Shown here: piece by piece, positions 1 to 64,000 of the stretch
Layout of the letters: every line of letters begins with the position of its first letter
Numbering within the stretch: the stretch's first letter is position 1
Source of the DNA: a candidate division WOR-3 bacterium
GTDB lineage: Bacteria > Hydrothermota > 32-111
DNA length: 64,000 nucleotides
Assembly (NCBI GenBank): GCA_037481815.1
Contig: JBBFKX010000002.1
Coordinates: 160,001-224,000 of the forward strand
Direction of reading: 5' to 3'
Made by a program: the position numbers and the translations under genes
The notes under the pieces: model-generated
Database searches by the model: none
The model's input: only the letters and a program-made list of their open reading frames with translations
Told to the model about the DNA's origin: nothing

Positions 1-321
1 GCCCTGAACATCCTCTTCATCCTGATAGGGATGAAGTTTTGTAAATTTTGGATTTGAAGAGATCTCTTCATTTACAACAGGATTGTATTTCATCGTACAT
101 GATCCTAAAGGATAAAAACCTTTCTGAAGATGATGGTTTTTATTCGATAATAAAACAAAATGTCTCAACACATCGATTTCTGATACTGTTGGGAGATTCG
201 GTTCATCTTTTCTGAGATTTTCTTTGATACAATTTGAAACCTCAAGGGGAAAATTATTTTCAGGTAAAGATACAATATTTGAATTTTCATCTGACAACTT
301 GAATATCAATCTATCATACAT
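1..321 (-). CDS. gcvPB: Glycine dehydrogenase (decarboxylating) subunit 2, 5' part (runs off the window edge)
   Basis: Not in the ORF track. My translation from ATG at 321 gives MYDRLIFKLS...LPTVSEIDVLRHF...GFYPLGSCTMKYNP...LHPYQ, containing the PLGSCTMKYNP motif of GcvP subunit 2. AAGGAG SD at 328-333. Confidence 0.92.
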   Translation of the reverse strand, partial: MYDRLIFKLSDENSNIVSLPENNFPLEVSNCIKENLRKDEPNLPTVSEIDVLRHFVLLSNKNHHLQKGFYPLGSCTMKYNPVVNEEISSNPKFTKLHPYQDEEDVQG

Positions 322-351
322 AATCTGCTCCTTAAAATTTTTTAAAGAATT

Positions 352-380
352 ATTTTATATTATTAAGATAATAATGTCAA
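352..380 (-). promoter_or_regulatory. Putative sigma70-type promoter of gcvPB
   Basis: TTGACA-N17-TAAAAT on the minus strand. Confidence 0.55.
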
Positions 381-413
381 CATTTTAATTTTAAGAAAAA
401 GTAAAGTTTTTTA

Positions 414-441
414 TTGAAAAAGAAGTTTATTTTGTTATAAT
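414..441 (+). promoter_or_regulatory. Putative sigma70-type promoter of the 471 gene
   Basis: TTGAAA-N16-TATAAT with TGn extended -10; GGAGG SD before ATG 471. Confidence 0.55.
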
Positions 442-470
442 TTATAAGGGGAAAATCTGGGAGGAAAAAT

Positions 471-1241
471 ATGAAAAAAATCTTATTCATAATCTTAGTA
501 ATTCTAATAGTTCAAATTTTATTCTCATATGATTACTATCTACAAAACGATGATGGGACATTCAACTATTACTGGTATGGGAATGTCAGAAGAGCATCAA
601 AGTATTATGTTTCGGATACGTGCACTTTAAAAATGGTCTATTGGGGAAGGTATACGAAAAGACCCGAAATCGATACGATTTTAATCTTTAATGACAATTC
701 AGGTTTTCCTGGAAATGTGATTTACAGTGACACACATTCAGTCAACACGAACAGCACACCTATGATAGTTTCAGATACAGTTTCAACTCAAGTTCTGGTA
801 TATGGTACATTCTATGTGGGAATGTATGCGAGATGTCAGGATCAGCCAGCAAACGCTTTATGTTACTTTTTGTCAGATTCCACTCCTTCCTTTAAAACAT
901 TCTGGGATAGCACTGGTACATGGGTTGTCCAAACAAGAGGAGATTATATAATTCATTCAAAAGTTTCAGGTCCTTATGGTATAAGTTTGAGGTTGTATGA
1001 AGAAAATTTTCTCGGAGAAAGAAGATCCAGCAGTAATTTCAGTTTTCTTATGAACGAAAATTTGGTTGTATTGAACAACATCAAAAGTTTTACAATAATA
1101 GATAAAAATGGAAGAAAAATACTCGATGGTGTTTCAAAAAATGTTATACTCGATTTAACAAGATTTAAAACTGGTATTTACTTTCTCATAGTAAAAGATC
1201 TGAACAATCAAACATACAAAAAGAAGTTCGTAAAATTCTAA
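471..1241 (+). CDS. Secreted protein with T9SS type A-like C-terminal sorting domain
   Basis: N-terminal signal peptide (MKKILFIILVILIV). C-terminus IIDKNGRKI...TGIYFLIV...KKFVKF is typical of Por/T9SS CTDs. Confidence 0.75.
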   Translation: MKKILFIILVILIVQILFSYDYYLQNDDGTFNYYWYGNVRRASKYYVSDTCTLKMVYWGRYTKRPEIDTILIFNDNSGFPGNVIYSDTHSVNTNSTPMIVSDTVSTQVLVYGTFYVGMYARCQDQPANALCYFLSDSTPSFKTFWDSTGTWVVQTRGDYIIHSKVSGPYGISLRLYEENFLGERRSSSNFSFLMNENLVVLNNIKSFTIIDKNGRKILDGVSKNVILDLTRFKTGIYFLIVKDLNNQTYKKKFVKF

Positions 1242-1281
1242 ATAAAATTCTTCCAGAAAAAATCAAGAATTTAAAATCAAG

Positions 1282-1310
1282 GAAAACGCCATCTTTAAGA
1301 GGGCGTTTTC
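1282..1310. terminator. Probable bidirectional intrinsic terminator between convergent genes
   Basis: Inverted repeat GAAAACGCC...GGCGTTTTC between the stops at 1241 (+) and 1335 (-), with short T runs on both strands. Confidence 0.65.
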
Positions 1311-1334
1311 GGGAGGGGGTTGAGGAAGATAGAA

Positions 1335-3251
1335 TTAGGGGATTATCGTTATCTTTTTTGTACTCTTTTCAAAACCTGTTTGAAGAATCACAAGATATAT
1401 TCCAGGAGAAACTTTGTTTCCATTTGGACCTATATTTCCGTTTAAAATAGCATCGCTCAGATTTGGTACTCCGTTCCATTCAAAACCTTTATTGTAAACT
1501 CCCGGAAGTACATTTTCTTTCTCTGCATAATAAACGAGTTTACCATCAAGTGTGTAAATGTACAACATAAGATTTGATATCTTTCGTTTGATTTCAAAAG
1601 GAATTTTTAGAGTTCCCGTTTTTAAAGAGTATGGATTCGGATAAGGGGGAAGCAATCTACTTGAATTTATCTCGTAAACATCCTCAGTATCTGCATACAT
1701 AACCGCTTTATAAAAATCTGGGACTCCATAACCAACGATCTGGTTTGGATACTCTGAAAAATATGTTGTATCAGGGATCAAAGATGCAAACGGCTTTTTT
1801 GCTGTTTTTGTCAGGGCCTCTTTTACTTTTGCAGGCGTCCAATCTGGATGTGCCTGCAAAACAAGGGCACAACCAGCACTCACGAGTGCTGTCGATCCGC
1901 TCGTTCCAAGTATGTAGTTAAATGAGTTCGAACTGTCAGATACAGTGTAAGGCCATTCAGCCAAAGCAACAACCTCAGGTTTATACCTTTCGATCGTTGA
2001 ATCAAGGTAAACATCATAAGTTGGTCCAGTTACAGAATACTGTGAATACACCATCGAATCATCGACTCCACCAACAGTTAAAACAGAATACGCATCAGCA
2101 GGTGCAATGATGGAGGTATCCGCTCTATCGATACCGACATTCTGTAAATTTCCTATAGCGTTGACAACAAGTATTCCAAAAGAATCCGACGCTATGTTCG
2201 CTGCTTTTGAAATTTTTGTTGAATCACCTGTCATAACCGAATAGGGATACCAATCCTTGTATCCAACAGAACTTGAAATTATATCCGCTCCCAAAGAATC
2301 AGCCCATTCAACCGCTGCAATCCAGTTATCCTCTTCTGAAACGATTTCAGAATCAGCTATCTCAGTTTTCGCTATAAGATAGGAAGCACCAAACGCTGGG
2401 GAGATCAACTCTCCAGAATAATAAGATGCCATAAGACCAAGCATTTTGGTTCCATGGCTCAACTGATTGATTTCATCCGGAGAACCACCATAAACTATTC
2501 CAGCAAAATCTTTGTTTTCGATAAAATCGTATGAGCCAAGAATTTTTACATCCTTTAAAGCTCTATGTATGGGTTTACATGTGTAGGTAAAAGTTGTCTC
2601 AAATGGTATTGAGGAAGAATCTATGACCATGGATGAATCTTTCAACATTAAAACACCAGTATCAAAAAGAGCGATTACAACATCCTTTCCAGTGTATCCT
2701 TTGTTATGAAGTGTGTTAACATTCAACATCTTTATCTGGTTATAAGAATAATCACCATAATAGTAAACATCATCGGTTTTCGTATTTTTGAAATTTTTAC
2801 TTTTCACAGCATCTTTTACAAGAAAATCTTTTTTCTTCTTTATCGAAGAAACCGGTGATATCGATTTTACAAACGAAAGTTGTGACAATCTTTCTATATC
2901 TTCTTTTTCCACATAGATTGAAACAGCGTTGAGCCATTTTGAAATTCTTTCGATTCTATAACCTTTACTTTCAAGAATCGAAATATACTTTTTGTTAACT
3001 GGAAGATCAAGGTATCTGTACTCGGGTAGATTTTTGTTTCTTCTTCTCTGTTTTGATTTTTCAGTTATATAAGAAGTGTTAATTTTAAAATAATTTAACA
3101 TGTTCTCTTTTGTGTTTTCCCCTTTATCTTTGAAGAAAACCCATACTTTAACTTTGTCTAACACTTTTGTTTCGCCTGAGAAAATGTTGATCGAAAATGA
3201 CAAAGAAACAAAAAGGATTAAAGTCAAAATGTATAAAGAATTTCTTTTCAT
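1335..3251 (-). CDS. Secreted S8 (subtilisin-like) serine peptidase with T9SS/FlgD-like C-terminal domain
   Basis: Catalytic motifs FDTG, HGTK and GTSGST; signal peptide; CTD PYPNPY...YIYTLDGKLV...PGIYLVIL...KKITII. Start moved to ATG 3251 (MKRNSL), which has an AAAGGAG SD. Confidence 0.9.
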   Translation of the reverse strand: MKRNSLYILTLILFVSLSFSINIFSGETKVLDKVKVWVFFKDKGENTKENMLNYFKINTSYITEKSKQRRRNKNLPEYRYLDLPVNKKYISILESKGYRIERISKWLNAVSIYVEKEDIERLSQLSFVKSISPVSSIKKKKDFLVKDAVKSKNFKNTKTDDVYYYGDYSYNQIKMLNVNTLHNKGYTGKDVVIALFDTGVLMLKDSSMVIDSSSIPFETTFTYTCKPIHRALKDVKILGSYDFIENKDFAGIVYGGSPDEINQLSHGTKMLGLMASYYSGELISPAFGASYLIAKTEIADSEIVSEEDNWIAAVEWADSLGADIISSSVGYKDWYPYSVMTGDSTKISKAANIASDSFGILVVNAIGNLQNVGIDRADTSIIAPADAYSVLTVGGVDDSMVYSQYSVTGPTYDVYLDSTIERYKPEVVALAEWPYTVSDSSNSFNYILGTSGSTALVSAGCALVLQAHPDWTPAKVKEALTKTAKKPFASLIPDTTYFSEYPNQIVGYGVPDFYKAVMYADTEDVYEINSSRLLPPYPNPYSLKTGTLKIPFEIKRKISNLMLYIYTLDGKLVYYAEKENVLPGVYNKGFEWNGVPNLSDAILNGNIGPNGNKVSPGIYLVILQTGFEKSTKKITIIP

Positions 3252-3270
3252 AAAATTTTCTCCTTTAAAA

Positions 3271-3298
3271 ATCATAACAGAAGAATATAAAATTTCAA
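3271..3298 (-). promoter_or_regulatory. Putative promoter of the S8 peptidase
   Basis: TTGAAA-N16-TATGAT with TGn extension, in the gap after the rseP stop. Confidence 0.5.
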
Positions 3299-3306
3299 GG
3301 TTCTTT

Positions 3307-4578
3307 TTACCCTTTGAAAACTCTTAAAAGATCGTTGAATGTAACAAGTATAATCAAACTGAAAAGAATAAATATTCCAACATACTGGTATATCTGCATA
3401 AACTTTTTACTTGCTTTAATCTTTGTTATAAGTTCAAAAATATAGATCAAGATATATGAACCATCAAGTGGAGGAAAGGGGATCAGATTGAATATGAAAA
3501 GGTTAATAGAAAAGAAAGCGAGAAAAGATAAAAAAGTTTCAAAACCTATTTTTAATGTTTGATCCGTCATCGTGTATATCGAAACAGGTCCCCCCAGATT
3601 TTTTAACGCCATTTTTCCCATAAACATTTGTTGTAAAAATTTCAATATCGATAAAGAAATAATTTTTACACGTTCAAATGATAGTTTTAAAGAGTTAATA
3701 AAGTCAACCTTTTTCGTTTCATATGAAAAACCGATTCCCAGAAAACCATATTCTTTGTATTCCCCTAAAACACTATCTTTTTTAATCTCAGGTTTTATTT
3801 TCAAAAGGAGAGTATCGTTTCCTCTTAACACCAGAAAATCCATCTCCTCTTTAAAATGGTATCTCATAATGTTGGAGATGTCCTGCCAGGCAAAGATGTT
3901 GAAAGTATCAATTTTAATGATTTTATCACCTTTTCTTATACCATACTTTGCAGCAGATGAACTTTCGTTGACTATTCCAACAACTGGAGGAAACTGGGGT
4001 GTTATAAAAAGTGAATCTGGTTTATCGAGTTTAAACTTTACTTCCACTTTTTCATCATTTCTTAAAATTTTGAAAACATTTTCTTTGTCGGGAATCAGAT
4101 TTATAAAAACATCGTTAAAATTTTTTATATCATTTCCATTAACATTTAGAATAAGATCATTTTTACTAAAATAATCTTTATATGGACCGGATATATCATA
4201 TAGAGGAGTATTTTCAATATTCGTTACTCCATAAAAATAAACTGTAAAAAAAATGATTAAAAAAGCAAAGATGAAATTAAAAAATGGTCCAAAAAATATC
4301 ACGAGAATCCTTTTTAGTGGACTTTTCTTCATAAAATCATCTTCATCCCTTTCCTTACTCTCAAAATCTTCCATACCTTTCAATCTCACATATCCACCAA
4401 AAGGGAGAATTGAAAAAACATATTCTGTTTCATCTTTTTTGAATCCAAAAAGTTTTTTACCCAAACCAACTGAAAATGTTAAAACTCCAATTCTGAAAAT
4501 TTTTGCAACTATGAAATGACCGAACTCATGAACTATTACCATTATACCTAATGTTAAAACCATTATCAAAAAACTCAT
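3307..4578 (-). CDS. rseP: RIP metalloprotease RseP (site-2 protease with PDZ domains)
   Basis: HEFGH zinc motif, PFGGYV, NLIPFPPLDG; located after dxr. Confidence 0.95.
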   Translation of the reverse strand: MSFLIMVLTLGIMVIVHEFGHFIVAKIFRIGVLTFSVGLGKKLFGFKKDETEYVFSILPFGGYVRLKGMEDFESKERDEDDFMKKSPLKRILVIFFGPFFNFIFAFLIIFFTVYFYGVTNIENTPLYDISGPYKDYFSKNDLILNVNGNDIKNFNDVFINLIPDKENVFKILRNDEKVEVKFKLDKPDSLFITPQFPPVVGIVNESSSAAKYGIRKGDKIIKIDTFNIFAWQDISNIMRYHFKEEMDFLVLRGNDTLLLKIKPEIKKDSVLGEYKEYGFLGIGFSYETKKVDFINSLKLSFERVKIISLSILKFLQQMFMGKMALKNLGGPVSIYTMTDQTLKIGFETFLSFLAFFSINLFIFNLIPFPPLDGSYILIYIFELITKIKASKKFMQIYQYVGIFILFSLIILVTFNDLLRVFKG

Positions 4579-5705
4579 AATCTTTCTCCAAATATTTCTG
4601 TTAATCTTTTTGCTTCTGTTTCACTTCTCTGGATATTTTCAATCGTTACCTTTTTTACAAAATCTATACTTTCCATAACTTTTTCGATAAGATCAACTAT
4701 TTGACTGAACTTTATCTTGCCTTTTGTAAAAAGTTCTACAGCTTTCTCATTTGAAGCGTTGAACACTGCAGGCATATTGCCACCTTTTTCAATAGCCATA
4801 TAAGCGAGTTTTAAAGATTTATACTTTTCAGGTGGTGCTGGATGGAAGGAAAAATCGATTTTCATTTTTTCATCCAATAAATCTATGGATGGTGTTTCTG
4901 CTCTATCTGGATGTAAAAGAGCATATTCTATTGGCAAAACCATATCGGGTTGTGCCATATGACAAATGTATGTACCATCTTTTAAAAGAACAATAGCATG
5001 TACCAGAGAGTTTGGATGAATCATTACTCCAACCATTTCGGAACTGAGGTCAAACAATCTGCACGCTTCGATTATCTCAAGACCTTTGTTCACCATCGTT
5101 GATGAATCAACTGTAACTTTAACTCCCATATTCCAGACAGGATGCTTTAAGACCTCTTCTATCGTTAAATCATTTTTTTTCATTTTGAAAGGAACACCAC
5201 CTGATGCAGTTATATAACATTTTTTGATTTTTTTTCGATCGATGAACGATAGAAGTTGCCATAAAGCAGAATGCTCTGAATCTATTGGTTTTATAATTGA
5301 CCTTCTGTGCTTTTTCAATTCTTTTTTAATTATATCACCATATGAAACTATGGTTTCCTTATTTGCGAGTGCTATGATCTTTTCCCTTTTGATTCCAAAA
5401 TAGGTTGGGAAAAAACCTATTGATCCTACAAGAGCATTTAAAACAATATCATAGTCAAGATTTTTGACAAAGTACGAGTTAACATCCTCTTCTATAGTCC
5501 TTTTTCTTTTTCCTTCATAGATCAGAGATTCGTTATAAAGCCCAATATTTTTTACTGAAAACTCTTCAGATATTTTTATAAGTTGTTCTTTATTTTTGTT
5601 AGCGGTTATTCCAACAATTTTGAATTTTTCAGGATATTTTCTTACAACTTTCAAAGCACTTTTTCCAATCGAACCGGTTGCTCCAAGAATCAGAATCTTT
5701 TTCAC
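4575..5705 (-). CDS. dxr: 1-deoxy-D-xylulose-5-phosphate reductoisomerase
   Basis: LGATGSIG, LANKE, PIDSEH, HPVWNMG, NKGLE motifs. Confidence 0.97.
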   Translation of the reverse strand: MKKILILGATGSIGKSALKVVRKYPEKFKIVGITANKNKEQLIKISEEFSVKNIGLYNESLIYEGKRKRTIEEDVNSYFVKNLDYDIVLNALVGSIGFFPTYFGIKREKIIALANKETIVSYGDIIKKELKKHRRSIIKPIDSEHSALWQLLSFIDRKKIKKCYITASGGVPFKMKKNDLTIEEVLKHPVWNMGVKVTVDSSTMVNKGLEIIEACRLFDLSSEMVGVMIHPNSLVHAIVLLKDGTYICHMAQPDMVLPIEYALLHPDRAETPSIDLLDEKMKIDFSFHPAPPEKYKSLKLAYMAIEKGGNMPAVFNASNEKAVELFTKGKIKFSQIVDLIEKVMESIDFVKKVTIENIQRSETEAKRLTEIFGERL

Positions 5706-6541
5706 AATAGCCTGCTTTTTATGACGAATATAAAATAATAATAAAACAATGGTAAAGCGAAAAGTATGGAATCAAATCTATCGAGCACTCCACCATGTCC
5801 TGGTAAAAATGATGATACATCTTTCAATTTTGCGTCCCTTTTCATCGCTGATTCAACAAGATCTCCTGCAAGTCCACCAAGCGAAGATATCAAGGAAAAA
5901 ACGATTACATCAACCATGTTGAGTTCTTTAAAAAAAATTAAGGAAAATATAAAACCTGATATCAGTGAAAAAATAAATCCACCCAGAAGACCTTCATAAG
6001 ATTTTGATGGACTGATTTTCGGTATTATCTTATGTTTTCCAAATTTACTTCCAACAAAAAAAGCACCTGTATCAGCCATCCATATCATTAGAAAAGATAA
6101 GTAAATTAGTTTCGGAGAGTTTAATATATTATAACTTTCACTTCCAAGAAGTATCATATGACCACCAAGCCAGCCCGTGTACAACACTCCAAATGTTGTT
6201 ACTGACATATAAACTATAGATTTTGCAGGATCGTTTCTTTTGAGTTCAAATATAGAAATAAACATCAAAAGAAGAGTTATCAAAAAATATGTGAAGAGTG
6301 CTGACGAATAGTTCATTATAAAACCAAGAAGTACTGACGCAAATATTCCGGTTCTCAAATAAGGATTCAAGCCCTTTTCTCTTAAAAGGTAGAAAAATTC
6401 GTAAGCCATTATAGCGATTATGCCAAGCATTAAAAAAAGGTATGGGTACGATCCATAATTGAAAATTACAAGAAAAAATGGAATGAAAAGAAAAGAGGTT
6501 AAAAACCTATAAGAAAGGTTTTCCTGATTAAACTTTGCCAA
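5702..6541 (-). CDS. cdsA: Phosphatidate cytidylyltransferase
   Basis: Hydrophobic protein with ISPSKSYEG, GDLVESAMKR and PGHGGVLDRFDS. Start placed at TTG 6541 overlapping the uppS end; the ORF-track extension to 6715 is probably spurious. Confidence 0.93.
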   Translation of the reverse strand: MAKFNQENLSYRFLTSFLFIPFFLVIFNYGSYPYLFLMLGIIAIMAYEFFYLLREKGLNPYLRTGIFASVLLGFIMNYSSALFTYFLITLLLMFISIFELKRNDPAKSIVYMSVTTFGVLYTGWLGGHMILLGSESYNILNSPKLIYLSFLMIWMADTGAFFVGSKFGKHKIIPKISPSKSYEGLLGGFIFSLISGFIFSLIFFKELNMVDVIVFSLISSLGGLAGDLVESAMKRDAKLKDVSSFLPGHGGVLDRFDSILFALPLFYYYFIFVIKSRLL

Positions 6542-7247
6542 ACCTTCTCTCCCTCTTTGAATAATCCAACAACGCCTTGTCAAACTCTTTCTCATCAAAA
6601 TCTGGCCAGAGAACATTGGTAAAATAAAATTCTGAATACGCTGTTTGCCAGAGAAGAAAATTTGAAATTCTATATTCACCACTTGTTCTAATGACAAGAT
6701 CCGGGTCTGGAACATCCGGGAGATACAAATGTTTTGAAAATTCTTCGTTATCCAAATTTTCGAGTTGGTTCAATTTGAGTTTTCTACATATCTCTTTACA
6801 CGCATCAACGATTTCCTGTCTTCCACCATAATCGAAAGCAAGAATAAGAGTTAAACCTGTATTGTTTTTCGTAACCTCTTGAGCATTTTCCATCCTTTCG
6901 AGTAACTCTTTTGACAACCTGTTTCTCCTTCCAATAAAAAGCATTTTAACATTGTTTTTGTAGAGTTCCGGGATTTCCTGCTCAAGAAGTTTTGAAAAGA
7001 GTTTCATCAAACCATCAACTTCACTTTTAGGTCTATCCCAATTCTCAGTTGAAAATGAGAAAAGAGTTAAATATTTTACTCCAACTTTCGCTGAGTGTTT
7101 AACAATCCTTCGGACAGATTCAACTCCCTTCTTATGCCCATACAATCTATTCTTCCCTCTCAATTTTGCCCATCTTCCGTTACCATCCATAATGATGGCA
7201 ACATGTTCGGGAATAGATTTTTCTTTTTCAACTTCCAAGGATTTCAT
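6528..7247 (-). CDS. uppS: Undecaprenyl diphosphate synthase (cis-prenyltransferase)
   Basis: HVAIIMDGNGRWA, FSTENW, RTSGEYRISNFLLWQ, RRFG. Confidence 0.97.
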   Translation of the reverse strand: MKSLEVEKEKSIPEHVAIIMDGNGRWAKLRGKNRLYGHKKGVESVRRIVKHSAKVGVKYLTLFSFSTENWDRPKSEVDGLMKLFSKLLEQEIPELYKNNVKMLFIGRRNRLSKELLERMENAQEVTKNNTGLTLILAFDYGGRQEIVDACKEICRKLKLNQLENLDNEEFSKHLYLPDVPDPDLVIRTSGEYRISNFLLWQTAYSEFYFTNVLWPDFDEKEFDKALLDYSKRERRFGKV

Positions 7248-7785
7248 TTTCCTTCTTTGTGACTATATCATCGATTTCACCAATATATTTTTCTGTCAAT
7301 TTCTGGATCTCTTTTTCCAGCCTTTCCTCATCATCTTCTGAAATCGTTCCATCTTTTTTCATATTTTTAAGTTTTTCAATGTTATCCCTTCTTATCTGTC
7401 TTATGACTATTCTCGATTCCTCAGCGAGTTTTTTAATAGTTTTAACTATTTCCTTTCTTCTTTCTTCTGTAAGAGGTGGAACAGAAATTCTTATAACATT
7501 TCCATCATTCGTTGGGGTAAGACCAATATTCGCTTTCAGTATCTCTTTTTCAATAACAGAAAGTATACTTTTATCCCACGGTTGAACAACGATCAATTTT
7601 GGGTCAGGAGTTGATATCGTTGAGACCTGATTTAAAGGTGATTTCACACCATAATAATCTATATGTATTCCATCAAGTAATGCAGGAGTGGCTTTTCCCG
7701 TTCTGATCTTTGAAAGTTCGCTTTTAAAATTATCAACACTTTTTTTCATAGAAACTTCAGAATCATGTAAAAGTTTTTCAGGCAT
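7228..7785 (-). CDS. frr: Ribosome recycling factor
   Basis: IRTGKA, IVVQPWD, PPLTEERRKE; start at ATG 7785 after an AAAGGGGG SD. Confidence 0.97.
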   Translation of the reverse strand: MPEKLLHDSEVSMKKSVDNFKSELSKIRTGKATPALLDGIHIDYYGVKSPLNQVSTISTPDPKLIVVQPWDKSILSVIEKEILKANIGLTPTNDGNVIRISVPPLTEERRKEIVKTIKKLAEESRIVIRQIRRDNIEKLKNMKKDGTISEDDEERLEKEIQKLTEKYIGEIDDIVTKKENEILGS

Positions 7786-7795
7786 ATTTCCCCCT

Positions 7796-8512
7796 TTAAC
7801 TAACAAGTGTTCCTATTTTTTCACCTTTTACGATCTTTATAAGGTTACCATATTTTAAAATGTTGAAAACTATAATCGGAAGTTTGTTCTCTTTACTCAG
7901 TGATATTGCTGTCATATCCATAACATTGAGTTCTTTGATGAGAACAGAAGAATAGTTAATATTTTTGAACATTTTTGCATTCTTATTTTTAACAGGATCA
8001 ATGTCAAAAACTCCGTCAACCTTTGTTCCCTTCAAAAGCACCTCACAACCGATTTCGGACGCTCTTAAAACAGCTGCGGTATCTGTTGTGAAAAAGGGGT
8101 TTCCAGTCCCACCTGTAAAAATAACTATCCTTTTTTTATCAAGATGTGATAAAGCTTTTCTTCTAATATAAGGTTCTGCGATCTGTTTTATCTCGATTGC
8201 CGTCATCATCCTCGTGTTTACACCTTTTTTTTCAATCATCGCCTGTAAAACCATTCCATTTATAACCGTTGAAAGCATCCCTGTATAATCTGCAGTAACC
8301 TTATCAAGGTGAAGTTGATTTACAAGTTTCGATCCTCTTATGATGTTCCCTCCACCAATAACTATTCCTATATCAACTCCCATCTTATAAACTTCAACTA
8401 TTTCATCTACAAGTGTTGACAGAGATTTTTCAGAAAAAACATAATCTTTGTCTCCAAGGATCTCGCCTGAGAGTTTCAACAGGATCCTTTTATATTTCGG
8501 TCTCGTTTTCAT
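7796..8512 (-). CDS. pyrH: UMP kinase
   Basis: LLKLSGE, GGGNIIRG, GTGNPFFTTDTAA, DP motif. Confidence 0.97.
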   Translation of the reverse strand: MKTRPKYKRILLKLSGEILGDKDYVFSEKSLSTLVDEIVEVYKMGVDIGIVIGGGNIIRGSKLVNQLHLDKVTADYTGMLSTVINGMVLQAMIEKKGVNTRMMTAIEIKQIAEPYIRRKALSHLDKKRIVIFTGGTGNPFFTTDTAAVLRASEIGCEVLLKGTKVDGVFDIDPVKNKNAKMFKNINYSSVLIKELNVMDMTAISLSKENKLPIIVFNILKYGNLIKIVKGEKIGTLVS

Positions 8513-9109
8513 CTATTCTCCGATTTTAAAAATCGAGAATCTACTGACGATTATATTTTCTCCAAATTTTGCTATATTCTCTTTTATATAGTCCTCAACA
8601 GTTTTCTTGTCCTCAGATCCAAAGAACTGTTGTCTGTAAAGACAATTTTCCTCAAAGAATTTCTGTAATTTGTTCTCGATGATCTTATCGATAACATTCT
8701 GAGGTTTCTTTTGATCTTTCAACTGTTCTTTATAAATCTCTTTCTCTTTTTCGATAACTTCCTGTGGAACATCGGTCTCCCTTATATACTGTGGCTCCAT
8801 AGCACCGATGTGTATCGCTATCTGATGAGCCATATCCATAAACTCCTGTGTTTTTGCAACAAAATCTGTCTCACAGTTAACCTCGACCAAAACTCCAAGT
8901 TTTTTGTTGTAATGTATGTAAGCATCAATAACTCCCTCTGTTGCTGTCCTTGAGGATTTTTTTGCAGCTTTTAGAATACCCTCTTTTCTTAAGTATTCAA
9001 TAGCTTTTTCAATATCTCCATCATTCTTTATCAATGCATTCTTACAGTCCATTATTCCAAGGCCTGTTCTTTCTTTTAATTCTTTTATCATATCCATTGT
9101 TATATTCAT
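8513..9109 (-). CDS. tsf: Translation elongation factor Ts (short ~200 aa form)
   Basis: [26 protein letters not shown]. Confidence 0.97.
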
Positions 9110-9125
9110 AAAATCTCCTTGAAAA

Positions 9126-9941
9126 TTATTCTATTCTTCTTCTTCTTTTGATCCTTTCAACCTTTTCACCTTCATCATCTATATCTTCAACAATACTTTC
9201 TTTCTTTCTTGTTTCACTCTGCATCGACTCTTCTCTCTTCTGGTTGTCAAGGAAATCTTTTCTCTCTATAAGACCTTTGTTAACAGCATCTGAAATAACT
9301 TTCGTCACTATCTCGATAGATTTTATGGCATCATCGTTTCCTGGAATTGGAATCGTTACCATATCGGGATCAGAGTTTGTGTCAACGAGTGCAACAACAG
9401 GGATGCCCATGAGGTTCGCTTCATTTATCGCTATCTTATGCTTTTTTGTATCGACAACGAACATCACATCAGGCAATCTTGTCATCTCTTTGATTCCGGA
9501 AAAAACCTTTGAAAGTTTCTCTATCTCCCTTTCCTTCATACTCTTTTCTTTTTTTGTGAGTTTGTCATAATCTCCATTTTTCAATTTCGCTTCACTCTCT
9601 TTTAATTTATCTATCGTTCTTTTAACTGTTGAGAAGTTTGTTAAAAGACCTCCTAGCCATCTTTCATTGATATAGAAAGAATTACAACTTTTCGCTTCCT
9701 GTTCGATTATATCTTTTGCCTGTTTTTTTGTTCCAACAAAAAGTACCTGACCACCGTTAGCCACTATTCCTTTAACAAACTCGTTTGCTTTTTTCAACTG
9801 TTCAAGTGTTTTTAGAAGATCGATAATATAGATACCGTTTCTTGATGAAAAAATAAACGGCTTCATCTTTGGGTTCCATCTTTCGGTTTTGTGTCCGAAA
9901 TGAACACCACACTTCAAAAGTTCTTCAATTGTGATCTGCAT
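9126..9941 (-). CDS. rpsB: 30S ribosomal protein S2
   Basis: [29 protein letters not shown] 9941 with AAGGAGG SD. Confidence 0.98.
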
Positions 9942-9955
9942 AGAAAATCCTCCTT

Positions 9956-10030
9956 CGGTTAAATCTTCCACTGATCCTATGGGAACAGATGAACTGCACC
10001 GCCCATAGGATTTGACCAGTGTGCTTTTTT
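9956..10030 (-). ncRNA. Putative ribosomal protein S2 autoregulatory leader (rpsB 5' UTR structure)
   Basis: Perfect 10-bp stem ATCCTATGGG/CCCATAGGAT (9974-9983 with 10002-10011) extended by CACTG/CAGTG. CGGUGC in the loop, 5' GCACAC and 3' GUGGAAGA...AACC before the SD resemble S2 leaders as I recall them. Confidence 0.7.
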
Positions 10031-10036
10031 GTTAAA

Positions 10037-10426
10037 TTATCTCTTAGAGAATTGGTATCTCTTTCTTGCTTTAGCAAGTCCGTATTTTCTTCTTTCTTTT
10101 TCTCTTGGATCCCTTGTCAAAAGTCCATTATCCTTAAGAACAACTTTAAAATCTGGATACTTTCTTGCTATTGATCTTGCGATCCCGAGTTTTATAGCAT
10201 CCTTTTGACCAGTGATTCCACCACCTGAAACTTTTGCATACACGGAAACTTTTCTTTCAAGGTTACACAAGCGTAAAACGTTCAAAAGTTCCTCTCTGTG
10301 ATCAAATCTTTTAACATAATCCTCAAGTTTTTTTCCATTTATCAAAAATTTTCCTTTACCTTCAACCAATCTGACTCTTGCAACCGCTTCTTTTCTTCTT
10401 CCAACAAAAACATTATTTTCAGCCAA
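10037..10426 (-). CDS. rpsI: 30S ribosomal protein S9
   Basis: GRRKEAVARV, GGGITGQ, KERRKYG...YQFSKR; TTG start. Confidence 0.98.
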   Translation of the reverse strand: MAENNVFVGRRKEAVARVRLVEGKGKFLINGKKLEDYVKRFDHREELLNVLRLCNLERKVSVYAKVSGGGITGQKDAIKLGIARSIARKYPDFKVVLKDNGLLTRDPREKERRKYGLAKARKRYQFSKR

Positions 10427-10435
10427 AGTTCCTCC

Positions 10436-10864
10436 TTATAATTTTATTTCCACTGGATTCTGTGCTTTATGTTTATGGTTTGAATCGTTGTAAATTTTTA
10501 ATCTCGTTAACATCTTCCTTCCAAGTTTATTTTTGGGAAGCATCCTTTTCACAGCAAGAGTGATAACTTTTGATGGATTCTTTTCAAGCATCTCCTTAAG
10601 AGTGCTCTCTTTTAGATTTCCAATATAACCTGAATGGGAATAATAGATTTTGTTAGAAAGTTTATTGCCGGTAACTTTTATATCCTTTGCATTTATAACT
10701 ATAACACCATCACCATTATCCACATCTGGCTGATAGGTAACTTTGTTTTTACCCATAAGAATAGTTGAAATCTTTGTTGACAGACGACCCAAGGTTTTTC
10801 CTTTTGCATCAACTATGTACCAGTTATGTTTGATCTCGTTCTCTTTTATTCTCGTCGTTTTCAT
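10436..10864 (-). CDS. rplM: 50S ribosomal protein L13
   Basis: WYIVDA...LGRL, DNGDGVIVINA, HSGYIG, MLPKN. Confidence 0.98.
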   Translation of the reverse strand: MKTTRIKENEIKHNWYIVDAKGKTLGRLSTKISTILMGKNKVTYQPDVDNGDGVIVINAKDIKVTGNKLSNKIYYSHSGYIGNLKESTLKEMLEKNPSKVITLAVKRMLPKNKLGRKMLTRLKIYNDSNHKHKAQNPVEIKL

Positions 10865-10873
10865 TTAAACTCC

Positions 10874-11950
10874 TTACTTCCCCTGTTTTTTTAACTCTTC
10901 ATATTTCTTGTATTCTTCTTTTGCTTTGTCGTTCATTTTCATTCTCGAATAGCAGTCGGCTTTTATCAGATAAAGATCGCTTATCTCAATTCCACTTTTG
11001 GAGATATATTCATCGATAATTTTTATAGCATCAGCATAATTTTGATTTTTGTAATATGCGAATCCCAAGTTCAACATCGATTCAAAATCATCCTCTTTAA
11101 CCTTCAAAGCGTTCTCAAAGTTAACAACTGCTTCTTTGTAGTTCTTTTTTTCATCAAGATAGATTTTCCCAAGTTTGAAAGAAACATCATTTTTGTATGT
11201 CGAGAGTTTGGATTTCATGGTTGAATCTGAAGATTCATAAATTTTGTTGAAACTGTTAAAATTCTTTATTGCCTCATCAAAATTTTTCTTTGAATATGCT
11301 ATTTCTCCAAGCCAGTATATGATCTGTGGATTTTCAGCATCTATATCTTTTGCTTTATCCAGATACTTCTTTGCTTCATCGAACTTTTCGATTCCAATAT
11401 AATATTTTGCAACATTGAAAAAGAGTGAAAGATTTTTTGGGTTCTTTGAAACAGATTTTTCTATAGTTTTTGTCATGTTCGTTTCATCACCAGTTTCAGC
11501 GTAAAGTAGTACAAGATAATCATAGTTTATAGAAGTATCTTTAACTTCCTCCGCTTTTAAAAGATATTTTTCATACTTTGATTTATTCTCTTTACTATCC
11601 TTATTTCTCAAGAAACCCGTTCCCGCATTGAAGAGTACTGGCCAGTAAAATTCAACATTCTCTTTCATCTCTTTTAAAACTTGTCCTGTAGTATCCTTTT
11701 CAAGTGCGATAATAAAATACTCTGATGCTTTATCAAACTCACTCTTTGAACCGTATGCCTTACCCATCCAAAGATACGCCTGTGGGTTGTTCGGTTCAAG
11801 TTTTATCGCTTCGTTGAACTGAACTATCGCTTTATCAAAATCGTTCTGTTGCATATATATTATACCTGATGACATATATTGATTGTTACATCCAACCATA
11901 AGTATAACTACCATTGCAACGATTAACAACAAATTAAAAAACCTGTACAT
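10874..11950 (-). CDS. TPR-repeat lipoprotein
   Basis: Signal peptide with lipobox LMVG-C; multiple TPR helix pairs. Confidence 0.8.
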   Translation of the reverse strand: MYRFFNLLLIVAMVVILMVGCNNQYMSSGIIYMQQNDFDKAIVQFNEAIKLEPNNPQAYLWMGKAYGSKSEFDKASEYFIIALEKDTTGQVLKEMKENVEFYWPVLFNAGTGFLRNKDSKENKSKYEKYLLKAEEVKDTSINYDYLVLLYAETGDETNMTKTIEKSVSKNPKNLSLFFNVAKYYIGIEKFDEAKKYLDKAKDIDAENPQIIYWLGEIAYSKKNFDEAIKNFNSFNKIYESSDSTMKSKLSTYKNDVSFKLGKIYLDEKKNYKEAVVNFENALKVKEDDFESMLNLGFAYYKNQNYADAIKIIDEYISKSGIEISDLYLIKADCYSRMKMNDKAKEEYKKYEELKKQGK

Positions 11951-11989
11951 TTAAAACCTCCTGAAAAAAGAGCAGAATTTTAGTTTTTC

Positions 11990-12017
11990 ATTTTATCAAA
12001 AAAAAGTTTTTTGTCAA
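11990..12017 (-). promoter_or_regulatory. Putative promoter for TPR lipoprotein-rplM-rpsI operon
   Basis: TTGACA-N16-TAAAAT with TGn extension. Confidence 0.6.
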
Positions 12018-12058
12018 TAGTAAGAAGAAAGAGGTATACAATAATATCTTTTTAATAA

Positions 12059-12529
12059 TTACCGAAACAGGTTATCAATTATGTTGTCAACTTGATTTTT
12101 GAAATCTCTGTCAAAAGTTATTTTTTCATCCTCCTCTTCCTTCATAAGTTTAACTATATTCTCACTTAATTTTTTCATCATCGTTTGAACAACTCCTATT
12201 ATGGTATCTTTTGAAAAAAGAGAAACTATAATTATCTCATCGTTTACTGCAAGATAAAAAAAGGAAAATTTTTTTCCTTCCTGAAAGAGTGTAAAAAAAT
12301 AATCCTCTTTAACAAGTTTTGCGATACTTTTTGTTGCATTGAAAATTCCAGCACATAAGGCACCTAACGATTGAGTGTAATAGTTATCCTTTTTCATACC
12401 CATCTGAAAAAGCACCTGACCTGCACTATTTATAATAAGAACATTCAGGACCTTTGTATCCTGAATGAATGTCTTCAAAAACCGTTCAACATCTTTGACG
12501 GTTGGCTCATCAAGAACAAGTTTTTTCAT
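12059..12529 (-). CDS. mglB: Roadblock/LC7 protein, MglB homologue (regulator of MglA-type small GTPases)
   Basis: Aligns by eye over its full length with Myxococcus MglB as I recall it: VLIINSAGQVL, SLGALCAGIFNATKSIAKLVKE, FQEG, IGVVQ, and the C-terminal helix IIDNLFR. Confidence 0.75.
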   Translation of the reverse strand: MKKLVLDEPTVKDVERFLKTFIQDTKVLNVLIINSAGQVLFQMGMKKDNYYTQSLGALCAGIFNATKSIAKLVKEDYFFTLFQEGKKFSFFYLAVNDEIIIVSLFSKDTIIGVVQTMMKKLSENIVKLMKEEEDEKITFDRDFKNQVDNIIDNLFR

Positions 12530-12535
12530 AAAATT

Positions 12536-12880
12536 TTATATATTCCCCTGAAGTTGTGCTGCGATATTTTTTATTTGTATTATCAAAGCCCCAATGTTCA
12601 CATTCTTTTCAGCAAGAGCAAACAGTATAAACTTTTCTTTTGAAATGAAAAGTACTTCACCTTTTTCAGTGTATATCGTTGAAAATATTGGAAGGGAGTC
12701 GGTACTCTTTCCCAAACTTTTTTCCATCTCACTGTTTATCTTTGCAACCATCGCTCCAAGCAGTTCCGCCATTTCACTTTCATAGAAAATTTTATCAACG
12801 ATGAGTCCATCTTTTGTAAGAACAGCAACACCTTTAACTCCAGTTATCTCCATTATCTTCTCAATTTTCTCTTTTATCAT
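12536..12880 (-). CDS. Roadblock/LC7 domain protein (MglC-like)
   Basis: 114 aa, ITGVKGVAVLTKDGLIV...LLGAM...NIGALIIQIK roadblock pattern. Confidence 0.8.
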   Translation of the reverse strand: MIKEKIEKIMEITGVKGVAVLTKDGLIVDKIFYESEMAELLGAMVAKINSEMEKSLGKSTDSLPIFSTIYTEKGEVLFISKEKFILFALAEKNVNIGALIIQIKNIAAQLQGNI

Positions 12881-13593
12881 TGTTCAAGCACCTGTTTTAT
12901 ATTTTTTAACAACTGTTTCGCTTTTATAAGTATAAGACCTATCTTTACAACCTCTTCAGTGAAAATCCCCAGTATATATCCATTACCTTTAAAAAGATAT
13001 ATTCTGACTTTTCCAATTTCGATAAAGATCCTGTCTATCAGACCAAGATCGGTTTTACTTATAGAATCCTCTGAAACAGAAAAAATCGTCGAAAAAAGTG
13101 CAGAGGTGATTTCAGGGTCAAGGTTTTCCAGTATCTTTGCTCTTATAACAAGGCCTGATTCTTCAATTATGATACTCCCCAAAACTCCATTTATAGAGTT
13201 TATCTCTTCAAGCGATCTGTCAAGTAAACTTTCCGCCTCATTTGCGGTTATAACATTGTCCTTTTCTATCTTTTGCAAATCTTCTTTTTTTATCTCAGAG
13301 TTTTTTGAAATCCCACCCTCTTCGACTCTCACAGGTTGTATTAAAGATCTTACCGAAGGATCATCGGGAAATTCATTCAAAAGTTGATTCAAAACTTCTG
13401 TGGCAGATGGATCGTTCAATTCCTTTAAAGATCTATAAAGCAGAATTTTTGCATCCTTTATATCGGGAAATTCTGAAAGAATAAGTTTACAGTAGTTTAT
13501 AGTTTCGTTGAACGCTTTGTTCTTATAAAGATCCTCAGCGATCATTATAAGTAGTGAAATACTATCCCGATCAACTTTCATTCCTTCATTCAA
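12877..13593 (-). CDS. TPR + roadblock/LC7 fusion protein
   Basis: N-terminal TPR-like helices; C-terminal INGVLGSIIIEESGLVI...SALFSTIF...KIGLILIK roadblock domain. Confidence 0.8.
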   Translation of the reverse strand: MNEGMKVDRDSISLLIMIAEDLYKNKAFNETINYCKLILSEFPDIKDAKILLYRSLKELNDPSATEVLNQLLNEFPDDPSVRSLIQPVRVEEGGISKNSEIKKEDLQKIEKDNVITANEAESLLDRSLEEINSINGVLGSIIIEESGLVIRAKILENLDPEITSALFSTIFSVSEDSISKTDLGLIDRIFIEIGKVRIYLFKGNGYILGIFTEEVVKIGLILIKAKQLLKNIKQVLEQ

Positions 13594-14695
13594 ATTTACC
13601 TCCTAAAAGTTCATCAAAGATTTTTTGACACTCTTTAAGAGATTCTACAAGTTTTTCAACCTTACTCATCTGATCCGGTGTTTGGAGATTATCATAAAGA
13701 GAAATCAGTTCATCTATACTCTTCTTTACATCTCCCCTTTTAAAGTAAGCAAAAGAATTATACTTTTTTATAAAAGGATCATCGATTCCCTCGTTTTTTG
13801 CTATCAGAGTGAACTCGTTTATTTTATCAAACTGATTAGTTGCAAAGAATGAATAAATAAGCATTCTGTAAGCATCGAGATTTTTTGGATCCTTTTTAAC
13901 ATAATTTTTCAACTCGTTTATAGCTTTATCGAACAATCCATCATTGAAATAATGTTTTGCAACATCAAAACTACTTTCCACATCACCTTTTTGAGCGCCT
14001 TCGATAATAACTATACCAAGAGTTATCATTCCATATATCAATTTTGCTATTTCAAACTCATCACCATATTTTTCGGCGATATCTTTAATCGTGTTTTTAC
14101 CATTTATCATCGAAAAAATTTCCCACTCTTTTGGTTTAAGATCCAAAAGGTCCATTTTGTCTGGATTGTCAGAGATTTTTGGAATCACCGATGAGTTTGG
14201 AATCTTTGCGGATAACCTTGACCATTCATCTATTCTTCTTGAGCCCTCCATTATCAAAGATTCGGTTTTGATTTTGAATTTGAACAGGTTGTCGAGAATG
14301 AAATTACCTTCCTCAAATTTGAAATATCCTTCTCTCCATTCAAAAAGTTTGTATATGGTATCTTCGATTCTGAGTTGTAAAAATTTTCTGAACTCGTTTT
14401 CAGTCATAATGTTCATCTTTATTATCTCTTTTGCGATTTCAACATCATCGTTTTGAATTTTGTTCATTATCCTCTGTTCATAAAATTCTTTGGTTATTTT
14501 CCCAGCTTTTATCAAAAGCAAAGGCAAAGTTATCCCTTCCATACTAACATACACAACATTCCCATTTTCAAAATAAACGTTCGCTTTTTCTTCTTTATTT
14601 GAATCTATTTTTAATATTCCACTCTTCTGATTGAAAGATAGTATCTGAAACAGATCTATGAGATTCAGTTCACTGATTGGTCCTTCAATAGCCAC
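13586..14695 (-). CDS. DUF4388 (PATAN-like) domain protein with C-terminal TPR
   Basis: EGPISELNLIDLFQILSFNQKSGILKI, VYFENGNVV, LFEWREGYFKF, LIMEGSRRIDEW. Start GTG 14695 after AGGAG. Confidence 0.85.
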   Translation of the reverse strand: MAIEGPISELNLIDLFQILSFNQKSGILKIDSNKEEKANVYFENGNVVYVSMEGITLPLLLIKAGKITKEFYEQRIMNKIQNDDVEIAKEIIKMNIMTENEFRKFLQLRIEDTIYKLFEWREGYFKFEEGNFILDNLFKFKIKTESLIMEGSRRIDEWSRLSAKIPNSSVIPKISDNPDKMDLLDLKPKEWEIFSMINGKNTIKDIAEKYGDEFEIAKLIYGMITLGIVIIEGAQKGDVESSFDVAKHYFNDGLFDKAINELKNYVKKDPKNLDAYRMLIYSFFATNQFDKINEFTLIAKNEGIDDPFIKKYNSFAYFKRGDVKKSIDELISLYDNLQTPDQMSKVEKLVESLKECQKIFDELLGGKFE

Positions 14696-14703
14696 ATCCA
14701 CTC

Positions 14704-17412
14704 CTATTCAAAAATTGATATCCAGTTTCTTGCTGCTTCTATCGCTTTTGCGCTCTTCTGTGCAAATTCTGATTCAGGTGAATTCTTTACAACAAAATTC
14801 CACCTTTCCATAGCTTCCTTAATATATCCTTCCTTTGCTATTATCTTTGCAAAATTGAAATTCGCTTCAGGATTTGCGGGATCTATTTTTAGAGCGTTTT
14901 GATAAGCATCCTTTGCAACATCAAAATTTTCGATCTCCTGACAGACCGAACCTATTCTTAAAAATGCTCTGAGGTTGTTTGGATCAATCTGAACAATTCT
15001 TGTATAGATCTGAATAGATTTTTCAAAATCCTCGACTAATTCATAGATCGTTGCAAGTTCCCACAAATAACCAAGATTCTCTACATCTTTACTTATCAAC
15101 GATTCAAGAATTTTGATCGATTCATCGTACATTTTCATACTTCTTAAAACTATCGCTTTTTTGTAAAGGATATCTAGATTCTCTGGATCCTTATTCAGGA
15201 TTCTTTCGTATATTTCGAGTGCATCCCTATCTCTTCTCTGACTGACATATATTTCAGAGAGATTCGTTAGAGTTTCAATATTTTCAGGATCCTTTAAAAG
15301 TATCTCACCGATAATTTTTATCGCCTCTTCAAGGTTTCCATTTTTCCAGAGTAACATCGAATATAGATTCAAAACATCTATTTTATTTCTATCCTTTTCA
15401 ATTATCTTTGAAAGATATTCTATCGGTTCTGAATAGATCCCTTTGTTATAGAGTAGTTTGGAGAGTTTTAAAACCACTTTTTCGTTAAGAGGAGAGAGCG
15501 AAACTATTTTTCGATAATACTCTTCTGCTTCTCCATAGATCTGTTTTATATTGTAAACATCAGCGATTATTTCAAACATTTCCACATCGCACTCATCTTT
15601 TCTTACAACTTCAAAAGCACTCTGTGAAGCAAGATCATATTCACCCTTTTCAAAATATTCTTTTGCTTTTTTTCTCTTCTCCTCAAGTTGATCGACTTCC
15701 TTTAATTTAAGATCCTCTTTTTCAAAAGTATCCTCTGTTTCCTCTTCAAAAACACCTGTAAAAATATCTGAACTCTTCTCTTCTCCGATTGTGAAACCTT
15801 CTAGTTGTTCTGATGATGTAACCTGAACATCCTTTGACAGACTACCACTTATCAAAACATCCACTTTATCTGCGTAATAGTCAAGTCCAAGTTTATATCT
15901 TGTCTCAACATAATAGGGATTAAGTTTTAATGCTTCTTTCGTATATTTGAGTGCATCCTCATACCTTCCAACTTTTGTTAAGGTGAAAGCAAGGTTGTAG
16001 TATGCCTCAGCGAAATTTTCATCATACTGGATCGCTTTTTCAAAAACTTTTATCGCATCCTCAAATTTTCCTTCCTCTCTATAGATTATTCCAAGATAAT
16101 TGTATGTTAAAGGATAATCACCTTTTATCTCAAGAACTTTATCGATATATTTTTTCGCCTCTATAAAATTTTTATTTTCGATAAAGATTATCGATAGATT
16201 CAAAAGAGCATCAACATAATCATCCCTTATCTGTAAAGATTTGTTAAACATTTTTAATGCTTCATCCGTCTTATTTTTATGAAGCATTGCGATTCCAAGG
16301 TTATTGTATGCCATCACATATGATGGATCCATCTTTATAGATTTATTATAACAATCTATCGCATTTTCAAGTTCACCTTTTCTGTGAAAAGCGATACCCA
16401 TATCGTTGTACGCTTTTGCTGCAAACGATTCATCTTTAAGTGCAAGTTTGTATTCCTCTATCGCTTTATCGTTTTCTCCAAGAAGAAGATAGATCTCACC
16501 GATCTGAATGTGAATCAGCGCTCGATCCGGCTCAACAGATTCAGCCTTCTTAAACTCTTTTAGCGCTTCATTGAAAAGCCCTTTGTTCCGAAAACCAATT
16601 CCAAGTGTAAAGTATGTTAAAAAACTGTTCGGTTGAATCGAAACATTCGATTCTTCCTGAACAAAACTCTGATACATCCCCTGCTGATAAAAATCTATTC
16701 CAAGGTTTGCCTGTGTTTTTCCGTAAGCGGGATTCAACTTAATCGCTTTTTTTGTTTCCTTAATCGCGTCATCAAAAAGCCCTTTCTCTCCATAAACAAA
16801 GCCCAAAAGAAAATGTGCTTCAGCAAGGTTGGGATCGAGTTCAAGAGCTTTTTGGAATTCTTTTATAGCAGAATCAAGTATTCCCTTGTTATAGTAAACC
16901 TCACCAAGCATCGAGTGTATTTGAGCTGAATCGGGCTGTGTTTTTAAAGCTTTTCGATACTCTTCGATCGAATCATCATACATACCTAAAGATTTATATA
17001 TCTTCGCAAGGTTCAACCTCGCATCAACAAATGATGGGTTACTCTTTAAAATCTTCTTATACTCAGCGATAGCATCAAGCGATTTTCCCATGTTGTTCAA
17101 AGCTTCTGCAAGTTTAAACCTTGTGTTCAAATCTTCGGGATTCTTTTCAAGAACTTCTCTGTACTCTTTTATCTTTTCATCATACATCCCTGTTTCTTTG
17201 TAGATGAGTTCGAGATTCTTTTTCGCCAGGGTAAATTTCGGATCTATCGCAAGTGCTTTTTCAAGTTCTTCAATCGCTTCATCATAAAGACCTTTGTTGT
17301 AATACACAACAGCAAGATTGTTGTGTGCACCAGCATCCTTTGGATCTATCCTCTGGGCGAACGACTTTAAAACTCTCTTTTCTGCTTCAGATATTTGAAC
17401 CTGTTTTTTCAT
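14704..17412 (-). CDS. Large cytoplasmic multi-TPR scaffold protein (902 aa)
   Basis: Roughly 20 TPR units (e.g. AHNNLAVVYYNKG, AYNNLGIAML), no signal peptide, acidic central linker. Confidence 0.9.
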   Translation of the reverse strand: MKKQVQISEAEKRVLKSFAQRIDPKDAGAHNNLAVVYYNKGLYDEAIEELEKALAIDPKFTLAKKNLELIYKETGMYDEKIKEYREVLEKNPEDLNTRFKLAEALNNMGKSLDAIAEYKKILKSNPSFVDARLNLAKIYKSLGMYDDSIEEYRKALKTQPDSAQIHSMLGEVYYNKGILDSAIKEFQKALELDPNLAEAHFLLGFVYGEKGLFDDAIKETKKAIKLNPAYGKTQANLGIDFYQQGMYQSFVQEESNVSIQPNSFLTYFTLGIGFRNKGLFNEALKEFKKAESVEPDRALIHIQIGEIYLLLGENDKAIEEYKLALKDESFAAKAYNDMGIAFHRKGELENAIDCYNKSIKMDPSYVMAYNNLGIAMLHKNKTDEALKMFNKSLQIRDDYVDALLNLSIIFIENKNFIEAKKYIDKVLEIKGDYPLTYNYLGIIYREEGKFEDAIKVFEKAIQYDENFAEAYYNLAFTLTKVGRYEDALKYTKEALKLNPYYVETRYKLGLDYYADKVDVLISGSLSKDVQVTSSEQLEGFTIGEEKSSDIFTGVFEEETEDTFEKEDLKLKEVDQLEEKRKKAKEYFEKGEYDLASQSAFEVVRKDECDVEMFEIIADVYNIKQIYGEAEEYYRKIVSLSPLNEKVVLKLSKLLYNKGIYSEPIEYLSKIIEKDRNKIDVLNLYSMLLWKNGNLEEAIKIIGEILLKDPENIETLTNLSEIYVSQRRDRDALEIYERILNKDPENLDILYKKAIVLRSMKMYDESIKILESLISKDVENLGYLWELATIYELVEDFEKSIQIYTRIVQIDPNNLRAFLRIGSVCQEIENFDVAKDAYQNALKIDPANPEANFNFAKIIAKEGYIKEAMERWNFVVKNSPESEFAQKSAKAIEAARNWISIFE

Positions 17413-17417
17413 TCAAC

Positions 17418-18035
17418 CTACCTGTTTAAAAAATCGAGAAGTTTCTTTAAAGATATTGGATCAGGCAAAAGTATTAGATACCCTTTTAACGGATGTGGAT
17501 CATCCTCAAAAGTGAACTCTGTTTCAACACAGAAAACAACATCCTTGTTCGCACTGAAATCGATGTATGCTGAAGTTACTACAGCTGATCCTATATCAAT
17601 CACAAGATTTGGAACCGATGGTAAAATCAACATGTTCAAAAAATCACTCATCGCTGTAAGATATGAACTTATAACTATGTTTGCAACTTCTTTGATCGCT
17701 GATTGTTCTATCTCACTTAAAATCGTTGTCGTTCCAACAGGTTTTCCCATAACCATATCGACAAGAAGCATCGATTCATCTCTTGGAAATATCAAAAGTG
17801 TTCTACCTGTTAAATCTCCAAGAAATTTCACAAGAACACCTGTTACGATCTCGTCCTGGTTATTGATTATCCTGTATATCTCTTCTGAAGATATTATGTG
17901 AACTTTTGGAACCGAGACCATTACTCTTTTGTTCACAAGTTGTGAAAGAACGGTCGCAGCATGTCCTCCACCAATGTTGGAGATCTCTTTGATTCCATCC
18001 AGATGAAAATCTTTTAAGTTGTTAAAATCTATCAT
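17418..18035 (-). CDS. cheC: CheC-family CheY-P phosphatase (DifG-like)
   Basis: Two active-site motifs, DGIKEISNIGGGHAATVLS and SAIKEVANI. Confidence 0.93.
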   Translation of the reverse strand: MIDFNNLKDFHLDGIKEISNIGGGHAATVLSQLVNKRVMVSVPKVHIISSEEIYRIINNQDEIVTGVLVKFLGDLTGRTLLIFPRDESMLLVDMVMGKPVGTTTILSEIEQSAIKEVANIVISSYLTAMSDFLNMLILPSVPNLVIDIGSAVVTSAYIDFSANKDVVFCVETEFTFEDDPHPLKGYLILLPDPISLKKLLDFLNR

Positions 18036-18038
18036 AAA

Positions 18039-19919
18039 TTACCCCTCTTTAGCCATCGAAACAACACCTGGAACATCAACTATGAAAGATGGCATTCCGT
18101 TGTTTAAAATTGACACACCTGCAAGCCCATGAATACCTGAAAGTATTCCCTTAAGTGGCTTGACAACTACCTCTGATTGTTCTAGGAAATTATCCACAAG
18201 TATCCCGTATAAAGAATCCTCCACTTCAACAAGAACTATGGAATATTTGTCCCTATCTTCAACTTTTTCACATTTAAAAATTTTTGATAACCTTATAAGC
18301 GGTATTATTTGATCTCTCAATACGAAGACCTCTTTTTGCATAACCGTAAATATTTCGTTTTTGTTTATGTCTATCGTCTCCACGATGTGAGTTAAAGGTA
18401 TTATATAAACTTCACCACTCACCTCGACTATCAAAGTTTTTATTATGGCGAGTGTCAAAGGAAGTTTTAAAGTGAAAACTGTTCCTTTATCTTTCTGGGA
18501 CGAAATTTCAAGTGTTCCACCTATCTGTTTTAAAACATTGTAGACAGCACCAACACCCACACCTCTTCCTGAAATATCGTTAACCTCTTCTTTGGTGGAG
18601 AAACCTTCATTCATTATCAACGAATAGATATCGTTTTCATTTAGATGTTGTAATTTTTCTTCATCTATCAAATTTAATGACAATGCTTTTTCTATAATTT
18701 TATTTTTATCAAGTCCTTTACCATCATCTGAAACTGTTATCAAAACTCCATTTTTAACCCTTTTCGCTTCAAGTATTATCGTTCCGGTTTCATCTTTTTT
18801 ATTTTTTATCCTTTCCTGTTGAGTTTCTATTCCATGATCCACAGCATTCTTCAGAAGATGAAGCAATGGATCCGCAAGGGAATTCAGAATCGCTCTATCA
18901 AGTTCAATATCTCTTCCCTTTATTATAAAATTTACTTTCTTTTTCAACCTGTTTGAAAGATCCCTGATATACCTTGGATACCTATCAAAAACCTGTCCAA
19001 CTGGAACCATCCTTATCTTCATTATTTCATCCTGAATATTTGAGATTATCTTTGAAGTTGAGTTCAGAGAATTTATCAATTCTTCATTCTGTAAAGAGTA
19101 TGCTATCTGTTGCAACCTCCCTCTGGCTATAACAAGTTCTGAAGCATAGTTCTGGAGATTGTCAAGGCGTTCGAGTGAAACCTTTATATCCTTTTTTTCT
19201 ACAACGATTTCCTGATCACTTTTTGCTTCTTCTTTCACAAGGAAAGCATCTTTTATTTCAGGTATACCTTTAATCTCATCTATAACCTTTTCAATTTCAG
19301 TTGTATCTTTTATGTAAAGGGTGATCTCATCTTTAAAATTTTCCTTCATTATCGAATCAAAGTCCGGATCACTTTTTATGAAAATATTTCTATCCTGAAG
19401 ATTTTTAATAACGACGAAAGCTCTCGCTGATTTTAAAACAACATCTTCAGAAAAAATTATTTTTATCGCTTTTTCTGATGATAGAGAAACTTTCTCTATA
19501 GGGATCTTTTTTGTTTTTACTTCCTCTATCTTTTTCGTTTCCTTAACGATCTCAGAACCTGTTTTTATAGATTCAATCACCTTTAAAAAACTTTTTATAA
19601 TATTTTCATCTACATCTTTTTTATGGACAAGGGATTGTATATAATCTGTCCCCTTTAAGAGTAGGTCTATAAGTTCAGTGCTTACCTGTAATTTTTCATT
19701 TCGTATAAGATCCATAACATCTTCTATCGAATGGGAAATTTTTGTAATCGAAGAATAGCCCATTGAAGCTGCCATACCCTTTATCGTATGCATACCCCTA
19801 AAAATCGAGTTTATTGCCTCTATATCGTTCATATCCTTTTCAAGTTTCAAAATGGAATCAGAAACCTGCTCAAGGTACTCTTCAGCTTCACTTATGAACA
19901 ATTCTTCATAATTTGTCAT
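18039..19919 (-). CDS. cheA: Chemotaxis histidine kinase CheA (Hpt-P2-dimerisation-HATPase-CheW)
   Basis: FRGMHTIKGMA, P2-like LKSARAFVV, HLLKNAVDHGIE, DDGKG, GFST...SGRGVG, LPLTLAII. Confidence 0.97.
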   Translation of the reverse strand: MTNYEELFISEAEEYLEQVSDSILKLEKDMNDIEAINSIFRGMHTIKGMAASMGYSSITKISHSIEDVMDLIRNEKLQVSTELIDLLLKGTDYIQSLVHKKDVDENIIKSFLKVIESIKTGSEIVKETKKIEEVKTKKIPIEKVSLSSEKAIKIIFSEDVVLKSARAFVVIKNLQDRNIFIKSDPDFDSIMKENFKDEITLYIKDTTEIEKVIDEIKGIPEIKDAFLVKEEAKSDQEIVVEKKDIKVSLERLDNLQNYASELVIARGRLQQIAYSLQNEELINSLNSTSKIISNIQDEIMKIRMVPVGQVFDRYPRYIRDLSNRLKKKVNFIIKGRDIELDRAILNSLADPLLHLLKNAVDHGIETQQERIKNKKDETGTIILEAKRVKNGVLITVSDDGKGLDKNKIIEKALSLNLIDEEKLQHLNENDIYSLIMNEGFSTKEEVNDISGRGVGVGAVYNVLKQIGGTLEISSQKDKGTVFTLKLPLTLAIIKTLIVEVSGEVYIIPLTHIVETIDINKNEIFTVMQKEVFVLRDQIIPLIRLSKIFKCEKVEDRDKYSIVLVEVEDSLYGILVDNFLEQSEVVVKPLKGILSGIHGLAGVSILNNGMPSFIVDVPGVVSMAKEG

Positions 19920-19922
19920 ACA

Positions 19923-20291
19923 CTATTTCAAATTTAAAACTCTGTTGACAGATTCAAGAACCCTTGATGGTTGAAAAGGTTTAACGACAAAATCTTTGGC
20001 TCCCGCCTGAATCGCCTCTACTACAAGCGATTGTTGTCCCATGGCGGAAACCATCAATATCTTTGCGTTTGGAAACTCTTTTATAATTTCCCTGACAGCA
20101 TCTATACCTGACATATCAGGCATTATGATATCCATAGTTACAAGATCCGGCTGCAATTCTCTGTACATCTGCACAGCCTGAGATCCTGTCCCCGCCTCCC
20201 CACAAATTTCAAAACCTTCTTTTTTCAGAATATCTGCGATCATTCTTCTCATAAAAATTGCGTCATCAACTATAAGCACCCTTGTAGCCAT
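19923..20291 (-). CDS. cheY: Single-domain response regulator CheY (DifD / F1-class-like)
   Basis: VDDAIFMR, VTMDIIMP, SAMGQ, KPF. Confidence 0.95.
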   Translation of the reverse strand: MATRVLIVDDAIFMRRMIADILKKEGFEICGEAGTGSQAVQMYRELQPDLVTMDIIMPDMSGIDAVREIIKEFPNAKILMVSAMGQQSLVVEAIQAGAKDFVVKPFQPSRVLESVNRVLNLK

Positions 20292-20302
20292 ATTTTTTCC
20301 TC

Positions 20303-20701
20303 CTAATTTTTGTTGATAATATTTTTCAAATTTAATATTATAATCTCTTTACCATCTTTTTCAACAAAACCTTTTATATATTCACCTTCACTCTCTTCAT
20401 CTTTTACCTTTGAAACGTTTATTATGCCTTCTATTTCATCTATTAGAAGGCCATACTTTTCTTTGTTTTTTTCACAGATGATTATATAATTTTCCTCAAC
20501 CTTTTTCATCATTTTCAGTTTTTTCTTCAACGAGATCAAAACAACAACATCTCCCCTTAAGTTTATTACACTTTCGATATAATCTTCAGCGTTTGGAATT
20601 CTAATACCTTTTATTCTCTCATAAATATCTATTATCTCGGATATCTTTATCCCATATATTTTACCTTCGATCTTAAACGTTATATACTGTTCATTTTCCA
20701 T
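20303..20701 (-). CDS. cheW: Chemotaxis coupling protein CheW
   Basis: YITFKI...YGI, IPNAEDYIESVINLRGDVVVLISL, GLLIDEI. Confidence 0.9.
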   Translation of the reverse strand: MENEQYITFKIEGKIYGIKISEIIDIYERIKGIRIPNAEDYIESVINLRGDVVVLISLKKKLKMMKKVEENYIIICEKNKEKYGLLIDEIEGIINVSKVKDEESEGEYIKGFVEKDGKEIIILNLKNIINKN

Positions 20702-20705
20702 TCTG

Positions 20706-23700
20706 TTAAATCTCCTTCCATGTGAATTCTATTGGAAGAACACTCAAAGGATGCGCATAGAAACCATGAACATCGTCATGTATCGCGATCTGCCGATAGT
20801 TGTGAGTTAAAAATACCCAGGGTGCATCATCGACAATTATTCTTTCAATATCCTGATACAATTTATTTCTTTCTTCAAAATTAGTTGTCATCCTTGCTTT
20901 TAAAATGAGATCGTCCACCTGTTTGTTCGAGTAAAAAGAGTTGTTTCCACCATCACCAAAACTTTCACTATGGAAAAGTGGATAAACGAAATTGTCAGGT
21001 TCACCTGTATCACCAGCCCAACCCATCATAAAAAGATCACATTTCCCGGAGTGCATCCTGTCAAGAAGTTCCACCCATTTCAAGGGAACTATTTTTATCC
21101 TGATACCTATTTCCTGCCACATACTCTGTAAGAGTTCCGCCCTCTTTATAACCCTTTCAGAATTTGAACATATCATTTCAAAACTGTGATTTATACCGTT
21201 AGGAAAACCGGCTTTTAACATCATCTCTTTTGCTTTTGATGGATTGTAAGGATAACCTTCAAGAGATTTGTTGTAACATGGAAGTGCTGGGGGAAATACA
21301 CCTTTTGAAATGATCCCGAGACCAAACATTGTTTCGTTGATGTACCTTGATTTATCGGTAGCATAGTTTATTGCTTTTCTTATCTCTTTTGTTAATGTGA
21401 TCTCATTTTTTCTTGACATGTTGAAACCAACATACTGAACATCAAGAGATGGTATCGTTAGAACTTTTATATCAACTCTGTTCTGTTTTTTTAATTTTTC
21501 AAGATCCTCAGCGTTTACAGAACAATAATCTATGTTTTTCGCCAGGAGTTCTTCAAACTCATCCTCTTCCCTTTTTATCTTTATTTCAACATTTTCAACA
21601 AAAGGTTCTCCTCCAAAATAATGTTTGTTGGATTCCATAAGAATCCTTTCATCATCAACATATTTTAAAATGAATGGTCCACAACCGATGCAGTTGTTTT
21701 TCATCTTTTCATCGGAAAATTTTACCATATCCTTTTTTATTACCGCAAGACATATCACAGCAAGATTTGATAGGAATGGAATATAAGGATATTCAAGAGT
21801 AAACTTTATCGTATGTTCATCGAGTATTTCAATTCCCTCAATATCACGGGCTCTTCTTTTTATGTAATTCTGGGCTCCCTTTATCATATTCACAAAAGGA
21901 GCGTTTGGAGTTAAAAGAACATTTTTTATGCTCTCTTTCACATCCTCTGCTGTTACAGGTGTTCCATCATGAAAGTAAGCGTTTTTTCTTAAAAAGAAAA
22001 CCCACTCCGTTGCATCAGAGTTGATATGCCAGTATTTTGCAAGTGCTGGGATAACACTTGTATCCTTTCCAAATCTCACAAGTCCAACATGGATCTGTTG
22101 TAAAACTGTATTACTCGTTGAATCACCAACGAGTGCTGGCTGCCAGTGAACGGGCAGGTTGTTCATTATGAATTTAAACCTATTCTTTTCAGGATCCCTT
22201 TTGATTATGAACTTCTCTGAAAATGTTTCCTGTATACCTGAAACCATCTTTAATGACTCTTCACTTTTCAAAATATCATTTTTAAAAATCCTGTTAAGTT
22301 CATCAGCCATCTGGTTTATTTTTTCAGATTTTGAAATTATGTTCATGTATAGTTTGACAATCTCATCCTTTAAAATTTCCTGCTGGGTTATGGTATCGTA
22401 AATCTCTTTCAAAAGATTTTTAAAATTCACTGCTGAGTCCTTTACATCCTTTACAACCTTGTTGCTCGTTTCTATTGAGAAAATAATCTTTTCCGCAGAA
22501 TCGAGTTCTTTATCAACAATGCTTAAAACATCGTGTAAAAGTTTTTCCATATTTTTTACTATATCTTTTATCTCAAGTGAGGCATCAGTTGCTTTTTTTA
22601 TGAGTTCTTTTGTCTGTGAAACTATAACAACAAGATTCTGTTGATATTTGCCTGATCTTGCTGCCTCGATCGAAGCATAGAGAGAAAGCAATTTTGTCTG
22701 TTCTGAAAGTTCTTTCAATTCTAAACTCGTTTCAAAAATTGATTTCAAATTTTTTGAAATTTCGTTGAAATCATCTTTAAGATTGACTATCATCTCAAGT
22801 GTTTTTTCGATATCATTTTTCACATTAACTACACTCGTTGAGAACTCGTTTACTGCACCAAGGAGAAGGTTAAGATTATCCTCTATCTCTCCAACATTTT
22901 TTAGCATCAACTGTTCACTTTCCTCTATTGATTCGATGGCACCGAAATAGTTTTTAACAACCTTTGATTGTTCATCGTTTCTTTCGATGAACTCGTTTAT
23001 AACTCCCATCGTTTGATCTATAATGTTTTTACTGTTTTCAAGGAAAAATTCTATCTTTTTGAAAATCTTTATCTCTGTTGCTATAGAATTATCTAATGAT
23101 TTCTTTTCATAAATAAGATCTGACAGAGGTTCAAGTTGTTGCATAAGATTCGATAGTCCAACCTTTACATCGGATTGTGTTTTAACCATTGTCATAAGTT
23201 TTTCGGTCGACTGTAAAGAAACATCAATTATATTTTGAACACTTTTGTTAAGGTCGTTGATCAGATTTTTATTTTTATCCTGTATGTTTATATATTCTTT
23301 CATCTTGTCCGACTTCAAAACAATATCAGAAAGGTTCATCTCAACATTTTTTAACCTGAAATTCAAAAGATCTATGTTTCTTTTTAATGCATCGATTCTG
23401 AACTTAATGTTATCGACAGATTCAATAACATTTTCTGTTTTCACTTTTATGTTCTGAATACTTTCAGGAATCCTTTTTGTTAGATTGAATGTTTTGTTCG
23501 CAAGAAGAAGCATCCTGTCAGCGATAACTTCAAAACCTCTTCCACTCTCTCCAGCATGATACGATTTTATCCCTGCGTTTCTTGCTGCCGATTCAGTCAT
23601 CTGTGCTATACCAATTATGATCTCGGTTATTTGACCTATGTGTTTTGAATACTCGTTAAATGGTTTTACAATATCGAGAATCTGGGATGAACCACTCGTA

Positions 23701-24044
23701 AAAATATTCAACTGGTTTATCACCTGATCAAACTCTTTGACACTATTTTTGATACTTTCCGTTGAGTTTTTTGAATAATCTATTAAAACATCCGCAGCTT
23801 CAGAAACTATCTGTATCGAAGCGTAAAGTTTGTTTCCTTTGTCTTCAATCTTTTCTATTTCATCAACCAATCCTTTTTCTTCAAATGAAATCGAAGAGAG
23901 TATAGAATGTGCGTTTCTGTTTATCTCAAGAAGTTCATCATCATCTATTTTTATAGTTTTCAAAGCATAGATCAGGGCTGTTGGATCAAATTCCTCTTCC
24001 TGTATTACTCCCTTTCTTTTAAAAAAATTGAAGAAAGACACCAT
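20706..24044 (-). CDS. Soluble chemoreceptor with two MCP signalling domains fused to a C-terminal family-5 (OppA/DppA-like) solute-binding domain
   Basis: Tip 1 is IAQMTESAARNAGIKSYHAGESGRGFEVIA; tip 2 is LSEQTKLLSLYASIEAARSG. The C-terminal ~490 aa contain PALAKYW, FFLRKNAYFHDGTPVTAEDV, IGCGPF, IRKAINYATD, YPYNPSKAK and DDAPWVFL. No TM helix or signal peptide. Confidence 0.88.
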   Translation of the reverse strand: MVSFFNFFKRKGVIQEEEFDPTALIYALKTIKIDDDELLEINRNAHSILSSISFEEKGLVDEIEKIEDKGNKLYASIQIVSEAADVLIDYSKNSTESIKNSVKEFDQVINQLNIFTSGSSQILDIVKPFNEYSKHIGQITEIIIGIAQMTESAARNAGIKSYHAGESGRGFEVIADRMLLLANKTFNLTKRIPESIQNIKVKTENVIESVDNIKFRIDALKRNIDLLNFRLKNVEMNLSDIVLKSDKMKEYINIQDKNKNLINDLNKSVQNIIDVSLQSTEKLMTMVKTQSDVKVGLSNLMQQLEPLSDLIYEKKSLDNSIATEIKIFKKIEFFLENSKNIIDQTMGVINEFIERNDEQSKVVKNYFGAIESIEESEQLMLKNVGEIEDNLNLLLGAVNEFSTSVVNVKNDIEKTLEMIVNLKDDFNEISKNLKSIFETSLELKELSEQTKLLSLYASIEAARSGKYQQNLVVIVSQTKELIKKATDASLEIKDIVKNMEKLLHDVLSIVDKELDSAEKIIFSIETSNKVVKDVKDSAVNFKNLLKEIYDTITQQEILKDEIVKLYMNIISKSEKINQMADELNRIFKNDILKSEESLKMVSGIQETFSEKFIIKRDPEKNRFKFIMNNLPVHWQPALVGDSTSNTVLQQIHVGLVRFGKDTSVIPALAKYWHINSDATEWVFFLRKNAYFHDGTPVTAEDVKESIKNVLLTPNAPFVNMIKGAQNYIKRRARDIEGIEILDEHTIKFTLEYPYIPFLSNLAVICLAVIKKDMVKFSDEKMKNNCIGCGPFILKYVDDERILMESNKHYFGGEPFVENVEIKIKREEDEFEELLAKNIDYCSVNAEDLEKLKKQNRVDIKVLTIPSLDVQYVGFNMSRKNEITLTKEIRKAINYATDKSRYINETMFGLGIISKGVFPPALPCYNKSLEGYPYNPSKAKEMMLKAGFPNGINHSFEMICSNSERVIKRAELLQSMWQEIGIRIKIVPLKWVELLDRMHSGKCDLFMMGWAGDTGEPDNFVYPLFHSESFGDGGNNSFYSNKQVDDLILKARMTTNFEERNKLYQDIERIIVDDAPWVFLTHNYRQIAIHDDVHGFYAHPLSVLPIEFTWKEI

Positions 24045-24066
24045 ATCAAATCCTTTTTAAAAATAA

Positions 24067-24095
24067 AATATAACATAATAATAAAAATAAATCAA
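24067..24095 (-). promoter_or_regulatory. Putative promoter of the chemosensory/roadblock operon
   Basis: TTGATT-N17-TATATT with TGn extension in the 70-nt gap after recR. Confidence 0.45.
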
Positions 24096-24114
24096 TATGG
24101 TGGATTTTGAAAAA

Positions 24115-24705
24115 TCAATCTATATTCTGTCTTTTTTCAACAGAACATTGAAGTGTAAAATCATCTATATATTCAAAATCTGTTCCAAAAGGTATACCTC
24201 TCGCTATCGTTGTAATCTTATCAACTCTGTCCTTCAAAAGTTTTGTAAGATAAATGGTTGTCGTCTCTCCTTCGGTTGAGGGTGATAGAGCTATGATCAC
24301 CTCTTTTATCTTTCCATCTTCAATTCTTTTAACAAGTTTTTCAAAAGATAATTTTTCAGGTGTTATACCATCAAGTGGTGATATCAATCCACCGAGTATA
24401 TGGTAAAGTCCATTGTATCTTTTGGTTCTTTCAAAGATGAATAGATCACGAGGTTTTTCCAAAACCATCAAAATATTCTCATCCCTTTTGTTGTTCGAGC
24501 AGATACTACAGGGATCGGTTTCATCAACACTCCCACAGATTGAACATATTTTTATACTTTCAGAAAGTTCAAGTATCGATTCTGATAACTCTTTAGAAAA
24601 CTCTTTACCTTTTGAGATCAAAAAGAATATCAGCCTTTCAGCTGATTTTTCACCTATACCTGGAAGTTCTTTTAAATTCTTTTTCAACCGATCAAAACTT
24701 GTCAT
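24115..24705 (-). CDS. recR: Recombination mediator RecR
   Basis: LPGIGEKSAERL, C4 zinc finger CSIC...CSIC, YHILGGLISPLDG, EGETT. Confidence 0.97.
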   Translation of the reverse strand: MTSFDRLKKNLKELPGIGEKSAERLIFFLISKGKEFSKELSESILELSESIKICSICGSVDETDPCSICSNNKRDENILMVLEKPRDLFIFERTKRYNGLYHILGGLISPLDGITPEKLSFEKLVKRIEDGKIKEVIIALSPSTEGETTTIYLTKLLKDRVDKITTIARGIPFGTDFEYIDDFTLQCSVEKRQNID

Positions 24706-24706
24706 A

Positions 24707-25021
24707 TCAAAATCCCATCATGTTTGGTAACTGGATTCCACCGGTTATTTTTGCCATCTCTTCTCTGTTTAAAACATCAACCTTACTTTTTGCTTCATTA
24801 AATGCTGATTTCAAAAGATCTGTTATTACCACAGGTTCCTCGTTTTTCAAAATTTCCTCTAAAATCGTTATATCAACAACCTCATACTTACCATTCATTT
24901 TAACATTGACCATTCCTCCACCTACACTCGCTTCTACAACAGTGTTTTTCAATTTTTCTTCCATCTCATCCATCATCTTCTGCATCTGTTGTGCCTGCTT
25001 CATAAGTTTCTTCATGTCCAT
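24707..25021 (-). CDS. ybaB: YbaB/EbfC family nucleoid-associated protein
   Basis: LMKQAQQMQ, SVGGGMVNV; sits between dnaX and recR. Confidence 0.95.
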   Translation of the reverse strand: MDMKKLMKQAQQMQKMMDEMEEKLKNTVVEASVGGGMVNVKMNGKYEVVDITILEEILKNEEPVVITDLLKSAFNEAKSKVDVLNREEMAKITGGIQLPNMMGF

Positions 25022-25031
25022 TTTATTCCTC

Positions 25032-26564
25032 CTAATATATTATCTCACCATCAAACCTTTCGATTATTTTCAACACATTTTCATTTTTATCTAATCCTGT
25101 ATTTAAGATTTGATTATCCTTTTTTTCATTTTTAAAAAAAATGATTTCAAGAACTATTTTTTCATTAAAATCTTTTACAAGACCTTTTATCTTTTGATCC
25201 TTTAAAATGTACTCAAGTGATTCGGGAAAAGAAATTTTTATATACTCTTTTTTCCTTTCGATAATATTACCGTTTTCAAGTGCAGTTCCAACGACTGGAT
25301 CTTTCTTCTTACAGAATTCTATAAATTTTTCAAAAACTAAATTCTCTTTCTCCTGTTCAACTTTTTCTACAGTATTCAACTCAACGTTTTTTGTTGTTGC
25401 TTCAACCTTTTTTTCGATCCTTGTATCCGAAAACTTTTTTTCGTTGAGCAATTTTATTATCTCATCTATATCTCTTCCATCTATCATAAAAGGTATTCTC
25501 ATCAACTGATTTTCAACTACAATTTTTCTATTCGATGCAAATTTTAATTTGTTTGATAGTTCGATCAACTCTCTTATTATCTGGTTCAAAGTTGTGTTTG
25601 AAAAATGTTTTGCCTGCTCTTTTGCTTTTTCTAATATTTCGGGATGTAGAGATGAGATTTCATCAGTTGTTATATCATTTTTTAAAAGCACAAGATAATG
25701 AAAGTAAGTTGCAAACTCTGAAACAAAAGTTTCTATATCAAAACCCTTAAGCAAAAGATCTTCAAAACTCTCAACAATTCCCTTTAAATCCTTATCTATA
25801 ATCTTTTGAACGAGTTTAACAAAAAAGTATGTATCCAGACGTCCAAAAATCGAATTAACATCATCGTATGTTATCTTTTTATGCATAAGTGCTATCTGAT
25901 CAAGCATCGACAACGCATCCCTCATTCCTCCATCAGCCATCTGGGCGATCAGGTTAAGCCCTTCAACCTCATATTCTATTTTTTGATCCTCGCATATTAT
26001 CTTCAATTGTTTAACTATTTCAGATATAGGTAACCTTTTGAAATCGAACCTCTGGCATCTTGAAAGTATCGTCGGTATAACATTAAAAGGTTCTGTTGTA
26101 CAGAATATGAATTTAACATGCTCTGGAGGTTCCTCAAGTATTTTCAATAATGCGTTGAATGCCTCTTTTGTTAACATGTGAACTTCATCGATGATAAAAA
26201 CTTTGTTCTTCGCTGAAATCGCTACATATCCGGCTTTATCCCTTAGATCCCTTATCTCATCGATCCCTCTGTTTGATGCTCCATCTATTTCAACGACATC
26301 AACATCTCTTCCATCGATTATATCTTTACACGATTTGCATTTTAAACATGGTTCGCCATTTTCAACATTTTCACAGTTCAAAGCCATCGCAAGAATCCTT
26401 GCTGTTGTGGTTTTTCCGACTCCCCTTGGCCCTGAAAACAGCAAAGCATGCGGTATCCTGTTGTTTTTTACAGCATTTTTCAAAACTTTTACTATATGAT
26501 CCTGCCCTATAACATCCTCGAACCTTTGAGGTCGATATTTTCTTGCAAAAACTATATATGTCAT
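25032..26564 (-). CDS. dnaX: DNA polymerase III subunit gamma/tau
   Basis: ARKYRP, GPRGVGKTT, EIDGASNRG, DEVHML, SRCQ. Confidence 0.97.
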   Translation of the reverse strand: MTYIVFARKYRPQRFEDVIGQDHIVKVLKNAVKNNRIPHALLFSGPRGVGKTTTARILAMALNCENVENGEPCLKCKSCKDIIDGRDVDVVEIDGASNRGIDEIRDLRDKAGYVAISAKNKVFIIDEVHMLTKEAFNALLKILEEPPEHVKFIFCTTEPFNVIPTILSRCQRFDFKRLPISEIVKQLKIICEDQKIEYEVEGLNLIAQMADGGMRDALSMLDQIALMHKKITYDDVNSIFGRLDTYFFVKLVQKIIDKDLKGIVESFEDLLLKGFDIETFVSEFATYFHYLVLLKNDITTDEISSLHPEILEKAKEQAKHFSNTTLNQIIRELIELSNKLKFASNRKIVVENQLMRIPFMIDGRDIDEIIKLLNEKKFSDTRIEKKVEATTKNVELNTVEKVEQEKENLVFEKFIEFCKKKDPVVGTALENGNIIERKKEYIKISFPESLEYILKDQKIKGLVKDFNEKIVLEIIFFKNEKKDNQILNTGLDKNENVLKIIERFDGEIIY

Positions 26565-26585
26565 ATTTTTTCCTTTTTTGATATG

Positions 26586-26656
26586 GCGGCGGAGACAGAG
26601 GCCTTTTACTGCTGCTTCCTTTCAGACCTGACAGGGTTCAAGACATATCTCCCCGC
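26586..26656 (-). ncRNA. ffs: Signal recognition particle RNA (small bacterial 4.5S type)
   Basis: Core GAACCCUGUCAGGUCUGAAAGGAAGCAGCAGUAA (helix 8 with GNRA loop) closed by GCGGGGAGAUA/UGUCUCCGCCGC; directly upstream of dnaX. Confidence 0.92.
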
Positions 26657-26664
26657 GTGTTTTT

Positions 26665-26692
26665 ATAATACCATTTATAAAACTATTTTCAA
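26665..26692 (-). promoter_or_regulatory. Putative promoter of ffs-dnaX
   Basis: TTGAAA-N16-TATTAT with TGn extension, 8 nt upstream of the SRP RNA 5' end. Confidence 0.6.
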
Positions 26693-26699
26693 GAAGGAA

Positions 26700-27698
26700 T
26701 CAATCCCTGTTTTTTCTCTGTGCTTTTATATGTTCGTTGTAAGTTTTTGTAAAAGTATGTGTGCCATCCCCGTTAGATACATAAAAAAGAAAATCATGTT
26801 TTGATGGATTTAAAGCAGCATCAACGGATACACTTCCAGGTGAACATATCGGTGTTGGTGGAAGTCCTGCATTTTTATAAGTGTTGTAAGGAGAGTTCAC
26901 TTCAAGATCCTTATATGAGAGTTTTCCTCCATCTTTTCCAAGAGCATAAAAGACGGTTGCACAACATTGTAGATTCATACCTTTTTTCAATCTGTTATAG
27001 TAAACTCCAGATATGAGATACTTTTCCTGATCAACTTTTGCTTCCTTCTCTATTATGGAAGCAAAAATTATATATTCATACCTTGTAAATGAAAACTCAT
27101 TTGTTTTGAATAAAGACTCTGGATACTTTTCTTCAAAAAGTTCCAACATTTTTAAAACCATCTCTCTTGCTCCCATATCCTCAGTGAAATAGTATGTTTC
27201 CGGTAGAAGAAATCCCTCACAATTTTTTCCCTTTATGTTATACTTTTTCAAAATCTCTTTCGAAAAACATGTTGAAAAAAATTCTGTTGAATCTATATCA
27301 AACTCTTCATTCAGTCGTCTGTATATCTGTTTCAAAGTGAAACCTTCAGGAATAACAACTTTTTTCTGTAAAACTTTTCCTCTATAAATTTTGTAAAAAG
27401 CATCATATTCATTTTGTTTTTTTTCAAGCAGGTAAATCCCCGCCTTCATCTTTCTATCAGCATTGTACACTTTTACAAAAAACCTGAAAAGATTGGGATT
27501 ATTTATTATCGAACTATCAACAAGAATTTTTTCTATCTCCTTTAAACTCATTCCATTTTTTATTTCAACTCTGATATACTCTTTAGGTGTGTTCTCTTTT
27601 TCAGTTGAAAAACTTCGATAGTTGAGTTTTATAAAAATGATCGAAATCAGTAATAAAAGTAAAAAACCGAAATATTTATTTTTCTCTTTCAAATTCAA
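26700..27698 (-). CDS. mltG: Endolytic transglycosylase MltG
   Basis: N-terminal TM, IPEG, EGFLLPETY, ASIIEKE, SPYNTY...GLPPTPI. Confidence 0.95.
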   Translation of the reverse strand: MNLKEKNKYFGFLLLLLISIIFIKLNYRSFSTEKENTPKEYIRVEIKNGMSLKEIEKILVDSSIINNPNLFRFFVKVYNADRKMKAGIYLLEKKQNEYDAFYKIYRGKVLQKKVVIPEGFTLKQIYRRLNEEFDIDSTEFFSTCFSKEILKKYNIKGKNCEGFLLPETYYFTEDMGAREMVLKMLELFEEKYPESLFKTNEFSFTRYEYIIFASIIEKEAKVDQEKYLISGVYYNRLKKGMNLQCCATVFYALGKDGGKLSYKDLEVNSPYNTYKNAGLPPTPICSPGSVSVDAALNPSKHDFLFYVSNGDGTHTFTKTYNEHIKAQRKNRD

Positions 27699-28074
27699 GA
27701 TACTCCTTCATAATTATCATCGCGGATACAGAATCTACGATCTGTTTTTTTTTATCTTTTAAACCACTCTCATTAATGAACCTTTCAGATTCTTTTGTAG
27801 TTAACCTTTCGTTAAAAAATATTTTTTCGATACCATCAATGTCGATACTGTTGATTAAATTTTTTATCCATAAAGACATTTCGTTATCGTTATCATTCTT
27901 ATCAAGGGGAACGCCGATTATTATTTTCTCTATACAATAGTCCTTTAAATATTTTTTCAAAACTTTTTCAAGTTCATCGGTTTTCACAGGTTTCTGTGGT
28001 AAAAGTATCCCATCGATAGAAAGACATAGGCCTGTTCTTTTTTTCCCAACATCAACCGATAAAAGGTTTGACAT
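27676..28074 (-). CDS. ruvX: RuvX/YqgF pre-16S rRNA nuclease
   Basis: VDVGKKRTG, IIGVP, NERLTT, VDSVSA. Confidence 0.9.
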   Translation of the reverse strand: MSNLLSVDVGKKRTGLCLSIDGILLPQKPVKTDELEKVLKKYLKDYCIEKIIIGVPLDKNDNDNEMSLWIKNLINSIDIDGIEKIFFNERLTTKESERFINESGLKDKKKQIVDSVSAMIIMKEYLEFEREK

Positions 28075-29098
28075 ACTCTTCTATGATTCCATCTATCAAT
28101 TTTAAAATTTCAAATCTTGAAAACATTTTTGCTTTTCTGTTTCCGAAAACAGAAAACTCAAAAAGATTTTCCCTTTTTTCGAAAAGTTCATTCAAACCTT
28201 TCAAAAGATCATTTAGATTAAAATCAACAATAACTGCACTACCTTTAAAATTTTTTTCTATATCGAAACTGCTTGTAGTTAAAACAACACATTTTGAAGC
28301 CATCGCTTCAAGTATTGTCCTTCCCTGTTGTTCTTTCCATGAATTTGTATCTTTTGAAAGGTTGATAAAAATATCAACATCTTTATAAAAGTTATGCATA
28401 TCCTTATGCTCAACAAATCCCAAAAACTGGTAATCGATTTTCGAACTTTTCAAAAAATCAAGAAGCAATTTTTCTTCTTTCCCTTTACCAGCAATCTTTA
28501 TACTATAATTCTGCTTGAGATTCTTCAAAATCTCAACAAGAAGCTTAACACCTTTATTCTCTTCCAATCTCCCTGCAAAACCAAGAGTCAATTTTTCTTT
28601 CGAGAAATTTTTATCTTCACTTAAAAAGAATTCATCAGGTATATGTAATGGGACAATTTTTGTTTCTTTTCTAAAAATCTCTTCGAGAACCTGTTTTGAA
28701 CCTTCGCCAACTCCAATAAAAAGATCGACCCTGTTCTTAACAAAATTGTAGAGAGTGTCTCTAAAAATATCCTTTTTTAAGATGTTTTGTGCACCTCTTA
28801 AAATTGATCTTTTATATTTCAAATTTTTCAAGAGAAAGTAGGTTTGTGGAAGATATGGTTCTTCATCTATCCACAAAAGATCATAGAATTCTTTATCATT
28901 TATGATCGGAATATAACCATTTTTTGTAAAAGGAAACTTTATTTTTTTGAAACCATTTTCGTCAAAATACTTTTCCCCAAATTCCCCTGTCCATGATTCT
29001 GGATATATTATTTTCACATCATATTCTTCCATAAGCATCTGAAAAACTTCTCTGTTTTGAGGATTAACATGCATATGTCCAACAACCAAAATCTTCAT
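28052..29098 (-). CDS. Glycosyltransferase family 4 (GT-B)
   Basis: FAGRLEENKG, WKEQQGRTILEAMAS. Confidence 0.85.
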   Translation of the reverse strand: MKILVVGHMHVNPQNREVFQMLMEEYDVKIIYPESWTGEFGEKYFDENGFKKIKFPFTKNGYIPIINDKEFYDLLWIDEEPYLPQTYFLLKNLKYKRSILRGAQNILKKDIFRDTLYNFVKNRVDLFIGVGEGSKQVLEEIFRKETKIVPLHIPDEFFLSEDKNFSKEKLTLGFAGRLEENKGVKLLVEILKNLKQNYSIKIAGKGKEEKLLLDFLKSSKIDYQFLGFVEHKDMHNFYKDVDIFINLSKDTNSWKEQQGRTILEAMASKCVVLTTSSFDIEKNFKGSAVIVDFNLNDLLKGLNELFEKRENLFEFSVFGNRKAKMFSRFEILKLIDGIIEEYVKPFIG

Positions 29099-29101
29099 AG
29101 A

Positions 29102-29821
29102 TCACCTCAAAATCTTTACATCTCCTGCAAGAAAACTTTTTTTTCCTGAAGATGTTTCCAAAACTATGGAACCATCTTCTTCAAATTTTATAACTTTACC
29201 CTCAAAAATCTGTTCAGAAGAGGTTATCCTCACTCTTTTCCCAATCATACCACTTTCGTTTAAAAATTTTGAAATCTCCTGGTAACCTTTTACCTGAAAG
29301 ATGTTCATCAAAACCGAAAACAGAAGATCTTCAAGTTTTCTTTTCTTTCCAGTTTGTAGATAAATTGAAGTTGCTATCTGTTCAAGATTTTGTGGAAAAC
29401 GATCATTGTTAACATTGATTCCTATACCTGCAACGATAATGTTGTCAAAATATTCAAGAAGTATTCCGGAGATTTTTCTATCCTTCACCAGAATATCGTT
29501 CGGCCATCTATAGGTTAAATCTTCTATCTCATTTTTTAGATTGTTGTAAACACCCATACAACAAACGATTGAAAAAAATTGTGAAGGATATGCTAACCTT
29601 TTTGAATCATATGAAAAAGTGAAATAGAGTCCACCCTCTTCTGACTCCCATTTTCTGTTGAACCTTCCATAACCTTTTGTTTGTCTTTTAGCCACGATCA
29701 AAAAATTTTTTTTACCTGATTTTAAAAGTTCTATCGCTTGTAGATTTGTTGAATCAACACTATCAAAATAAATATAATCATCAAAATCAAATTTTTCTTT
29801 TATTCTCAAAAAGTCAAACAT
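29102..29821 (-). CDS. birA: Biotin-[acetyl-CoA-carboxylase] ligase without N-terminal HTH
   Basis: DSTN, QTKGYGRFNRKW, RWPND, KISGILLE, GIGINV. Confidence 0.92.
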   Translation of the reverse strand: MFDFLRIKEKFDFDDYIYFDSVDSTNLQAIELLKSGKKNFLIVAKRQTKGYGRFNRKWESEEGGLYFTFSYDSKRLAYPSQFFSIVCCMGVYNNLKNEIEDLTYRWPNDILVKDRKISGILLEYFDNIIVAGIGINVNNDRFPQNLEQIATSIYLQTGKKRKLEDLLFSVLMNIFQVKGYQEISKFLNESGMIGKRVRITSSEQIFEGKVIKFEEDGSIVLETSSGKKSFLAGDVKILR

Positions 29822-30662
29822 TTTCCACCTTCATACTCATATCAAGAGCTTTTGCTGAATGTGTTATTTTACCTATCGAGATAAAATCTGGATATTTCTG
29901 GGCATAACTTTCTATATTTTTTTCGTCGATGTTTCCAGACACTTCAATCTCACATCTTCTATTTATGATTTTTATTGATTTTTCAATTTCTTCAGGTGTC
30001 ATGTTGTCAAGAAGGATTCTATCAACTGGATAGTTTAAAACCTTTTCAATCTCTTCAATATTTTTTACTTCAACTATGATCTTTTTATCCGGGTATTTAT
30101 TTTTCATTCTCTGTGTTACCGTGAAATCATCTTTCAAAAAAGAAATATGATTATCCTTAATCATTATCTGATCATAAAGATCAAACCTATGGTTAACTCC
30201 ACCACCACATAAAACAGCGTACTTTTCAAGTGCTCTCAGGCCAGGTATAGTTTTTCTCGTATCAAGAATTTTAACATTATATTTTTCTACAAGTTTTACA
30301 AATTTATTTGTGTATGTTGCAACACCTGAAAGATGTTGTACAAAATTAAGTATCGTTCTTTCAGAAGAGAGTATTCCTCTTAATTTTCCTTTAACTTTTG
30401 CAAGTTTTTCACCTTTTTTTATAAAATTTCCATCTTCTGAGAAATACTCTACAACATAGACACCAAAATTTTGAAGAACGATTTCCGTAATCTGTATGCC
30501 TGAAAGAATACCATTTTCTTTTGCTATTAGGTTTGCAACACCTTCACTTTCTTCAGGTACACACATCTGTGTTGTTATATCCGTGAATGCCTTGTCCTCC
30601 TTAATCGCTTCCATAACAATAGATTCGATTGTGGATCTATCGACAATTTTAAAAATGTTCAC
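29814..30662 (-). CDS. nadC: Nicotinate-nucleotide pyrophosphorylase (carboxylating)
   Basis: ERTILNF, DTRKTIPG, NHRFDL, IKDNH, LLDNM, EVSG. Start moved to GTG 30662 after AAAGGGGG. Confidence 0.95.
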   Translation of the reverse strand: MNIFKIVDRSTIESIVMEAIKEDKAFTDITTQMCVPEESEGVANLIAKENGILSGIQITEIVLQNFGVYVVEYFSEDGNFIKKGEKLAKVKGKLRGILSSERTILNFVQHLSGVATYTNKFVKLVEKYNVKILDTRKTIPGLRALEKYAVLCGGGVNHRFDLYDQIMIKDNHISFLKDDFTVTQRMKNKYPDKKIIVEVKNIEEIEKVLNYPVDRILLDNMTPEEIEKSIKIINRRCEIEVSGNIDEKNIESYAQKYPDFISIGKITHSAKALDMSMKVENV

Positions 30663-31341
30663 ACAACACCCCCTTTTCGTCAATCTTAAGATAACTTCCC
30701 TTCTTTTTGAAATCTGCCAAAGAATAGATTTTATGATCCTCTGAAACAAAATCTATATGGTAATGTGCGACTATAATTTTTTTAAAATCTTTACCAAAAT
30801 TCTCTCTTACCTTTTTTTCTATCGATTTGACATTTTTTTCCTCTTCCATGACCCTCATATTGCAAAGGTCTGACACAAAAATACCTAAAATGTATCCCAA
30901 ACTCTCAGGTAACAGAGAAAACAGAAATCTATCAAAATTGTTCTTTAAAATAGAATATAAAATTTTTTTTACAAATCCATCGTTTATGAAAATATGACCA
31001 TGAGTTAAAAAGATTTTTTGGTCACCATTTTCTATACAGATCTGGTCAACAACCTCTTTACAACCTGTATAACTTTTCAACATTTTTCCCATATACATGT
31101 CATGGTTTCCTCTTACAAGATATACATCGTATTCTTTTGAAATCTCTTTCAAAAAATTCAAAAGATTCAAATTTTCTCTCTTATAAAATTTATTTTTGAA
31201 CTCAAAAAAAAAGTCAAATGTATCTCCAAGGAATATAACATCTTTGAAATTATCTCTCTTCAAAACTTCCTTTATCATGTCAAAAAGATGATCATCACCC
31301 TTTCTATAATGAAGATCAGCAAACACCACTTTTTTGGTCAT
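30649..31341 (-). CDS. Calcineurin-like phosphoesterase, LpxH-like (UDP-2,3-diacylglucosamine hydrolase family)
   Basis: ADLH, LGDTFDF, RGNHD, THGH, AHYH. Confidence 0.7.
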   Translation of the reverse strand: MTKKVVFADLHYRKGDDHLFDMIKEVLKRDNFKDVIFLGDTFDFFFEFKNKFYKRENLNLLNFLKEISKEYDVYLVRGNHDMYMGKMLKSYTGCKEVVDQICIENGDQKIFLTHGHIFINDGFVKKILYSILKNNFDRFLFSLLPESLGYILGIFVSDLCNMRVMEEEKNVKSIEKKVRENFGKDFKKIIVAHYHIDFVSEDHKIYSLADFKKKGSYLKIDEKGVLCEHF

Positions 31342-32224
31342 AACTTTCGAATATCCATTTTAAACTCTCTTCAATTGAGTATCTATTCTTATAACCAGTC
31401 AAACTTTTAAAAAGTTCACAACTTCCAAAAAATTCTTCAGGTTCATTTTTTCTTAAAAGGGAATCATCGACCTGAAAATGAATCTTTTTTCCTGATATTT
31501 TTACAATGTATTCGGCGATATCTCTTAACAGAAAACTTTTTCCTGAACAGATATTATAAACACCTTTTTCAAGATCCATTGCAAGAGAGTAAGCATAAAC
31601 CATATCTCTCACATCTGTAAAATCTCTTTTCAAATCAAGATTTCCAACTTTTACGATTCCATCATTCGATTCAATTATCTTTTTTATTAAAGATGGAATA
31701 AAAAAATTCTCATTCTGTCCAACACCTATATGGTTGAACGCTCTTATGATAACATAATCGAGTCCAAACTTATCGTAACTTTTTATCATCTCTTCACATA
31801 TCTTCTTTGAAATCGAATAGGGGTTCTGAGGGTTCAGTGGATGTTTTTCATCTATCGGTAAATATTCAGGTATTCCATAAACATCTGAAGTTGAAACGAA
31901 TAAAAATTTTGTTTTTCTTCTATTCACCCTTAAAGATTCTATTATGTTTAAAGTTGAATTGATGTTTACAAAATATGTAAGATAAGGATCATTTAAAGAA
32001 ACTTTTGTTGACGACTGACCAGCGAGATGAAAGATGTAATCATACTCATTTTTTTCAAAAAATTCGAGTACTCTTTTTTTATCTGTTAAATCGAGTTTAT
32101 ATGATGTGTATTCTAAAAATTTGTCAACAAAGTATGTCCCCTCAACAATATATTTATCTTTTAACACTTCATAAAGATATGAGGCAACAAACCCTTCAGC
32201 ACCTGTTATTAGAACTTTTTTCAT
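31316..32224 (-). CDS. NAD-dependent nucleotide-sugar epimerase/dehydratase (GDP-mannose dehydratase / Rmd-like)
   Basis: ITGAEGFVA, HLAGQS, NPYSISK (YxxxK), RAFNHIG, RDFTDVRD. Confidence 0.85.
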   Translation of the reverse strand: MKKVLITGAEGFVASYLYEVLKDKYIVEGTYFVDKFLEYTSYKLDLTDKKRVLEFFEKNEYDYIFHLAGQSSTKVSLNDPYLTYFVNINSTLNIIESLRVNRRKTKFLFVSTSDVYGIPEYLPIDEKHPLNPQNPYSISKKICEEMIKSYDKFGLDYVIIRAFNHIGVGQNENFFIPSLIKKIIESNDGIVKVGNLDLKRDFTDVRDMVYAYSLAMDLEKGVYNICSGKSFLLRDIAEYIVKISGKKIHFQVDDSLLRKNEPEEFFGSCELFKSLTGYKNRYSIEESLKWIFESYDQKSGVC

Positions 32225-32952
32225 AATCCCTCTTTCAGTCGATCTGCAAGTATCTTTGGTAATCTTTCTTCATTTATCTTTCTCATAGCGCTCTCTATAT
32301 CATATTCAACCCTATGGAAGTTGATTACCATCTCATCTTTATCAAAAACAACAAAAGATGCTCTATTATCTCCATCCCTTGGTTGTCCAACAGATCCTAC
32401 ATTTATTATGTATCTTGAATTATCTTCAATTTTTATCGTTTCATTTTGAACCATTTTAACATCGCCAAAGATCTTTTTGTAAACAACAGGTATATGTGTG
32501 TGTCCTATAAAAAGTATTTTAAACTTCTCATAGTAAAACTCGTCATCAGCCTCATAGATTGAAGTTATATAGTTCCAGTATGAAGGATTCTGTAAATTAG
32601 AATGAGAGAATTTCAAATCAGTTAAAGACAGAGTGTATTCAAGTTTTTTTATTCTTTCTAAATGATCTTTTCTTATTACTTTTTTCGTCCAGAGAATAGA
32701 TTCCTTTGCAGAATAGTTAAAAAATCTGATGTTCGTTTTTCCTATAACACCACATTCATGGTTTCCCAGCAAAACTTTATCCGTGAGTGAAAATATTTTT
32801 TCCAAACATTCGTTTGGTTGTGCACCATAACCTATAACATCTCCAAGACAGATAACTTCTGGAAAAGGATGATAATTTTTTTCTACAAAATCGATAACCG
32901 ATTTTAGAGCATCATAGTTTGAATGTATATCAGAAAAAATCAAAAACTTCAT
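32221..32952 (-). CDS. Metallophosphoesterase family protein
   Basis: SDIHSN, LGDVIGYG, GNHE, GHTH, NVGSVGQPRD. Confidence 0.9.
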   Translation of the reverse strand: MKFLIFSDIHSNYDALKSVIDFVEKNYHPFPEVICLGDVIGYGAQPNECLEKIFSLTDKVLLGNHECGVIGKTNIRFFNYSAKESILWTKKVIRKDHLERIKKLEYTLSLTDLKFSHSNLQNPSYWNYITSIYEADDEFYYEKFKILFIGHTHIPVVYKKIFGDVKMVQNETIKIEDNSRYIINVGSVGQPRDGDNRASFVVFDKDEMVINFHRVEYDIESAMRKINEERLPKILADRLKEGL

Positions 32953-33380
32953 TTAAATTCTGGTAAATATTTTTCTTTGTTCTTTAAAATTTTATCAAGT
33001 ATGCCGTTGACGAATCCCCCAGAATCTGAAGTTGAATATAGTTTTGCTATCTCTATCGCTTCATCTATCGCAACTATATCAGGAACATTATCCTGAAGGA
33101 AAATTTCAACGAGGGCAATCCGTAGAATATTTTTATCGATTACAGCCATTCTGTGTATCGACCAATTTTTTGTAACACCATCGATCAACTCGTTTAACTT
33201 ATCAAAAAAGAGTGTCACCTTTTTAATGATGTTTAAACTATAATCTTTTACATCATCAGATAAATTATCCTCAAGTCTGAAAACTTCATCTATGATATTT
33301 TCAAGGTTAGAGAACTCGTTTATCTCGTAGATGTATAAAACTTTTAAAGCGAGAATTCTTGCTTTTCTTCTTTTACCCAC
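32949..33380 (-). CDS. nusB: Transcription antitermination factor NusB
   Basis: RRKAR, DKNILRIA, IDEAIEIAK, FVNGILD. Confidence 0.96.
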   Translation of the reverse strand: MGKRRKARILALKVLYIYEINEFSNLENIIDEVFRLEDNLSDDVKDYSLNIIKKVTLFFDKLNELIDGVTKNWSIHRMAVIDKNILRIALVEIFLQDNVPDIVAIDEAIEIAKLYSTSDSGGFVNGILDKILKNKEKYLPEFK

Positions 33381-33382
33381 AC

Positions 33383-33847
33383 TCAGATCCTTTTGTAGAG
33401 GTTTGCAAGTTCCAGAACAGTTTCAGCAGCATCATAACCTTTGTTTCCTGATTTGGTGCCAGCTCTTTCTATTGCCTGATCTGTAGAATCTGCTGTAATT
33501 ATACCAAAAGAGATAGGAATATCAACATCAAGATTCAATTTTGCTATACCTTTTGAAACCTCTGCTGCTATATAATCAAAATGGGGAGTTTCACCTCTTA
33601 TAACAGTACCAAGACATATCACTCCATTTAGATCTTTATTCTTTTTGATAACCATTTTGGTAACCTGTGGAATTTCAAAAGCACCTGGTGCCATATAAAT
33701 TTTTATATCCTTTTCATCAACATTGTGTCTTAAAAGACAATCAACAGCTCCATCGATCAAATTTTTTGAAATAAAATTGTTGAACCTTGAACACACTATC
33801 GCGAACCTCATCCCCTTTCCATCAAGTTTTCCTTCAAACTTTTCCAT
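33383..33847 (-). CDS. ribH: 6,7-dimethyl-8-ribityllumazine synthase
   Basis: SRFN, PGAFEIP, IRGETPHFDY, NKGYDAA. Confidence 0.97.
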   Translation of the reverse strand: MEKFEGKLDGKGMRFAIVCSRFNNFISKNLIDGAVDCLLRHNVDEKDIKIYMAPGAFEIPQVTKMVIKKNKDLNGVICLGTVIRGETPHFDYIAAEVSKGIAKLNLDVDIPISFGIITADSTDQAIERAGTKSGNKGYDAAETVLELANLYKRI

Positions 33848-33855
33848 AAAACCTC

Positions 33856-35055
33856 CTATATATTTTTTAACAGATGTCCAAGTTTTTTCTTTTTCGTTAA
33901 AAGATATTCAAAATTGTTCTCATTCGGTTGTATCTCAATTGGAACCCTTTCGACTATTTTGATCCCATAACCTTCAAGTCCAATTATCTTTTTTGGATTG
34001 TTTGTTAATAATCTTATCGTTGTAAGTCCAAGATCTTTTAAAATCTGTGCACCTATTCCATAATCTCTAAGATCAGCGGGAAATCCAAGTTTTATATTCG
34101 CTTCAACAGTGTCATACCCCTTCTCCTGAAGATGGTACGCTTTGATTTTGTTTACAAGTCCAATACCTCTTCCCTCCTGTCTTAGATAGAGTAAAACACC
34201 CTCTTTCTCTTTTTCAATCATTTCAAGTGAACTCTCAAGTTGTTTCCCACAATCACATTTCTGAGAATGAAATATATCTCCGGTGAAACATTCAGAGTGA
34301 ACTCTCACAAGAACATTTTTTTTACCTTTAACATTCCCTTTTATCAAAGCAACATGTATATGGTTATCGACATCGTTTGAATAGAGCACTATTTTAAATT
34401 TTCCAAAATCTGTCGGCAGTTTCGCCTCCACCTCTTTATGAACAAGTTTATCAGTTTTACACCTGTAAGAGATAAGGTCCTTTATCGTTATAATCTTCAT
34501 CTTAAACTTTTTTGCAATTTTTAACAGTTTAGGTAACCTCGCCATCTTCCCATCATCATCCATAATCTCACATAGAACACCTGCAGGTTTAAGTCCCGCC
34601 ATCCTTGCAAGATCTGATACTGCCTCAGTATGCCCTGCTCTTTTCAAAACACCACCTTTTTCAGCTTTTAGTGGAAACACATGCCCGGGTTTTGCAAAAT
34701 CTTCTGGCTTTGAATTATCATCTATCAGAAGTTTTATCGTGTGCGCTCTATCGTATGCTGATATTCCTGTATCAATGCCTTCTTTCGCATCAACAGAAAC
34801 TGTAAACTTTGTTCCATGAAGAGCAGTATTGTTTTCACACATAAGACGCAATCCCAATCTTGATAGCATCTCGTCAGTCATTGAAACACATATGAGTCCT
34901 CTTCCCTCTTTAGCCATAAAATTGATCTTCTCTGGTGTTACAAGTTCAGCGGCCATGATAAAATCACCTTCATTTTCTCTATCCTCATCATCAACGACTA
35001 TTACTATTTTACCATTTCTGATATCATCAATTGCATCTTCAATCCTGCTAAACAT
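33856..35055 (-). CDS. ribBA: Bifunctional DHBP synthase / GTP cyclohydrolase II
   Basis: [40 protein letters not shown]. Confidence 0.97.
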
Positions 35056-35653
35056 TTCTTTTCTCCTTTAAAAATTTGTAAACATCCTTTGTTATCTGAT
35101 TTATTTCAACATTAACTTTATCTCCAACTTTCAAATTTTTTAAATTTGTTATCTTTATCGTTTCGGGAATGATGTTTAAAACAAAAGAGTTTTCAAAAAC
35201 ACTTTTTATAGTTAAACTTATTCCGTTAACAGCTATAGAATCGTTTTCAACAAGATATTTTCCATATTTGGATCCAACATCAACTTCAAACTCAATCTTG
35301 TTTTTATTCGGTCTTGTTATCCTTTTCACATAACCTGTTGTATCAACATGTCCAAGGAGAATATGTCCCCCAAGTTTATCCTTTAGTGTCAACGATTTTT
35401 CAAGATTGACTTCACTATTTTTTTTATAGAACCTGATGATCGTTCGTTCAGCTGATTCAAATAAAGCATAGAACCTCAAAAAATCTTCTCCTATATGTTC
35501 AACAGTCAGACAAACTCCATCAACTGAGATCGAATCTCCAGATGTCACATCTTTTAGAAAATCTTTTGAAACCTGAACGGTTAAAACATAATCATCAGAT
35601 TTTCTTTTCAAATCATAAATTTTTCCGGTTTCTTTTATGAGTCCTGTAAACAT
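35048..35653 (-). CDS. ribE: Riboflavin synthase
   Basis: [29 protein letters not shown]. Confidence 0.96.
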
Positions 35654-36705
35654 ATATACCTCTTAAAAATATCTTCTCCAATCTTTTTTTCTTCAACTTG
35701 TTTGAATTTTTTATCTTTTAAAATTTCCTCTATATTAAAATTTATACCATCTTTTAATTTTTTGAAAGATTTATAGATCCACACCTCATCAACAACATCG
35801 TTTTTTAAAGAATCAAGAAAAACACTCTTTCCACCTTCAATGATAAGGGAAATTACTTTATACTCACACAATCTATTTTTCACAAAATCCCAACTCTCTT
35901 TTTTATTATTTACAAAGATATATTTTACATCCTTCCTGTCTTTTAAAACATTTTCAAATTTTTTTGAAACGATTATTATTTTCAACCTTTTCTTATCTTT
36001 AAAAACATTTTTTGAATAATCGAGTTTGTTACTAAAATCAAGGATAATTATTTTTGGTTTATAATTTTTTTCAATATTCCTTGTATCAAGTAAAGGATCA
36101 TCAACATTTATAGTATTTGAACCTACAAGTATACCGTCCACCTGAAACCTTCTTTGATGTAGATCTTTTCGTGATTCAAAACATGTTATATATTTTTCAG
36201 GTAAATTTTTAGAATATATAAAACCATCACTCGATATTGCAACTTTTAAAATCGTATATGTTTTTTTACATGTTATATATTTTTGAAAGTATTTATTTAA
36301 ACTTTTTACCTCTTCTTCACATACACCAACCTGAACATCGTATCCAGCGTCTCTTAAAATTTTTATCGATTTCCCATTCACAGAAGGATTTGGATCCTTC
36401 ATTCCGATCACGATCCTTTTGAATGGGATCTGTTTTATAGTTTCAACACATGGAGGTGTTTTACCCCATACTGAGCATGGCTCGAGTGTGACATATAGTG
36501 TTGAATCAGCAAGTGAAACTGGTGAAGAATTTATCGCTTCTATTTCTGCATGTGGTTTTCCCGATCCCTTATGGTAACCCTTTGAAACAATTTTTCCATC
36601 CTTAACTATTAAAGCACCAACAAGTGGATTTGGGGAAGTTTTCCCTTTTGCTTTCAGTGCTAACTTTATAGCTTTTCTTATAAACTTTTCATCTTCTTTT
36701 AACAT
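35635..36705 (-). CDS. ribD: Riboflavin biosynthesis deaminase/reductase RibD
   Basis: PNPLVGA, HAE, TLEPC...TPPC, DDPLL, IEGG. Confidence 0.96.
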   Translation of the reverse strand: MLKEDEKFIRKAIKLALKAKGKTSPNPLVGALIVKDGKIVSKGYHKGSGKPHAEIEAINSSPVSLADSTLYVTLEPCSVWGKTPPCVETIKQIPFKRIVIGMKDPNPSVNGKSIKILRDAGYDVQVGVCEEEVKSLNKYFQKYITCKKTYTILKVAISSDGFIYSKNLPEKYITCFESRKDLHQRRFQVDGILVGSNTINVDDPLLDTRNIEKNYKPKIIILDFSNKLDYSKNVFKDKKRLKIIIVSKKFENVLKDRKDVKYIFVNNKKESWDFVKNRLCEYKVISLIIEGGKSVFLDSLKNDVVDEVWIYKSFKKLKDGINFNIEEILKDKKFKQVEEKKIGEDIFKRYICLQDS

Positions 36706-36732
36706 AAAAAAACCCGATTTTACAATCGGGGC
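36706..36732 (-). terminator. Riboswitch-controlled intrinsic terminator before ribD
   Basis: CCCGAUU-GUAA-AAUCGGG followed by a U7 tract running directly into the ribD AUG. Confidence 0.85.
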
Positions 36733-36740
36733 TTATAACT

Positions 36741-36842
36741 CCTTCTTCCATCCTGACTTTACAGTCGGCACCGTAATTTCAACGGTTCTGCTTTCGCTCG
36801 CGGGCTTTACCGCCGATCGGGATTTTCACCCAGCCCCGAAGG
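36741..36842 (-). ncRNA. FMN riboswitch (RFN element)
   Basis: CCUUCGGGGCUGGGUGAAAAUCCCGAUCGGCGGU...AGCCCGCGA...AGAACCGUUGAAAUUACGGUGCCGACUGUAAAGUCAGGAUGGAAGAAGG matches the RFN consensus; upstream of ribD. Confidence 0.97.
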
Positions 36843-36849
36843 AAATAGT

Positions 36850-36877
36850 ATTATAGATTAAAATTTTTCTTAGTCAA
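36850..36877 (-). promoter_or_regulatory. Promoter of the FMN riboswitch / rib operon
   Basis: TTGACT-N16-TATAAT, 7 nt upstream of the aptamer 5' end. Confidence 0.75.
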
Positions 36878-36905
36878 TATGATTATATTTTTGAAATTTA
36901 TATTT

Positions 36906-37022
36906 TTATCTAAAAATAATAACTTTTATTGTTTTACTTTTCCCTTCCATTTCTAATCTACAATAATAAATCCCATTCCTCAATCCATCTCTTAATATAT
37001 CAGTTTCACCATAACATATCAC
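36906..37022 (-). pseudogene. Relic 3' end of a T9SS-CTD secreted protein gene
   Basis: My translation VICYGETDILRDGLRNGIYYCRLEMEGKSKTIKVIIFR* resembles the CTD ends of three intact genes in this window (e.g. LRNGIYFIRV...KKFTFIN). An in-frame TAG lies just upstream. Confidence 0.6.
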
Positions 37023-37088
37023 ATTCTAAGAAATTTTAATTGTTAAAATTTATTATCATTATTTTAATCTTTCATTCTTCAATTATTT

Positions 37089-37328
37089 TTATTTTGCACA
37101 TCTTAATCCTGTTGATTTTCACGAATTATTATCCCATATGTCAAAGGAACTACCCTCATCATAGTTACTATCTAAATTATTTAAACAACCATAATAACTA
37201 CCTCCACTACCTACTTTGTTTTCCTCTGAAAATACTTTTAGGTTAAAGTGTTCACTTATGAAATAATAATTTTCTTGATACCTGCAAATCCTATATTCTG
37301 CTACATTTCCTGTAATTTTATGACACAC
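37089..37328 (-). pseudogene. Relic of a formylglycine-generating-enzyme (FGE-sulfatase/SUMF1) domain gene
   Basis: ITGNVAEY...KVGSGGSY...NNS*KSTGLRCAK* follows the GNVxEW...RGGSW...GFRC pattern of the domain's C-terminal part. In-frame TGA at 37119-37121; N-terminal part missing. Confidence 0.65.
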
Positions 37329-37437
37329 ATAAAAATTTATACCCTTTTATGGTATTAAAATCTGTTATAAAAATAATTAAATTTTATCCTCATTTTCAAA
37401 TTATTCACTTTTTATTCGATAATAATGTGTTAATTTC

Positions 37438-37465
37438 TTGACTTTTTTTGATATTGAATTATGAT
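37438..37465 (+). promoter_or_regulatory. Putative promoter of the diguanylate cyclase gene
   Basis: TTGACT-N16-TATGAT; the -10 overlaps the ORF-track ATG 37461, favouring ATG 37476 as the start. Confidence 0.45.
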
Positions 37466-37475
37466 TATTTTACAA

Positions 37476-38624
37476 ATGAAAGAAGATAAAGGGAATATTT
37501 TTTACACTGAATTCAACTATGATAAACTCTATTGGCTGATAAATATAAGAACATTACTTTTAATCTGTTTAACTATAATTTTTTCAATTTTATCAATATT
37601 TAAAATCAAAATAAATAACACATTTTCTCCTGAATATCTACTTTTTTGGCAGATGATAGCACTTGTGATCAATTTTTTACTCTATATTGATCTAAAATAT
37701 CTTCAAAACAATAAACACCTGATTATGAACGAGGAAAATTTTAAATATATTGGAATGATTCAAATCGATTTTGATATCCTTTATACGATAGTTACAATTT
37801 TTCTTTCAGGAGGAATAAAATCTCCACTTCTTTTTCTTTTCATTTATAACATAATCACTTCAAACTTTTTGATTCAGGATCGAAATACTTTCTTTTACAC
37901 CCTTATATTAATTGTGCTGATTTTCATCTCTGAATTCAGATTTAGATTCAAGGACACATTCCCATACATAGAGTATAAAACTTTGGAAAAGTTTGAAAAT
38001 ATGGTCTTGATCTCACTCATATTCTTTTTCCTCTTCTACCTTTCAAAATATGTATCGGAAAAACTGAAACAGAAACAGGAAGAGTTGAATAAACTATATC
38101 AGGAAACATACAAGTTATCAATAACTGATAGGTTGACAGGCCTTTATGATCAGACATATTTTAGAGTGAGTGCTTCTGACGCTATTGAGATCGCAAAAAT
38201 CAACAACAATAAACTTGCAATTGTAATGTTTGATATCGATAATTTTAAGGAGTTCAATGATACAAACGGACATCTTATGGGTTCACGCGCATTGGTTCAA
38301 ATAGCACAGATCATGAAAAAAACTTTTAGAAAAACTGACATCCTTGGTAAATATGGAGGAGACGAGTTTATAATACTCTTAAAAGATATAGATGAAAATT
38401 ATATAACATTTGTTCTTGAGAGATTCAAAAGTCAGATAGAAAATTTTAACTTTAATCCCGAAACATCAAGAGTTTCCCATTTGACTATTTCCATAGGTGT
38501 TTCGTTTTTTCCCAAAGATGGTGAAAACCTCGATACACTTATCGATAAAACTGATAAGGCATTATACACTGCAAAAAATTTAGGAAAAAATAATCTATTC
38601 ATTTTTGATGATAGTAAAAAGTAG
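37476..38624 (+). CDS. Membrane-bound diguanylate cyclase (GGDEF)
   Basis: About 5-6 TM helices, then TDRLTGLY, DIDNFKEFND..GH..G, RKTD I-site and KYGGDEF. Confidence 0.93.
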   Translation: MKEDKGNIFYTEFNYDKLYWLINIRTLLLICLTIIFSILSIFKIKINNTFSPEYLLFWQMIALVINFLLYIDLKYLQNNKHLIMNEENFKYIGMIQIDFDILYTIVTIFLSGGIKSPLLFLFIYNIITSNFLIQDRNTFFYTLILIVLIFISEFRFRFKDTFPYIEYKTLEKFENMVLISLIFFFLFYLSKYVSEKLKQKQEELNKLYQETYKLSITDRLTGLYDQTYFRVSASDAIEIAKINNNKLAIVMFDIDNFKEFNDTNGHLMGSRALVQIAQIMKKTFRKTDILGKYGGDEFIILLKDIDENYITFVLERFKSQIENFNFNPETSRVSHLTISIGVSFFPKDGENLDTLIDKTDKALYTAKNLGKNNLFIFDDSKK

Positions 38625-40085
38625 TTTTACAATATCAGGATCATAAATTTTTCCAACATTTTCGTTGAAAATTCCTTCAATATGTTTTTCAGTCAACTTA
38701 AAAATATCTTTAAAAACACAATATTCTCCAGCAACTCTAACTATTCTTGAACCAACTGGAATTTTTTTACCGACGAGTTTGTTAAAACCAGTTCCATCAT
38801 AGTTTTCGTAAAGAAATTTAATAATTTTTTGAGCATCTTCAAGCATCACAAGAGGTGCTATAATATCAGCACCTGATACGATCGCCTGTTTTATCTCTAA
38901 AGATTTTTCAGGGTCGAAGTATGTTGGTGCATTGAAGATCTCCTTTGGTTTACTCAAAAGTCCAAGGAGATGCAAAAGAGCCGAATACTGTATATCCCTT
39001 ATTTCATCTTCAGAAAGTTCCATCCTTTTTGCAATTTTTACAGAAAGTGCTGAAACTTTTTCACTGTGTTTTTTTAAACCAGGGAATATCCTATCCTCAA
39101 GATATAAAAAGGCGATCAAGGATTCAAGATAACTTCTTCTTGAATCCTCAAAAAATTTTGCAGATGCAAGAGAATTCGTGATCACGATCCTTGCGATTTC
39201 AAAAAGAACCATTTTTTCATCTTTAATTTTCAATGAATCTATTTCAAATATAAAAACTCCTATGATCAGTTTTCCTAAAAATATCGGCAAAGTAACCGTT
39301 GAGTTGTCCTTTATACCTTTAAGAGAGTACCCGATATTAATTTTGGAAGATTTGAAATATTCAATAAACTGGTTCCTGTTGATTTTGGTTCCAACTGGAA
39401 ACTCTTTTTCAAAATTTCTTTCCTTTTTAACAACGAAATCTCCACTTTTTTCATCAAAAAGAAGAAGAACCAAAGAGTGGGGATTAAAAATCGTATCAAG
39501 TTTTTCAAAAATGTTTAAAGCGTTAGATTCAAAAGATTTGATCACAGAGATCATTTCAGAAAAAGTTTTGAGTTCTTCAATGCTTTTTAAAAGTTCTTTT
39601 AGATAATTATCAAGTTTCTCTTTCTGTTCGGATACCAATTGGTTCGTGTTTAACAGTTCCTCATTCATTTTTTGAATGTCAGCACTCAATCTTTCTTTAT
39701 CAAGTAATAATTGCCTCTTCTCATAAGCGTTTCTGATAACAAGTAACATCGTATCTGCTGTGAATGGCTTTGAGACAAAATCGTAAGCACCACTCCTGAT
39801 GCATGTCATCGCAAGATTAATATCTATTGTTGCTGAGATAACGATTATAGGTGAAAAAGGATTTTCAATCGAAAAATTTGTTATGAAGTCAAAAACATCG
39901 GTTCCTGGCAACGACAGATCCACTATTATTAGAGAATATTGATTCAAAGATAACAGATTTTTAAATTGTACCCCATCGGTTGCAATATCCACATCAACAG
40001 CATCTTTCTTTTCATACTCGATGATCTTTTTTAAAAAATTGGCTACTGTGATTTCGCCATCAGCTACTAAAATTTTTTCTTTCAT
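38595..40085 (-). CDS. Response regulator: REC - coiled coil - GAF-like - degenerate HD-GYP
   Basis: REC with IIVDLSLPG and KPF. The C-terminal HSEKV...ALLHLLG...LYENYDGTGF...IPVGSRIV...YDP has the HD-GYP fold with altered metal ligands. Confidence 0.85.
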   Translation of the reverse strand: MKEKILVADGEITVANFLKKIIEYEKKDAVDVDIATDGVQFKNLLSLNQYSLIIVDLSLPGTDVFDFITNFSIENPFSPIIVISATIDINLAMTCIRSGAYDFVSKPFTADTMLLVIRNAYEKRQLLLDKERLSADIQKMNEELLNTNQLVSEQKEKLDNYLKELLKSIEELKTFSEMISVIKSFESNALNIFEKLDTIFNPHSLVLLLFDEKSGDFVVKKERNFEKEFPVGTKINRNQFIEYFKSSKINIGYSLKGIKDNSTVTLPIFLGKLIIGVFIFEIDSLKIKDEKMVLFEIARIVITNSLASAKFFEDSRRSYLESLIAFLYLEDRIFPGLKKHSEKVSALSVKIAKRMELSEDEIRDIQYSALLHLLGLLSKPKEIFNAPTYFDPEKSLEIKQAIVSGADIIAPLVMLEDAQKIIKFLYENYDGTGFNKLVGKKIPVGSRIVRVAGEYCVFKDIFKLTEKHIEGIFNENVGKIYDPDIVKLLFTIIKNE

Positions 40086-40086
40086 T

Positions 40087-43000
40087 TTAACTTTTCAAAG
40101 GCAGTTTTATTATAAAAGAGACACCATTTTCTCTGTTAACAGCGAATATTGTCCCATTGTGTTCTTTTATTATATTAAATGAGATTGCAAGACCAAGACC
40201 AGTACCACCGCTTTTTGTTGTAAAAAATGGTGCAAAAATCTTTGAGAGGTTCTCTTCGGGTATTCTGGGACCATCGTTATAGATATCTATAACAAGAAAA
40301 TTATCTTCTTTTTTAATCGAAATCTCAATATGACCATTTTTTACAATCGATTGAATAGCATTCAAAAGTATATTCATAAAAACTTCTATCATCTGTTCTT
40401 CGTCAACCATTATCTCCTGAATATCCTCATTTATATTCACATTCAAAGAAATGTTTGTTTCTTCAAGTTTATTCTTTACCATCTCAACCGCATGGTTTAA
40501 TACATCGAGAATGTTCACTTTTGAAAGGAGTACAGTTTTTGCTTTTGCAAAAGATGTCATATCGTTCACAAGTCTGTCCAATCTTTTAACCTCTTTAATC
40601 ACAAGATCTATTGACTCAGTGAGTATATCATCATCCTTAAGCCGCATCTTCAAAAATTCCATTCCGGTTAAAATTCCTGACAGAGGATTTTTGATCTCGT
40701 GCGCCATACCTGCTGCCATCTGTCCAAGCATCGCAAGATTCTCTTTCGCTTTCAATTCATTCTGAATCTTTTTGATTTCAGAAAGATCCTGAATTATACA
40801 TACGAGTTCAAGATCCTTTTCAAACTTTATAGGTGTAATACTTATACCACAGGGAACGTGTCCTCTCTTTTTACTCTTTAAAATTATCTCATCTCTGAAC
40901 AAAGGTTTTTCACTTTTAATAACATTATCAATTATTCCATTTTTATCCTCAAAAAGATCAAGATAATGCATGTTGAAAATCTCATCGGGTTCGTATTCAC
41001 CAATTTTTAAAAGTGAATTGTTAAAATGTATAATCTTACCATTTTTATCTATGTAAACTACACCAGAAGGTATGTTGTTCAAAATCAGATCGGAAATCTG
41101 TAAATCTTTTGAGGATTCTTCGAATCTTGATATGGCAATGATCGCAGTGTTTGCAAGTGTTTCAAGGAACTGTTTATCCGACTGAGAAAAATATCCACTC
41201 TTTTTGTTATCAACACACAATACCCCTAACGTTCTCCCAAGAAACTTTAAAGGAACATTTATAAGATTCTCTACCCTATAATATTTTGATAATGATTTTA
41301 TCGGTTTAAAATATTCACTTTTGGTTACATCGTTTAAAATCAAAGAGTTCCCTGTTTTATAAACATATCCAGCAGCACTATCTGACATATCTTTTATCTT
41401 TTTCAATTTTTCGATTTCTATGCCCAAAGATGCTTTAAAAACAAGTTTCCCATTCTCCTGAAAAAGAAGTGAGGCATAGGTTCCATCAACAATTTTAACA
41501 GCAGATTCAAGTAGATATTTGAAAAACTCTTCAATGCTTTTCACATATATAAGTTTTTCGGTCAGATTACTGATAATATTATACTGTTTCAACTTTCTTT
41601 CGTTTTCATCAAATAGTAGTGCACTCTCAAATTTGATATAAAGTTCCTGAACTATCGCGTTAAAAGTATAATCGTAAATTTTTGTTTTAAGGTTACGATC
41701 AGAAAAAACGATCAGAAGAAATTTATCCTGTTTGTTAACAAAAATGGGTAAAACGGTTGCATATCGTATCTCTTTTTTGAAAAATTCTTTGCTTATTTTG
41801 GGATCATCAAAAAAGTTTGTAACACTCTGATTTATATCTTGTTCAAAATAATATTTTTTCTTGTTCAAAAGGATATTTTTCAACTGTTCATTTTCGAAGT
41901 ATGTTTCTTTAATTTGGTAACTTTCATCTTCGTTTTTTTCAAGGAGCAATGTCGCTTTACTTTTAAGTAAACTTCCAAGAGTCGTTGTAACTATTTTTGA
42001 TAGAAATTTTAGATTCAAAGAACTTCTTAAACTCGTAAAAATTTTGTACAGAATCGTCAACTGTTCAATCTTGTTTTCCGAGTCCATCTGTAAAAGGAGA
42101 GATTTTATAAAACTTGCTGAATTGTTCGATATTATCTTTACTAGTTCAAAATCTTTATCAGTAAAAGGAATCTTCCCAAACCTTGTCAACATTAAAACTC
42201 CAACGAGTTCTCCTTTAAAAATTATCGGTACACATATTCCCGCCTGTGATTGTTTTTTATAACCTTTTGTGTATTCGATATTGGGAAACTTTAAAAGATC
42301 ATCAAGCATCAAAGGTTCTTTCGTGAGAGCAACTGTTCCAGAAACACCTCTACCGACAATAAAATCTCTCTCCATCAATTCCTTTTCATCTATACCTATC
42401 GCTGAAACAGCTCTTAGTTTCTCCTCTTCTGTTTTTACAAGTATAAAACCCCTATCAGCATTTATCTCTGACATTAAAAATTCAAGAAGATTTCTGAAAC
42501 TCTTTTTATAATCTTTATCCTGTGATAATATCTTTGAAACTTTTAATATCACTTCAAGTTTTTTTAAACTTTCATTCTTCTCTTCATAAAGATAAGATTT
42601 ATCGAATATGTTTCCAACCTGTTCGTAAAATGTCTGTATAAAATCCTTTTTGAATCGGTCATTTGCAACATCTTCATCAAATTCTGTGATTATTTTACCA
42701 AAAACCTTTTTGTTGTATATTATAGGTAAATAAACAACATTTTTTACACTTTTATTAACATTTAATTCATCCAATCTTGAACCATAATAATAAAGTACAT
42801 TTTCATCTCTTAAATTTTTAAAATGATCCAGATACTTATTTTTTATTTTGTTCAACTCAAATGTTGTACCATCAAGTTTAAAATATTCATCTTTTAAAAT
42901 ATCAATATAATAAACATTCTTGGGTTTAAGATTCTTAAAATAGTATTTCAAAACCTGAGGAATTAAAATTTTTATATCAATGTTTGAGGAAAAAAGGTTA

Positions 43001-44034
43001 TTCAAATTGTTTACGATTTCTGTTTTCTTTTGAACAAAGTAATACTCTTCTTCTATCATCTTTTTCTCTGTAATGTCCTCTATCAGAATAACAACCCCAA
43101 CACATCTTCCATTCTCTATCAAAGGATAACCATAAAGGTTTTGAACAAGTTCTTTTTTTAACCTTGTGGAATACCTCTTAACTCCAAGCATTCTTCTCGT
43201 CTTTTTTGTCTCTATTATCTCTGCAAGTATTTTATCGAGTTTCAATTCAAGTAGATCAGGGAAAAGATCGAAAATATTTTTTCCGATCATTTCAGAGTTG
43301 GTGAACTTATATTTTTCCGCTGTGAATTTGTTGAACTTGATTATATTCCCTTCTCTGTCCAGAACAATTATCCCCTGTGCAATAGCATCAAAGACAAGAT
43401 TCTGAATCCTTTTTAAACCTTCTATCTCTTTTGTCCATATCTCCTTTTCCTTGAGATCATAAATTATTACTATGGAATAATCTTCCCACGGAAAAATACT
43501 AACCTTTACAGAGCTGGCATTCCCATTTATATCGTACATTTCTATAAAAAGTTCCTGTTTGGTCTTCTTTTTCAGCGATACTATCGTTTTTTCAAGATGG
43601 TCTGGTAAAACATATTCACTAAAATATGTTGCATTACCTAAATATGTATCTCCATATTTTATCTGAAACGATTGGTTTGAAAGTATAACCTTTAAATCTT
43701 TATCAAGAAAACATACAGAAGAATCTATACTATCAAGGAGTTCTGCAAGGAGGTATATGTCCATTATGGATGAAGTGTTCACTTCACTTTTTAAAAATAT
43801 GATGATCTTTTCATAGTTTGGAAAATTAAAATAAATATATTCACCAGAAGAATTATATGAGAAAATATCCTTTTTAAATTTTACCGATGATAAAAATTTT
43901 TTTATATCAAAATCTTTTTCAACGAATTTCTCTTTCCGGTAATCGGATACCACTCTTCCATCATAGGTTGACAAAATGAATGAAATATTTTTTAATTTTA
44001 AAAAATCAAGAAAAGATGTTAAAACATTTCTCAT
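40087..44034 (-). CDS. Cytoplasmic multi-PAS/GAF sensor histidine kinase (NtrB-like)
   Basis: PAS and GAF segments, AHEIKNPL H-box, [28 protein letters not shown]; no TM helices. Confidence 0.93.
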
Positions 44035-44042
44035 AATCTTCC

Positions 44043-44300
44043 CTATAAATTTATCAGGTTTTCTAAATGCTTCTTCGCATCAGTGTTGTTTTTATCAATT
44101 TCCAGAACCTTTTTAAAACATTCTTTCGCTTTTTCAATATCGTTTATACTTTCGTAAACTATTCCAAGGTTATAATATATATCAGCATCATCGGGAAACA
44201 GGGTTAATCCCTCCTCAAAAATTTTTATCGCTTTTTTGAAGTTCTGGTTCTGGAAATAAAAAAAACCTGCTTCAAGAATTTTTTCTTTATCTGGTTCCAT
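44043..44300 (-). CDS. Small TPR protein
   Basis: IYYNLGIVY...AKECFKKVLEID TPR pattern. Confidence 0.8.
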   Translation of the reverse strand: MEPDKEKILEAGFFYFQNQNFKKAIKIFEEGLTLFPDDADIYYNLGIVYESINDIEKAKECFKKVLEIDKNNTDAKKHLENLINL

Positions 44301-44312
44301 TTTTAAATAATA

Positions 44313-45008
44313 TTATAAATTTTCAATCTTTTCAAGATCTTCTTTCAAACCGATCATGACAAGTATATCCCCTTCTATAATCCTTTCTTTCGGAGATGGT
44401 GATATTATCGTATTTTCTTCAAAACTCAGTTTGTATGAATCGGTTGTTGAGGGCTGTTTCCTTTTGATCGCGATTATGTTTATATCATATCTTTTTCTTA
44501 TGTCTATCTCCTCTATAGTTTTCCCAACAAAAATTTCAGGAGTTTTTATCTCAACAAGATTATATGAAGGTGAAAGTTCGATAATGTCAAAAATTGATGG
44601 AGAGATAAGGGTATTTGCAAGCCGATCTGCACTTTCAAGTTCTGGATATATTATTCTGTCGACACCGATCTTTTCAAGAACTTTTCCATGTTTTTGATCA
44701 CTCGCTTTCGCAATAACCTTTCTTATTTTTAAGTCCTCTTTCAAAAACGAGGAAAGAAGTATACTTGTTGCTATATCCTTTATAGCGATAATAGCGACAT
44801 CAACATCCATAAGACCAACTTCTTTTAATCCTTTTTCATCAAGTGCATTCAACTGTATAGCATGTGTAACTTTATTTGAAATATCATCAATTTTACCTTC
44901 ATCAGAATCTATTGCTATCACCTCATATCCTTTCTCTGAAAGTTTTGTAGCTACATGATATCCAAAACTGCTAAGCCCTATAACTGCAAAAAACTTTTTA
45001 TCAGACAT
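44313..45008 (-). CDS. ktrA: Ktr/Trk potassium uptake regulatory subunit (RCK N+C)
   Basis: AVIGLSSFG, KIGVDRIIYPE, RCK_C INIIAIKR; next to a KtrB gene. Confidence 0.9.
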   Translation of the reverse strand: MSDKKFFAVIGLSSFGYHVATKLSEKGYEVIAIDSDEGKIDDISNKVTHAIQLNALDEKGLKEVGLMDVDVAIIAIKDIATSILLSSFLKEDLKIRKVIAKASDQKHGKVLEKIGVDRIIYPELESADRLANTLISPSIFDIIELSPSYNLVEIKTPEIFVGKTIEEIDIRKRYDINIIAIKRKQPSTTDSYKLSFEENTIISPSPKERIIEGDILVMIGLKEDLEKIENL

Positions 45009-45017
45009 AAAACCTCC

Positions 45018-46397
45018 TTATCCAACAAGGATCTTTGCCTTTGGATACTGGAATGAATCTCTCCTATCTTTTGTTAAAAATATGTTCACAGCGGTCAAAA
45101 CTCCAACTCTTCCGATCAGCATCACAAACATTATAACAAACTTTCCCAAAGGAGTAAAATTCGCAACAAGTGAAACGTTTGGAAGTTTTCCACCCAAAGA
45201 TAAACCAACAGTTCCATACGCTGAAATGACTTCAAAAATCACTCTAAATGGCTCATCATTTTCACTGACAAGAAGGATCAAAATCGCAAAAACAACAATG
45301 AATATCGTAATCGTGAATATAAAATATGACTTCATTATCATTTCCTCATCCACCCTTCTTTTAAAAATGTTGAGATTCCTTCTTCCTCTGAGATTGTTTA
45401 TCATATAACTGACAACAAGATAAAAAGTTGTTGTTTTTATACCACCACCGGTTCCTCCAGGAGATGCTCCTATAAACATAAGTATTATCAAAAGAAAGAT
45501 TGATGAACTATTCAACAGAGCAAAATCAATCGTATTAAAACCTGCTGTTCTTGGAGTTACGATTTGAAACAAAGAGTTAAAAATCTTTCCAAAAATATCC
45601 AGTTCCTTTAAGGACGAGTTACTTTCAAACATAAAGAATAAAAAGAAAGGAATCACGATAAGAAGAGAAGTCATTATTATCACTATTTTTGAATGATTCT
45701 CAAATCTTTTATAATAAAATCTGTTTTTATATACATCTCTAACAACTATAAATCCAATTCCTCCTAAAACTATCAATACGATAACTGTTAAAATAATAAT
45801 CGGATCGTTTCTGAAATCATACAGGTTCGTTGAAAAGGTTGAAAAACCTGCATTACAAAAAGATGATATCGAATGAAAAATGGAACAGAATATCGCATCA
45901 GGAACATTTTCAATAACCTGAATGAACCTGAAAAACATTATTACACTTCCTAAAAGTTCAACTGAGAAAACAAACAATAAAAGTTTTAAAATATAACTTT
46001 TAATCTCTTTACTGGAAAACTTTTGAAATTCTTGAAGAGTTTGAAACCTGATGTTTGAATCAACCCTTTTCGCTATCGCAAGCGTAAAAAAAGTTGAAAT
46101 CATAACATATCCGAGGCCACCAATCTGGATCAAAAGTAATATGATAAACTTTCCAAAAGGGGAGAAAAAAGTTGCAGTATCTTTAACTATCAAACCTGTA
46201 ACACATACAGCAGAGGTTGAAGTAAAAAGCGCATCTATAAAATTGATATTAACTTTCGGATCAGCATGAGAAATAGGCAAAGAAAGAAGGAGTGCTCCCG
46301 AAATTATAAAAACAATATATCCAAAAATGATCACAAGGGAAGGGTTCACCTTCTTCACTGTAAAATCATTTTCAAAATAATATTTTTGCTGTTTCAT
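45018..46397 (-). CDS. ktrB: Ktr/Trk potassium uptake membrane subunit
   Basis: SAVCVTGL, FCNAGF, PRTAGF, GASPGGTGGGIK, SAYGTVGLS. Confidence 0.93.
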   Translation of the reverse strand: MKQQKYYFENDFTVKKVNPSLVIIFGYIVFIISGALLLSLPISHADPKVNINFIDALFTSTSAVCVTGLIVKDTATFFSPFGKFIILLLIQIGGLGYVMISTFFTLAIAKRVDSNIRFQTLQEFQKFSSKEIKSYILKLLLFVFSVELLGSVIMFFRFIQVIENVPDAIFCSIFHSISSFCNAGFSTFSTNLYDFRNDPIIILTVIVLIVLGGIGFIVVRDVYKNRFYYKRFENHSKIVIIMTSLLIVIPFFLFFMFESNSSLKELDIFGKIFNSLFQIVTPRTAGFNTIDFALLNSSSIFLLIILMFIGASPGGTGGGIKTTTFYLVVSYMINNLRGRRNLNIFKRRVDEEMIMKSYFIFTITIFIVVFAILILLVSENDEPFRVIFEVISAYGTVGLSLGGKLPNVSLVANFTPLGKFVIMFVMLIGRVGVLTAVNIFLTKDRRDSFQYPKAKILVG

Positions 46398-48687
46398 AAA
46401 TGTTTTTCACAAAATAAAATTTTAAATCCTTTTTAACCTTTTTCGGTATTTTTGATAAATTTGATCTATTCTTTTCCGGAATGATTATATTTTTGATCCC
46501 ATCTATCTGTGCTGCAACGATTTTTTCAAACAAACCACCAACAGGTAAAACATTCCCTGTTAAAGTTATCTCCCCTGTCATTGCAAAACCACCTTTTACA
46601 GGTTTTTTAGTTAACGCTGAGATCAGCGATACAACAAGCGTTATACCCGCAGATGGTCCATCTTTAGGTATCGCTCCTTCTGGGATGTGTATATGTGTAT
46701 CAAATTTTTTATAGAATTCAGGATCTATGTCAAAAAGTTTATAGTTTTTTCTCAAATAACTTATCGCTGTAGCAGCAGATTCTTTCATCACATCACCAAT
46801 CTGTCCTGTTAATTGAACATTTCCATTGCCTTCCAATATAACAGTTTCAACAGTCAAAACTTTTCCACCATTTGGAGTCCAGGCAAGGCCGTTTACAATT
46901 CCAGGTATATTTCTTTTCTCTTTCGTTCTTTCAATATAAAGTTCAGGGCCAAGATATTTTACAACCTCTTCTTTTCCAATTTTTTTATTTTTTATCTTTT
47001 CACCGATCGCTATCTCTTTTGCTCTCTTTCCCATTATCGCCTGTATATTTTTTTCAAGTCCTCTTATTCCAGCCTCTGGAGAATAGTTTCGTATTATTTT
47101 TACTAACGCTTCATTTTCAAACTGTATATCATTTTTCCTCAAACCTGATCTTTTCATCATTCTGGGAATCAAGAATTTTTTTGAGATTTCAACCTTTTCA
47201 AATTCAAGGTATCCCGGGATCTCGATTATCTCCATTCGATCCCTTAAAGCTGGAGGAATCGTATGAACAACATTAGCGGTGCAGATGAAAAGAACCTTTG
47301 AAAGATCGTATTCCAATTCAAGATAATTATCTGAAAAACTGTTGTTTATCTGAGGATCGAGGATCTCAAGAAAAGCGTTCGAAGGATCACCTCTATAATC
47401 CCCACCAAGTTTATCTATCTCATCAAGCATGAATACTGGATTTATGACTCCTGCTCTTTTCATCATCTGAATTATTCTGCCTGGCATAGCACCAACATAT
47501 GTTCTTCTGTGACCCTTTATCTCCGATTCATCTTTAATCCCACCAAGAGAAATCCTTACAAACTTTCTTCCCATAGCTTCAGCTATCGATTGACCGAGCG
47601 AGGTTTTTCCAACACCTGGAGCCCCAACAAAACATAGTATATGACCTTTACTATCCTTTGATAACTTTAAAACTGAAAGATACTCAAGAATCCTTTCTTT
47701 CACCTGAGTCAATCCATAATGATTCTTCGTAAGAATCTTTTTTGCAAGTTTAATATCAAAATTATCCTGTGTCATCTTTTTCCACGGAAGTGAAAGGAGC
47801 CAATCAAGATAGTTCTTAATGATATTATATTCCGGGGAATATGTTGTCAACGATTTCAACCTGTTCGCTTCTTCAAGTGCTTTTTCTTTTGCGTGTTCAG
47901 TTAGATCAGATTTCAAAATTTTATTTTTTATTTTTGAAAATTCATCTTCCTGTTCAAAAGAATATCCAAGTTCTCTGTTGATTATTCTCAACTGTTCTTT
48001 AAGAAAAGATTTTCTTGCATCCTCTTTACTCTTTTCAATAACCTCATCGTATATTCTCTTCTCGATTTTTTTCTTTTCGATTTCTTGGCTGATAAATACA
48101 AGTAGATTTTTGATACGGGTCTCGACATCGGTTTCAAGTATAAAACTGTTGAAGGATTGTTTATCAAGGTCTATCAATGAAATCAACTCTTCGGAAAGTA
48201 GAAAAAGATCCTTTTCTGAATTAATTTTGTATAAAGAATCATAATAAGTGTTGTTATAATTTGATAGTTCTTTAAAGTTCTTTTTTAAAAGATTCAAATA
48301 CGCTTCAGAGAGATTCTCATCTTTTATTTCCTTAAAATAAACTTTTTCACATTTAACCTTTTTATAGTTGTTATAATCTATAACCTTTATAATCTTGACA
48401 TAATCAACAGGAGAAACAAACAATCTTAAAACCCTCTCACCAACATTTTCTTTTTTTAACACTTTCAAAATTAAACCTGACAGATGTTCATTATCAAAAC
48501 ATTTTAAAACTATAAATTCCCCTTCCGAGATTTCAATTTTCTGAAAATCGATATCTACCTTATCGATAAGATCAATTTTCTTTAGAGTTTTTAGGGAAAA
48601 TTTTTGATCACTGTTTTTAAAGGAGAGATCTATTAAAAGAAACAATGAATCAAAGGAAAAATTTTCTTTTTCAACCATATCAACCAT
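46372..48687 (-). CDS. lon: ATP-dependent Lon protease
   Basis: [35 protein letters not shown] (catalytic Ser), GGLFEK (catalytic Lys); divergent N-domain. Confidence 0.96.
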
Positions 48688-49861
48688 TTTTGAAAAACTC
48701 TTTGAGATCTTTTTCGGTGACTTTCACCACTTTTATATCATCCCTCTCAGGTATTTCAAACATTATATCAAGCATATACGATTCGATTATAGATTTCAAG
48801 CCCCTCGCTCCCGTTTTCTTCTCTTCTGCTTGTTTCGCAATAAAATCAAGAGCACCATCTGTGAACTCAAGTTTCTTTCCATCAAGTAAAAGAAGTTTTT
48901 CATATTGTTTTATTATAGAATTTTCAGGTTCATATAAAATCTTTACAAGTTCTTCATGTGTTAGTTCAAAAAGTGGGGCTATTATTGGAAACCTTCCGAT
49001 AAATTCAGGTATCATTCCAAAATTGATAAAATCTCTGTGTTCTACTTTTTTCAGAACCATCCTGTCAAAATCATCTTTATCAACATTATCATTTTTGAAA
49101 CCTATTGTTGTTTTATCCATTCTTTCTTTGATTATCTGATCGATCGAGTTGAATGCACCCCCCGCTATAAAAAGAATGTTGGTTGTATCAAGCTGAATAT
49201 ATTTTTGTTCAGGGTGTTTCCTTCCACCATAGGGTGGGATGTTGGCTATCGTTCCTTCAAGTATCTTCAAAAGTGCCTGCTGAACACCTTCTCCAGAAAC
49301 ATCTCTTGTGATCGATGGATTTCCAGCATTTTTACTACCTATCTTATCAATCTCATCAATATAACATATTCCCACCTTTGCTCTTTCAAGATCAAAATCG
49401 GATGATATGATCAATCTGAGAAGTATGTTTTCAACATCCTCTCCAACATATCCTGCTTCAGTTAAAGATGTAGCATCAGAGATTGAGAAAGGAACATCAA
49501 GAATCTGAGCTAAGGTTCTTGCTATCAAGGTTTTTCCAACTCCTGTAGGTCCAAAAAGAAGAATGTTTGACTTTTCTATCCCTCCTTTAACTCCTAATTT
49601 TATTCTTTTGTAATGGTTATAAACACCAACTGAAACAACCTTTTTGGCATATTCCTGACCTACTATGTACTTATCAAGTTCATGCTTTATTTCTTTTGGA
49701 GTTGGAAGTTTTTTTATAATCCAATCATTTTCTTTGCTGTCTTGTTCTTTTTGTACAAGAAGTCCAGCACATTGAAAACAAAATTTTTTGTTATTTAATA
49801 CTATATAATCAGAAGATATCTCTTTCAAACATCCTTCACATCGATTTTCATTTTTTTTCAT
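48680..49861 (-). CDS. clpX: ATP-dependent Clp protease ATP-binding subunit ClpX
   Basis: N-terminal CxxC..Cxx[23 protein letters not shown] loop, IGF loop. Confidence 0.97.
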
Positions 49862-50447
49862 TTATTTTCCTTGATGTTATAACACTATCAATGATTCCAT
49901 AATCTTTTGCCTCATCAGCACTCATCCAGAAATCTCTATCAGAATCAACCTCTATCTGTTTCAAATCTTTTCCTGTGTGAAGTGAGATTATCTCGTTGAG
50001 TTTCTGTTTTATTCTTAAAATCTCCTTTGCATGTATCTCTATATCTGATGCCTGTCCCTGAACTCCTCCCATCGGTTGATGTATCAGTATCCTTGAATTC
50101 GGTAAAGCGAACCTTTTTCCCTTTGCTCCAGCCATAAGTATAACAGCTGCCATACTCGCTGCAACTCCCATACAGATTGTTGATACATCACATTTGATAT
50201 ACTGCATCGTATCGTAGATCGCAAGTCCACTGCTAACTATTCCACCATTCGAGTTGATATAAAGGTTTATATCTTTATCTGGATTATCGGCTTCAAGAAA
50301 CAACATCTGTGCTATGATCAGATTCGCTGTCTCATCATCGATCGGTCCACCAAGAAAAATTATTCGATCAACAAGAAGTCGAGAGTATATATCGTATCCT
50401 CTCTCTCCTCTTCCAGTTCTTTCAACAACCATCGGAATAAGAGTCAT
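49848..50447 (-). CDS. clpP: ATP-dependent Clp protease proteolytic subunit
   Basis: DIYSRLL, AASMAA, IHQP, DRDFWM. Confidence 0.98.
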
Positions 50448-50466
50448 AAAAACTCCTTTTTTAATT

Positions 50467-51705
50467 TTAAACTATTTCCACTCTGCTGTTTATAAGATCC
50501 ATCGCTTTATTGTAAATTATTGATTTTTCGATTTCCTCTCTCACACCTTCATCATCTGCCATCTCTCTCACTTTTGAGTTTGGATGCTGTTTTATTTTGT
50601 TTATTTCATCCTGAATCTCTTCCTCTGTTGCTTTTATATTTTCCTGCAAGGATATTCTTGTTAAGATTATCTCTCTCTTTGCTCTCCAGACAGCATAGTT
50701 AAGGTATAGTTCCTGAAGTTTTTCATCATTTTCAAACTCTTTTCTTCCTGAATTTTTCAAAGAGTTCAATATCGATTCAAGATGCATCTGAACAAGAGAT
50801 TTCGGTGGTTCAAAAGGATTCTGTTCTATAATATAGTTTATGATCTTCTCTTCCTTTTCAAGTTCATAATCTCTGTTAATATCGTTTTCAAGCCGTTTTC
50901 TTGTGATATCCTTCAAACTCTGAAAACTTTCAAATCCAAAGTTTTTAGCAAAAACTTCATCATCGTTTTCAACAATTTTTCTTTTGACCTGTTTTACATC
51001 TATTCCTATCGTTACCTTCTTTCCTTTGAGTAATTCATCCTGGTAATCCTCAGGATACTGATAATCGAATTCTACTTTATCTCCCCTCTTTTTACCCTTT
51101 AAATTTTCTATGAAAACAGGAAGTATCTCTCCTTCAGTTAATTCGATCGAAAAATCTTTATAGTTTAAATCCTCGATCTCTTTTCCATCTTGATCTTTAA
51201 AACTCAAATCGACTATCGCAATGTCTCCTATCTCTATTTCACCTTCTTTATCCTCAATTTTTGCATAAAGATTTTTCAAAAGTTTTATATTGTTCTGTAT
51301 CATTTCATCATCAACATCTTTCTTTTTTATGTTTATTTTTATTTTGTCATAATTTTTGATCTCGATTTCTGGATAGATATCAAATTCAACAACAAAATTG
51401 ATTTTTTCAATCCCTTTTTCAACTTTTGAAACTACAGGTCTTGAAAGAATATGGAATTCCCTTTCTTTCAAAACATTTAAAAAACCTCTCTGAATGAGTT
51501 TTTCCTCTGTTTCCTCTTCTATCTGAGTTTTGTATTTACTTTCGATTAGATTCTCTGGAACTTTACCAGGTCTGAAGCCATCAATTTTAACTTCATTTTT
51601 GATTTCCTGTAAAACTCGTTTGTATTCAACAAGAAACTCTTCGTTGGTAAAACTTATGTTTAAAACAACATGCCAGTTTTCCTTCTGTTCAAAATTGTAT
51701 TCCAT
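50467..51705 (-). CDS. tig: Trigger factor
   Basis: DGFRPGKVP ribosome-binding motif; tig-clpP-clpX-lon order. Confidence 0.95.
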
Positions 51706-51724
51706 AAATACTCCTTATATTTTA

Positions 51725-51806
51725 TGCGAAAGGGGGGAGTTGAACCCCCACAGTGTTACCTACTGGATCCTAAGTCCAGCGCGTCTGCCAATTCCGCCAC
51801 TTTCGC
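51725..51806 (-). tRNA. tRNA-Leu (anticodon UAG), CCA not encoded
   Basis: GCGAAAG/CUUUCGC acceptor stem, CUGGA-CUUAGGA-UCCAG anticodon arm, long variable arm, GGUUCAAC T-loop. Confidence 0.96.
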
Positions 51807-51820
51807 GGATTTAATTTTTT

Positions 51821-51849
51821 ATTTTATATAATAAAATTATATCTGTCAA
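51821..51849 (-). promoter_or_regulatory. Putative promoter of tRNA-Leu-tig operon
   Basis: TTGACA-N17-TAAAAT. Confidence 0.65.
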
Positions 51850-51883
51850 TAATGATGGGAACTATGTAAAGTAAAAAAATCAG

Positions 51884-52864
51884 TTATTTTACCCTATCAA
51901 GATTTTCCTTATATTTTTTTGTATCCTCGTTATTTTCACCATTCTCTTTTTTGGATAGATCGTAGGCTTTCTGATAATACTTTTTAGCATCCGATTTTTT
52001 CCCTAACTTTTCATAAGCAAGACCCATATTGTTATAAGTATTTGCAAGTTCAATGTTATTTTTCGACTTCTCAAAAACCTCAGTAGCCTTTTTATAATAT
52101 TCAAGGGCTTTATTGTATTCACCCGTATAATCGTATAACACACCATAGTCGTTGTATGTTACACCTAATTGATTGTTATTGTACCCACCATTAACCTTTA
52201 AAACACTTAGAGATTTTTCAAAATATGGTTGTGCACCTTCATAATCATCTGAATTTATATAAAGCCAGGCAAGTGTTCTATAATCTACACCAACAAGGGT
52301 ATCATTTTTTCCATAAGTTTTTTCTTCAACCTCTATCATTTTTTTCATATATTTTATAGCGTTAGGATAATCATAAGCGTATTCATAAATCTGATAAAGA
52401 TCATAGTAAGGCATAATAAGATTTTCGTTGTAATCACCATAACTGTTGTTTTCCTCAAACCAGTTTACTGCATCTAAGAGATTTTCAGTTGCAAGATCAT
52501 CGTAAAAATAATCAAAATAAAGATCTCCAAGATTTGTTTTAACTATCGCAACATTCTTCTTCTCAGCATCACCACTCGCTTTGAAGGCGGTTATACTTTT
52601 ATTGAAATATGTTTCAGATTCATCAAACTTATCAAGTTTTTTCGATATGAGTCCAAGGATATTGTAAGCATGTCCTGCCTCAACACTTTTTGAATCATAC
52701 TTATTTAAAGTGTAATCGAGTAATTCTTGCGCTTTTTTATATCCCATCTCATAGTTTCCATTTGTGTAATAATTGTTTACGGTATCATATTTATCCTGCC
52801 ATTCATCAGCAAAAGCAAAAAGAGTAAAAATTAACATAATAACCAAAACAAAAAACTTTTTCAT
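51884..52864 (-). CDS. Secreted TPR-repeat protein
   Basis: Signal peptide ending FAFA; TPR units (AYNILGLI, TYNDYGVLY, TYNNMGLAY). Confidence 0.85.
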   Translation of the reverse strand: MKKFFVLVIMLIFTLFAFADEWQDKYDTVNNYYTNGNYEMGYKKAQELLDYTLNKYDSKSVEAGHAYNILGLISKKLDKFDESETYFNKSITAFKASGDAEKKNVAIVKTNLGDLYFDYFYDDLATENLLDAVNWFEENNSYGDYNENLIMPYYDLYQIYEYAYDYPNAIKYMKKMIEVEEKTYGKNDTLVGVDYRTLAWLYINSDDYEGAQPYFEKSLSVLKVNGGYNNNQLGVTYNDYGVLYDYTGEYNKALEYYKKATEVFEKSKNNIELANTYNNMGLAYEKLGKKSDAKKYYQKAYDLSKKENGENNEDTKKYKENLDRVK

Positions 52865-52887
52865 TTCTCCTCCTTCTGTTAAAAAAG

Positions 52888-53076
52888 TTATTTTTTGTTA
52901 CAGGTGTTTATTTTAAAGGGAACATAGAGAAGACAAAAACCTGTTATTGCGGTTATAAGTAATATTCCCCCAAAAATGTAAAAGATCCATAATTTTGTAA
53001 TATAACCTATCACAGTAAAAATTAATGAGAGAACTATCCTGATTATCCTATCGATCTTTCCAACATTACATTTCAT
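52888..53076 (-). CDS. DUF2892 (YgaP-like) small membrane protein
   Basis: MKCNVGKIDRIIR...TAITGFCLLY...INTC; AGGAGG SD. Confidence 0.88.
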   Translation of the reverse strand: MKCNVGKIDRIIRIVLSLIFTVIGYITKLWIFYIFGGILLITAITGFCLLYVPFKINTCNKK

Positions 53077-53093
53077 TTTTCCTCCTTTAAAAA

Positions 53094-53432
53094 TCATCCT
53101 GGTGGCCAGTTCATCTTTCTTCCACCAAGGATATGGAAATGAAGATGAAAAACTGACTGCCCCGCTTCTGTTCCAACATTCGAAACGACTCTATAACTTT
53201 CAAGACCGACTTTTTTCGCAACTTTTGAAATATTTTCAACCAAAACACTTATCAAGTTTTTGTCATCCTCATCTATCTTATCGATCGATTCAATATGTTT
53301 TTTGGGTATAAGGAGTATGTGAACCGGTGCCTGTGGAGAGATATCCTTAAAAGCTATACACAGATCATCCTCATAAACGATCTGAGAATTTATCTCCTTT
53401 TTTGCGATTTTACAAAAAATACAATCAGTCAT
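53094..53432 (-). CDS. hinT: Histidine triad (HIT) nucleotide-binding protein
   Basis: DCIFCKI, PQAPVHILLIPK, GQSVFHLHFHILGG. Confidence 0.93.
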   Translation of the reverse strand: MTDCIFCKIAKKEINSQIVYEDDLCIAFKDISPQAPVHILLIPKKHIESIDKIDEDDKNLISVLVENISKVAKKVGLESYRVVSNVGTEAGQSVFHLHFHILGGRKMNWPPG

Positions 53433-54108
53433 TCTTTGCCCCTTTGAGATAATGTATTATTGAAAGAAAAGCAACCGCAAAAGTTTCGGTTCTTAATACA
53501 GCAACATCAAAGAAGAAAGGTTTTACTCCATTTTTTATCAAGAACTCCTCCTCCTCTTTTGTGAATCCCGAAGGTGGTCCAATAAAAATATTAACAGATT
53601 CGCTTTTAAATTCAATAGTTTTTTTTGTCTTGTTCTCAAGTGAACCAAAAAATGAATCGATACTCCTATCAAAATCAAGTTTAAAAAGTTCTACTGGTTC
53701 ATTGTAAACTGGAACTTTAAACCTTCTTGATTGTTTTACAGCAGATTTCAAGATTGAAAAAACTCGATCCTTTTTCAAAGGATATTTTTCACTTTTTTGT
53801 GTTATAACAGGATTGAAAGATCTAACACCAAGTTCAGTGCATTTTTCAAAAATAAACTTCATCCTGTTTTTATCACATAATCCAAAATAGAGGTTTACAA
53901 ATTCATTTTCATTCGAATGATCAACCTTGATCAATTCATATATGTTACCATTCTTATCAACAGTACCAGAATACAGTATTCCATCCCCTGTTGTGAACAA
54001 TATTTTTGAAGGAACTCTTATCCTGTAAACTGTAAGGTGGTGCAGTTCATCTTCTGGAAGAAAAAATTTTTCACCTTTTTTTTCTGCAAAAAAAATCGGT
54101 TCAACCAT
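53425..54108 (-). CDS. rsmE: 16S rRNA (uracil-1498-N3) methyltransferase
   Basis: HHLTVYR, EKCTELGV, AVKQSRR, IGPPSGF, LRTET; follows dnaJ with a TGATG overlap. Confidence 0.88.
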   Translation of the reverse strand: MVEPIFFAEKKGEKFFLPEDELHHLTVYRIRVPSKILFTTGDGILYSGTVDKNGNIYELIKVDHSNENEFVNLYFGLCDKNRMKFIFEKCTELGVRSFNPVITQKSEKYPLKKDRVFSILKSAVKQSRRFKVPVYNEPVELFKLDFDRSIDSFFGSLENKTKKTIEFKSESVNIFIGPPSGFTKEEEEFLIKNGVKPFFFDVAVLRTETFAVAFLSIIHYLKGAKND

Positions 54109-55229
54109 CAAAGAATCTTTTCAAGTTCTTTCAAAAGATTTTTTACTCTTAAATCGACATTTTGTGGAACCTCAATGTTGACTTTCACAAGTAAATCTCC
54201 AACTTTTTTTGGATTATTCGGATCGGGTAAACCTTTTCCCTTAATAACAAAAGTTTTTCCTGATTCGGTCCCCTGTGGGATTTTCAACTTTATCTTTTTA
54301 CCATCTATTGTATCAATCGTGACTTCACCACCTAAAACCGCTGTTGGGTATTTGATATAAATTTCAGTTTTGAGATTATCATCCTCTCGAACAAATCTTT
54401 TGTGTGGAACCTCCTGAAAAACGATGATAAGATCACCATATCTGCCACCATTTTTTCCAGCATTTCCCTCTCCCTGTATTCTCATATAAGAGTTATCGTA
54501 AACCCCGGCAGGTATATCAACTTTCACACTGTGCTCAACTTTAACAACACCTTCTCCAAAACAATCTTTACACTTTTTACCAACAACCTTTCCATCTCCT
54601 GAACATGTCGGACATGTTGCGACCTGAACTATTGTTCCAAACATCGATTGTTTCTTATATTTCCTCTGCCCTGTTCCTTTACAATCCGGACAAACCGTGA
54701 TATCTGTTCCACCTTTACCATCACATGTTTTACACTTCTCATATCTTGTATATTTTAAAGTTTTTGTGGTTCCAGAATATATCTCTTCAAGAGTTAATCT
54801 CAAATTTATTTTTATATCTTTACCTTTTCGCTCCTGTTCATAATATTTTTCACTTCTTCTTTCGGAAAACCCTCCACCGAACAGATCCTCAAAAATAGAC
54901 GAACCAAAACCTCCCCTTGAACCAAAGAACTCTTTAAAGATATCTGAAATATCCTCAGCGTGAGAAAAATCCTGCCAGCTGAAACCACCCTGACTGAACT
55001 GACCGGATACTCCTTCATATCCATAGGTATCATAGAGTTTTCTTTTTTCAGGATCGATCAGAACCTCATACGCCTCCGATATCTCTTTAAACTTTTTTTC
55101 AGCTTCCTCTTTGTTGTCCTTGTTCAGATCAGGATGATATTTTTTCGCAAGCGCCCGATACGCCTTTTTTATTTCCTCGGGCGTTGCGTTTCTATCAACA
55201 TTTAAAATTTTATAGTAATCCTTTTCCAT
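54108..55229 (-). CDS. dnaJ: Chaperone DnaJ
   Basis: HPD motif, G/F region, four CxxCxGxG repeats. Confidence 0.97.
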
Positions 55230-55235
55230 CTTTTA

Positions 55236-57775
<2,540 letters not shown>

Positions 57776-57800
57776 AGTATTTCCCTATCTTTTTTATGTT

Positions 57801-57828
57801 AATTTAATTTAAGTTTCCTTCCTGTCAA
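57801..57828 (-). promoter_or_regulatory. Putative promoter of grpE-dnaK-dnaJ
   Basis: TTGACA-N16-TAAATT (weak -10). Confidence 0.4.
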
Positions 57829-57831
57829 GGT

Positions 57832-60477
57832 TTAATTTATAAAAGTAAATTTTTTCGTTAGAACTCTTTCAGGCAGTTCAACCCTTATGAAATATATTCC
57901 ATTACGAAGTTCAGGATTCAAAATCAACTCAGTTTTGTCCTTAACAAAATAAGAAGAAGTTAAATAAACTAACCTTCCGGAACTATCATAAATTTTAATT
58001 TTAGCAAACACACTTTTATCGGTTATATAATTTATCTTTACCTTCCCGGAAGTGTAAAATTCAAGATGAAATTGAAAATCTTTAAATTCGAGTTTTTCAT
58101 CAAGAGTATAGTAAGGTGAAAACTTTGCAAAGAAAACACCATATTCGTTATCTGAAATAAAAACTCTTTTTGAAAGTGTATCTACCAAAACTTTTTCAAC
58201 TCTGTTATTTGGATAAAAACTTGATATTTCATTAAGTCCTTCAAATGTATATATCCCAAAACCTTTTGTGTTGTTATAACCTACAAGACCATTTTCAATA
58301 AGAGACAACCTGTTCGTTGTTCCAATATTTTTGCTTTCAACAAAAACGGGATTCAAAGGATCTGTGATGTTATATCTTACAATTCCTGAATTTACAGCCG
58401 CAAGATAAAGATTGTTATCTTTTATTTCACAGAAGGATTCATTATAACTTGTTGAGAATAGTGATATTTTTGTAACACCATTTGAAGGATAAGATGTTTT
58501 CATGATATAGATTCCGTTCAGAAGATCGGTTAGATAAAATATAGAATCCACTATAGCGGTTGAGGTATAATATTTAAGAGTTCCCTCACTGAAACTTCCA
58601 GCATTTTCAAACTTATAATCAGATTTGATATTTAAAACATAGAAAACCGATTGGGTTGTCAGAAATATAACATTATCTTTAATATCTAAATCTGAAATAT
58701 TCTGAACAACTTTAAACGAATCTATCAAGGAAGTTGAATTCAGATTAAAAGTGTGTATGGAGTTGTCGGTTACTAAAACAAAAATCGAATCGTTAATCAT
58801 TTTAAATCTTTTGTAGTTACGGCCATCATAATATATCTGTGAAACTTCAATAAGAGTTGTGTCCGAAAGATCAAGTTCATACAAGCCATAAGTTCCTGCA
58901 CAAACCCATACGTTTCCATTTACAAAATCGATATCGTATGTATTCGATAGATCAAAAGTATAAGATTTCAAATTGATATTGTTTGTGTCAGAACAATCTA
59001 TTATGTTCAAAGGATTGTAAACACCATCCGTAGCGATCAAAGAGGATAAAATGTTATAAAATTCTGCTGAGATATGGACCTGCCCTGAAATTTCTGGTGT
59101 AAAGTATGAGAAAGTATCAAAAGTTTCATTTATAAAATTTTTTGTTGTAAAATTGTTATTCGTCCAGTAAAGTTTTGTTGAAAAGAGTGAATCAGAGATA
59201 TTTTTAAAATAAATTTTTCCTTTTAATCCCTTAAAATATTTTCTGCTATTAATATTAAGGTTACCTGTTCTAAAACTGTTACCACCTGCAGGTTTAACTT
59301 CATAAACACAGGAATAGGATAATTCTCCATTGACATAGGTGTAAAGATTCCAGAAAGGTTCAGTGTAATCCCATGTGTTATGTACCTGCACAAGAGTATC
59401 TGTTCCACCATCATCATAACCTATTCCAACAACAGAGTGACCGATATATTCTCCCTGATAGTAATAGTTTAAAACAGCCCAATGCACAGGTCTTATCGAA
59501 TCGATTTCATTTTTTATATATCTATAAAAAAAGGTATCAGAAGTTTGACCATAAACATGTTGTCCTAAAGTAAACGAATATGGATGGTTTGTGTTCGCAA
59601 AAGTTGAATGTGCAGGTTTTATACTGTAAACAGATGTCCCACCTTCGTAAATCGAATCGGTATTCATAAGTATTGCAAGTTGTCTCTGTGTAGAGGGAAC
59701 ATTGTATCTATACGAGCCCAAAACATTATCATACCTTGTAAAGTAATAATCTACAAAATCACCATATCCTCTGGTATCATAATAGGAAAAGATCATAGCA
59801 GAAGATGTTGGAGAACATCCATAGGACCATAGAACAAAAGGAACATCTGGAATATAGTTTGTCGATTTTTTATCAGAAATTTTATATTCTCCTTTTAACA
59901 CCTTTTGCCATTTATCACTTATAACATCATTTTTTTTAAAACCAATTTTTTTGTATGTTTTATAAGTTGCAAGATCGAGAACACCATCTTTGTTTTCATA
60001 AAAGAATCTGCCAAAACCTGCATAGTATAAAGTTTTTCCATCTTCTAAATTGAAATATCGTTTTAATTTTTTCCAGTTTGTTATGAAATATGGGATCCCT
60101 TGTGAATACTCAAGGATCACGTTGTTTTCCTTCCTTGCAGAAATTATGATATAACCAACCCTATCTTTAAATGATAAAATTTCTCCATAAAAATTTTTAT
60201 TTTCAAGATCTTCTATTTGAACTAACAAACTATTAAAATCAACTTTTTCATCATATGAAAAGAAAAACATGTATGCGTAAAGATGATCATCGAGGTATGA
60301 AAGGTATAAAGGTTCTTCATTTAAAATGTACTTTGAATCCAAACTTTTGACTTTTGAAAGAGCAATATTCATGGCAGTTTGAAGATCCACAAAATTATCT
60401 TCGATAACAGGTATTTTAAACTGGGCAAAGATCGATATCGCGATGAGCGGGAACAAAAAAACAAAAAATTTTTTCAT
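57832..60477 (-). CDS. Secreted papain-fold cysteine peptidase (C10/C39-like) with beta-propeller-like repeats and T9SS-type CTD
   Basis: Signal peptide; GCSPTSSAM (Cys), GHSVVGIGY (His), VHNTW (Asn); LVIVD-like beta repeats; CTD IYDSSGRLV...NGIYFIRV...TKKF. Confidence 0.78.
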   Translation of the reverse strand: MKKFFVFLFPLIAISIFAQFKIPVIEDNFVDLQTAMNIALSKVKSLDSKYILNEEPLYLSYLDDHLYAYMFFFSYDEKVDFNSLLVQIEDLENKNFYGEILSFKDRVGYIIISARKENNVILEYSQGIPYFITNWKKLKRYFNLEDGKTLYYAGFGRFFYENKDGVLDLATYKTYKKIGFKKNDVISDKWQKVLKGEYKISDKKSTNYIPDVPFVLWSYGCSPTSSAMIFSYYDTRGYGDFVDYYFTRYDNVLGSYRYNVPSTQRQLAILMNTDSIYEGGTSVYSIKPAHSTFANTNHPYSFTLGQHVYGQTSDTFFYRYIKNEIDSIRPVHWAVLNYYYQGEYIGHSVVGIGYDDGGTDTLVQVHNTWDYTEPFWNLYTYVNGELSYSCVYEVKPAGGNSFRTGNLNINSRKYFKGLKGKIYFKNISDSLFSTKLYWTNNNFTTKNFINETFDTFSYFTPEISGQVHISAEFYNILSSLIATDGVYNPLNIIDCSDTNNINLKSYTFDLSNTYDIDFVNGNVWVCAGTYGLYELDLSDTTLIEVSQIYYDGRNYKRFKMINDSIFVLVTDNSIHTFNLNSTSLIDSFKVVQNISDLDIKDNVIFLTTQSVFYVLNIKSDYKFENAGSFSEGTLKYYTSTAIVDSIFYLTDLLNGIYIMKTSYPSNGVTKISLFSTSYNESFCEIKDNNLYLAAVNSGIVRYNITDPLNPVFVESKNIGTTNRLSLIENGLVGYNNTKGFGIYTFEGLNEISSFYPNNRVEKVLVDTLSKRVFISDNEYGVFFAKFSPYYTLDEKLEFKDFQFHLEFYTSGKVKINYITDKSVFAKIKIYDSSGRLVYLTSSYFVKDKTELILNPELRNGIYFIRVELPERVLTKKFTFIN

Positions 60478-60486
60478 ATATCCCTC

Positions 60487-60825
60487 CTATTTGTTGGGGA
60501 TAACACAGATAAACTTGAAATCCTCTTCAAAAGGATTTTTAAATTGATGTATTTCGTTTGGTTCAACATAAACAAAATCGCCAACTCCTATTTCCCTTTC
60601 CCCCTCAGAGGAAACAACTATACCTTTTCCACTTTCAACTTTTACAAGGTGTTCAAAGTCATGAGTATGAAGGGGTGAATGTCCACCGGGTTTTACCGTA
60701 AAAAGCCGCATGATTATTCTTGTTGAACCTTCTTTTATTCCTATTGGAATCTGCCTTTCAACATTTTTTACACCATCATCTGTCACTATATCTTTTTTAA
60801 CATGATCGATATTGTTTATCTTCAT
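60487..60825 (-). CDS. Cupin domain protein
   Basis: PGGHSPLHTHDFEH and PNEIHQFKN; start ATG 60825 after GAGGAG. Confidence 0.9.
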   Translation of the reverse strand: MKINNIDHVKKDIVTDDGVKNVERQIPIGIKEGSTRIIMRLFTVKPGGHSPLHTHDFEHLVKVESGKGIVVSSEGEREIGVGDFVYVEPNEIHQFKNPFEEDFKFICVIPNK

Positions 60826-60826
60826 A

Positions 60827-61474
60827 TCAATACTCCTCATGTGGATCTTTTTGTTTTATCAACTTCTTGTAATTTTCACCATAATAATCTCTTGCCTTCA
60901 CAATCTTAATCTCTTTCATGTAATCACCTTTTGAGATTTTGTCTAAAACTTCAATCTTTTCAATTACCTGGCCGAAAACCGTATATTTCCCATCAAGATG
61001 TGGTGTTGAATCAAGACATATATAGAATTGACTACCTGCAGAGTTTGGATCCTGTGCTCTTGCCATAGCAACTGTCCCTTTGATATGCTTTATATCGTTA
61101 AATTCAGCATCTATAGTATAACCTGGCCCTCCCATGTTTGTATTATCGGGACTACCCGTCTGGATCACAAATTTTGGTTCCACCCGGAAAATTATCAATC
61201 CGTTGTAAAATTTTTTCAACGATAATGTTAGAAAATTTTTAACATGGTTTGGTGCCTTTTCAGGATAAAATCTTATAACCATCGTATCCTCTTCTTTTCC
61301 ATCTTTTGATTGCCATACGAATAAGGCAAGGTAATCTTTCTTAAAATCAAAATTTTTTAAAGGATCTATAGTTTTCGTTTCCATCTTCTCCTCTTTTTTT
61401 GTTTCATTTTTATCACATCCATAAAATGAAAAGATTAAAAAAATTATAAGAATGCTATAAACGATTCTTTTCAT
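60827..61474 (-). CDS. Cyclophilin-type peptidyl-prolyl isomerase, lipoprotein
   Basis: Lipobox FYG-C; APNHVKNF, FRVEPKFVIQTG, AMAR...SAGSQFYI, LDGKYTVFGQV. Confidence 0.92.
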   Translation of the reverse strand: MKRIVYSILIIFLIFSFYGCDKNETKKEEKMETKTIDPLKNFDFKKDYLALFVWQSKDGKEEDTMVIRFYPEKAPNHVKNFLTLSLKKFYNGLIIFRVEPKFVIQTGSPDNTNMGGPGYTIDAEFNDIKHIKGTVAMARAQDPNSAGSQFYICLDSTPHLDGKYTVFGQVIEKIEVLDKISKGDYMKEIKIVKARDYYGENYKKLIKQKDPHEEY

Positions 61475-61484
61475 TTTTAACCTC

Positions 61485-62465
61485 CTATTTTCTTAAGGTT
61501 ATAAGATAAAGATAAACAAGATAAGATATAAGCATAAAAAAAGAACCTTTTTTGCCTATAGAATGTTTTTTCCCAAGAAACATCAGTCCAAAAAGTAAAA
61601 AAGTTGAATACAGTAAAACTAAAATATCAAAGTTGAAAAACTGTTTATAGCCAACATTGTTTATCAAACTGGATATTCCAAGAATAAAAAGAATATTAAA
61701 AATGTTTGATCCGATGATATTTCCTATTGCAATATCACTATTCTTTTTATATGAAGCAACCGCAGATGTCACAAGTTCAGGTAGTGAAGTTCCAACAGCA
61801 ACAACCGTAAGAGAAATGAAAGCTTCTGAAATTTTTAAAAACCTTGCAATAAATATGGCAGAGGAAACAAAAAATTTTGCTGATACGAAAAGAAATATCA
61901 TTCCTGCAATTATGAAAAGAATAGATTTTCTAAAACTAAAAATTTTAATATTCTCTTCCACAACAGGTTCAACTTTTGCAATCTTTATAATATAGTATAA
62001 AAAAAATATAAAAAATATCAAAAACACCATACCTTCACTTCTTGATAGAGAGTTTGAAAAATCTGAACCATTTATAAGATCATCGTTTAAAAAAATAAAA
62101 AGAATAAAGGCGGCAAAGAAGGAAAAAGGAATCTCTTTATAGGTGGTGTTCTTTTTTACAACTATAGGATTTATAAGACCTGAAATACCAAGTATCAAAA
62201 GGATATTTGTGATGTTGGATCCGATTATGTTTCCCAAAACTATATCGTTATGTTTTGAAAAAGAGGAAATAATATTTATAACAAGTTCAGGTAACGATGT
62301 CCCCATTGAGACGAGAGTAAGACCGATAACTATCTGTGATACTTTGAAATGTTTCGCTATCGATGATGAACCAGCAACAAAAAAATCTGCCGACTTTATC
62401 AAAACAAAAAGCGAAACCAAACATATTATTACCTGTAAAAAAAACATAAAAAAATTATATACCAA
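61485..62465 (-). CDS. Na+/Ca2+ antiporter family protein (YrbG-like)
   Basis: Two alpha repeats GTSLPEL...GNIIGSNI. Confidence 0.92.
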   Translation of the reverse strand: MVYNFFMFFLQVIICLVSLFVLIKSADFFVAGSSSIAKHFKVSQIVIGLTLVSMGTSLPELVINIISSFSKHNDIVLGNIIGSNITNILLILGISGLINPIVVKKNTTYKEIPFSFFAAFILFIFLNDDLINGSDFSNSLSRSEGMVFLIFFIFFLYYIIKIAKVEPVVEENIKIFSFRKSILFIIAGMIFLFVSAKFFVSSAIFIARFLKISEAFISLTVVAVGTSLPELVTSAVASYKKNSDIAIGNIIGSNIFNILFILGISSLINNVGYKQFFNFDILVLLYSTFLLFGLMFLGKKHSIGKKGSFFMLISYLVYLYLITLRK

Positions 62466-62489
62466 TAAAATTTAAAGTAAATATGAAAA

Positions 62490-64000
62490 TCAAATCACAA
62501 TCTTCTCATTTTTATTCAGTTTACCTGAGATTATTATTTCGGAAAGTTTATTTTCAACAAGAGTTTGGATAACCCTTTTAATAGGTCTTGCACCATATTC
62601 TATTGAATAACCCTCTTCAAGTATCTTATTTTTTGTTTTTTCACTTACTTCGAATTCGATTCCGAACTCCTTCGCTCTCTCTTTAACCTTTGCGAGTTGT
62701 ATCTCTATTATCTTCTCAATCTCTTCTTTTGTGAGATTTTTGAAAACTATTATGTCGTCAAGTCGATTTACAAATTCAGGTTTGAAGTGATTTTTTATCT
62801 CATACATGATTCTTTCTTTGATCATGTCATAATCATCTGAAAAATTTATCCTGCCTGAACCTATATTTGAGGTCATTATTATTATGGTGTTCCTGAAATC
62901 AACAAGATGCCCCTGTCCATCGGTCAACCTTCCATCATCAAGCACCTGAAGTAGAATGTTGTAAATATCGGGATGTGCTTTTTCGATCTCATCGAAAAGA
63001 ATAACAGAAAAAGGCCTTTTTCTTATAACCTCTGTGAGTTGACCTCCCTCCTCGTAGCCAACATAACCGGGTGGTGCACCGATCAATCTACTGACAGAAA
63101 ATTTTTCCATATATTCACTCATATCTATTCTGACGAGAGCATCCTCTGTATCAAATAAAAACTCTGCTAAAGATTTAGCAACCTCAGTTTTTCCAACCCC
63201 AGTTGGACCAACGAAAAGAAATGAACCAATAGGCCTTTTTGGATCAGATAATCCTGCTCTTGATCTTCTTATCGCATTTGAAATCTGTCTGATCGCTTCT
63301 TCCTGACCAACAACCCTTCTGTGTAATCTTTCTTCCATTTTTAAAAGTTTCTCTTTCTCACTTTCAACCATTCTCGAAACAGGTATTCCTGTCCATTTGG
63401 AAACTATCTGAGCCACCATATCTCCATCAACTTCAGTTTTCAATTTATTCTTTTTGATCCATTCATCTTTTTTCTTTTTCAACTCTTCAGATATTTTATC
63501 ACTCTCTTTTTTCAACTCTGCTGCTTTCTCATAATCTTTTCTGATGACAGCACTCTCACCATCCTCCTGGATCTTCTTTAACCTGTTTTCAAGAACCTTA
63601 ATCTCTTCTGGCATCGAGAAAATCTGAAGTTTTAATCTTGCGGATGCCTCATCTATCAGATCTATCGCTTTGTCAGGTAACCTTCTGTCAGTTATATACC
63701 TGTAGGATAGTTTGGCTGCCTGAACCAAAGCATCATCGGTGATCTTAACTTTGTGATGTTCCTCATATTTTTTTCTGAGACCTTTTAAGATTTCAATCGT
63801 CTGATCCACGGTTGGTTCTTTCACGAGTATCGGCTGGAATCTCCTTTCAAGTGCTCGATCCTTTTCTATATATTTTCTGTACTCATCGATAGTCGTTGCA
63901 CCTATAACCTGCATCTCACCTCTTGCAAGTGCTGGCTTTAACATATTTGAAGCATCAAGCGAACCTTCTGCTCTTCCAGCACCAACAAGATTATGCAATT
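62490..64000 (-). CDS. clpC: Clp/Hsp100 ATPase, ClpC-like (3' part; start lies beyond the window)
   Basis: [21 protein letters not shown], short UVR-like middle domain (DYEKAAELK), [20 protein letters not shown]. Confidence 0.8.

Follow-up and report, generated by a model that had tools for sequence, protein, structure and literature searches.

The only chemotaxis kinase found in the genome of a candidate division WOR-3 bacterium shares an operon with genes for scaffolds and GTPase regulators. In related phyla such genes also surround the gene of a Ras-like polarity GTPase, which suggests a little-studied form of steering of pilus-driven movement. Judging from sequence, we consider it moderately probable that the operon belongs to a chemosensory and small-GTPase system with which flagellum-less FCB-group bacteria steer type IV pili. 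By gene content and order, its ten genes make up the first half, or about half, of a conserved system of about 19 genes.

Results

The window is the whole 64,000-nucleotide stretch that we analyzed (contig JBBFKX010000002.1, positions 160,001 to 224,000). Ten minus-strand genes run from 24044 to 12059, and their open reading frames coincide exactly with those of the first-pass annotation. They encode, in order, a soluble MCP, CheW, CheY, CheA, CheC, a large TPR protein, a PATAN/TPR protein, a TPR/roadblock protein, a small roadblock protein, and an MglB homologue, with domains assigned by Pfam search. The intergenic distances are, in the same order, 4, 11, 3, 3, 5, 2, −8, −4, and 6 nt, which bears out the earlier description of ten co-oriented genes that overlap or lie within 11 nt of each other.

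The chemoreceptor (1112 aa; 20706..24044) combines two MCP-signalling-like hairpin regions with a C-terminal DppA-like SBP_bac_5 domain (residues 664–1029). Pfam MCPsignal matches it in two stretches within residues 91–274, and residues 133–330 and 401–583 both align to one and the same region of another MCP. Its score on the NCBIfam DppA model, 225 bits, is under the cut-off of that model. No membrane segment was predicted in the receptor, and no hydrophobic 19-mer reached threshold. The coupling protein CheW follows (132 aa; 20303..20701; Pfam CheW, E 3e-25), and then CheY, a single-domain response regulator (122 aa; 19923..20291; Pfam Response_reg) whose top solved match is Thermotoga maritima CheY (E 3.8e-49) and whose residues D9, D54, S82, F101, and K104 are invariant among 19 orthologues. 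CheA (626 aa; 18039..19919) has the full P1–P5 architecture (Pfam Hpt, P2, H-kinase_dim, HATPase_c, and CheW), with HTIKG at residue 44; it aligns to solved T. maritima CheA with E 3e-98, its best NCBIfam match is a haloarchaeal CheA model, and it accounts for the one PF02895 match in the genome. The predicted CheY-P phosphatase CheC (205 aa; 17418..18035; Pfam CheC) retains both [D/S]xxxExxN-x22-P motifs, at residues 13 and 112, and its best NCBIfam match is CheC_Thtogales, at 177 bits under a cut-off of 250.

The first-pass annotation had called this pathway Dif-like. Its local gene order, receptor-CheW-CheY-CheA-CheC, does match that of the Dif system of Myxococcus xanthus, whose output is surface polysaccharide. 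Unlike in Dif, however, the methylation and deamidation enzymes CheR, CheB, and CheD are part of this system, and the nearest named relatives of CheY (T. maritima), CheC (Thermotogales), and CheA (haloarchaeal) are Thermotoga or archaeal proteins. Because of these matches and the three adaptation proteins, the label was not borne out, and the che core looks instead like a complete Thermotoga/archaeal-like set, F1-like with methylation. CheA with P1–P5, CheW, CheY, CheC, CheD, CheR, and CheB are all shared with the F1 systems of Thermotoga, Bacillus, and archaea, a class reportedly defined by Wuichet and Zhulin in 2010. Unlike those systems, this one occurs in a host with no flagellum or archaellum, and its output genes are MglA, roadblock, PATAN, and TPR genes; a FliM-like N-terminal peptide, sought in all system proteins, was found in none.

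The same likeness bears on whether the ten genes include an ordinary flagellar F1 chemotaxis operon in which CheY binds FliM, a reading that the first-pass annotation had set against its own proposal. The close match of CheY to its T. maritima counterpart and the presence of CheC and CheD would fit it. FlhA, flagellin, and FliG, however, were not found in this 95%-complete assembly, and FlhA is absent from four of five relatives examined; the flagellated one, G002, encodes a second CheA, apart from the first and some 23 kb away from flhA. Across 201 sampled genomes of the phylum, FlhA occurs in six overall and in none of the 81 that carry the large TPR protein, and among Gemmatimonadota it is absent from 73 of 95 carriers. 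Since no flagellar genes were found in the host, this reading does not refute the proposal, and we regard it as extremely unlikely.

The second part of the operon begins with an all-TPR protein (902 aa; 14704..17412; Pfam TPR families), the signature scaffold of the system. We rejected this protein as an orthologue of SgmX, its score of 65 bits being far under the cut-off of 1800. Next is a 371-aa protein (13586..14701) with a PATAN domain (DUF4388, E 8e-27) and weak C-terminal TPR matches. In its AF2 model (pLDDT 88), an alpha/beta domain interrupted by a helical insertion occupies the N-terminus and TPR helices follow, and the RxG c-di-GMP motif has been lost from this first PATAN protein in the lineage. 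Three roadblock proteins complete the operon: a TPR fusion (238 aa; 12877..13593; TPR_19 at residues 23–85, Robl_LC7 at 127–209), orthologues of which, 231–350 aa long, hold the same position in relatives; a small, MglC-sized protein (114 aa; 12536..12880; Pfam Robl_LC7), which among solved chains comes nearest to Robl_LC7 domain proteins (E 7e-5) and also has positional orthologues in relatives; and an MglB-type protein with a C-terminal helix (156 aa; 12059..12529; Pfam Robl_LC7). The last aligns to solved M. xanthus MglB over residues 14–155 (E 3.2e-13), including the C-terminal ...DNLF, and by position it is orthologous to the MglB found ahead of MglA in relatives; on the NCBIfam MglB model it scores 52.8 bits, under a cut-off of 200.

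Another TPR gene (10874..11950, minus strand; Pfam TPR) starts 108 nt past the operon, and whether it belongs there is doubtful. A promoter-like TTGACA-16-TAAAAT lies between the two at 12017-11990, and the gene is kept only in the two loci closest to this one. Its product could be a lipoprotein, with a hydrophobic N-terminal segment (residues 1–26) ending in ...VGC; on the PilW model it scores 73 bits, under a cut-off of 154.

To judge conservation, we compared 23 related loci from TA06/WOR-3, Edwardsbacteria, Gemmatimonadota, and two further MAGs. The large TPR and PATAN genes are adjacent in all 23, and CheC lies directly upstream of the large TPR gene in 22, the remaining locus being cut by a contig end. 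By this comparison of gene order, the CheC-TPR-PATAN linkage is far beyond chance, and the che half and the TPR/roadblock half, whose separation in related genomes had been named as grounds for abandoning the proposal, stay together. Within the 201-genome sample, 72 genomes have both CheA and the large TPR gene. No more than 4 kb separates the two in 64 of these, and in six of the eight others a contig end lies only a few kb away. Among Gemmatimonadota, 95 of 151 sampled genomes have an orthologue of the large TPR protein, a count of presence irrespective of adjacency to CheA.

These data also speak to whether the two halves are merely unrelated operons that happen to be neighbors. A variant of the TPR/PATAN/roadblock module without che genes, in G153, and six sampled genomes of the phylum with CheA but without the large TPR protein are what one would expect in that case. 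Against it stand the gaps of a few nucleotides or overlaps, the order kept across phylum-level lineages, the adjacency to CheA just described, and the che genes found on both sides of the module in those loci that reach far enough downstream (15/19). We therefore consider an absence of functional link very improbable.

Downstream genes were tallied in 19 of the loci, those of Edwardsbacteria, Gemmatimonadota, and the two MAGs, with the four closest relatives (L001–L004) left out. MglA follows on the same strand right after the MglB-like gene in 18 of these; in the exception, L009, the locus is cut off by the end of its contig. A second PATAN gene (PATAN2) and CheR are found downstream in 15, and CheD and/or CheB were detected in 14 of those 15; the contig of the other, L020, ends inside CheR. 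In Edwardsbacteria and Gemmatimonadota, the order past MglB is MglA, a DnaA-derived AAA+ ATPase, the second PATAN/TPR protein, CheR, CheD, CheB, and CheW. The ATPase, conserved between MglA and PATAN2 in relatives' clusters, reaches 407 bits with the DnaA model TIGR00362 in L010 and aligns to solved DnaA with E 9e-57.

In our genome, the corresponding genes form a cluster on another contig, C3: pilT, MglA, a P-loop ATPase, PATAN2/TPR, CheR, CheD, CheB, TPR, and CheW, with every junction overlapping by 4–26 nt. With the operon split in this lineage, shared regulation of its halves cannot be taken for granted. The earlier observation that cheR, cheB, cheD, and flagellar genes are missing holds for the operon and the window, but is misleading as to the che genes of the genome, where CheR, CheD, and CheB are on C3. 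PATAN2 scores 49 bits on NF053729 (cut-off 38) and has an MshEN-like c-di-GMP motif; RxGxxLL is present in 16 of 16 orthologues. The MglA of this cluster aligns to solved MglA with E 1.7e-67, has TVPGQ and DRTLFFD, and is the orthologue of the paralogue embedded in relatives' operons. In an 18-row tree, che-embedded copies group with pilT-linked ones, apart from a second clade of mglB-paired copies (split support 100/96). On this phylogeny, the embedded MglA is an ancient paralogue, separate from the canonical mglB-mglA pair kept in the same genomes. The MglA gene inside the cluster in 18 of 19 loci strongly supports the first-pass suggestion that, in a non-myxobacterial lineage, dedicated scaffolds wire a phosphorelay to an MglA-type small-GTPase polarity switch, though the operon it described is about half of the system. 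MglA as such occurs in 129 of the 201 phylum genomes, well beyond the 81 carriers.

The proposed inventory of motility genes turned up, besides mglA, four PilB-like and two PilT-like genes, PilC, and a secretin. PilT is found in 78 of the 81 carriers and also in 166 of the 201 phylum genomes; because it is so common, pilus co-occurrence does not discriminate. We infer that the output is type IV pilus polarity. The same wiring, in which roadblock, TPR, and PATAN proteins link a che core to a dedicated MglA, could have another output, such as a different polar process, surface polysaccharide, gliding, secretion, or cell-cycle or division placement through the DnaA-like ATPase. We view this as unlikely but worth serious consideration: the conserved ATPase, in tandem between MglA and PATAN2, may be a pointer to it, as may an insertion in the Edwardsbacteria cluster that encodes a protein bearing a Por_Secre_tail sorting domain. 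Pili are favored over such outputs by the pilT paralogue that heads the C3 cluster, with its stop overlapping the start of MglA, an overlap that recurs in G001, and by the three pilT genes that adjoin the che-less module in G153. In addition, passages of bioRxiv 10.1101/2021.06.11.447907 describe a cyanobacterial PATAN domain, that of Synechocystis, as binding PilB1 and PilC and thereby setting pilus polarity.

How the system might steer pili can be outlined as follows. The receptor array would control CheA, which would phosphorylate CheY; CheC would reset CheY, and CheR, CheB, and CheD would adapt the receptors. CheY-P would act on its candidate target, the roadblock/TPR/PATAN assembly, which in turn would control either the nucleotide state of the dedicated MglA or its polar location. 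The MglB homologue is the putative GAP in this step, and the two remaining roadblock proteins would be co-regulators. In concert with the TPR and PATAN proteins, MglA-GTP may then bias the pilus motors (PilB, PilT, and PilC) at one pole, resulting in steered twitching. Given the MshEN-like motif of the second PATAN protein, c-di-GMP may gate the output.

ParC/ParP-type systems position or assemble chemoreceptor arrays at a pole. By analogy, the TPR, PATAN, and roadblock proteins and MglA could act upstream, placing or assembling a cytoplasmic receptor array, while CheY signals elsewhere. A soluble array in need of positioning is plausible for a receptor without a membrane segment, and MglA-type GTPases are polar landmarks in Myxococcus according to passages of PMC4316618. 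Such a role nevertheless seems improbable to us: the neighborhood of the che genes encodes no further plausible target for CheY, flagellar genes were not found, the Gemmatimonadota clusters keep the whole module although they have no receptor gene, and in G153 the module occurs without che genes.

Discussion

Makarova et al. are said to have noted PATAN genes near mglA or mglB in 2006. The association is in print in Wuichet and Sogaard-Andersen (2015, PMC4316618); the passages concerned mention no che genes, three-roadblock arrangement, large TPR protein, or separate MglA paralogue, and Supplementary table S2 may list such neighborhoods. The earlier statement that no characterized operon is known to combine these parts agrees with our literature search, which found no description of the system.

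Among known systems, Frz of M. xanthus likewise couples a chemosensory pathway to the Ras-like GTPase MglA, roadblock proteins, and a large TPR protein. As passages of PMC4316618, PMC9481161, and PMC10329633 describe it, Frz has a cytoplasmic receptor and response regulators that reset the MglA/MglB/RomR/MglC polarity module; in PMC7519303, MglA stimulates type IV pili with SgmX. Unlike in Frz, the system here forms one cluster and has a dedicated MglA/MglB paralogue pair besides the canonical pair; its large TPR protein is not SgmX, and it counts PATAN/TPR proteins and a DnaA-like ATPase among its integral components. Set against the domain make-up of the Frz proteins, CheA here is without a fused receiver domain, and CheC and CheD are present.

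The cyanobacterial Tax/Pix systems with PatA-type (PATAN-REC) regulators, as far as the sources describe them, resemble this one in coupling a che-like pathway to PATAN, which serves there as the output domain. Here, however, the fusion partner of PATAN is a set of TPR repeats and not a receiver, and CheY stands alone as its own protein. The che core is Thermotoga/archaeal-like, and the system additionally includes roadblock proteins and MglA.

The operon and its chromosomal setting

ORF calling placed ten minus-strand genes at 24044-12059, exactly the coordinates of the first-pass annotation, and Pfam confirmed every domain assignment made there. In order, they encode a receptor of 1112 aa (20706-24044; MCPsignal and SBP_bac_5), CheW, CheY, a five-domain CheA (Hpt, P2, H-kinase_dim, HATPase_c and CheW), CheC, a large TPR protein of 902 aa, a PATAN/TPR protein (13586-14701; DUF4388, the PATAN domain, plus weak TPR matches), a TPR/roadblock protein (TPR and Robl_LC7), a small roadblock protein (Robl_LC7) and a homologue of MglB (12059-12529; Robl_LC7). 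The spacings between them are 4, 11, 3, 3, 5, 2, -8, -4 and 6 nt. A scan found 10 terminator-like sites (5.4 expected), none of them at a gene junction within the operon, which is weak evidence; promoter-like sites were as frequent as expected by chance (56 against 56.1). The setting is an ordinary chromosomal context, with dnaX-ybaB-recR upstream and a TPR gene followed by rplM-rpsI-rpsB-tsf downstream, in an assembly of 1.58 Mb (20 contigs, completeness 95%) whose contig C2 holds the window at positions 160001-224000. The remainder of the window holds housekeeping genes and a few signalling genes.

The downstream TPR gene (10874-11950, minus strand) starts 108 nt beyond the operon, after a strong promoter-like site at 12017-11990. 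Its product has an N-terminal hydrophobic segment ending in ...VGC, possibly that of a lipoprotein, and shows weak likeness to PilW- and Tgl-type TPR lipoproteins, with scores below their cut-offs.

A conserved cluster that is split in this lineage

Using the PATAN/TPR protein as query and one genome per species, we obtained 23 related loci and read their gene content by tblastn and phmmer with the window's proteins. The loci come from a TA06 MAG, an 'Acetofilamentum sp.' MAG, a Candidatus Edwardsbacteria MAG, many Gemmatimonadota/Longimicrobiales MAGs and four further MAGs. The linkage between the che half and the TPR/roadblock half, on which the first-pass proposal of a joint system depended, holds in these genomes: PATAN adjoins the large TPR protein in 23/23 loci, and CheC lies directly 5' of the large TPR protein in 22/23, the last (L014) beginning at a contig end. 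CheA was found in 21 loci and CheY in 20, every miss falling at a contig end.

The four closest loci (L001-L004) carry the same ten genes as the window. In the other 19, the same strand continues through the TPR/roadblock, small roadblock and MglB-like genes to an MglA-like GTPase, present in 18 (L009 stops right after PATAN). In 15 of the 19 the cluster goes on to a second PATAN/TPR protein, PATAN2, and to CheR; CheD and/or CheB were detected in 14 of these 15, and in the other, L020, the contig ends inside CheR. Between MglA and PATAN2 there is a P-loop ATPase with a DnaA domain in both loci run through Pfam (L010 and L014), and the L010 cluster ends with CheW.

In the window's own genome the corresponding genes form a second cluster, cluster B, on contig C3: efp, pilT, MglA (L024:11940-12560), a P-loop ATPase of 552 aa, PATAN2/TPR (L024:8684-10288), CheR, CheD, CheB, a TPR gene and CheW. 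From pilT onward all junctions overlap, by 4-26 nt. The window operon is evidently only half of the system, and the cluster is split in this lineage compared to the single cluster of the Edwardsbacteria and Gemmatimonadota loci. The first-pass remark that cheR, cheB and cheD are missing holds for the operon and fails for the system, whose CheR, CheD and CheB stand with PATAN2 and MglA in cluster B.

We also took an even sample of 201 genomes from the window's phylum. An orthologue of the large TPR protein (E <= 1e-50) occurs in 81, which we call carriers, and the CheA dimerisation domain in 78; both occur in 72. CheA and the large TPR protein lie within 4 kb on one contig in 64 of these 72 genomes, and six of the eight exceptions are within a few kb of a contig end. 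One complete genome of the phylum has a variant of the module without che genes (L044, G153:C1:735000-754999), made up of a 791-aa TPR protein plus PATAN-like and small roadblock proteins and located next to three pilT paralogues. In all six genomes sampled from its genus the TPR orthologue is present and the CheA dimerisation domain gave no match.

The che core resembles class F1

The F1 class of chemosensory systems is defined by a CheA with domains P1 to P5, by CheC, CheD, CheR and CheB, and by control of a flagellum or archaellum. To our knowledge, a che core of this type is otherwise known only with flagella and archaella. The first-pass annotation had instead called the pathway Dif-like. 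The Dif system is a pathway without methylation enzymes, whereas here CheR, CheD and CheB belong to the system, in cluster B and, in relatives, inside the single operon. CheA has all five domains, with HTIKG at residue 44, and CheC has both phosphatase motifs. Among solved structures CheY best matches T. maritima CheY, with which it aligns almost without gaps over 118 residues (E 3.8e-49); archaeal CheY proteins come next. Among NCBIfam models, the best for CheA is the haloarchaeal CheA_Halo (440 bits; the enterobacterial one reaches 343) and the best for CheC is CheC_Thtogales, both below the curated cut-offs. With the nearest models and matches of all three proteins being Thermotoga or archaeal, the likeness to Dif was not borne out; taking the CheY match and the NCBIfam models as proxies for class-specific profile models, and together with CheD, CheR and CheB, the che core looks like F1 rather than Dif.

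CheY residues D9, D54, S82, F101 and K104 are retained in 19/19 aligned orthologues, and its identity between phyla is 66-76%, compared to about 28% for CheA. We rejected the reading of this high conservation as special to the system because CheY aligns just as closely with that of T. maritima.

The receptor has no predicted membrane segment and carries a DppA-like solute-binding domain without a signal peptide. Two hairpins resembling MCP signalling domains lie in one chain ahead of that domain, with tips near residues 150-178 and 452-480, and a form of 1117-1128 aa is kept in L001-L004. One possibility is a cytoplasmic receptor for peptides that forms a pseudo-dimer within a single chain.

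Flagella are unlikely to account for the output

The third F1 feature, control of a flagellum or archaellum, bears on whether this is an ordinary F1 system whose CheY binds FliM in a flagellated host, the outcome that the first-pass annotation had named as fatal to its proposal. FlhA, flagellin and FliG gave no match in the own genome, which has a single CheA, and none of the 81 carriers has FlhA. At 95% completeness of the assembly, flagellar genes are likely absent from the own genome. Full-length FlhA is present in 6/201 genomes of the phylum sample, all six of them non-carriers. All proteins of the system were scanned for a FliM-like CheY-docking motif, and nothing convincing turned up.

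Five relatives with the system were inspected, and FlhA is missing in four. The CheA dimerisation domain matches once in three of these four; in G005, the fourth, the Pfam model finds nothing, yet tblastn locates CheA in its locus (L016). In G002 (6.2 Mb), the sole flagellated relative of the five, a second CheA gene lies about 23 kb from flhA. By the locus titles G002 belongs to Gemmatimonadota, and in a sample of 151 genomes from that phylum, scored for the large TPR orthologue (E <= 1e-60) irrespective of its adjacency to CheA, the orthologue occurs in 95 and FlhA in 42. Both are present in 22 genomes, the TPR orthologue without FlhA in 73, FlhA only in 20 and neither in 36. The 95 include two unpublished genomes (G302 and G262), without which the count is 93/149.

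A dedicated MglA paralogue and its putative MglB partner

The cluster-B MglA matches solved MglA at E 1.7e-67. According to PMC3000849, an MglA hallmark is Thr replacing Asp in the G3 motif (TxxGQ). The hallmarks TVPGQ and DRTLFFD occur in both GTPases of the own genome; in the cluster-B copy, outside the window, they are at residues 83 and 57, respectively, giving it the G3 and intrinsic-arginine features of group 1. The canonical mglB-mglA pair is at a third locus, at about 44.5 kb on C2. There (L025:2832-5591, about 42.8-45.6 kb, outside the window), mglB-mglA converges on a gene for a HAMP-containing MCP of 556 aa, whose end is 1 nt away, which gives this genome a second MCP/Mgl adjacency.

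We built an IQ-TREE phylogeny from 18 MglA sequences: the own two copies, all ten copies of the five relatives (the in-operon rows of G002-G005 being the L008, L010, L014 and L016 genes) and six further in-operon copies, leaving out those of L012, L013, L017, L018, L020, L021, L022 and L023. The tree splits into two clades with support of 100/96. The canonical copies paired with mglB make up one; the other unites every che-embedded copy in the tree with the pilT-linked copies of the own genome and G001. This topology indicates that the che-associated MglA is an old, dedicated paralogue. The P-loop has Arg in all 12 che-clade sequences, G[PA]GR[SC]GKT (GPGRSGKT), and Leu in the five canonical sequences in which the P-loop is visible, G[PT]GLGGKT; the Arg marks the che-type clade.

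By position, the operon's last gene (12059-12529) would encode the MglB partner of the che-associated MglA. In the own genome no MglA gene comes after it, since the operon ends there; its positional orthologues in Edwardsbacteria and Gemmatimonadota directly precede MglA. The protein has the roadblock fold and resembles M. xanthus MglB over its full length (solved structure, E 3.2e-13, residues 14-155, including the C-terminal helix and ...DNLF). Its 52.8 bits against NF052242 do not reach the cut-off of 200, and it is evidently a divergent paralogue.

PATAN, TPR and DnaA-like proteins

In PatA-type response regulators PATAN is fused to a receiver, whereas here it is fused to TPR: the window's PATAN/TPR protein has DUF4388 followed by TPR repeats, with no Response_reg domain. 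A Foldseek search of the PDB with its AF2 model matched TPR proteins alone, with no match for the PATAN part, and a sequence search of the PDB likewise gave TPR chains only. The 88 relatives of the protein carry no database names more specific than 'DUF4388 domain-containing', 'TPR repeat protein' or 'hypothetical'. The large TPR protein is not SgmX (NF052243, 65 bits against a cut-off of 1800).

PATAN2 matches the NCBIfam model of the MshE-related (MshEN) c-di-GMP-binding motif with 49 bits, above the cut-off of 38. A looser pattern, RxGxxLL, is present in 16/16 PATAN2 orthologues and occurs twice in 14; the strict 24-residue MshEN regular expression had no match, and the motif claim is that of the domain match plus the looser pattern. 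Together these suggest that c-di-GMP may gate the output through PATAN2. In the first PATAN protein (13586-14701) the motif is lost in the window's lineage and kept in the four Gemmatimonadota copies examined. Two more DUF4388 proteins are encoded outside the window (L026:1981-3042 and L027:2747-3424), one adjoining a 688-aa TPR protein, which makes four PATAN proteins in 1.58 Mb.

A DnaA-type AAA+ protein appears to be a conserved member of the cluster in relatives. The L010 ATPase matches TIGR00362 with 407 bits at model positions 103-337 and solved DnaA at E 9e-57. Its gene (L010:13605-15365) encodes a tandem DnaA AAA+ module without the DNA-binding domain of DnaA. The own-genome ATPase (L024:10285-11943) has only a weak Hda-like P-loop match (E 1.9e-12).

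A proposed connection to type IV pili and a possible pathway

We infer a link of the system to type IV pili from gene neighbourhoods and from homologues. The pilT paralogue of cluster B (TIGR01420, 462 bits, above cut-off) overlaps the embedded MglA by 8 nt, and the two genes are adjacent in G001 too; the che-less module of G153, as noted above, also has pilT neighbours. The own genome encodes four PilB-like and two PilT-like ATPases and a secretin; genes for a PilS-like kinase, PilC, PilT and two PilB proteins lie 8-18 kb past the window's end. In Synechocystis, PATAN is described as an output domain that binds PilB1 and PilC (bioRxiv 10.1101/2021.06.11.447907), and MglA, acting with SgmX, a TPR protein, is described as stimulating pili in M. 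xanthus (PMC7519303). PilT is widespread in the phylum sample (166/201 genomes, 78/81 carriers), so its co-occurrence with the system is uninformative. A four-chain complex prediction of CheY with the PATAN/TPR, TPR/roadblock and small roadblock proteins, run with our own alignments, scored 0.00 and carries no conclusion either way.

With the parts list, its order and conservation, the dedicated MglA and MglB paralogues and the absence of flagellar genes as its observed footing, a pathway can be sketched. Receptor arrays would control CheA; CheY-P, reset by CheC, would act on the roadblock/TPR/PATAN assembly, which would control whether the embedded MglA is GTP-bound or where in the cell it sits. 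In its GTP form, MglA would then act with the TPR and PATAN proteins to bias pilus motors at one pole, and c-di-GMP, acting on PATAN2, may gate the output. It is tempting to speculate, and we do so tentatively, that this is a self-contained chemotaxis pathway from receptor through kinase to Ras-like GTPase. The type IV pilus would be a third output onto which an F1-type che core has been rewired, by means of its own MglA paralogue, a three-roadblock GAP/GEF-like complex, two PATAN/TPR adaptors and c-di-GMP gating by PATAN2; the system would date back to an ancestor of several FCB phyla, and most sampled Gemmatimonadota would have it. Such a pathway would be a bacterial parallel to CheF in archaea, its F1-type che core having a non-flagellar output.

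That a chemosensory pathway controls a polarity GTPase or pili is known in kind; the present case has unusually clear genetic wiring and a wide distribution. In Myxococcus the route from chemosensory signals to the MglA polarity switch is still debated, and the parts are scattered over the genome, whereas here the parts list stands in one operon. Its CheY, three roadblocks, MglA paralogue, two PATAN/TPR proteins, 900-aa TPR protein and AAA+ ATPase are compact candidates for the missing links. The occurrence of PATAN genes near mglA and mglB was reported previously in PMC4316618, with a citation of Makarova 2006. Supplementary table S2 of PMC4316618, outside our literature search, might list neighbourhoods of the present type; the search itself found no account of a che operon enclosing MglA, MglB, extra roadblock proteins and PATAN/TPR proteins. 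Both Gemmatimonadota, a major soil phylum (95/151), and WOR-3/TA06-type bacteria (81/201) commonly have the system, and for many uncultured bacteria without flagella it may therefore be the main means of controlling behaviour.

Other genes of the window

Between grpE and a cupin gene, an 881-aa ORF (57832-60477, minus strand) has no Pfam match at E <= 1e-8. A three-gene signalling island at 37461-44034 comprises a GGDEF cyclase with a PilS-like six-helix membrane domain (37461-38624, plus strand), a receiver and HD-domain protein (38595-40085, minus strand) and a PAS/GAF histidine kinase of 1315 aa (40087-44034, minus strand). This island is a possible source of c-di-GMP input.

Follow-up and report, generated by a model that had tools for sequence, protein, structure and literature searches.

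The minus strand of the window, the whole 64,000-nucleotide stretch of DNA analysed here, carries one 1112-aa open reading frame in which chemoreceptor signalling sequence is followed by a transporter-type solute-binding domain, raising the questions of whether this is a single gene, where its product resides and what it could sense. The initial annotation had placed a complete family-5 binding domain in the last ~490 aa, at 20706-22190, and Pfam bore this out: SBP_bac_5 matches residues 664-1029 (273 bits, E 5.3e-81, profile positions 2-366 of 368), and those coordinates match the binding part, which we re-estimate at 20709-22181. MCPsignal matches the protein in two further stretches, and its parts are as follows.

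20706..24044, minus strand: whole gene for a predicted soluble chemoreceptor of 1112 aa (two MCP hairpins and a C-terminal SBP_bac_5 domain), from the open reading frame, translation, Pfam and homologues
23139..23942, minus strand: predicted hairpin 1, residues 35-302 (MCPsignal 91-274), from Pfam, a helix over 35-302 in both models and PDB MCP-tip matches over residues 58-252
23502..23597, minus strand: tip 1 motif, residues 150-181, consensus RNAGIKAYHAGExGRGFEVIADRM, from invariant residues
22212..23096, minus strand: hairpin 2, residues 317-611 (second MCPsignal match, 419-562), from the profile, helices 317-463 and 465-611, and superposition
22602..22706, minus strand: tip 2 motif, residues 447-481, consensus EQTxLLSLYASIEAARAGKFQ, from invariant residues
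22182..22211, minus strand: linker from hairpin 2 to the binding domain, residues 612-621, non-helical in both models and bridged by contigs
20709..22181, minus strand: DppA/GbpA-type family-5 solute-binding domain, residues 622-1112, from Pfam and from sequence and structure matches
21009..21011, minus strand: codon of Asp1012, aligned with Asp408 of E. coli DppA (counted from the 1dpp alignment) and invariant in the 19-sequence alignment

The gene is intact, and the fusion is real and conserved. The genome behind this window was assembled from metagenomic data into 20 contigs, and one could suspect that two genes were joined by an error of assembly or frame, but we regard the probability of this as negligible. 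A stop or frameshift at the junction and homologues always split into two genes had both been raised as possibilities, and neither is what we found: contigs of four public runs from four studies (two a possible source of the window DNA, two from other studies) cross the junction at ~22182-22211 and cover residues 612-630 with zero indels, the same fused frame occurs in 61 genomes of the phylum, and the architecture is present at full length in 15 other species-level genomes. The two Pfam families are shared by 19 full-length homologues, and ~28 double-hairpin clusters without a transmembrane (TM) segment stand among the best 150 representatives. Among the 7999 candidates sharing most words that were scored, the N-terminal 618 aa had no close relative without the binding domain, the only matches being the fused P0016 and generic MCP tips (~1e-8).

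The phylum search covered 272 genomes, and the fusion is found in 29 of 110 genera, with essentially one match per genome and frames of 1047-1139 aa, apart from one of 577 aa at a contig end. The architecture is thus common in the phylum and not a singular event. A shorter form with one hairpin occurs elsewhere, including in records labelled Firmicutes, and accounts for no fewer than 36 clusters within the top 150 representatives. In a FastTree phylogeny of 139 binding domains, all 34 fusion domains and two "solo" rows share one side of a branch with a support of only 65, the branch with 33 fusion domains and two solo rows having a support of 83; given this support, and because the solo rows were the top matches to our own query, we make no claim that the fusion arose once. 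Public records name such fusion proteins as transporter components, and we found no account of a chemoreceptor fused to SBP_bac_5 in the open-access full-text literature.

Two further observations of the initial annotation, that the protein has no signal peptide, lipobox or TM helix and that the window has no ABC permease or ATPase gene, were both confirmed. The highest 19-residue Kyte-Doolittle mean is 1.51, at residue 751 in a conserved core strand of the binding domain, and the N-terminus is charged, which argues against any membrane or export signal; no permease or ATPase domain appears among the scanned open reading frames of at least 100 aa. An N-terminal hydrophobic segment is found in 0/47 long and 0/45 short fusions, compared to 119/153 stand-alone relatives. 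Judged from its sequence, the receptor with its fused family-5 domain is cytoplasmic. NCBI calls a protein 96% identical to this one "ABC transporter substrate-binding protein", and were that correct, the product would be exported or anchored with the coiled coil as a stalk. We consider this highly improbable given the missing export signals, two MCPsignal domains above cut-off, cheW, cheY and cheA as the next genes and a window lacking permease and ATPase, and the JGI name of one homologue includes "methyl-accepting chemotaxis protein".

Both N-terminal stretches exceed the Pfam cut-off for MCPsignal (PF00015, 34.6 bits), with 64.1 bits for hairpin 1 (profile positions 4-170, window 23223-23774), 53.8 bits for hairpin 2 (profile positions 18-161, window 22359-22790) and 102 bits for the whole protein. 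The three membrane MCPs of the genome score 112-147 bits, above both hairpins. Hairpin 1 aligned to hairpin 2 in hhalign with a probability of 96% (E 3.8e-9) and the tips in register. The model of hairpin 2 superposes on the solved or modelled MCP hairpins 9a65_A, 3g67 and 1qu7 with an rmsd of 2.4-2.9 Å (9a65_A: Z 11.5, rmsd 2.4 Å, 304 residues; 1qu7: Z 9.6, rmsd 2.9 Å, 227/227 residues). None of the structure comparison rows aligned hairpin 1 alone to an MCP, and its assignment as an MCP hairpin is a prediction from sequence matches. Together, the two hairpins are recognisable MCP signalling domains. Foldseek matches to the N-terminal model were mostly generic long coiled coils, and a likeness to pore-forming toxins in the top VIA rows reflects shape only.

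Both tips diverge from the MCP consensus while being conserved among themselves, with N156, I159, H163, A164, G168, G170, V173, I174, A175 and L181 invariant in tip 1 and L453, S454, Y456, A457, I459, E460, I474, V475 and L481 invariant in tip 2 across 19 sequences. No match to the methylation-site consensus was found in residues 1-620 with either a strict or a loose pattern. Coupling of the receptor to CheA and CheW is predicted from gene order only, as the receptor gene heads a conserved operon made up of the following genes, with a further TPR gene at the end of the cluster.

20303..20701, minus strand: cheW, 132 aa (Pfam CheW, 3e-25)
19923..20291, minus strand: cheY, 122 aa (Response_reg, 7e-31)
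18039..19919, minus strand: cheA, 626 aa, with Hpt, P2, dimerisation, HATPase_c and CheW domains (Pfam), the only one in the genome
17418..18035, minus strand: cheC/cheX-type phosphatase (CheC 5e-21, CheX 1e-7)
14704..17412, minus strand: 902-aa TPR protein conserved in the operon (Pfam and conserved position)
13586..14701, minus strand: PATAN (DUF4388) and TPR protein (DUF4388 8e-27; conserved position)
12059..13593, minus strand: three conserved Roadblock/LC7 (MglB-like) genes at 12877-13593 (with TPR), 12536-12880 and 12059-12529 (Robl_LC7 5e-8, 2e-7 and 6e-8)
10874..11950, minus strand: 358-aa TPR protein at the cluster end, also in loci L001 and L003

The set from the receptor gene to the Roadblock genes is kept in loci L001-L007, where the N-terminal part is 43-84% identical, and in the distant loci L012, L014 and L015 (~21%). 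In 51/61 genomes, cheA lies within 7 kb of the receptor gene on the same contig. The fusion described in the initial annotation stands, but that reading missed the two hairpins and the Che operon with its PATAN and Roadblock genes, MglB being a Roadblock protein.

The operon is the only Che system, with the only CheA, in this metagenome-assembled genome, which is 95% complete and in which no FlhA, flagellin or FliF was found. FlhA is found in 0/61 receptor genomes and is above cut-off in 6/272 genomes of the phylum. The genome does encode PilT/PilB ATPases, a secretin and an MglA-like GTPase, six T2SSE ATPases are above cut-off, and one separate cluster combines a secretin, a PilT-like ATPase, an Arf-like GTPase and a PATAN-TPR protein with CheR, CheD, CheB and CheW. 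In loci labelled Cloacimonadota, the receptor gene adjoins the same kind of secretin/PilT/PATAN-TPR/CheR cluster. In Synechocystis, the motor of the type IV pilus is a target of PATAN regulators, as described in the available text of bioRxiv 10.1101/2021.06.11.447907 and PMC11181946. Since the genome has no flagellar genes, we take the pilus to be the output of phosphorylated CheY (CheY-P), a link that we infer from the gene neighbourhood and the missing flagellar genes in metagenome-assembled genomes.

The AlphaFold model of residues 622-1110 is a full family-5 binding protein, with pLDDT in this block mostly 80-96. Foldseek matched the binding-domain model to GbpA 3m8u (E 5e-33, TMt 0.83), DppA 1dpe (TMt 0.77) and 5u4o (TMt 0.89), and by sequence the best-matching solved structures are 3m8u (3e-67) and DppA 1dpp (2e-60). 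Other close relatives by sequence are HbpA2, the H. pylori protein 6ofq (5e-55), named heme-binding/AI-2-binding protein A, as well as NikA/NikZ and opine binders. The NCBIfam DppA model NF043070 reached 225.3 bits, below its cut-off of 1005, and the NikA, GsiB, CntA and SapA models all fell far short of theirs. Arg355 of DppA is its carboxylate clamp, and depending on gap placement this position aligns with C959, S960 or N961, none of which is Arg; Arg stands at the column nearest Arg355 in only 11/47 long forms. As the Arg355 equivalent is not kept, a classic dipeptide ligand is not assured. Asp408 of DppA forms a salt bridge to the peptide terminus and clamps the free amino group, and its replacement marks the non-peptide HbpA2 clade, according to the available text of PMC3295651. 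This residue is Asp in 46/47 long, 40/45 short and 9/9 TM-anchored fusions and in 141/153 stand-alone relatives. Other invariant residues of the pocket region are W1009, F1019, P1022-H1025, N1034 and Y1038. The binding domain is whole and retains the Asp that in DppA clamps the free amino group of the ligand. Its own ligand would be a small molecule that likewise bears a free amino group, with a di- or oligopeptide, either taken up or released by protein turnover, as the most likely candidate.

The initial annotation proposed that a transporter binding protein has been co-opted as an intracellular sensor, and because the domain is fused, complete and cytoplasmic with its amino-clamping Asp conserved, co-option as an internal sensor is the natural reading. 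The accompanying link of the sensor to the peptidases of the window, which are of S8 and C39-like type, is only circumstantial. No obvious peptide importer is evident in the genome: the oligo_HPY ATPase domain was not found in it, and OPT and PTR2 were found in 0/6 genomes of the genus. The candidates left for import are a CstA fragment at a contig end and one permease pair with no adjacent ATPase, and the BPD_transp_1 genes of the genome lie on another contig than the receptor.

On balance we favour a receptor that senses a peptide-like ligand in the cytoplasm, serves as the operon receptor of the only CheA-CheW-CheY system and controls type IV pilus behaviour. A peptide-like ligand would close the flytrap, and the movement would pass through the 10-residue linker to the last helix of hairpin 2 and alter CheA activity. 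CheY-P, reset by CheC/X, would then act on type IV pili via the PATAN, Roadblock (MglB-like) and MglA-like proteins, and methylation of the receptor by the CheR/CheD/CheB set, encoded at a distance, may or may not occur.

A non-peptide ligand such as glutathione, heme, nickel or a nickel chelate, AI-2, an opine or a sugar would leave the rest of this pathway unchanged, and we consider it unlikely, though worth weighing. The closest solved relatives include the glutathione binder GbpA, HbpA2, 6ofq, NikA/NikZ and opine binders, the position of Arg355 is not Arg, and family-5 proteins of Thermotoga bind sugars, as reported in the available text of PMC8050422. However, Arg33 of GbpA, described in PMC3295651 as a contact for the charged end of the ligand, aligns with Asn here (3m8u alignment), Asp408 is kept where the non-peptide HbpA2 clade has replaced it, and the specific NikA, GsiB, CntA and SapA models fail. 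It is also conceivable, but quite unlikely in our judgement, that the binding domain no longer binds a small molecule and is a spacer or protein-docking module in a scaffold receptor, DosM too being mainly a scaffold, with signals entering via the three membrane MCPs. Sensorless homologues make up 98% of those of DosM and are read as scaffolds in the available text of PMC9321776, both tips of our receptor are divergent, residues 1-620 gave no methylation consensus, and the three other MCPs of the genome do have TM segments. Against this reading stand a complete fold modelled with high confidence, many invariant pocket-region residues, a clamping Asp kept as often as in transporter binding proteins and the same domain in short one-hairpin fusions, which are not DosM-type scaffolds.

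For the preferred reading of a cytoplasmic sensor, two arrangements of the hairpins come into question. The protein may form a rod like that of DosM, whose two end tips would connect two layers of CheA/CheW while the sensor lies at mid-plane, or it may be a pseudo-dimer made of a single chain, its hairpins combining into a four-helix bundle topped by one monomeric sensor. The monomer model places the hairpins side by side, residues 104-530 matching ClyA-like bundles with Z 15.2, but a monomer model cannot decide the geometry. When the distance between tip 1 and tip 2 was compared with that between tip 2 and the binding domain in 45 sequences (leaving out P0232 and P0259 for having just one canonical tip), the slope was 1.0, so the length of hairpin 2 varies independently of hairpin 1; as the far end of a bundle need not be even, this does not discriminate between the rod and the side-by-side model. 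To our knowledge, all studied chemoreceptors build their four-helix signalling bundle from two identical chains. It is possible, and we put this forward tentatively, that the receptor is a single-chain asymmetric one whose unlike hairpins form the four-helix bundle, one hairpin specialised for CheA/CheW and its partner for trimer contact, beneath a monomeric flytrap that reads the cell's own peptide pool and sets type IV pilus polarity via the MglA/MglB-like and PATAN proteins. If the rod were true instead, no earlier scaffold of this kind would have been a sensor in its own right.

Several known systems share parts of this design. H. pylori TlpD is a soluble MCP whose sensor follows the signalling domain, an order also seen in our receptor, but TlpD has a small zinc-binding domain and one hairpin where the MCP-SBP receptor has a three-lobed transporter binding protein and two hairpins. 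Binding proteins act on an MCP in trans in E. coli (DppA on Tap) and H. pylori (AibA on TlpB), as described in the available text of PMC8050422. The 1dpp and 6ofq matches put our domain in the same binding-protein family, the ligand-clamping Asp of DppA is shared, and, as with DppA and Tap, a binding protein reports to a chemoreceptor; unlike in either pair, however, the parts form one polypeptide, cytoplasmic and not periplasmic, with no signal peptide, adjacent transporter or Arg355 equivalent. A family-5 domain already known to work in the cytoplasm is that of the SgrR/DsvR transcription factors, where it is a C-terminal sensor (available text of bioRxiv 10.64898/2026.04.01.715812). The SgrR model matched our protein weakly, over residues 646-827 (1.7e-7, 30 bits against a cut-off of 476), and the output differs, being a chemoreceptor and not a DNA-binding domain: Pfam found no HTH family, and the N-terminal part is MCPsignal.

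DosM of Vibrio cholerae (F9 class), known to us from the descriptions available in PMC7534058 and PMC9321776, is likewise soluble with tandem signalling domains. The latter source describes a triple CheW in F9 systems and flagellar genes in 97% of F9 species, whereas here there is no triple-CheW (CheW3) adaptor (each of the three CheW domains has a protein of its own, the open frames being 141, 627 and 252 aa long), a 490-aa sensor is present, cheR and cheB are elsewhere and flagellar genes are missing. Frz of Myxococcus xanthus and Tax/Pix of cyanobacteria, Che-like systems that control pilus polarity, also pair a soluble or specialised MCP with che genes accompanied by PATAN, Roadblock, MglA-like GTPase and PilT. 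Our CheA differs from FrzE and ChpA in having no receiver or extra Hpt domains and the standard P1-P5 order (Hpt, P2, H-kinase_dim, HATPase_c, CheW), and the PATAN proteins differ from those of Frz/Tax/Pix in carrying TPR repeats and not receiver domains. FrzCD uses DNA as a scaffold, according to the available text of PMC12077210.

The locus connects a CheA system of standard type with PATAN, Roadblock and MglA-like polarity proteins beyond the myxobacteria and cyanobacteria. The sensor domains of chemoreceptors have been catalogued in detail, and family-5 binding proteins are known only to reach receptors in trans and from the outside; this protein has a family-5 domain built into a soluble chemoreceptor. 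As a receptor that is naturally single-chain or double-ended, it would lend itself to studies of array construction, and its flytrap-to-kinase coupling could possibly be reused in biosensors. It would also make metabolism-linked taxis testable in uncultured lineages that lack flagella, in which the MCP-SBP receptor probably lets a bacterium with no flagella steer its pili by an intracellular small molecule.

A single open frame found by ORF search and translation encodes the receptor:

20706-24044, minus strand, receptor of 1112 aa

The Pfam match to SBP_bac_5 runs over residues 664-1029 (E 5.3e-81, covering profile positions 2-366 out of 368), and MCPsignal is matched by two stretches of the same protein. 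In the AlphaFold model, built with 19 homologues as input (mean pLDDT 83.2, pTM 0.63), residues 622-1110 are modelled as a full binding protein. The peak of hydrophobicity, 1.51 over a 19-residue window, falls inside the binding domain on a conserved core strand; the N-terminus is charged, and no ABC permease or ATPase domain was found in the scanned window ORFs. The description in the initial annotation therefore stands, namely an 1112-aa ORF with a complete family-5 domain as its last ~490 aa, no signal peptide or TM helix, and no ABC permease or ATPase gene in the window. By sequence, the solved structure nearest to the last 494 aa is the glutathione binder GbpA (3m8u, 3.1e-67), followed by E. 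coli DppA (1dpp, 1.9e-60) and then other DppA/HbpA proteins; Foldseek on the binding-domain model returned GbpA, DppA, 5u4o, YliB and others at target-normalised TM-scores of 0.77-0.89. DppA is also the top-ranked NCBIfam model; its score of 225 bits falls short of the 1005-bit cut-off, so we read the domain as a relative of DppA rather than DppA.

The fusion junction near ~22200, where the initial annotation had left read support to be checked, is crossed by contigs from four public runs and four studies with zero inserted or deleted letters and two substitution sites in total over 3.5 kb; two of these runs are independent and two are possibly the source of the window DNA. Nineteen homologues carry the same two Pfam families, with identities from 96% down to 25% and lengths of 1028-1128 aa except for one of 1605 aa, and 15 full-length loci lie in species-representative genomes. 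Using the N-terminal 618 aa alone as query, a match spanning both hairpins was found in 61/272 phylum genomes (29/110 genera), including 13/13 other genomes of the organism's family, so the architecture recurs elsewhere. The open frames of these matches span 1047-1139 aa, apart from one cut to 577 aa at a contig end, and each genome has one such match, with only G016, one of the 272, adding a second, shorter partial match. No close relative of the N-terminal part without the binding domain appeared among the scored candidates.

The receptor has a second signalling domain, which the initial annotation overlooked. Hairpin 1 (matched at residues 91-274, 64.1 bits) and hairpin 2 (matched at residues 419-562, 53.8 bits) each pass the Pfam cut-off alone. 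When the profiles of the two halves are compared, their tips line up with each other (probability 96%, E 3.8e-9). The invariant residues differ between the tips across 19 sequences: tip 1 (consensus RNAGIKAYHAGExGRGFEVIADRM) retains chiefly the latter half of the canonical motif and tip 2 (consensus EQTxLLSLYASIEAARAGKFQ) chiefly the first half. Helices 35-302, 317-463 and 465/468-611 are present in both models. On sequence grounds we take hairpin 1 to be an MCP signalling hairpin; hairpin 2 can also be superposed on the hairpins of chemoreceptors.

Structural comparison of hairpin 2 with chemoreceptors
9a65_A: Z 11.5, rmsd 2.4 A, 304 residues
3g67: Z 10.8, rmsd 2.5 A, 213 of 213 residues
1qu7: Z 9.6, rmsd 2.9 A, 227 of 227 residues

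To see how common the fusion is, a 19-sequence profile was run against 1.84 billion representatives and the best 150 were classed with three sub-profiles of our own.

Architecture classes among the best 150
MCP-MCP-SBP: 35, ~28 of them TM-less, 1018-1137 aa
MCP-SBP: 36, ~800 aa
MCP-SBP-MCP-SBP: 4, 1605-1687 aa
SBP only: 58
Remainder: 17 (16 SBP repeats and one MCP fragment)

Six of the 35 MCP-MCP-SBP rows (~1050-1066 aa) have a strongly hydrophobic start; they are probably anchored in the membrane and have a single hairpin that the sub-profiles split. Nine fetched proteins (P0198, P0200, P0217, P0223, P0229, P0239, P0254, P0277 and P0288; ~1045-1066 aa) make up a third class: they have a strongly hydrophobic N-terminal segment, one MCP and a C-terminal binding domain, and look like membrane-anchored versions of the fusion. 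The short form, whose records include labels of Alkalithermobacter paradoxus and Symbiobacteriaceae, lacks hydrophobic segments and has one canonical MCPsignal domain (121-148 bits) ahead of the binding domain in 13/13 proteins examined. Over all fetched proteins, an N-terminal hydrophobic segment is found in 0/47 long fusions (a set that includes P0232 and P0259, each with a single canonical tip) and 0/45 short fusions, as opposed to 119/153 stand-alone relatives. In the MCP-SBP-MCP-SBP proteins P0158, P0184, P0192 and P0214, the first MCP best fits the hairpin 1 profile and the second fits that of hairpin 2, and these proteins may be intermediate between the short and long forms. P0046 (507 aa, labelled Alkalithermobacter thermoalcaliphilus) is a stand-alone family-5 protein without a hydrophobic N-terminus that falls within the fusion-domain clade of the tree and may be a split or truncated fusion. 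Three further proteins, P0179, P0196 and P0210 (2704-2843 aa), have four family-5 binding domains in tandem.

Downstream, the receptor gene is followed on its own strand by cheW, cheY, cheA (with Hpt, P2, dimerisation, ATPase and CheW domains), a cheC/X phosphatase, a 902-aa TPR protein, a PATAN (DUF4388)-TPR protein, three Roadblock/LC7 proteins and a TPR protein. Ribosomal protein genes come after this cluster, and recR, ybaB and dnaX lie upstream of the receptor. MglB of Myxococcus is likewise a Roadblock protein, the partner of the GTPase MglA. The gene order is conserved in seven loci of closer relatives (L001-L007) and also at three distant loci (L012, L014 and L015); CheA is present in 61/61 receptor genomes, and in 51/61 it shares a contig with the receptor at a distance of no more than 7 kb. 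In the Cloacimonadota-labelled loci the che genes do not follow the receptor gene, which stands divergent beside genes for a PilT-like ATPase, a small GTPase, a DnaA-like ATPase, PATAN-TPR, CheR, CheD and CheB. In these loci a Bac_DnaA ATPase protein of 642-644 aa (L013:4274-6208 and L009:2131-4059) lies directly upstream of PATAN-TPR within the PilT/CheR cluster, flanked in L013 by the small GTPase and PATAN-TPR, and occupies the place of a 552-aa protein in the window genome.

The window organism's genome (1.58 Mb, 95% complete) has one CheA and four MCP genes, the three other than the receptor with TM segments. Its adaptation genes form a single cluster on another contig, C3 (L018:2835-15918), comprising secretin, TPR, EF-P, PilT-like ATPase, an Arf/Gtr1-like small GTPase (206 aa), the 552-aa protein (which has a weak STAND-NTPase hit), PATAN-TPR, CheR, CheD, CheB, TPR and CheW (245 aa). 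A cluster of this kind is what neighbours the receptor gene in the Cloacimonadota-labelled loci. In the window organism's genome, the enzymes for adaptation of its sole Che system are grouped with pilus and polarity genes. The receptor is therefore linked by two different gene arrangements, that of the che operon and that of the Cloacimonadota-labelled loci, with a single Che system as well as with proteins of pili and polarity. Six T2SSE-type ATPases exceed the cut-off in this genome, and FlhA, flagellin and FliF were not found in it; across the phylum FlhA passes the cut-off in 6/272 genomes, and 0/6 of these carry the receptor. PATAN-domain regulators are described as acting on the type IV pilus motor of Synechocystis (bioRxiv 10.1101/2021.06.11.447907, PMC11181946).

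Near the che operon, three adjoining genes may form a c-di-GMP module:

37461-38624, plus strand, GGDEF protein with a PilS-like six-TM domain
38595-40085, minus strand, receiver-HD protein
40087-44034, minus strand, 1315-aa PAS/GAF histidine kinase

As with DosM of Vibrio cholerae, described as an elongated rod that has one tip in each of two CheA/CheW layers (PMC7534058), the receptor is soluble and has two signalling domains. A triple CheW is reported for DosM systems, and the lack of a sensor for 98% of the homologues of DosM (PMC9321776). In contrast, the window genome's three CheW domains are in three separate proteins and the receptor carries a sensor, and for these reasons we do not place it in the F9 class. 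In the monomer model, the stretches surrounding the two tips come together as a single bundle, and ClyA-type long bundles head the VIA rows (aligned at residues 104-530, Z 15.2, rmsd 4.5 A, 229 residues). The four-helix bundle that takes two chains in other receptors may thus be built here from both hairpins of a single chain, with one monomeric sensor atop, a lead rather than evidence since monomer prediction favours such packing anyway. In 45 long-form proteins (P0232 and P0259 left out of the 47), the tip1-tip2 distance varies one-for-one with the tip2-to-sensor distance (slope 1.0); hairpin 2 therefore varies in length independently, which is compatible with both a DosM-like rod and a single-chain bundle.

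By position in the 1dpp alignment, DppA Asp408 matches receptor D1012 (motif GWAGDTGEPDNF) and Arg355 falls at C959-N961; the GbpA Arg33 position is Asn (3m8u alignment). PMC3295651 describes Asp408 as forming a critical salt bridge with the charged end of the dipeptide, and the HbpA2 clade, with Arg there, as not binding peptide-like ligands. Asp occupies this column in 46/47 long, 40/45 short and 9/9 membrane-anchored fusions and in 141/153 stand-alone proteins, and the Arg355-equivalent column is Ser in 26/47 and Arg in 11/47 long forms. The fusion pocket therefore appears to be maintained as in working transporters, and the ligand of the window receptor likely has a free amino group; neither a classic dipeptide nor glutathione can be taken for granted.

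Two peptidases are encoded in the window, as the initial annotation had noted:

1335-3275, S8 subtilase, 646 aa
57832-60477, C39-like peptidase with a T9SS C-terminal sorting domain, 881 aa

Only one further SBP_bac_5 protein is encoded in the genome (702 aa, L017:16171-18279, contig C3); it ends in TonB_C at residues 626-701, an unexpected fusion. At ~4 kb from its gene there are two BPD_transp_1 permeases and an M20 peptidase, with no ABC ATPase adjacent to this gene or to the permease pair. No oligo_HPY ATPase domain was found in the genome, and OPT and PTR2 are found in 0/6 genomes of the genus; CstA is present in 5/6, this genome having only a fragment at a contig end. Peptide uptake is a plausible ligand source, and internal protein turnover is equally open.

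Soluble receptors with C-terminal sensors and double-domain receptors are known. Family-5 proteins are reported to signal to receptors in trans (PMC8050422) and a cytoplasmic family-5 sensor is described in SgrR/DsvR (bioRxiv 10.64898/2026.04.01.715812). Open-access full-text searches found no combination of an MCP with a family-5 sensor, and soluble MCP hairpins joined to such a sensor are new within the literature searched. Public records name these proteins as transporter components. We infer their ligand, geometry and output, and the MCP-SBP fusions themselves are a widespread sensor class that is open to experiment.
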